Positions 1-20,774 of a DNA stretch of 20,774 nt are shown in pieces. Made by a program: the position numbers and the translations under genes. Origin of the DNA: Clostridia bacterium (GTDB taxonomy: Bacteria; CBDUZB01; JAGLHV01); the NCBI GenBank assembly GCA_030637025.1, contig DAOVVV010000004.1, forward strand, positions 62,001 to 82,774. Direction: 5' to 3'. The notes under the pieces are model-generated. The model did no database searches. It was not told the origin of the DNA and worked only from the letters and a program-made list of their open reading frames with translations. Every line of letters starts with the position of its first letter. Within the stretch, counting starts at the first letter, position 1.

Positions 1-1424
1 TATAAAGTTTTTTTCATATAAATATTTCCCAGATTAATTCGGGCTGATTCAAAATATGGATTTAACTGCAAACTTTTTTTATATTCTCTAACTGCATCAT
101 CGTATAAACCCTTACACTGATAATCCCAGCCCAGATCAAAACGAAGCCGGAAATTATCGGGATATCGTTTGCAAAGGATTAAATCTCTGGTTAGTGCGTC
201 TCTCCGATTAAAATTTTCTTTTATTACTCTGAAGGAATAACCTACTAAAATAAAAATTAAAAAAATTTTTACCAGGTTTTTCATTAAGGAAGATTTTAAA
301 CTAACCAAAATATAGTTAAAGCCTATCGCCAATAACAAACACCCTCCTACTGAGGGAATATACAAATAGCGGCTTGAAAAAAAGTGACGAAAAGGAAGTA
401 ATATTATCATAGGAAAAAGATTTAAAAAAATCCATAAAAAACACCAAAATATTTTTTTAGTAGTATATCTATATAATCCCACACCGAACAATACGACAAC
501 AGTATTTACTACTATGCCCAGCAGAAATACCGGGTCGGTTAAAGATACAGGCACATGCAAAGCGTAATAAGAGCACAAATTAACAGGGAAAACTAACAAT
601 TTAATATAATAAAAACTAAAGGCAACCATTTTTAAAACATCAAAATAGATTTGATTTTCTTTAAACGAACAATTAAAAATTGATCCCGTTATGTCTTGTA
701 AAAAACATACCCTAACCCAAAGGTAGAAAATTGTTATTAAAATATAACCGGAATAAGAAGATATCATTCTTTTAATAAATTTATTCTTTTTTTGTTCAGG
801 AAGAAAACAATAATCATAAGAAATAATTATTAAAGGCAAAACGATACTAACTTCTTTGGAAAATAAAGCAAATAAATAAAAAAAATTCGACAAAACCCTT
901 AAACATAGCAGAGATTTTCCTCTTTTTTCTTTTCTTTCTTCAATTTTTACATATAAATAAAAAGATAATAATAAAAACATACAAGCCAATAAATTTTCAT
1001 TAAAAGTAATACAGGACACTGCCTCAACATGGTTGGGATAGGAAACAAAAAACAATCCGGATAAAAAGGCTACTTTTTTATTTGCGAATAGAAAATAAGC
1101 CAGGAAATATACTAACAGAGCATTAAAAATATGATTTAAAATATTTGAAAGATAATATCCAAAAGGATTTAACTTCCATAGTTTATAATTAATAAAATAA
1201 GACAGGGTTGTTATCGGACGGTAACTAATACCTTGTGTTTCTTTGGAAAAATTAAAATAATTTTTATTAAAAAGATCGGGAAGATTACTAAAATCTTTAA
1301 TAAAATCATTATTTTCTATATGCTTATGATCTTCCCAAATAAAAGAATTACTTAATGAATTGGCATAAATAACAAAGCCAAAAACAATAATCAGAACAAT
1401 GTATTTTATATGAATTTTTATCAT
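1..1424 (-). CDS. TMTC-like (GT-C fold) multi-pass membrane protein with C-terminal TPR repeats, putative glycosyltransferase; 3' end runs off the window
   Basis: Absent from the ORF track (no stop in window). Manual translation of several segments in one frame from ATG 1424: MIKIHIKYIVLIIVFGFVIYANSLSNSFIWEDHKHIENN...SYRPITTLSY...NPFGYYLSN...PNHVEAVS...ALFSKEV...SRYLYIPSVG...DLGWDYQCKGLYDDAVREYKKSLQLNPYFESARINLGNIY (TPR). Confidence 0.88.
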   Translation of the reverse strand, partial: MIKIHIKYIVLIIVFGFVIYANSLSNSFIWEDHKHIENNDFIKDFSNLPDLFNKNYFNFSKETQGISYRPITTLSYFINYKLWKLNPFGYYLSNILNHIFNALLVYFLAYFLFANKKVAFLSGLFFVSYPNHVEAVSCITFNENLLACMFLLLSFYLYVKIEERKEKRGKSLLCLRVLSNFFYLFALFSKEVSIVLPLIIISYDYCFLPEQKKNKFIKRMISSYSGYILITIFYLWVRVCFLQDITGSIFNCSFKENQIYFDVLKMVAFSFYYIKLLVFPVNLCSYYALHVPVSLTDPVFLLGIVVNTVVVLFGVGLYRYTTKKIFWCFLWIFLNLFPMIILLPFRHFFSSRYLYIPSVGGCLLLAIGFNYILVSLKSSLMKNLVKIFLIFILVGYSFRVIKENFNRRDALTRDLILCKRYPDNFRLRFDLGWDYQCKGLYDDAVREYKKSLQLNPYFESARINLGNIYMKKTL

Positions 1425-1460
1425 TTATCTCAGAAGACAATCCGGATATGGCTCAATTAA

Positions 1461-1868
1461 TTAAAAATGTATTTTCATTGCCCGGGGAGGACAGGCCGTT
1501 ATACATAATCCACAAGCAATACATTTTTCATTATAAAAATTTATTTTACGGGTAGAGGGGTCTACCTGCAAAGCACCTGTCGGACAAATAGTTACACAGG
1601 CCCCGCAATGAGTACACCTTTCTTCATTGCGGCTAACATCCTGACTTAAAAGCTGAACTTTTACTCCTATATTGGATAAATATTTAATACTCTTTTTATA
1701 ATCCGAATCCGTCCCTTTCAGTTCCAAAACCAATAACCCTTCTTCGCGGGGAGTAACATATGCTTTTAAAATATTAAACTCTAAATTATAATCTTTAACC
1801 AATTTGTATACTATAGGCTGATCTACTAATTGATGCGGAAATTTTAAAACAATTTTTTTAGCAATCAT
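1461..1868 (-). CDS. NIL domain + 2x[4Fe-4S] dicluster ferredoxin (resembles the MA1822-type iron-sulfur subunit of aspartate-semialdehyde sulfurtransferase)
   Basis: N-terminal NIL-like segment (QPIVYKLVKDYNLEFNILKA...EEGLLVLEL); two CxxCxxCxxxCP motifs (CTHCGACVTICP, CIACGLCITACP); AGGAGG SD at 1874-1879. Confidence 0.9.
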   Translation of the reverse strand: MIAKKIVLKFPHQLVDQPIVYKLVKDYNLEFNILKAYVTPREEGLLVLELKGTDSDYKKSIKYLSNIGVKVQLLSQDVSRNEERCTHCGACVTICPTGALQVDPSTRKINFYNEKCIACGLCITACPPRAMKIHF

Positions 1869-1940
1869 CGTTACCTCCTGTTTTTTTTGTTTTATACTTT
1901 TTTATCAAATTCAAGCAACTACCCTACAGCAAACCATAGA

Positions 1941-1992
1941 CCCTTCGACTCCCTACAAGGAAGTTTATGCTGAACAAAACGAAGTGCTCAGG
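1941..1992. repeat. Degenerate REP-like palindromic repeat (CCCTTCGACT...GCTCAGG type)
   Basis: cccttcgactcc...gtttatgctgaacaaaacgaagtgctcagg resembles a widespread intergenic repeat I recall; pairing is decayed and there is only one copy in the window. Confidence 0.4.
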
Positions 1993-2008
1993 ATCAATGA
2001 AACTTGGT

Positions 2009-4096
2009 CTAAATTTCACCTTTTTCATATAATTTCACAAAAACTTTAACCACCAGGGGATCAAATTGGCTTCCACTGTTAACTAACAGTTCTTTTATAG
2101 CTTCGGCTTTCGGTTTTGCTTTCCGATAGGGCCGGTCTGAAGTCATTGCTTCAAAAGCATCAACTACACTTACAATTCTTGCCCCTATAGGAATTTTTTT
2201 TCCTTCTAATTTATCCGGATACCCTTTTCCATCAAATCTTTCATGGTGGTGTCTAATTACCCTTGCACTTATCTCCATCCCTTCTATTTTAATCAGCAAC
2301 TCATAACCGTCTACCGGATGTTTTCTTATTATCTCCCATTCTTCTTTAGTTAAAGTTTCTTTCTTATTCAAAATGCTTTTAGGAATAAATATTTTACCTA
2401 TATCATGCAATAATATTCCGGCGAAAAACATATCCTGAAAAAAACCTTTTTCTTTCGTTTCCGCATATTGTAATTCAGCCAGTAGTTTTTGTGCATATTT
2501 AAAAGTTTTTTCCACATGCTCATAGGTATAAAAGGGATCCATTTTATTAACAGTCATAGCAAAGGCAGCAACAATATTCTTGAAATTTTTTTCTACTTTT
2601 TGATAGGCATCGTACAGTTCTTTACTTAATTTTGTTTTCTCATGAATTTTTTGACGCAGGTCACTAATCAAAAAGGCATTTTTTATATTCATAGCTACAT
2701 CATCAGCAAAACCGCTTAAAATTTCCACCTCATTTTGTGTATATTCACCTTGCTCCCTTCCTCCTAAACAGAAAATACCCAAAATTTTCTTTCCATAACG
2801 GCTGGGAATTATTAAACTTGTTCTTAATAATTCCATCTGAACTTGTATATTCTCTAAAAGCATCATTTCTTCTTTTTCTTTCAAAAATTTATCGCTTTGC
2901 TGCCATTGTTTTATAATATCTAATTGTAAAAAATCTTTCTCTTCTTCTTTAATTAATCCATTTTTGTAAAACTTTTCACCTTTTTTGCTAAACCAGTTAA
3001 TTATGGGAGATTCTTTTTTCAATCTAAAATTTGTTATTTTATATGGTATTCTTCCCTTGCTAGTTTGAAGGAAATACTCTTTAGTGGAAACATCCAACAA
3101 AAATATACTTACCTGTCTTGATTCTATAATATTATAAACTGAATCAGCTACCTTCTCTACCAATTTTAAAGGGTCCTTAATTCTTACCATTTCTCCTGCT
3201 GTACGAATAAGAGCTTGTTGATAATCTTCTTCTTTACTGAAAATTACTTTTTGCATCCTCCAAATAAGATAAATAAAACATATTAAACAGGGAAAAATAG
3301 CAAACACCGACGCTTTCCATCCTCCCCAGGATATTATATTATACCCTAAATAAAAAAAACCAAAATATACTCCCACAGCAATTAAAAAAGAAACAATAAT
3401 CCTGGTAACTTTCTGCATTACTATTTCGATATTCATTAAATGATGCTTAACAATGGCATAAGCCATAATCGGAATATAAAGAAAAATAAAAAATATTCCA
3501 TAAGGAAGAATGGGAATATTAAAAACCATAAAAAAAGCTGTTGACCCGGTACTAAAAGCTATTATTGCCGAAAGGAACACGTACTTAATCTGATTTTTTT
3601 TTCTACCAAACGATTTCTTGTAAAAAACAAATAACAAATAATAACAATAACTAACACAAGAAAAAAACAGAACTACATAAAATGGATAAAAAATACCCGG
3701 TTCCACATAATAATTAAAAGGTCCTTTAGGTTTTACTGTTGCCAATAATCCCGCAAAATTAGAGATTTGCAAAATTAAAGAAATGGAATACAGAAAAATT
3801 AGTAGTTTTTTCTTTATTTTATGCATATCTAAAAAAGCAAGTATAAAATGAACAGCTACTACAGGAATAAAAATTGTCCCTAAAAGGTGAATGCTTTTCA
3901 ACCAAAAAATTGCTTCTTTTTTGTTTTTAGCAATTATAATCAGCCCAAATCCTAATGCCCAAAATGCCGCACTTAAACTCATTAAAACCCAAATTTTATT
4001 TATTTCATTATTTCTGTTTTTAAAATACACAAAAATTCCGAAAGATATACTGGTAATAGCAGTTAAAATTCCCGCTACGGCAAAAGACATACCCAT
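2009..4096 (-). CDS. Membrane-bound HD-GYP cyclic-dinucleotide phosphodiesterase: HisKA_7TM-like sensor + extra TMs + GAF-like + HD-GYP (paralog A)
   Basis: About 9 hydrophobic helices in the first ~280 aa; GAF-like region (SLIIPSRYGKKILGIFCLG...YTQNEVEILSGFADDVAMNI); LLHDIGK, HPVDG, HHHERFDGKGYP, VVDAFEAMTSDRPYRK. Confidence 0.93.
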   Translation of the reverse strand: MGMSFAVAGILTAITSISFGIFVYFKNRNNEINKIWVLMSLSAAFWALGFGLIIIAKNKKEAIFWLKSIHLLGTIFIPVVAVHFILAFLDMHKIKKKLLIFLYSISLILQISNFAGLLATVKPKGPFNYYVEPGIFYPFYVVLFFSCVSYCYYLLFVFYKKSFGRKKNQIKYVFLSAIIAFSTGSTAFFMVFNIPILPYGIFFIFLYIPIMAYAIVKHHLMNIEIVMQKVTRIIVSFLIAVGVYFGFFYLGYNIISWGGWKASVFAIFPCLICFIYLIWRMQKVIFSKEEDYQQALIRTAGEMVRIKDPLKLVEKVADSVYNIIESRQVSIFLLDVSTKEYFLQTSKGRIPYKITNFRLKKESPIINWFSKKGEKFYKNGLIKEEEKDFLQLDIIKQWQQSDKFLKEKEEMMLLENIQVQMELLRTSLIIPSRYGKKILGIFCLGGREQGEYTQNEVEILSGFADDVAMNIKNAFLISDLRQKIHEKTKLSKELYDAYQKVEKNFKNIVAAFAMTVNKMDPFYTYEHVEKTFKYAQKLLAELQYAETKEKGFFQDMFFAGILLHDIGKIFIPKSILNKKETLTKEEWEIIRKHPVDGYELLIKIEGMEISARVIRHHHERFDGKGYPDKLEGKKIPIGARIVSVVDAFEAMTSDRPYRKAKPKAEAIKELLVNSGSQFDPLVVKVFVKLYEKGEI

Positions 4097-4141
4097 TTTT
4101 ATTTCCTTTTTAGAGTTGGACTTATTACTTACATTTTTTAA

Positions 4142-4170
4142 ATTTTATTTTCTTTAAGCTATTTTGTCAA
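4142..4170 (-). promoter_or_regulatory. Sigma70-type promoter for HD-GYP paralog A
   Basis: Minus strand TTGACA (4170-4165), 17-nt spacer, TAAAAT (4147-4142), about 45 nt upstream of the ATG at 4096. Confidence 0.75.
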
Positions 4171-4185
4171 AATTTAAACCTGTTT

Positions 4186-5487
4186 TTAAAATAAATAACT
4201 AAAGGCAACTTGAAAAGAACTAATTTCTTTTTTATATTTTACATTATTTATTGTTTTACCACCCCAGCCATAGATATAACCAACATCAACCTGCCAGCCT
4301 TTTTCTTTATACCCCCCTCCGAAAGTTATATTATTTTTATCCAGATCTAATACGTTAGTCAGGCTTACCTGTTCATCGGGAACAGGTGTAGGATCGGTAT
4401 AAAAGCCTATTCTCGCTGCAAAATTTTTATCGAATTCATATTCTGCCCCAAGGCGAAACCGGTCTGTTTTTTTCCATTTTAAATCTTCATCACAGTCAAC
4501 AAGCATTATTCCACCATTATCAAAATTTATATCCTTTTTCATTTTTGTCCAATCGGTTCCCTGCCAATCAAAGCTAAGCCTCAATTCCGGCAATAGTTTG
4601 TAAACAATTCCCATTCCATAAGTCGTGGGATAATTAAATTTCTGGGTATAATCCGATTGTTCATCTAACGGAAAGAATAAATGGGTGTTTTCTACAATCC
4701 CTTTTCCCTGAAGATTAATTTTTGCTCCGGACCTATATACCCCTCCGATGTTTACTTTGTCCCGGGAAAAAGAATATAAAAAACCAAACACCCCTTCATA
4801 ACCAACCCCGTCACTTTTAAAAATAATTTTGTTCTGGTAAGGAAGCGTTGTTTTCCTTGCCTCTTTTTCCCATTCCCCCTGGAGAATATTCAATCCTGCT
4901 CCCATAGATAAAGCAGAAGACACTTTTCTGGCCAGAGAGACATTATAAACTACAATGTAAAAAGTCTCTTCATAAAAGGCGTTTATTCCCGGTACTTCTC
5001 CCACCATATCTTTCCATTTAGCTTGATAGCCTACGGGTTCATAAATGCTGGCTCCCACAGTAAAATCCCCTTTTATTCGACTATATGCTCCTATCCCCGG
5101 CAAATAAGAAATAACTGTAATTTTTTGTTGATTAAACTGCAAAGGTTCTGCATCCCCCGGAAGCTGATAAAAGATATCCCCTTGATTACTATCAGGATAA
5201 TTGAATAAACCTAATATACCATTAGCAATTGAATTACTATCTTCCCCCCGGACAGTTACACAATCTATTGCCAATCCAATCCCTTTTCCTTTCAGACGGG
5301 CTAATCCTGCCGGATTCCAATAACCGGCTGTCCAATCGTCAGCTACGGCAATAAAAGCACCTCCCATAGAATTTGCTCTAATTCCTAATCCCGGTCCTTC
5401 AAATCCTCCACCCCAACAAAAACTTATTTGGATTAATAAAAAGCCACTCACAAAAAATACAAATCTTTTTCCTCTTTCAAACATCAT
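4186..5487 (-). CDS. OmpP1/FadL/TodX family outer-membrane channel for hydrophobic molecules
   Basis: Signal peptide followed by GGF...GIRANSMGGAFIAVADDWTAGYWNPAGL (FadL hatch with NPA motif); amphipathic beta strands; RLGAEY...RIGFYTDPTPVP; C-terminal aromatic (SYLF). Confidence 0.9.
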   Translation of the reverse strand: MMFERGKRFVFFVSGFLLIQISFCWGGGFEGPGLGIRANSMGGAFIAVADDWTAGYWNPAGLARLKGKGIGLAIDCVTVRGEDSNSIANGILGLFNYPDSNQGDIFYQLPGDAEPLQFNQQKITVISYLPGIGAYSRIKGDFTVGASIYEPVGYQAKWKDMVGEVPGINAFYEETFYIVVYNVSLARKVSSALSMGAGLNILQGEWEKEARKTTLPYQNKIIFKSDGVGYEGVFGFLYSFSRDKVNIGGVYRSGAKINLQGKGIVENTHLFFPLDEQSDYTQKFNYPTTYGMGIVYKLLPELRLSFDWQGTDWTKMKKDINFDNGGIMLVDCDEDLKWKKTDRFRLGAEYEFDKNFAARIGFYTDPTPVPDEQVSLTNVLDLDKNNITFGGGYKEKGWQVDVGYIYGWGGKTINNVKYKKEISSFQVAFSYLF

Positions 5488-5524
5488 TCCCCCTTCTTAT
5501 CCTTAATTATTTCAGCTCATATTT

Positions 5525-5602
5525 TGGTAGCGCCAACGGGATTTGAACCCGTGTCTTAGCCTTGAGAGGGCTACGTCCTGGGCCGGGCTAGACGATGGCG
5601 CC
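5525..5602 (-). tRNA. tRNA-Glu (anticodon CTC), CCA encoded
   Basis: Reverse complement GGCGCCA TC GTCTAGCCCGGCCCAGGAC G TAGCC CT-CTC-AA GGCTA AGAC ACGGG TTCAAAT CCCGT TGGCGCT A CCA folds as a cloverleaf. Confidence 0.97.
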
Positions 5603-5624
5603 CCAATATTTTAAATATAGAAAT

Positions 5625-5653
5625 ACCTTACTAAAAAAAACTTAAAAAGTCAA
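5625..5653 (-). promoter_or_regulatory. Probable sigma70 promoter for tRNA-Glu (and possibly the FadL-like gene)
   Basis: TTGACT (5653-5648), 17 nt, TAAGGT (5630-5625), 22 nt upstream of the tRNA 5' end. Confidence 0.55.
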
Positions 5654-5777
5654 GAATTCCCCGCAGTTACCTTTCGTAAAAAGTCTAATTCGAACAACAA
5701 TTTTTCTCTGTTTTTTTAAAATTGACAGGAATTTCCGGTAAGCCTCTTGATTAAAAAATATTTCTTATTTATTATTT

Positions 5778-7880
5778 TTAAATTTCTCCCTTTTCACATA
5801 GTTCCACAAAAGCCTCTACTACCAGAGAATCAAACTGCGTTCCACTATTTTCTACAAGTTGTGTTATTGCCTCTTTTCTTGGTTTTGCTTTTCTGTATGG
5901 ACGGTCGGCAGTCATCGCTTCAAAAGCATCAACCACACAGACTATCTTTGCCCCTATAGAAATCTGGTCACCCTTCAATCCATCCGGATAACCCTTCCCA
6001 TCTATTCTTTCATGGTGATGCTTAATTATTTCAGCACTTATTTCCATTCCTTTTATGTTTTTTAATAATTCAAATCCATCTACCGGATGCCTTTTAATTA
6101 TTTTCCATTCTTCATCATTTAAAGAACCCGGTTTGTTTAAAATATTTTTGGGAATAAATATTTTTCCTATATCATGAAGAAGTATTCCGGCAAAAAACAT
6201 ATCCCTGGAAATAAGTTTTTCCTTTATCTGCTTTGGCTGCAATTTATCTACCAATTTCTGAGCATATTTAGAAGTCTTTTCTACATGCTCGTAAGTATAA
6301 TCAGGGTCCATTTTACTAACGGTCATTGCAAATGCGGAAATAATCTCTTTGAAAATCGTTTCTAACCTCTGATAAGCATTATACCGTTCTCTGCTTAACA
6401 TAGTTTTTTCATCAATTTGGTGACGTAAATCACTAATCAAAAAAGCATTACTTATATTCATAGCCATATCATCAGTAAATCCGCTTAAAACTTCAATATC
6501 CCTTTGGGTATACTGGTTTCCTCCTAAACATAAAATCCCTACTATTTTTTTTCCGTAACAACTGGGAATTATCAAGCTAGCCCTCAATGATTCCATTTGA
6601 AATTGTATTTTTATTAAAGACTCTATCCAGTTTTTTCCTTTTTCCGCTAATAATTTTTCACTATGCAACCACTCTCTTACAATATCTAACTGTAAAAAAT
6701 GCTTTTCTTCTTTCTTAATTAAACCTTGTTGATAAAACTCTTTACCGGTTTTTTTAAACCAATTAATTACCGGATCTTTTTTCTTCAGGACAAAACCGGT
6801 CTTCAAAAAAGGAAGCCTCCCTTTTCCTGCTTGCAAGACATATTCCTTAGTTTTATCATTTAATAAAAATATACTTACCTGCCTGACTTTAATAATATCA
6901 TAAACCGAATCTGCTACTTTTTCTATTAGTTTTAAGGGAATTTTTATTTTCACCATCTCCCGGGCAATACGTATAAGTGCCAATTGAGAATCCTCTTCCT
7001 TTTTAAAAATTATCTGTTGCATTCTCCAGATAAGATAAATAAAACAGCATAAACAAGGTAAAATGGCAAAAATAGTGGATTGCCAGGGGCTCCACCCTAT
7101 TATATTAAAGCCAAAATAAAAAAAAGCAAAATAAATACCAATAGCTATCAGAAAAGAAAAAATAATCCGTGTCGCTTTTTGCATTACCACCTTAATACCC
7201 ATTAAATGATGAGCAACAATAGAATAAGTAATTATAACAGCAAAAAGGACTGCAAAGATAAATCCAAAAGGATAAAATTCTACTCCATATTTAGGGATAT
7301 AATCAACAGCCGCCAGTAAGAGTAAAATACAAGCGATAAACACATATTTTATACGGGTAGTTTCAATAAAATCTAATGCCCCCCCCTCTTTGTAACGCGC
7401 ATACAAGTGATAGTGAAAATATAATAAATAAAATCCCCTGAAGAGAATAACACTAGAAATTAATAAATATAAAGGATGTAACAAGCCCGCTTTGGAATAA
7501 AACCCCCAATAATATTTATATACACCTGATAAAAAATAGGGGGAACTCATAGATAAGGGAGTAATAAAAAACATTACTAAATAAGAAACAATTACCCATT
7601 TTTTTTCTTTTTTTAACCTTAAAAAATCTATTATAAAATGATAAAAAGCAGGAGCGGTAAACATTGCGGCAGTACAGGATATTCTACAAAAAAGAACGGC
7701 TACTTTCTCATCTTTAAGTGAATAAGCAACCGCATAACCAATCATCCAGATAATTACACTACTACAAAAAATTAAAAAACTTAAAATGGACTTTTCAGCT
7801 TGATTTTTAAAAAAAACAAAAATTACTAAAAATAAAACAGAAATAGCTCCTATCAAAGGAAATAGCGAATAAAAATTCAT
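5778..7880 (-). CDS. Membrane-bound HD-GYP phosphodiesterase: HisKA_7TM-like sensor + GAF-like + HD-GYP (paralog B)
   Basis: Same architecture as 2009-4096; 7TM motifs YYWGFYSKAG and DYIPKYGVEFYPFG; LLHDIGK, HHHERIDGKGYPDGL, DAFEAMTADRPYRK; the start overlaps the upstream stop (TAATG at 7880). Confidence 0.93.
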   Translation of the reverse strand: MNFYSLFPLIGAISVLFLVIFVFFKNQAEKSILSFLIFCSSVIIWMIGYAVAYSLKDEKVAVLFCRISCTAAMFTAPAFYHFIIDFLRLKKEKKWVIVSYLVMFFITPLSMSSPYFLSGVYKYYWGFYSKAGLLHPLYLLISSVILFRGFYLLYFHYHLYARYKEGGALDFIETTRIKYVFIACILLLLAAVDYIPKYGVEFYPFGFIFAVLFAVIITYSIVAHHLMGIKVVMQKATRIIFSFLIAIGIYFAFFYFGFNIIGWSPWQSTIFAILPCLCCFIYLIWRMQQIIFKKEEDSQLALIRIAREMVKIKIPLKLIEKVADSVYDIIKVRQVSIFLLNDKTKEYVLQAGKGRLPFLKTGFVLKKKDPVINWFKKTGKEFYQQGLIKKEEKHFLQLDIVREWLHSEKLLAEKGKNWIESLIKIQFQMESLRASLIIPSCYGKKIVGILCLGGNQYTQRDIEVLSGFTDDMAMNISNAFLISDLRHQIDEKTMLSRERYNAYQRLETIFKEIISAFAMTVSKMDPDYTYEHVEKTSKYAQKLVDKLQPKQIKEKLISRDMFFAGILLHDIGKIFIPKNILNKPGSLNDEEWKIIKRHPVDGFELLKNIKGMEISAEIIKHHHERIDGKGYPDGLKGDQISIGAKIVCVVDAFEAMTADRPYRKAKPRKEAITQLVENSGTQFDSLVVEAFVELCEKGEI

Positions 7881-8965
7881 TACTTTTTCTTTCTCCTTGC
7901 TTTTCTTACTGCTTCTATTTTTTCTTTGGCAACCTCTTTACCAAAACTCCTAAACCGGGCTAATTTAAATCCGTGTTTAACCGCAAACTTAGAAATTGCT
8001 CTTACCTTGGCTAAGGATACATTGCCCCCTACAGAGGCATATTCGTGTTTTTCTTCCAAAGCTAAAATCATTGTTTCAGCCATACAGGCATAAATTAAAC
8101 CTGGTGCTAATCCAAAATTAAAATGTAAATCTACCTTTCCCGGCGGTTGCACAATTCCCCCATCAAGAACCAAAACATCATTTCTTAAAGCTGCTTTTTC
8201 CGGAGAAACATTATGGGGAAGGGAAACATCGCAAACTATTGTTCCGGGCATTAAATCCTCCACTTTAATTAAAGCAAAAGGAGCACTGGTTATTACTAAC
8301 ACTATATCTGACTGCGACAGTGCTTCTTTAAGATTATCCGTTATTTTAATTACGTTTTTTCCCTTATTTTGCGGAATAATTGAATCAGCTAATTTTTTAA
8401 TTTTTACTTTATTGCGAGCCATTAAAGTGAGATAAGAAACTCTTTCGGCTAAAATAGTAGCACAGATACTGCCGATTAATCCCGTAGCTCCAATAATGGA
8501 TACCTTTGCCTTATCTATTTCTATACCTACATCATTAGCTGCTTTCAACACCGCCTGAATCACTATCTCTATAGTATAACTAGTCCCGGTAGTAACAGGA
8601 ATATTTAATTTTTTCGATAGTAAAGCGCCCCTTTTTCCTACCCAAGCGGCATAAGCTCCTAAACCAACTATATCGCAACCTAACTTTTGGGCAATTCGTC
8701 CTGCCCTAACCAATTTTTGTAAAATAAAAGTTGAATCCATTTTTAGTATTTGCTCGGGTATTAATGGTAAAAGAATCATCTCCCCCTCTGCTTTTTTCCC
8801 GGTCAACGATTGCAGACCAGTTACTGACTCTCTTTTTAAAGGGGGTATCCACCGAAGTACTCGCTCTACCAGATGCCTCCTTTTCACTTTAAGATTAGGT
8901 TCATTAAATCCATCTCCTAAACTCTCTACATCATGCGGATGAAAAATAAAAGCAAATTTTCCCAT
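7880..8965 (-). CDS. Acyl-ACP/acyl-CoA reductase-like NAD(P)H oxidoreductase (cyanobacterial AAR / PigE-TamH N-terminal reductase family; often auto-annotated as shikimate dehydrogenase)
   Basis: KFAFIFHP start, IVGLGAY...VTTGTSYT, Rossmann IIGATGLIG, CDVSLPHNV, VLDGG, and the catalytic-Cys motif YACMAETMILALE. Confidence 0.85.
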   Translation of the reverse strand: MGKFAFIFHPHDVESLGDGFNEPNLKVKRRHLVERVLRWIPPLKRESVTGLQSLTGKKAEGEMILLPLIPEQILKMDSTFILQKLVRAGRIAQKLGCDIVGLGAYAAWVGKRGALLSKKLNIPVTTGTSYTIEIVIQAVLKAANDVGIEIDKAKVSIIGATGLIGSICATILAERVSYLTLMARNKVKIKKLADSIIPQNKGKNVIKITDNLKEALSQSDIVLVITSAPFALIKVEDLMPGTIVCDVSLPHNVSPEKAALRNDVLVLDGGIVQPPGKVDLHFNFGLAPGLIYACMAETMILALEEKHEYASVGGNVSLAKVRAISKFAVKHGFKLARFRSFGKEVAKEKIEAVRKARRKKK

Positions 8966-8976
8966 TATTTATTCTG

Positions 8977-9540
8977 CTAACCTCCCCCTATTTCTTTCCT
9001 AATAGCCCTAAGCATACCTCTAAAATTAAGTTTTAACTTGCGCCTTAAAACATCTCCGACAAAGGTCTCAAAAGATGGAAATCCCCAGCCTAAATTAACG
9101 GATATAAAAACCTGTGTCCCTTCCGGGGCCGGTAAAAATTTCCATTCTCCCTCATAAATTTCATAATCCCCTTTTAACATCTTAAATTTTATTGTTTTAT
9201 CCCGCTTATTAAAAATATTCTCTTCCCTCCATTGAACGGGAACTCCTTCAACATCGATTTTCCAGTCAACTACCTTTCGATTATTCTTTTTTTCGATAAC
9301 TTTTATTGATTTGATTCCTTCTACAAATTGGGGGAAATTTTCGATATGGCTGACAAAATCATAGACAAAGTCTATGTTTTTATCAACAACAGTTGATACT
9401 TTAACCGCTCTGCGCCAACATTTCCGGCGCTCTATTCTTCTCCTGTCTGAAAAGTTTATGTCAACAAGAAATTTTCTCCGTATTTCTTCCCTTCGCCTTT
9501 TCTTCGAGCGTACACTTTTTTCTTTTCCCGTAAAAATGAT
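8977..9540 (-). CDS. SRPBCC/START-fold (polyketide cyclase/aromatase-like) lipid-binding protein, ~187 aa, with Arg-rich N-terminal extension; probable non-canonical start (ATC 9540 or ATT 9537)
   Basis: The track's 67-aa ORF extends 120 stop-free codons upstream: ...VKVSTVVDKNIDFVYDFVSHIENFPQFVEGIKSIKVIEKKNNRKVVDWKIDVEGVPVQWREENIFNKRDKTIKFKMLKGDYEIYEGEWKF..., a typical SRPBCC pattern. A strong SD (AAAGGAGG) lies 6 nt before ATC, with an in-frame TAA just upstream. Confidence 0.82.
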   Translation of the reverse strand: MIFTGKEKSVRSKKRRREEIRRKFLVDINFSDRRRIERRKCWRRAVKVSTVVDKNIDFVYDFVSHIENFPQFVEGIKSIKVIEKKNNRKVVDWKIDVEGVPVQWREENIFNKRDKTIKFKMLKGDYEIYEGEWKFLPAPEGTQVFISVNLGWGFPSFETFVGDVLRRKLKLNFRGMLRAIRKEIGGG

Positions 9541-9751
9541 TGTCCCCCTCCTTTACAAATAAATTTTTTATTCATAAATTAACTAAGAGGCTAAAACATT
9601 TAAAACCGAAAACCTTTTCAATTTTTATTTATTCTGTTAATTTGTTTGAGAAGAACCTTTTACTAAATTAATTCTACAGGGGGAATAATTTGTCAATATC
9701 AACATATTTTACAGATAAAGTGAATTGAATGAGCTATTCCTAATTCTTTTT

Positions 9752-9780
9752 CCCCTTTTTCCCCTTTTGCCCTTTTGCCC
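9752..9780 (-). repeat. Short tandem repeat GGG(C/G)AAAA(A) x4 (four G-tracts)
   Basis: Plus strand cccc-ttttt-cccc-ttttg-ccc-ttttg-ccc. Confidence 0.8.
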
Positions 9781-9888
9781 TTTTTTTGTTTCTTTAATTT
9801 TTTTTAATATAGGGAATTAAAACATCAAACAAGTCATCTCATTTTTCAGGAGTAACCAAAACTGCCCTTATCTATTTTCTCTAAAACT

Positions 9889-9917
9889 AATTTAACAGAA
9901 AAGACTATAAAAGTCAA
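9889..9917 (-). promoter_or_regulatory. Probable sigma70 promoter (extended -10) upstream of the SRPBCC/AAR/HD-GYP operon
   Basis: TTGACT (9917-9912), 17 nt, TAAATT (9894-9889) preceded by TGn. Confidence 0.55.
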
Positions 9918-9956
9918 GTAATTTTCATCTTTTTTTCACTGTCACTGAAATTGTTT

Positions 9957-12900
9957 TCATTCTTCTTTTACTACTGGTTTTATTATAGCTTTAGGGCAAA
10001 TTGCCTTAAATCCACAAAATGCACATTCTTTTTTTTCACTTATGCCGTATTCGCTCCGGGTAATTTGAGCAATTATTCTTTCTGCTTTTTTCAAAATTTC
10101 TTCTGTGGGTTTTATCTCTAAAGAAAATCCCTGCCCCTGACGCAAAGAATAAAGTGTTGTTTTATCTACCGGTTTTAACCCCAACACCCTCTCCGCACCT
10201 ATTCCATATAATTGCATCGAAAAATCATATCGATCTATATTAATTGATTTACTCATTTTATAATCAATAATCTCAAAACTTCCATTATCCTGTTCATCTA
10301 TACGGTCTATCGTTCCTTTAATCAAAAACCCATTAAGGTTTAAATGAAAGCTTTTTTCCACTGCCTTTGTTTTTTTGCAGGAAGGGTTATAATCACTTTT
10401 TATAATTTTATTAAATATTTCCTGTATTTGAGCATTATAAAGAGAATCCGCATCTTCCGAAGCAATTCCGTAGGTTTTGGCTAATTTCTTAAACCGGGAA
10501 AATATTTTTTTATCATCCCATTTTTCCTGCTTTCCAAACAAGGTAAATTCCTGTAAAATTTTATGCATTATCATTCCCAAAACCGTTTCATCTATTTTTC
10601 CCGTATTAAGATTTTCATTAGGTTTACTATTAGCTAAAACGCCTATTTCATAACGGTATTTATACTGCAAAGGACACTGGTCAAAAACAGCAAGCTGGGT
10701 AACACTAAAAGATTTTTTTGTTTCTTTTTCCTCAGAGGAACAATATTTAAAATCAAGATGCCGCACAATTTCCTCCCTGTTTATTTTTTGTTCCGGATTA
10801 AAAGAATATCCCTTGTATTTTTTTTCTCTCCATTCTTCCTTTATCGGAAAAACCTTATTCGCTTCAATTAATAACTCACCATATTCTTCTTTTAATATTA
10901 ATTTATCCTCCTGCATCTTAAAAAAATAATCCATAAAACGGCTTTTTCTTCTTTTTCCTTTTCCGTCTTCTTTTATTCTTCCGGAAAGAATCAAGCGTTT
11001 TTTAGCCCGGGTCATTGCTACATAAAGAAGCCTTTCTTCTTCACAACTAAATCGCTCTTTATTTTTTTTCTTTATTTTTTCTTCTTCCTCTTTGATGTCT
11101 TTACACAAAAATCCTTCTTTTGCATCAAAATAGTACCTGGGGGTACGACTTCTGGGAGGAAAACTGTCCGGAGAAATATTAGCCACAAAAACCACCGTAA
11201 ATTCCAAACCCTTGGCCTGATGAATTGTCATTAACTGGATGACATCTTCTATTTCGTGATTTTCTTCGCTTTCCATTGTTTCCTGATTAATAACCTCTTT
11301 AAGATAGGCGATAAAATCTTCTAAAACAGGAATCAGATTTCTCTCTTCAAACCGGCAGACCAATTGATAAAATTTATCAATATTAGCCAGGCTTCTTTTT
11401 CGCTCTATGGGAGATAGTGTTTGTACATAGCTCGTATAACCGCTATTTTGAATCAGACAATATAAAAACCGTCCTAACGGTAATTTATTTTTTTGGTAAA
11501 TAAATTCATCAATAAATTCGCGCAATCTTCTTAAAGAGGCCTTTTCCTCATCCCCAACATTTAAACTCTGTACCTTTCCTAAGGCATCATAAATAGGATA
11601 ATTCCCCTTGCCGATTATATCTTTATCTTCCATCTCTTCACCAGGTCTTAAATTAGCTAATTTTTGTAAGGTAGAATTCCCAATTCTGTATATCGGCCCC
11701 CTAAGGACCCTCACTAAATTTATATCGTCAAAGGGATTATTAATCACACCTAAAAGCGAAATAATGTCTTTTATTTCCGGACGGTCGTAATACCCGGAAC
11801 CTCCGACAGTTATAAAAGGTAAATGATGTTTATACAAAATTTCTTCATAAATACCAATATTTCGTATGCCCCGGAATAAAATCACAATATCCTTACATTG
11901 TAGCGAACCGGAATCGCTTTCCAAAAGACCCAGTATTCGCTGGGAAATAAATTCCGCTTCTTCCTCCGCGCTACCGGCAAGATTTATTTCACAGCAAAGA
12001 GAATCTTTATTCCTGCCGGAATAAAGCGGTTGAAAATAAGGCATTTGTCCCTGAAAACATTGGTTACTTAATTTTAAAATTTCGTCAAAAGAACGGAAAT
12101 TACTAGTTAAAGAAAGGCTTTTTCCTTCTTTTTTTGTTTCCCGGTCAAAATTCATCATATTTTCCGGACGGGCATCACGAAAAGCATAGATAGATTGATT
12201 CACATCCCCTACCGCAAAATAATTTCCACTATAAGAAGATAATTCCCTCAACAATTTATCCTGCAGAAAAGTAGTATCCTGATATTCATCTACCAGAATA
12301 TATTTAAAAAAATCTTTGTATTTTTCTTTTATCTGTTTATTCTCCAGCAGGGATAATCCGGCTAAAAGAATACTTTGAAAATCAAATTTATTCTCCTTTT
12401 TTAATCTTTCCTCATAAGCGGCATAAAGGCAAAAAATAATCTCGCCTAATTTTTTTTTCTCATCTAAATCATTTATTTTTTCTATGTTTTCCTTAAACAT
12501 AACAGGGTTTATAGCATTGTTTTTCAATCGACGGATAAAAGAATACACTTCTCTCAGAAAAAAATCCATACTTACATTAAAGGATATTGCGGGTAAATCC
12601 CGGGTATTAAAGACATTTCTTGCTTCTTCTAAAAATAAAAGTTTACTTTCTATTTCCTCCATAATTACAAAATCCGGATCAATTCCTACTAAAAAAGCAT
12701 TTTCTCTTAAAAGTCTAAGGCAAAAAGCATCTATTGTGCTGATATACGCCCCGGATAGAACAGCCGCCATATTAGAAAATTCAGTAAGATTTTCCTTGAT
12801 TTTCGTCCGCATCTGGTTGGCCGCTTTTTTGGTAAAGGTTACGGCCACAATGCTCATAATAGCATCTTCTAAAACATATCCTTCCTTAAGCAAAGTTTTT

Positions 12901-13022
12901 AATATCTTGATATATCTATTAGTTAAAACCAGTGTTTTTCCGGTACCGGCACCGGCCTTAAGGCAGACCTTTCCTTCAATCTGATTTATTGCTGTAATTT
13001 GTTCATCGGTTAATTTATTCAT
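9957..13022 (-). CDS. UvrD/SF1A helicase fused to PD-(D/E)XK RecB-like nuclease with Fe-S cysteines; AddA/AdnB-like motor subunit
   Basis: LTDEQ Q-motif, AGAGTGKT, VTFTKKAA, STIDAF, LVDEYQD, VGDVNQSIYAFR, LTSNFRS, MTIHQAKGLEF, EEERLLYVAMTRAK; nuclease KGTIDRID...IIDYK; CP...CAFCGFKAIC. Start placed at MNKLTDEQ (13022), which avoids overlap with the upstream gene. Confidence 0.92.
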   Translation of the reverse strand: MNKLTDEQITAINQIEGKVCLKAGAGTGKTLVLTNRYIKILKTLLKEGYVLEDAIMSIVAVTFTKKAANQMRTKIKENLTEFSNMAAVLSGAYISTIDAFCLRLLRENAFLVGIDPDFVIMEEIESKLLFLEEARNVFNTRDLPAISFNVSMDFFLREVYSFIRRLKNNAINPVMFKENIEKINDLDEKKKLGEIIFCLYAAYEERLKKENKFDFQSILLAGLSLLENKQIKEKYKDFFKYILVDEYQDTTFLQDKLLRELSSYSGNYFAVGDVNQSIYAFRDARPENMMNFDRETKKEGKSLSLTSNFRSFDEILKLSNQCFQGQMPYFQPLYSGRNKDSLCCEINLAGSAEEEAEFISQRILGLLESDSGSLQCKDIVILFRGIRNIGIYEEILYKHHLPFITVGGSGYYDRPEIKDIISLLGVINNPFDDINLVRVLRGPIYRIGNSTLQKLANLRPGEEMEDKDIIGKGNYPIYDALGKVQSLNVGDEEKASLRRLREFIDEFIYQKNKLPLGRFLYCLIQNSGYTSYVQTLSPIERKRSLANIDKFYQLVCRFEERNLIPVLEDFIAYLKEVINQETMESEENHEIEDVIQLMTIHQAKGLEFTVVFVANISPDSFPPRSRTPRYYFDAKEGFLCKDIKEEEEKIKKKNKERFSCEEERLLYVAMTRAKKRLILSGRIKEDGKGKRRKSRFMDYFFKMQEDKLILKEEYGELLIEANKVFPIKEEWREKKYKGYSFNPEQKINREEIVRHLDFKYCSSEEKETKKSFSVTQLAVFDQCPLQYKYRYEIGVLANSKPNENLNTGKIDETVLGMIMHKILQEFTLFGKQEKWDDKKIFSRFKKLAKTYGIASEDADSLYNAQIQEIFNKIIKSDYNPSCKKTKAVEKSFHLNLNGFLIKGTIDRIDEQDNGSFEIIDYKMSKSINIDRYDFSMQLYGIGAERVLGLKPVDKTTLYSLRQGQGFSLEIKPTEEILKKAERIIAQITRSEYGISEKKECAFCGFKAICPKAIIKPVVKEE

Positions 13023-13041
13023 ATTTTTATTATCCCGGGCC

Positions 13042-15978
13042 TCAAGATTCGCAGAGCCAGCGGAAATCACAATTTTTACAGGTATTAAATCCCTGTTTAG
13101 GCTTATATTCCCCCTCCATAATTTCCCTGCTAACCTCTAATAAACTCTCTTTAGCTTCTTCCAATTCCGAAGTACTAAGCCATTTTATTTGCTTTTTATT
13201 CTTATCGGGTTCCTTTTCCCCGTCACTTAATATCCGGAGTGTTGTTTTAAAATCATTACCTGTTTTTTTCTTTAACCAGTAAATACTAAAAGAACAAACT
13301 TTATCCCCTACAATTCCTTTTGCCCCCAGCAAGTAAATTACCGGCTGAAAATCTGTTTTTCCCTTAATCCATTTGTTCCAAAGGGTATCTCCCTGATAAG
13401 CAAACGCTTTGGTGGTTTTATAATCAATCAGCTCACAGGACGAATCTTCCGTTATATCTATTCTGTCTATTCTTCCTTTAAAGCGAAACCCTTCCGTTTC
13501 CCACTTAAAAGGTAATTCACATTTTAGTGTTTTCAAAAAAATTCTTGTTTTTTCCAATTTTAGATAACGGGCTAAAATATTATATATTTCCTGCTCGTAT
13601 ATCTTTTTTTCAAATCTGGTTTCAAAATTTTTCGCTTCTTCCCGCCAGACCTTCCTGATTATTCCATCTAACTTATGAGCTATCGCCTTATCCTGTAATT
13701 GTGCCGGGGTCGTATACTCTTTATGAAACAACTCCAGTATCCGATGAATTAATATGCCTAAAAAAAGGGCAGGCTGAGGAGGACTAAAAATATTCAGACA
13801 ATAGCGAAAAAAGAATTTAGCGGGACAATCAAGGTATGTCTTTATTTTGGAAGGGGTAAAATAAAAATTTTGAGGCAATTCAACTTTATCATATAAATTA
13901 GCAAGCGAGTATTTTTCTTTAATCCACTGGTAAAACAAAAATTTATTTTCATCTTTCTTTAAACATTCTTCAAGTTCCATATTTGGACCGTCACGCAAAA
14001 GCAATCCCAGCAAATCATCATAAGTCAAAATTTCTTCGTCATCCGAAAGAAATTTTTTTCCCTTTTTTTCTAAAAACTCCATCAGCAACCCGGATATTTC
14101 TTCCTCTCTTTGTGAATCATATCTTTTTGCACAAGTTAAATAGAGCATATTCCTTGCCCGGCTGACTGCTACCTGAAAAATCTTTTCTTCCTCTTTTATA
14201 TACTCTACTGACTTTATTAACGGCTTAAGCCCTAAAAGTTCTTTTTCCTTATTATTTAAAAGAATATCCTCTTTATATTGCCTGGGGAATTTCCCTTCCA
14301 CCAATCCGGTAACAAACACTACCTTAAAAAATTTTCCCTTAGCCTGCTGAACCGTCATTATTTTTACTACATCCTCTTCTTCTTCCAATTGAATATCCAA
14401 TTCCCGTCCGTAGGAAGACATCAATCCCTGCAAGTTCTCCATAAACTTGTCAAATCCTATTTTTTTCCCGGAAAACCGGTTTTCTATTCTTTGATATTTT
14501 TTTATTATTTCATTAAAATAATTAAGCTGTCCGGCTATTTTTTTATCATCTCTACTTTGCTGCAGAAAACCAAAATCCAAATATATTTTATAGAGAATTT
14601 CTTCCAGCGATTTTTCCGTTTTAATTTGTTGAAACTCTTTTATTTTTTCTACAAATTCAGAAAGGACTTTTCGGGTCTGAGTTTTTAAATAAGGAAACGA
14701 AGAATTTTTCAATTCCGCAAAAATTTCCAACAGGTTTTTATTTTTTTTCTCGCTCAACGTAACCAATCTTTCCATATCTACTTTATCTATAGAAAAATTT
14801 AAGGTGGTTAATGCCCAAATGACATGAAAATTAGAGAGGTTTTTCTTTTTAAATTTATCTATTACCTGTAAAACGGAAATAAGGCTGATAATTAATGGTT
14901 GCTTGAAAAAACCTGTCCCCCCCAGCACTATACAGGGAATCCGGTAAAACGACAACGCATTAACTAAACTATCTGTTTCTTTTCCTATATCCCGGGAGAG
15001 AATAAGAAAATCCTTATAATATAAGGTTTCTCCTTTTTTATTTTTTTCTCTTATTAATTTATAAATCCGGCGGGCAATAAAAAAACTTTCTTCCTTCCCT
15101 GTATCAAATTTATAAGGTAAAATTTTAGCCGAAGAGACATTTGCTTTCGGAGTAATGGTTATAATTTGCGGGTTGAATTGCTGAATAAACTTTTTCTTTA
15201 TTTCTTCCGGCCTTGCTCCCCGAAAAGAAAAAATACTTTCTTTAACGTTGCCGGCTACTATGAGGTCACTTTTATCTTCAGCAAAAATTTGCAGAAGTCG
15301 AAATTGCTGATAATCAATATCCTCAAAATCATCCACTAAAACATACTTGAACTTCTTTCTATAGGTCTCGAATACATCCTTTCTTCCCTTAAATAAATCA
15401 ATTGTCTGAAGGGTAAGATCCCGAAGATCCAGATAATCACTTTTGTGAAGCTGAGTATTATATTTATAAAAAATTTTTTCTAATTCCGCAAACTTTCCGC
15501 CTTCTTCTTTCAATCGTTTAAGTTTATGGAGATTTTGTTTTATCAAATCAACAAAGTTTACCATTTCATTAATAAAAAAAACAGAAGACTTTGCCTTAGC
15601 ATAAAATTTTAAATTCAGAGAGGTTTCTTCCAAAAGCCTTTTAAGAACTAACTTTTCTTCCATACCTCCGATTATCTGGAAATTAGGGCCAAGAAATGTT
15701 TTTTGCGGTAAGGTGGATAACTGATAATAATTATCTCTAAGGATTTTTTTACAAAAAGAAGAAAAACTATTAATCCAGAGTTCGGCAAATCCTTCCTCTG
15801 TCCATTTAATGAGCCTTTCTTTTACTTCTTCGGCTATTTTATCATTAAAAGTAAAAAAAAGAATTTCCTCCGGTTTTGCCTTTTTGCTTTTTATTATTTC
15901 TTTTAGATTTTTATAAAGGTAATCAGTTTTTCCTGATCCGGGAGGCCCCGTAATGTAAACTACTTTATTCTCTCCCAT
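13042..15978 (-). CDS. UvrD-like (degenerate motor) + PD-(D/E)XK nuclease with Fe-S cysteines; AdnA/AddB-like partner subunit
   Basis: GPPGSGKT, LVDDFEDID, ESIFSFRGA, MTVQQAKG, VAVSRAR; nuclease FKGRIDRID...LIDYKT; CP...CKNCDFRWLC; directly upstream of the second helicase-nuclease. Confidence 0.88.
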   Translation of the reverse strand: MGENKVVYITGPPGSGKTDYLYKNLKEIIKSKKAKPEEILFFTFNDKIAEEVKERLIKWTEEGFAELWINSFSSFCKKILRDNYYQLSTLPQKTFLGPNFQIIGGMEEKLVLKRLLEETSLNLKFYAKAKSSVFFINEMVNFVDLIKQNLHKLKRLKEEGGKFAELEKIFYKYNTQLHKSDYLDLRDLTLQTIDLFKGRKDVFETYRKKFKYVLVDDFEDIDYQQFRLLQIFAEDKSDLIVAGNVKESIFSFRGARPEEIKKKFIQQFNPQIITITPKANVSSAKILPYKFDTGKEESFFIARRIYKLIREKNKKGETLYYKDFLILSRDIGKETDSLVNALSFYRIPCIVLGGTGFFKQPLIISLISVLQVIDKFKKKNLSNFHVIWALTTLNFSIDKVDMERLVTLSEKKNKNLLEIFAELKNSSFPYLKTQTRKVLSEFVEKIKEFQQIKTEKSLEEILYKIYLDFGFLQQSRDDKKIAGQLNYFNEIIKKYQRIENRFSGKKIGFDKFMENLQGLMSSYGRELDIQLEEEEDVVKIMTVQQAKGKFFKVVFVTGLVEGKFPRQYKEDILLNNKEKELLGLKPLIKSVEYIKEEEKIFQVAVSRARNMLYLTCAKRYDSQREEEISGLLMEFLEKKGKKFLSDDEEILTYDDLLGLLLRDGPNMELEECLKKDENKFLFYQWIKEKYSLANLYDKVELPQNFYFTPSKIKTYLDCPAKFFFRYCLNIFSPPQPALFLGILIHRILELFHKEYTTPAQLQDKAIAHKLDGIIRKVWREEAKNFETRFEKKIYEQEIYNILARYLKLEKTRIFLKTLKCELPFKWETEGFRFKGRIDRIDITEDSSCELIDYKTTKAFAYQGDTLWNKWIKGKTDFQPVIYLLGAKGIVGDKVCSFSIYWLKKKTGNDFKTTLRILSDGEKEPDKNKKQIKWLSTSELEEAKESLLEVSREIMEGEYKPKQGFNTCKNCDFRWLCES

Positions 15979-16016
15979 TTTTAAGCCTCTTGAGTTAACC
16001 AGGTCAACTCCGTTCC

Positions 16017-16670
16017 TTATTGTTTTATAATTTTTTTTGTTGTTTTAAAATGCATTTTAGCGACTTTATTTAATATTGCCGGACCGTGTTTTTGAACTAA
16101 AAACCGTGCTTTTTCCTCCACCAGGGAAGAAGCTCCCCGCGGTAAATCAGTGCCGATTTCCTGAGACAGAGATTGCATCCTTTTAATAAATTCCGCCCGG
16201 GCTAAAATAGAAGCAGCCGCTACGGCTAAATCATCTTCCGCTTTAGGCCTTAATTCTAAAAAAACCCGTTTCCCTTTTTTCATCAGAGCATTTAAAACAA
16301 ACTTTTCATCCCCGAATTGGTCGGTAACTACCTTTTCACAATCAACTTTATCAAGTAAATTTTCTATAACCCGGGCATGTCCCCAAGCCAGCAAACGATT
16401 AAGATTTTTTATCTTAGCATACAACTCATTATATTTTTCCGGGCCGATAACAACAATAGAATAATGACTGTTCATTTTACGCAAAGAATTGCTTATTTTA
16501 TTCATAACATTATCCGAGGTTATTCGTTTACTATCCCGCACCCCTAATTCGATTAGTTCCTTTATTCTGGTTTTCTCAATATAGAACCCGGCAATCACCA
16601 ATGGGCCAAAGTAATCCCCTTTTCCCGATTCATCAGTTCCTATCCAACTTGAAGATGTTCCTTTTATCAT
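16017..16670 (-). CDS. rnhC: Ribonuclease HIII, catalytic domain only
   Basis: WIGTDESGKGDYFGPLVIAG, GVRDSK, KYNELY...NLNRLLAWGH, DQF, KAE...VAAASILAR, LPRGAS, VAKMHFKT. Confidence 0.9.
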   Translation of the reverse strand: MIKGTSSSWIGTDESGKGDYFGPLVIAGFYIEKTRIKELIELGVRDSKRITSDNVMNKISNSLRKMNSHYSIVVIGPEKYNELYAKIKNLNRLLAWGHARVIENLLDKVDCEKVVTDQFGDEKFVLNALMKKGKRVFLELRPKAEDDLAVAAASILARAEFIKRMQSLSQEIGTDLPRGASSLVEEKARFLVQKHGPAILNKVAKMHFKTTKKIIKQ

Positions 16671-16707
16671 TAAAAATCCTTTTTATTAAAATTAGGATTA
16701 AAGAAAA

Positions 16708-16875
16708 AAAATGAAGGTAAAATATGTTTTGAACGACTTAGCAAATTTTAGCAAAAATTAGCGTTAAAAAAATAAGCTTGTCTGAGCAAAGCGAGTTGCT
16801 TATTTTTAGCTTGTTTTTGCGTGCCCACAGGGTAAAATTATGCGTTTAGAGAAAAACATATTTTGCCTTTATTTT
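16708..16875 (+). repeat. Structured long-hairpin repeat, copy 1 (168 nt, with inner TTGTCTGAGCAAAGCGAGTT-capped arm)
   Basis: 5' aaaatgaaggtaaaatatgtttt pairs with 3' aaaacatattttgcctttatttt; inner helices gcaaatttta/taaaattatgc, gcaaaaattagc/gcttgtttttgc, aaaaataagc/gcttattttt. Confidence 0.9.
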
Positions 16876-17010
16876 CCCGGTTCCAAATTCAAATTTCCCG
16901 CCTTAAAGACTGGCGGACTATCGCTCTGCTCCAGCAAAAAAAATGAAGGTGAAATGTGTTTTGAACAATATAGCAAATTTTTTGCGTAAAAGCCATTATT
17001 TGAGTCTTTC

Positions 17011-17033
17011 GGGCGACCAAGGGTCGCCCCTAC
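17011..17033 (-). repeat. GTAG-family REP element
   Basis: Reverse complement GTAG-GGGCGACC-CTT-GGTCGCCC: GTAG foot plus a perfect 8-bp stem. Confidence 0.8.
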
Positions 17034-17042
17034 TTTTATCTT

Positions 17043-17084
17043 TTGTCTATGGACTATCGACTGTGGACTATGGACTATGGACTA
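17043..17084. repeat. Heptamer tandem repeat (TGGACTA) x~6
   Basis: ttgtcta tggacta tcgactg tggacta tggacta tggacta. Confidence 0.9.
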
Positions 17085-17287
17085 TTATTTTTTTGCGTGC
17101 CCGAAGGGTAAAATTATGCGTCTAGAGAAAAACATATTTTGCCTTTATTTTCCTCGTTCCAATTCCTGCCTTATAAATACAATTGTCACAAATAGCCACA
17201 AATCCCCTTTTTCAAAGGGGGAAATTCATTCGTGTCATACATTGTCAAAAACTACATTTGATTACTCTTTCAAATTTTCAAAACAAA

Positions 17288-17385
17288 AAAATGAAGGTGA
17301 AATGTGTTTCAAACGATATATTAAATTTTAGCAAAAATTAGCGTTAACAAAATAAGCTTGTCTGAGCAAAGTGAGTTGTTTACTT
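17288..17385 (+). repeat. Structured repeat, copy 3 (5' half only, runs into the SPFH stop codon)
   Basis: aaaatgaaggtgaaatgtgtttcaaacgatatattaaattttagcaaaaattagcgttaacaaaataagcttgtctgagcaaagtgagttg matches the first ~90 nt of copy 1. Confidence 0.88.
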
Positions 17386-18123
17386 TTTTATAAATTGTTT
17401 AAATAAATCTATGGGTATAGGGAAAATCGTAGTAGAATTATTTTCCGCAGCAATTTCTTTTAGCGTTTGTAAATATCTTAATTGTATTGCTACCCCGGTT
17501 TCCTCAATTACCTTTGCCGCCATAGAAAGTTTTTCTGATGCCTGATATTCCGCTTCTGCAGCAATAACCTTAGCCCTTCTGTCTCTTTCCGCTTCAGCTT
17601 GTTTCGCCATCGCCCGCTTCATTACTTCCGGTAATTCCACATCTTTTATTTCTACCACACTTACCTTAATACCCCAGGGATCAGTTAATTCATCAACTAC
17701 TTTTTGCAGTTTCTGATTAATCGATTCTCTTTCGGAAAGCAACGCATCCAATTCCACTCCCCCCAATACACTACGCAGGGTTGTTTGGGCAATTAAGGAT
17801 GTTGCGTGAAAATAGTTATTTACCTTGGTCACCGCATTATTGGGATTCATTACCCGGAAATAAACCACTGCATTTACCTTTATGGTAACATTGTCTTTAG
17901 TAATTATCTCCTGTTCAGGAACATCCATAGTTATTACTCTCAAATTTATCCTTTCAATTTTATCTATAAACGGAATAATTATAAATAATCCCGGCCCTTT
18001 AGGTTCCGGTAACAAACGGCCCAACCTAAAAATTACTGCCCTTTCATACTCCCTGATAACTTTTACCGCGTTAAAGAAAAGAACAACACCTACAAAAAAC
18101 AAACCATACATTAACCCACCCAT
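17380..18123 (-). CDS. SPFH/band-7 stomatin-like (slipin) protein
   Basis: N-terminal [76 protein letters not shown]. Confidence 0.96.
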
Positions 18124-18127
18124 AACC

Positions 18128-19468
18128 CTAATCCTCCTTATATTTTTTTATTTTCACAATTTGTCCTGAGATACTAATTACTTCAATTTTTTCCCCTTTT
18201 TGTATCACCCCCTCTTCCGATTGAGCTGACCAATATTCCCCTTCCACAAAAACCATTCCTTCCGGTGCAATTTTAGTTTTCGCATATCCTATTTTTCCTA
18301 TAAATCCTTCTTTTCCCGTAACAGGTTTACTCCGCCGCAGTTTTAAAGCAGCGGCAATAGCAAAAGTAAAAAATAAAAAAGTACTAATCGCCAAAGAAAG
18401 AATTAACGTTACCGAAATACGGTAAAATTCAGCAGATTCCGGAGAGTCCACTAAAATAAAAGACCCAATCACAAAAGAAACTATTCCTCCCATAGCCAAT
18501 ATCCCATAGCTGGTTATCCAGAGCTCTAAGATTAAAAAAAGTATACCTAATATTATTAAAAACACACCGGCTAAATTTACCGGAAGAATTTGCAAAGAAA
18601 AAAAAGCTAAAATAAGACAAACACCTCCTACTGTTCCGGCAAACCCGACCCCGGGCGAATGAAATTCATAAATTATCCCGTATATTCCAAAAATCATTAA
18701 AATATAAGCAATATTAGGATTAGCCAGGGTATGCAGAAATCTTTCTCTAAAAGTCATATCAAAATATTTTATGACAGCTTTAAGGGTATGTAAAGTACTT
18801 TTCTCATCTTTTTTTATCACTTCCCTTCCTTCTAATTTTTCTAAAAGTTGTTTAAAGTCTTTGGCCTGAAAATCTACGACTTTTAAGGTAAGAGCCTCTT
18901 CAACTGTTACCGAAACACTTTCCCTTACTGAATTTTCCGCCCATTCTTCATTCCGCTTATGACTTTTAGCCCGGTTAATGATAAAACTAACTAAATCATT
19001 AACCGCTTTCTTGGCCATCTCTTCATCCATTTTTTTCCCCATACTTACCGGATGGGCAGAGCCAATATGGGTTCCCGGAGCCATTACCGCAACATCACTG
19101 GCCATAGTAATAAAAACCCCGGCTGAAGCAGCCCTTGCTCCAATGGGAGTAATATAAACAACTATGGGGATACTACTATTTTCCATTTTCAAAACGATCG
19201 TGCGCATCGACTCAACTAAACCGCCAGGGGTATCCATCTGAATAATTAAACACTGTGCATTCTCTTCTTCTGCACGATTTATAGCTCTATTTATATAACG
19301 GGCTACTACAGGATCAATTACCCCCTCAACATTTACTACATAAACCGGTTTTAATAACTCATCAGGAGAACCGCTATTATTTACAACCTCTTCTGCATTT
19401 AAAGAAAAAAGCCCTACCATACAAACAAAAAAACAAGTGAAAATAATTCCTTTTTTATATTTATTCAT
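18128..19468 (-). CDS. nfeD: NfeD long form: ClpP-class serine protease domain + TM domain + C-terminal OB-fold (stomatin operon partner)
   Basis: Signal peptide; [25 protein letters not shown]; five to six TMs; [10 protein letters not shown]...[13 protein letters not shown]; adjacent to the SPFH gene. Confidence 0.95.
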
Positions 19469-19520
19469 TTAATTCCTCCTGAGTATATAGGGTTCCCTAT
19501 TTTCAAATTTCAGTTTCCTT

Positions 19521-19549
19521 AAAATATCATATTTTTAGAGAGTATGCAA
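19521..19549 (-). promoter_or_regulatory. Possible sigma70 promoter for nfeD-SPFH
   Basis: TTGCAT (19549-19544), 17 nt, TATTTT (19526-19521) with TGn; AGGAGG SD before the nfeD ATG. Confidence 0.45.
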
Positions 19550-19756
19550 GCATAAAGTCTATCGGAAAGTTTGTTTGTGGGTCAGGTTCAGTATCTCCCC
19601 GTGTGGGTGTTTCTTTGTAATAGAAAAACCGACTTGAAAGAGGGAAATCAAGAGAAGCAAGGGAAAATTAATTTGAGTAAAGGAGACATTTTTTTAAATG
19701 GCATCTATTATTCCCCTAATGGGTGAAGTAGTAAAGCAAAATATTAACAAGTAAGT

Positions 19757-19864
19757 TTATAGATTTTTCATCTCCTTTAATTCCTTCTTTGCTTTTTCCT
19801 GCGATTCAAGTCGAGTTTTTTCTTCTTTGTAAACTTTCTCTTTTTCTTCGGGTGATAGTTCCAT
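19757..19864 (-). CDS. 35-aa small ORF or gene remnant (MELSPEEKEKVYKEEKTRLESQEKAKKELKEMKNL)
   Basis: ATG at 19864 with AGAAGG upstream, TAA at 19757; charged helical sequence resembling the N-terminus of hypothetical membrane proteins I recall; below the ORF-track cutoff. Confidence 0.55.
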   Translation of the reverse strand: MELSPEEKEKVYKEEKTRLESQEKAKKELKEMKNL

Positions 19865-19895
19865 TTTCTACCTTCTTTTTAAAATCTATCCCTCT

Positions 19896-20411
19896 TCATT
19901 TTCTAAACCCGATTTTTTTGCGTAGTTTTTCCGGGGGTGTCATTAGTTCCTGGATTACCTGAAATACTATTGCAAATTGCTTGTCGTATTTCTTCTCCAT
20001 TGCTTCTATTTTTCGCTTTAAATCTGCGTGAGTTGAAAGCATTTGTCTGAGTTTAGTAAAAACTCTCATAATTTGGATGTTTACTTTAATAGCTTTTTTA
20101 CTGTGAAGTACACTGGAAAGCATTGCCACCCCTTGCTCGGTAAAGGCATAGGGTTTGTATCTTAACCCCATTTTATCACCAGAATTGGAAGTGACAATTT
20201 GGCACCTCCAATTTTTAAACTCCTGTTCTGTTAATTGAAACATAAAATCCAAAGGGAATCTATCAATATTTCTACGCACCTGACGTTTTAAGTTTTTTAC
20301 TTCTACCCCATACAGTTCTGCTAAGTCTTTATCTAACATTACTTTATGCTTTCGGATTAGATAAATCTTGTTTCCTATTCGTTGCATTGGAATACTCACT
20401 TTTTTAGTCAT
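19896..20411 (-). CDS. ORF6N (KilA-N-like) domain DNA-binding protein
   Basis: IYLIRKHKVMLDKDLAELYGVE...QVRRNIDRFPLDFMFQLT...PYAFTEQGVAMLSSVLHS..AI.VNIQIMRVF...KIGF. Confidence 0.95.
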   Translation of the reverse strand: MTKKVSIPMQRIGNKIYLIRKHKVMLDKDLAELYGVEVKNLKRQVRRNIDRFPLDFMFQLTEQEFKNWRCQIVTSNSGDKMGLRYKPYAFTEQGVAMLSSVLHSKKAIKVNIQIMRVFTKLRQMLSTHADLKRKIEAMEKKYDKQFAIVFQVIQELMTPPEKLRKKIGFRK

Positions 20412-20462
20412 TATAATTTCTCTTTTTTTTTTTTTAGAAATTATTTAAAAACTCTTCCAAAG

Positions 20463-20538
20463 TGTCATTTCAAAGAAGGCAATCTTATCGTTCTCGTTAA
20501 AGAATGAGATTGCGAGCCCTTAAGGGCTCGCAATGACA
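20463..20538. repeat. RPE/REP-like palindromic element (GTCATT...GCAATC...GAGATTGC...CTCGCAATGAC type) containing a perfect 26-bp palindrome
   Basis: tgtcatt...aatgaca terminal pairing; gcaatctta/tgagattgc helix; attgcgagcccttaagggctcgcaat (20509-20534) is its own reverse complement. Confidence 0.75.
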
Positions 20539-20614
20539 AAGGTAAAATGTGTTTTGAACGATTTAGCGAATTTTAGTAAAATTATGCGGTTAGAGAAAAA
20601 CATCTTTTGTCTTT
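20538..20614 (+). repeat. Structured repeat, copy 4 (minimal form without internal cargo, 77 nt)
   Basis: aaaggtaaaatgtgttttgaacgatttagcgaattttag-taaaattatgcggttagagaaaaacatcttttgtcttt: both arms of copies 1 and 2 joined directly. Confidence 0.85.
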
Positions 20615-20774
20615 AAGTAAAATCCCCCTAGCTCCCACTACTGTCCCGATGTTTTTGGGTTGATCTTTGAAATATATAATAAAATCAATAAGTTTTAGCG
20701 AAAATAGAATTTTAGGGTTTGGAATTTAATTTTTATTTATGTCATACTATTACCTAAAATTAGTACAGGAGACA

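Follow-up and report, generated by a model that had tools for sequence, protein, structure and literature searches.

A candidate make-and-sense lipid signalling cassette with a predicted cyclic-di-GMP output in an uncultured Clostridia bacterium

Described acyl-signal systems and their likeness to the locus

Legionella LqsA/LqsS, a comparable pair of acyl-signal synthase and sensor, is grouped with Vibrio CqsA/CqsS of the CAI-1 system. In the latter, the acyl-derived signal is described as binding within the receptor's membrane domain, and CqsS as having six TM helices (PMC13729885). Here, we analyzed a window of 20,774 nucleotides from an uncultured Clostridia bacterium, in which a putative synthase and its sensor are likewise encoded together (Table 1), and in some relatives of this locus CqsA-family enzymes (alpha-oxoamine synthases) fill the synthase slot (L305, L309, L361). 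However, the synthase here would be a thioester reductase accompanied by a START protein rather than a PLP enzyme, no PLP alpha-oxoamine synthase being found in the window locus, and the output is an HD-GYP domain. The one CqsS-named sequence compared aligned with the 7TM receptors in its kinase part only, and no CqsS chain was among the top 50 fold matches of the 7TM model.

In Vibrio LuxM/LuxN (AinS/AinR), LuxN has nine helices and the synthase gene lies directly upstream. LuxN is described as having its N-terminus in the periplasm and an odd count of TM helices (PMC10653868), a layout resembling the probable 7+2 helices here, whereas the synthase is of another class, and in profile comparison alone the sensor halves of 10 receptors had no match to the LuxN model NF041945 at E up to 10. 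In Xanthomonas RpfF/RpfC/RpfG, a fatty-acid-derived signal (DSF) controls an HD-GYP c-di-GMP phosphodiesterase (PMC5391125; PMC8895600). The locus shares the putative fatty-acid-derived signal and the HD-GYP output, but sensor and HD-GYP form one protein here, and Pfam searches found no crotonase-type synthase, separate hybrid kinase or REC-HD-GYP protein in the window locus. The Ralstonia PhcB/PhcS signal is a fatty-acid methyl ester (3-OH MAME) that a methyltransferase produces and a membrane kinase detects (PMC11960443). No methyltransferase was found in the window locus; pairs of methyltransferase and 7TM kinase (L302, L304, L315, L316, L318) represent one variant within the wider family, and the one PhcS-named protein compared (P0117) did not resemble the 7TM profile (hhalign probability 0.6%).

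Architecture is also shared with PrsK, the XrtA/PEP-CTERM kinase (TIGR02916), whose stimulus has been described as obscure (PMC1569441). Residues 16-688 of an Omnitrophota cassette kinase align to positions 11-677 of the model with a score of 138.8, which does not reach the cut-off of 300, and its sensor half alone matches with an E of 1.7e-11. HD-GYP A and B had no match to TIGR02916, and the window held no PrsR/PrsT or PEP-CTERM context.

Gene content and predicted functions

Table 1. Features of the locus on contig DAOVVV010000004.1, in window coordinates.
Feature	Position	Strand	Evidence or remark
SRPBCC/START-fold gene	8977-9540	-	PF03364, 60.3 bits vs cut-off 23.4
PigE/AAR-type acyl-thioester reductase, stand-alone, 361 aa	7880-8965	-	NF053554 198.6 bits, TIGR04058 113 bits (both below cut-off)
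HD-GYP B: HisKA_7TM + two extra TM segments + GAF + HD-GYP	5778-7880	-	Pfam
tRNA-Glu(CTC)	5525-5602	-	between HD-GYP B and FadL-like gene
OmpP1/FadL/TodX-family outer-membrane channel gene	4186-5487	-	PF03349, 97.9 bits
Sigma-70-like promoter consensus before HD-GYP A	4170-4142	-	TTGACA-17-TAAAAT, 11/12 matches, consensus only
HD-GYP A: HisKA_7TM-GAF-HD-GYP	2009-4096	-	Pfam

The initial annotation had described five co-oriented genes, and all five proved real, with the domains it claimed; the 11-nt gap between SRPBCC and reductase and the TAATG overlap translationally coupling the reductase to HD-GYP B were both exact. Its placement of the FadL-like gene and HD-GYP A after HD-GYP B holds for the order, but the cluster is interrupted by the tRNA-Glu(CTC), absent from that annotation, which lies 37 nt from the FadL start and has the same position in G001 and G003 (G000 denotes the genome under study; G001, G002 and G003 are sister genomes of the same genus). 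The site upstream of HD-GYP A was the best sigma-70-like match of the scanned region, but is weak evidence for a promoter because the scan returned 41 sites against 33.1 ± 4.8 in shuffles. The five genes probably form two or three transcription units rather than one operon.

The catalytic residues of characterized relatives of the reductase are Cys296 in PigE and Cys294 in AAR, and the product is passed on to the next enzyme (PMC8341465). The fold, NAD(P)H-binding motif and catalytic Cys of the PigE/TamH domain and cyanobacterial AAR are present in our reductase, whose GATGLIG motif and ACMAE Cys294, invariant across the reductase alignment, align to the solved structures of PigE (4ppm) and AAR (6jzq). 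Its best NCBIfam matches do not reach their cut-offs (PigE/TamH NF053554, 198.6 against 850 bits; AAR equivalog TIGR04058, 113 against 449.7 bits). Unlike these enzymes, it is stand-alone or SRPBCC-fused, linked to a receptor and without a class III aminotransferase fusion, and no aldehyde-deformylating oxygenase gene adjoins it at the locus, its neighbors being SRPBCC and HD-GYP B. It is a candidate signal synthase.

No ORF of at least 80 aa starting with ATG, GTG or TTG was found in the SRPBCC frame. Given that an AAGGAGG site is followed after 8-9 nt by an ATT codon kept in G000, G001 and G002, translation probably starts at this ATT (9537), which would add an Arg-rich N-terminal extension of ~40 residues (DRR..ERRxxxR). 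The protein shows the helix-grip fold and scores above the PF03364 cut-off; TcmN/ZhuI-type aromatase/cyclases agree in fold, but TTHA0849 ranks first as nearest solved structure (2d4r; Foldseek E 7e-14), and no ketosynthase was found in the window locus. It probably serves as a lipid/aldehyde carrier or cyclase. G002 and 32 of the 60 Omnitrophota loci encode it as a fusion with the reductase.

HD-GYP A (62 bits) and B (30.1 bits) both pass the HisKA_7TM gathering score (PF16927, 28.6 bits). The predicted 7TM model of B (pLDDT 87), with a beta-hairpin between TM4 and TM5, had GPCRs as its best structural matches (ADGRL3 7TM, Z 17.3, rmsd 4.1 Å over 212 residues; identity 9%, Foldseek best E 1.3e-3), a shared fold that is no proof of descent or ligand. 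In contrast to eukaryotic GPCRs, the receptor would act through a direct enzyme output with no G protein, resembling E. coli DgcT/CdgI, in which GPCR-like 7TM domains are fused to c-di-GMP enzymes (PMC10760455). Given that two extra hydrophobic segments follow the 7TM domain in both receptors (~residues 238-290 of B, read from the alignment), A and B probably have nine helices in total (7+2), and the model places no soluble periplasmic domain in the sensor. The HD-GYP motifs of B (metal-binding HD, HHE, GYP and DxxT.DRPY) are kept relative to PmGH (4mcw, E 5.6e-35) and are visible in A; the scores of B against PmGH and the cGAMP PDE 5z7c are nearly equal and do not separate c-di-GMP from cGAMP as substrate.

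Two receptors for one signal had been proposed, a reading that survives for B, the only putative cognate receptor of the reductase at the locus, but fails for A, which has a foreign sensor domain with its matching enzyme in a sister genome. HD-GYP A is a chimera, its 7TM domain 24% identical to that of B and its remaining part 66-70%. Its orthologue in G003 (64.5% identity) lies directly behind a PilZ-HMG-CoA-reductase-like gene. No copy of this gene turned up in the other three genomes (G000, G001, G002), and A therefore looks like an orphan receptor. Sister genomes differ in gene content here, with alternative enzyme-receptor pairs in the same chromosomal slot: sensor A with the HMG-CoA-reductase-like enzyme and sensor B with the AAR-type enzyme replace each other. 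Sensor domains are very diverse and outputs conserved.

The FadL-like protein is the only PF03349 match above cut-off in this genome, belonging to this wider family and not reaching the FadL equivalog NF007988 (39.4 bits, cut-off 585). Its linkage to the system is borne out within the genus, where all six FadL-family genes (6/6) are located in this locus, but is optional elsewhere, being present in 3 and absent from 57 of the 60 Omnitrophota reductase loci.

Linkage of enzymes and receptors across genomes

The gene-neighborhood check suggested in the initial annotation came out strongly in its favor, with reductase, SRPBCC and HisKA_7TM receptor (HD-GYP or kinase) linked in the genus, in Omnitrophota and on metagenome contigs. 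The core unit of SRPBCC, reductase and HisKA_7TM-GAF receptor was present in two sister genomes. AAR-like genes were patchily distributed in Omnitrophota (140/401 genomes), and a 7TM receptor lay downstream on the same strand in 53 of the 60 reductase loci (as immediate neighbor in 30), and 48 loci had an SRPBCC gene; of the seven loci without a 7TM gene, five stop at a contig edge and two (L252, L272) continue for >5.6 kb without one. Among metagenome loci outside profile training, the same linkage occurred in 7 of 80, 73 of 80 AAR-like loci in each collection scan being without both partners; SRPBCC accompanied each of the six top-scoring reductases outside the training set. In the reverse direction, long 7TM receptors lay directly behind a lipid or small-molecule enzyme in 13/16 cases in AAR-negative Omnitrophota, as did 7/10 7TM matches in distant genomes, while none of 23 control sensors with a same-strand upstream neighbor in G000 had an acyl-thioester enzyme upstream. 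Given its recurrence in many distant genomes, the linkage exceeds chance. Chance neighbors at a tRNA-linked insertion hot spot, without functional coupling, would suit the tRNA-Glu within the locus and the differing gene content of sister genomes, but translational coupling, gene fusions, recurrence in Omnitrophota and other lineages and the negative control sensors make this highly improbable. Forward linkage (53/60), reverse linkage (13/16) and controls (0/23) largely refute it.

The locus is, as read from gene content, one version of a larger family with many different enzymes in the synthase slot, among them three unrelated thioester reductases: AAR type, FAR/NAD_binding_4 (L300, L372) and HMG-CoA-reductase-like (L329, L310). 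Tailoring genes vary among loci (class III aminotransferase, formyltransferase, LuxD-like/methyltransferase, GMC oxidase, radical SAM, ketosynthases). In the 7TM tree (FastTree), the receptor nearest to sensor B outside the AAR loci has a FAR as its partner, a pointer to a reduced-acyl ligand. Reductase and 7TM trees (FastTree only) recovered the same sister loci, L216 and L219; enzyme and sensor co-vary with a rank correlation of 0.39 (0.33 as a partial correlation controlling for the GAF region; kin not independent), a pattern also expected from plain co-inheritance. PilZ fusions on partner enzymes tie those enzymes to c-di-GMP. HisKA_7TM receptors without a neighboring enzyme (L312, L314, L352, L359, L360, Manganitrophus plasmids) and enzyme-less tandem arrays of extra 7TM kinases also occur.

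DesK reads the physical state of the membrane for its desaturase, and by analogy the enzymes could produce a membrane lipid with a structural or modifying role (ether-lipid, wax-ester or fatty-alcohol type), with the 7TM domain reading that lipid or the bilayer state in the same cell and no cell-to-cell signal. Such homeostasis agrees with the PlsC-like acyltransferase flanking the reductase in 14/60 Omnitrophota loci, which suits membrane-lipid synthesis equally well, with PlsC + HAD (L306), ICMT/PEMT-like and FabG/FabZ/ACP genes in other relatives, with the scarcity of FadL outside the genus and with the lack of a soluble periplasmic sensor domain. Yet a physical sensor needs no co-swap with its enzyme, as seen for the interchanging pairs of this genus, and the diversity of sensors against conserved outputs, the common orphan receptors and receptor arrays, the patchy cassette and the confinement of the genus FadL genes to the locus render homeostasis unlikely.

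A small secondary-metabolite cluster with a feedback sensor, making an antimicrobial, surfactant, surface lipid or fatty amines as in tambjamine/prodigiosin precursors and signalling only as a side function, would agree with the separate class III aminotransferase gene after the reductase in 5/60 Omnitrophota loci, with the frequent ketosynthase clusters among these loci and with the natural-product precursors made by PigE and TamH, the nearest characterized enzymes (PMC8341465). We consider this quite unlikely, as the minimal cassette is one or two enzymes and a receptor, neither an exporter nor a resistance gene is a constant member, the predicted phosphodiesterase output would be a lifestyle switch and not a cluster activator, and orphan receptors for the product of another lineage suit communication better.

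A possible make-and-sense model and its implications

The recurrence of swappable enzyme-receptor pairs in uncultured bacteria suggests an undescribed chemical signalling system, and we moderately favor a modular make-and-sense lipid signalling cassette with c-di-GMP output. The kept residues and PigE/AAR chemistry suggest that the reductase would accept a fatty acyl chain at Cys294, delivered by ACP or CoA, and reduce it with NAD(P)H to an aldehyde. As the fusions hint, SRPBCC may then receive or shelter this reactive hydrophobic product or cyclize it, and in relatives further enzymes would tailor it. The product would enter the membrane and, in this genus, may cross the outer membrane with help from the linked FadL-family channels. 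Consistent with the architecture of B, binding to its 7TM domain would act through the extra helices and GAF to alter hydrolysis of a cyclic dinucleotide, probably c-di-GMP; in most relatives, the output is a histidine kinase instead. The gene swap within the genus suggests that A may eavesdrop, as an orphan receptor, on a sister lineage's signal made by an HMG-CoA-reductase-like synthase.

No ligand of the HisKA_7TM domain was found in the literature searched. We tentatively propose, at somewhat less than even confidence, that HisKA_7TM(-GAF) proteins form a widespread family of bacterial receptors with a GPCR fold that recognize lipid signals of the cell's own making, each encoded directly behind an interchangeable synthase module (AAR + START, FAR, HMG-CoA-reductase-like, ketosynthase, alpha-oxoamine synthase, methyltransferase), with the window holding a fatty-aldehyde one-component c-di-GMP version and an orphan receptor for a sister lineage's different signal. 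On that reading, PrsK-type sensors would gain a ligand class, and Omnitrophota and other uncultured phyla would have a chemical language. The cassette is small and shows which enzyme belongs to which receptor, which opens the ligand class of HisKA_7TM/PrsK-type sensors to direct testing in E. coli, and the swapped pairs in one genus offer a built-in control for specificity. If true, AAR/PigE-type reductase plus START protein would be a new synthase class for bacterial signalling and HisKA_7TM, predicted to be GPCR-like, a new receptor class, which bears on whether lipid-sensing GPCR-shaped 7TM receptors exist in bacteria. The system would be common, given the reductase in about one third of sampled genomes of Omnitrophota, an abundant uncultured phylum.

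Organization of the locus within the genus

Domain searches on the genome of the window (G000; 2.36 Mb, 33.5% GC, 97.8% complete) bore out the five co-oriented genes of the initial annotation with their claimed domains, all on the minus strand, and both the 11-nt gap between the SRPBCC and reductase genes and the TAATG overlap of the reductase and HD-GYP B genes were confirmed. That annotation had overlooked a tRNA-Glu gene within the locus, and HD-GYP A is preceded by a promoter-like site of its own (consensus match only). Given that the tRNA-Glu intervenes and that sister genomes shuffle the genes, the reading of the locus as one five-gene operon was rejected. Of the four sequencing runs whose DNA contigs were compared, X4 differed from the window at 0–2 positions per long piece, the SRPBCC start region included, which is not independent confirmation since X4 stems from the same study as the possible source of the window. 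Contigs of run X7 covered HD-GYP B and the reductase and left much of HD-GYP A uncovered, a hole in contigs that proves nothing.

Features of the locus, its flanks and related gene arrangements
Feature	Position	Strand	Content or basis
SRPBCC gene	window 8977–9540	minus	
Arg-rich N-terminal extension of SRPBCC	window 9414–9540	minus	ends in ERRxxxR; sequence reading
Reductase gene	window 7880–8965	minus	
HD-GYP B gene	window 5778–7880	minus	
tRNA-Glu	window 5525–5602		
FadL-like gene	window 4186–5487	minus	
HD-GYP A gene	window 2009–4096	minus	
Ordinary flanking genes	window 1–1868 and 9957–20411		membrane protein with TPR-like end (from sequence reading), NIL-ferredoxin, two UvrD-nuclease (AddA/AddB-like) genes, RNase H, SPFH and NfeD pair, ORF6N protein
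G001 locus			FadL, SRPBCC, reductase, receptor B, tRNA-Glu, FadL, second (broken) SRPBCC
Second SRPBCC of G001	L014:14707–15173		split across two reading frames
G002 locus			FadL, SRPBCC-reductase in one frame, receptor B
G002, separate contig			end of receptor B, FadL, SRPBCC
G003, same slot			PilZ-HMG-CoA-reductase-like gene, HD-GYP A orthologue (64.5%), tRNA-Glu, FadL, SRPBCC
Second cassette	G000:C7:45020–51025 (L103:9024–15029)		SRPBCC, two ketosynthase-family genes, 7TM-GAF histidine kinase, receiver-HTH regulator
Receiver fused to ketosynthase or PlsC-like acyltransferase, directly 5' of 7TM kinases	L313:3871–5559, L319:3319–5022, L306:4171–5604		

The close relatives returned were three further genomes of the genus (G001, G002 and G003), the remainder belonging to the same domain only. 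The second SRPBCC gene, broken in G001, is whole in both G002 and G003; G000 lacks it and has HD-GYP A in its place. The upstream FadL gene was probably lost in G000, because homology to the upstream region of G001 and G002 begins only at about the last two FadL codons. About 19 more G000 genes on many contigs form an expanded, PorV/PorQ-like family whose similarity to the FadL-like protein is confined to its N-terminal motif. In G003 (86% complete), whose contig begins at the PilZ-HMG-CoA-reductase-like gene, no match to the cassette reductase was found, and the PilZ-HMG-CoA-reductase-like enzyme as a query had no match in G000, G001 or G002. As to the second cassette, the ketosynthase(s), 7TM-GAF kinase and receiver-HTH regulator are common to all four genomes, with an SRPBCC gene ahead wherever the contig extends and, in G002, two ICMT-like methyltransferase genes inserted behind it.

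Linkage of enzymes to HisKA_7TM receptors

The initial annotation had proposed a search elsewhere for reductase and SRPBCC genes linked to HisKA_7TM (7TM) sensors, and this linkage recurs. Among 80 relatives kept of 566 in a genome-collection scan, seven carried both SRPBCC and 7TM (G002 itself, five labelled Omnitrophota, and locus L059, with an HD-GYP output) and 73 carried neither. Among 80 loci kept of 527 in a metagenome scan, seven had one or both partners (five both, two too short on one side), and SRPBCC accompanied all six of the best non-training reductase scores. With profiles built from the genome-collection scan and the window proteins (A3, 9 rows; A4, 10; A5, 11), the reductase was matched at E 1e-20 or better in 140 of 401 genomes of the Omnitrophota, the phylum of the genome carrying locus L027.

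From 165 Omnitrophota matches we fetched 60 loci, picked by eye down the ranking with longer contigs favored. A same-strand downstream 7TM gene was present in 53/60, adjacent in 30; five of the seven loci without one reach a contig edge within 3.2 kb, and L252 and L272 are true misses, with no 7TM gene within ~5.7 kb. SRPBCC occurred in 48/60 and was fused to a reductase in 32. Between or beside these genes were ketosynthases (15), PlsC-like acyltransferases (14), class III aminotransferases (5) and FadL (3), as well as FabG, ACP, FabZ, flavin oxidoreductase, GMC oxidase, radical SAM, ICMT-like, LuxD-like/methyltransferase and formyltransferase genes. The proposed FadL linkage held within the genus, where this locus holds all six FadL-family genes that score over the cut-off across the four genomes; in Omnitrophota, FadL is optional, with those three loci of 60 carrying one.

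The 7TM profile matched 20/20 reductase-positive and 11/20 reductase-negative Omnitrophota. Regions fetched from 10 of these 11 reductase-negative genomes contained at least one enzyme-receptor pair in every case, and 13 of 16 full-length receptors (650 aa or more; one truncated receptor excluded) sit directly behind an enzyme. These enzymes comprised an NAD_binding_4-type reductase (FAR), acyl-CoA ligase, ACP and FadL clusters, alpha-oxoamine synthase, methyltransferase, ketosynthase clusters, PlsC with HAD, and an HMG-CoA-reductase-like protein. In five extra regions from reductase-positive genomes, enzyme genes preceded a 7TM kinase in 5/5, and 57 distant genomes gave 10 matches in 9 genomes, seven behind an enzyme (one labelled by BLAST alone, with FadL ahead) and three not. 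As a control, we considered 25 genes of G000 that encode kinase-like or HD-GYP proteins lacking 7TM, of which 23 had a same-strand upstream gene; that gene was an acyl-thioester enzyme in 0/23, a methyltransferase in one, and without a Pfam label at E 1e-12 in six. That enzyme and receptor are chance neighbors is scarcely credible.

Seven short 7TM proteins without GAF in the reverse test lay mostly in enzyme-free arrays. Tandem arrays of short 7TM histidine kinases without GAF stand beside Omnitrophota cassettes (L303, L311, L317, L255, L263, L268) and are possibly banks of orphan receptors. In three loci, directly 5' of 7TM kinases, receiver domains are fused to a ketosynthase or PlsC-like acyltransferase, an architecture that suggests phosphorylation control of the enzyme itself. 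On Burkholderiaceae plasmids, shorter HisKA_7TM kinases are faced by a thioesterase gene in the two records examined, and no synthase was seen with the kinases of Manganitrophus plasmids.

AAR-like genes of Bacillota and Chloroflexota were rejected as members of the system, with both partners missing and a separate clade; 24/25 non-cassette reductases form this starred clade (FastTree). The Bacillota records (L025–L101) share a block of HTH regulator, 300-aa AAR-like, 360-aa AAR-like, greA and lysS genes, with a BadF/BadG-like activase gene nearby in six loci (label from sequence reading). In Chloroflexota (L054, L061, L063, L065, L083, L089, L100), the AAR-like gene lies within a block encoding DUF4388, a small GTPase, an alpha/beta hydrolase, a V4R protein, a hexapeptide-repeat protein, a response regulator and a kinase of ~2,470 aa that contains some ten GAF domains, a second link of this reductase family to signaling.

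Enzymes and receptors of the cassette

In profile searches, the window reductase was nearer the PigE N-terminal domain than cyanobacterial AAR, below both family cut-offs, and its alignment retained the nucleotide motif and catalytic Cys. According to PMC8341465, this Cys takes up the acyl group in both AAR and PigE, and such enzymes hand the aldehyde on to the next protein by channelling. The predicted reductase-SRPBCC complex scored a median of 0.26 against a mark of 0.32, which is evidence in neither direction.

Among solved structures, TTHA0849 is closest to the SRPBCC protein in both sequence and fold, with polyketide aromatases ranking behind; Thermus thermophilus, the source of TTHA0849, shows a HisKA_7TM signal among the control genomes. 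Translation of the SRPBCC gene probably begins at an ATT codon that a conserved AAGGAGG precedes, and its Arg-rich extension is probably coding, since substitutions within it, read by eye, include synonymous changes. The ERRxxxR of the extension resembles the first PilZ motif, which makes the extension a tentative candidate for a PilZ-like c-di-GMP switch; the predicted structure has a helix and disorder here, and a [DE]RR motif precedes SRPBCC in just 3/59 SRPBCC frames, plus a DRR-rich extension, noted by eye, in metagenome locus L108.

HD-GYP A and B both exceeded the PF16927 cut-off, with HD-GYP motifs intact (Pfam, alignment). The sensor-B domain is predicted to form seven helices, with a beta-hairpin separating helices four and five (pLDDT 87, 10-row alignment). 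Its top matches among 48,161 chains were GPCR folds, ADGRL3 first (Z 17.3, rmsd 4.1 Å, 212 aligned; rank 50, Z 12.4), and the best Foldseek E was 1.3e-3. Given that helical bundles easily score high, this modeled likeness is one of fold and not proof of descent. The 7TM profile had no sequence match to solved structures at E up to 10, and ESM Atlas returned HisKA_7TM clusters and one unnamed cluster, nothing else. The Lys of a DYIPKYG loop motif, limited to the sensor-B clade and one AAR-linked Omnitrophota clade, might allow Schiff-base capture of an aldehyde. A YWGYYSKAG hairpin likewise belongs to the residues specific to the B clade.

Given that HD-GYP A is 24% identical to B over the 7TM domain and 66–70% identical from residue 222 onward, and that a starred branch separates their sensors (FastTree), HD-GYP A appears to be an orphan receptor of the G003 type, which is paired with an HMG-CoA-reductase-like enzyme. 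In FastTree trees, the closest group of the window reductase comprises G001, G002, L216 and L219 (98, starred); sensor B falls with these loci as well, joined by L059 and L300 (98, starred). L300 encodes a FAR in place of AAR, an unrelated enzyme with the same product type. Across 40 adjacent pairs, reductase identities correlated with 7TM identities (rho 0.39; 0.33 with the GAF region removed) and with GAF identities (rho 0.28), a correlation that shared ancestry can explain in part.

A candidate synthase-receptor circuit

The sequences show that linkage is conserved, that genes are fused and translationally coupled, that catalytic motifs are intact, that a sensor was swapped and that different enzyme-receptor pairs occupy the same locus, and we moderately favor a model in which the cassette makes a released signal. 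The reductase would convert an acyl-thioester to an aldehyde and hand it over to SRPBCC; the product would pass through the FadL-like channel and bind in the 7TM domain, and the receptor would thereby control the breakdown of c-di-GMP. Partner enzymes in L116 and L329 carry PilZ domains, which suggests second-messenger feedback on synthesis. Intramembrane lipid homeostasis is, in our assessment, a less probable reading, though a serious one, and a metabolite cluster with a feedback sensor appears distinctly unlikely.

The logic of the cassette resembles that of CqsA/CqsS, LuxM/LuxN, PhcB/PhcS and Rpf; the membership comparisons with a clear outcome, however, spoke against inclusion, with the CqsS and LuxN sensor domains giving no verdict. 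Of the named receptors, PrsK is nearest, and its stimulus has been described as unknown; a paper that mentions HisKA_7TM only lists it as a sensor domain. A full-text literature search, covering work outside subscription papers and supplements, found no description of a reductase-SRPBCC-7TM cassette. The synthase-receptor cassette is real and conserved, and apparently undescribed: it would be a new variation on a known signaling logic, and its enzyme, receptor fold and one-component output are unusual.
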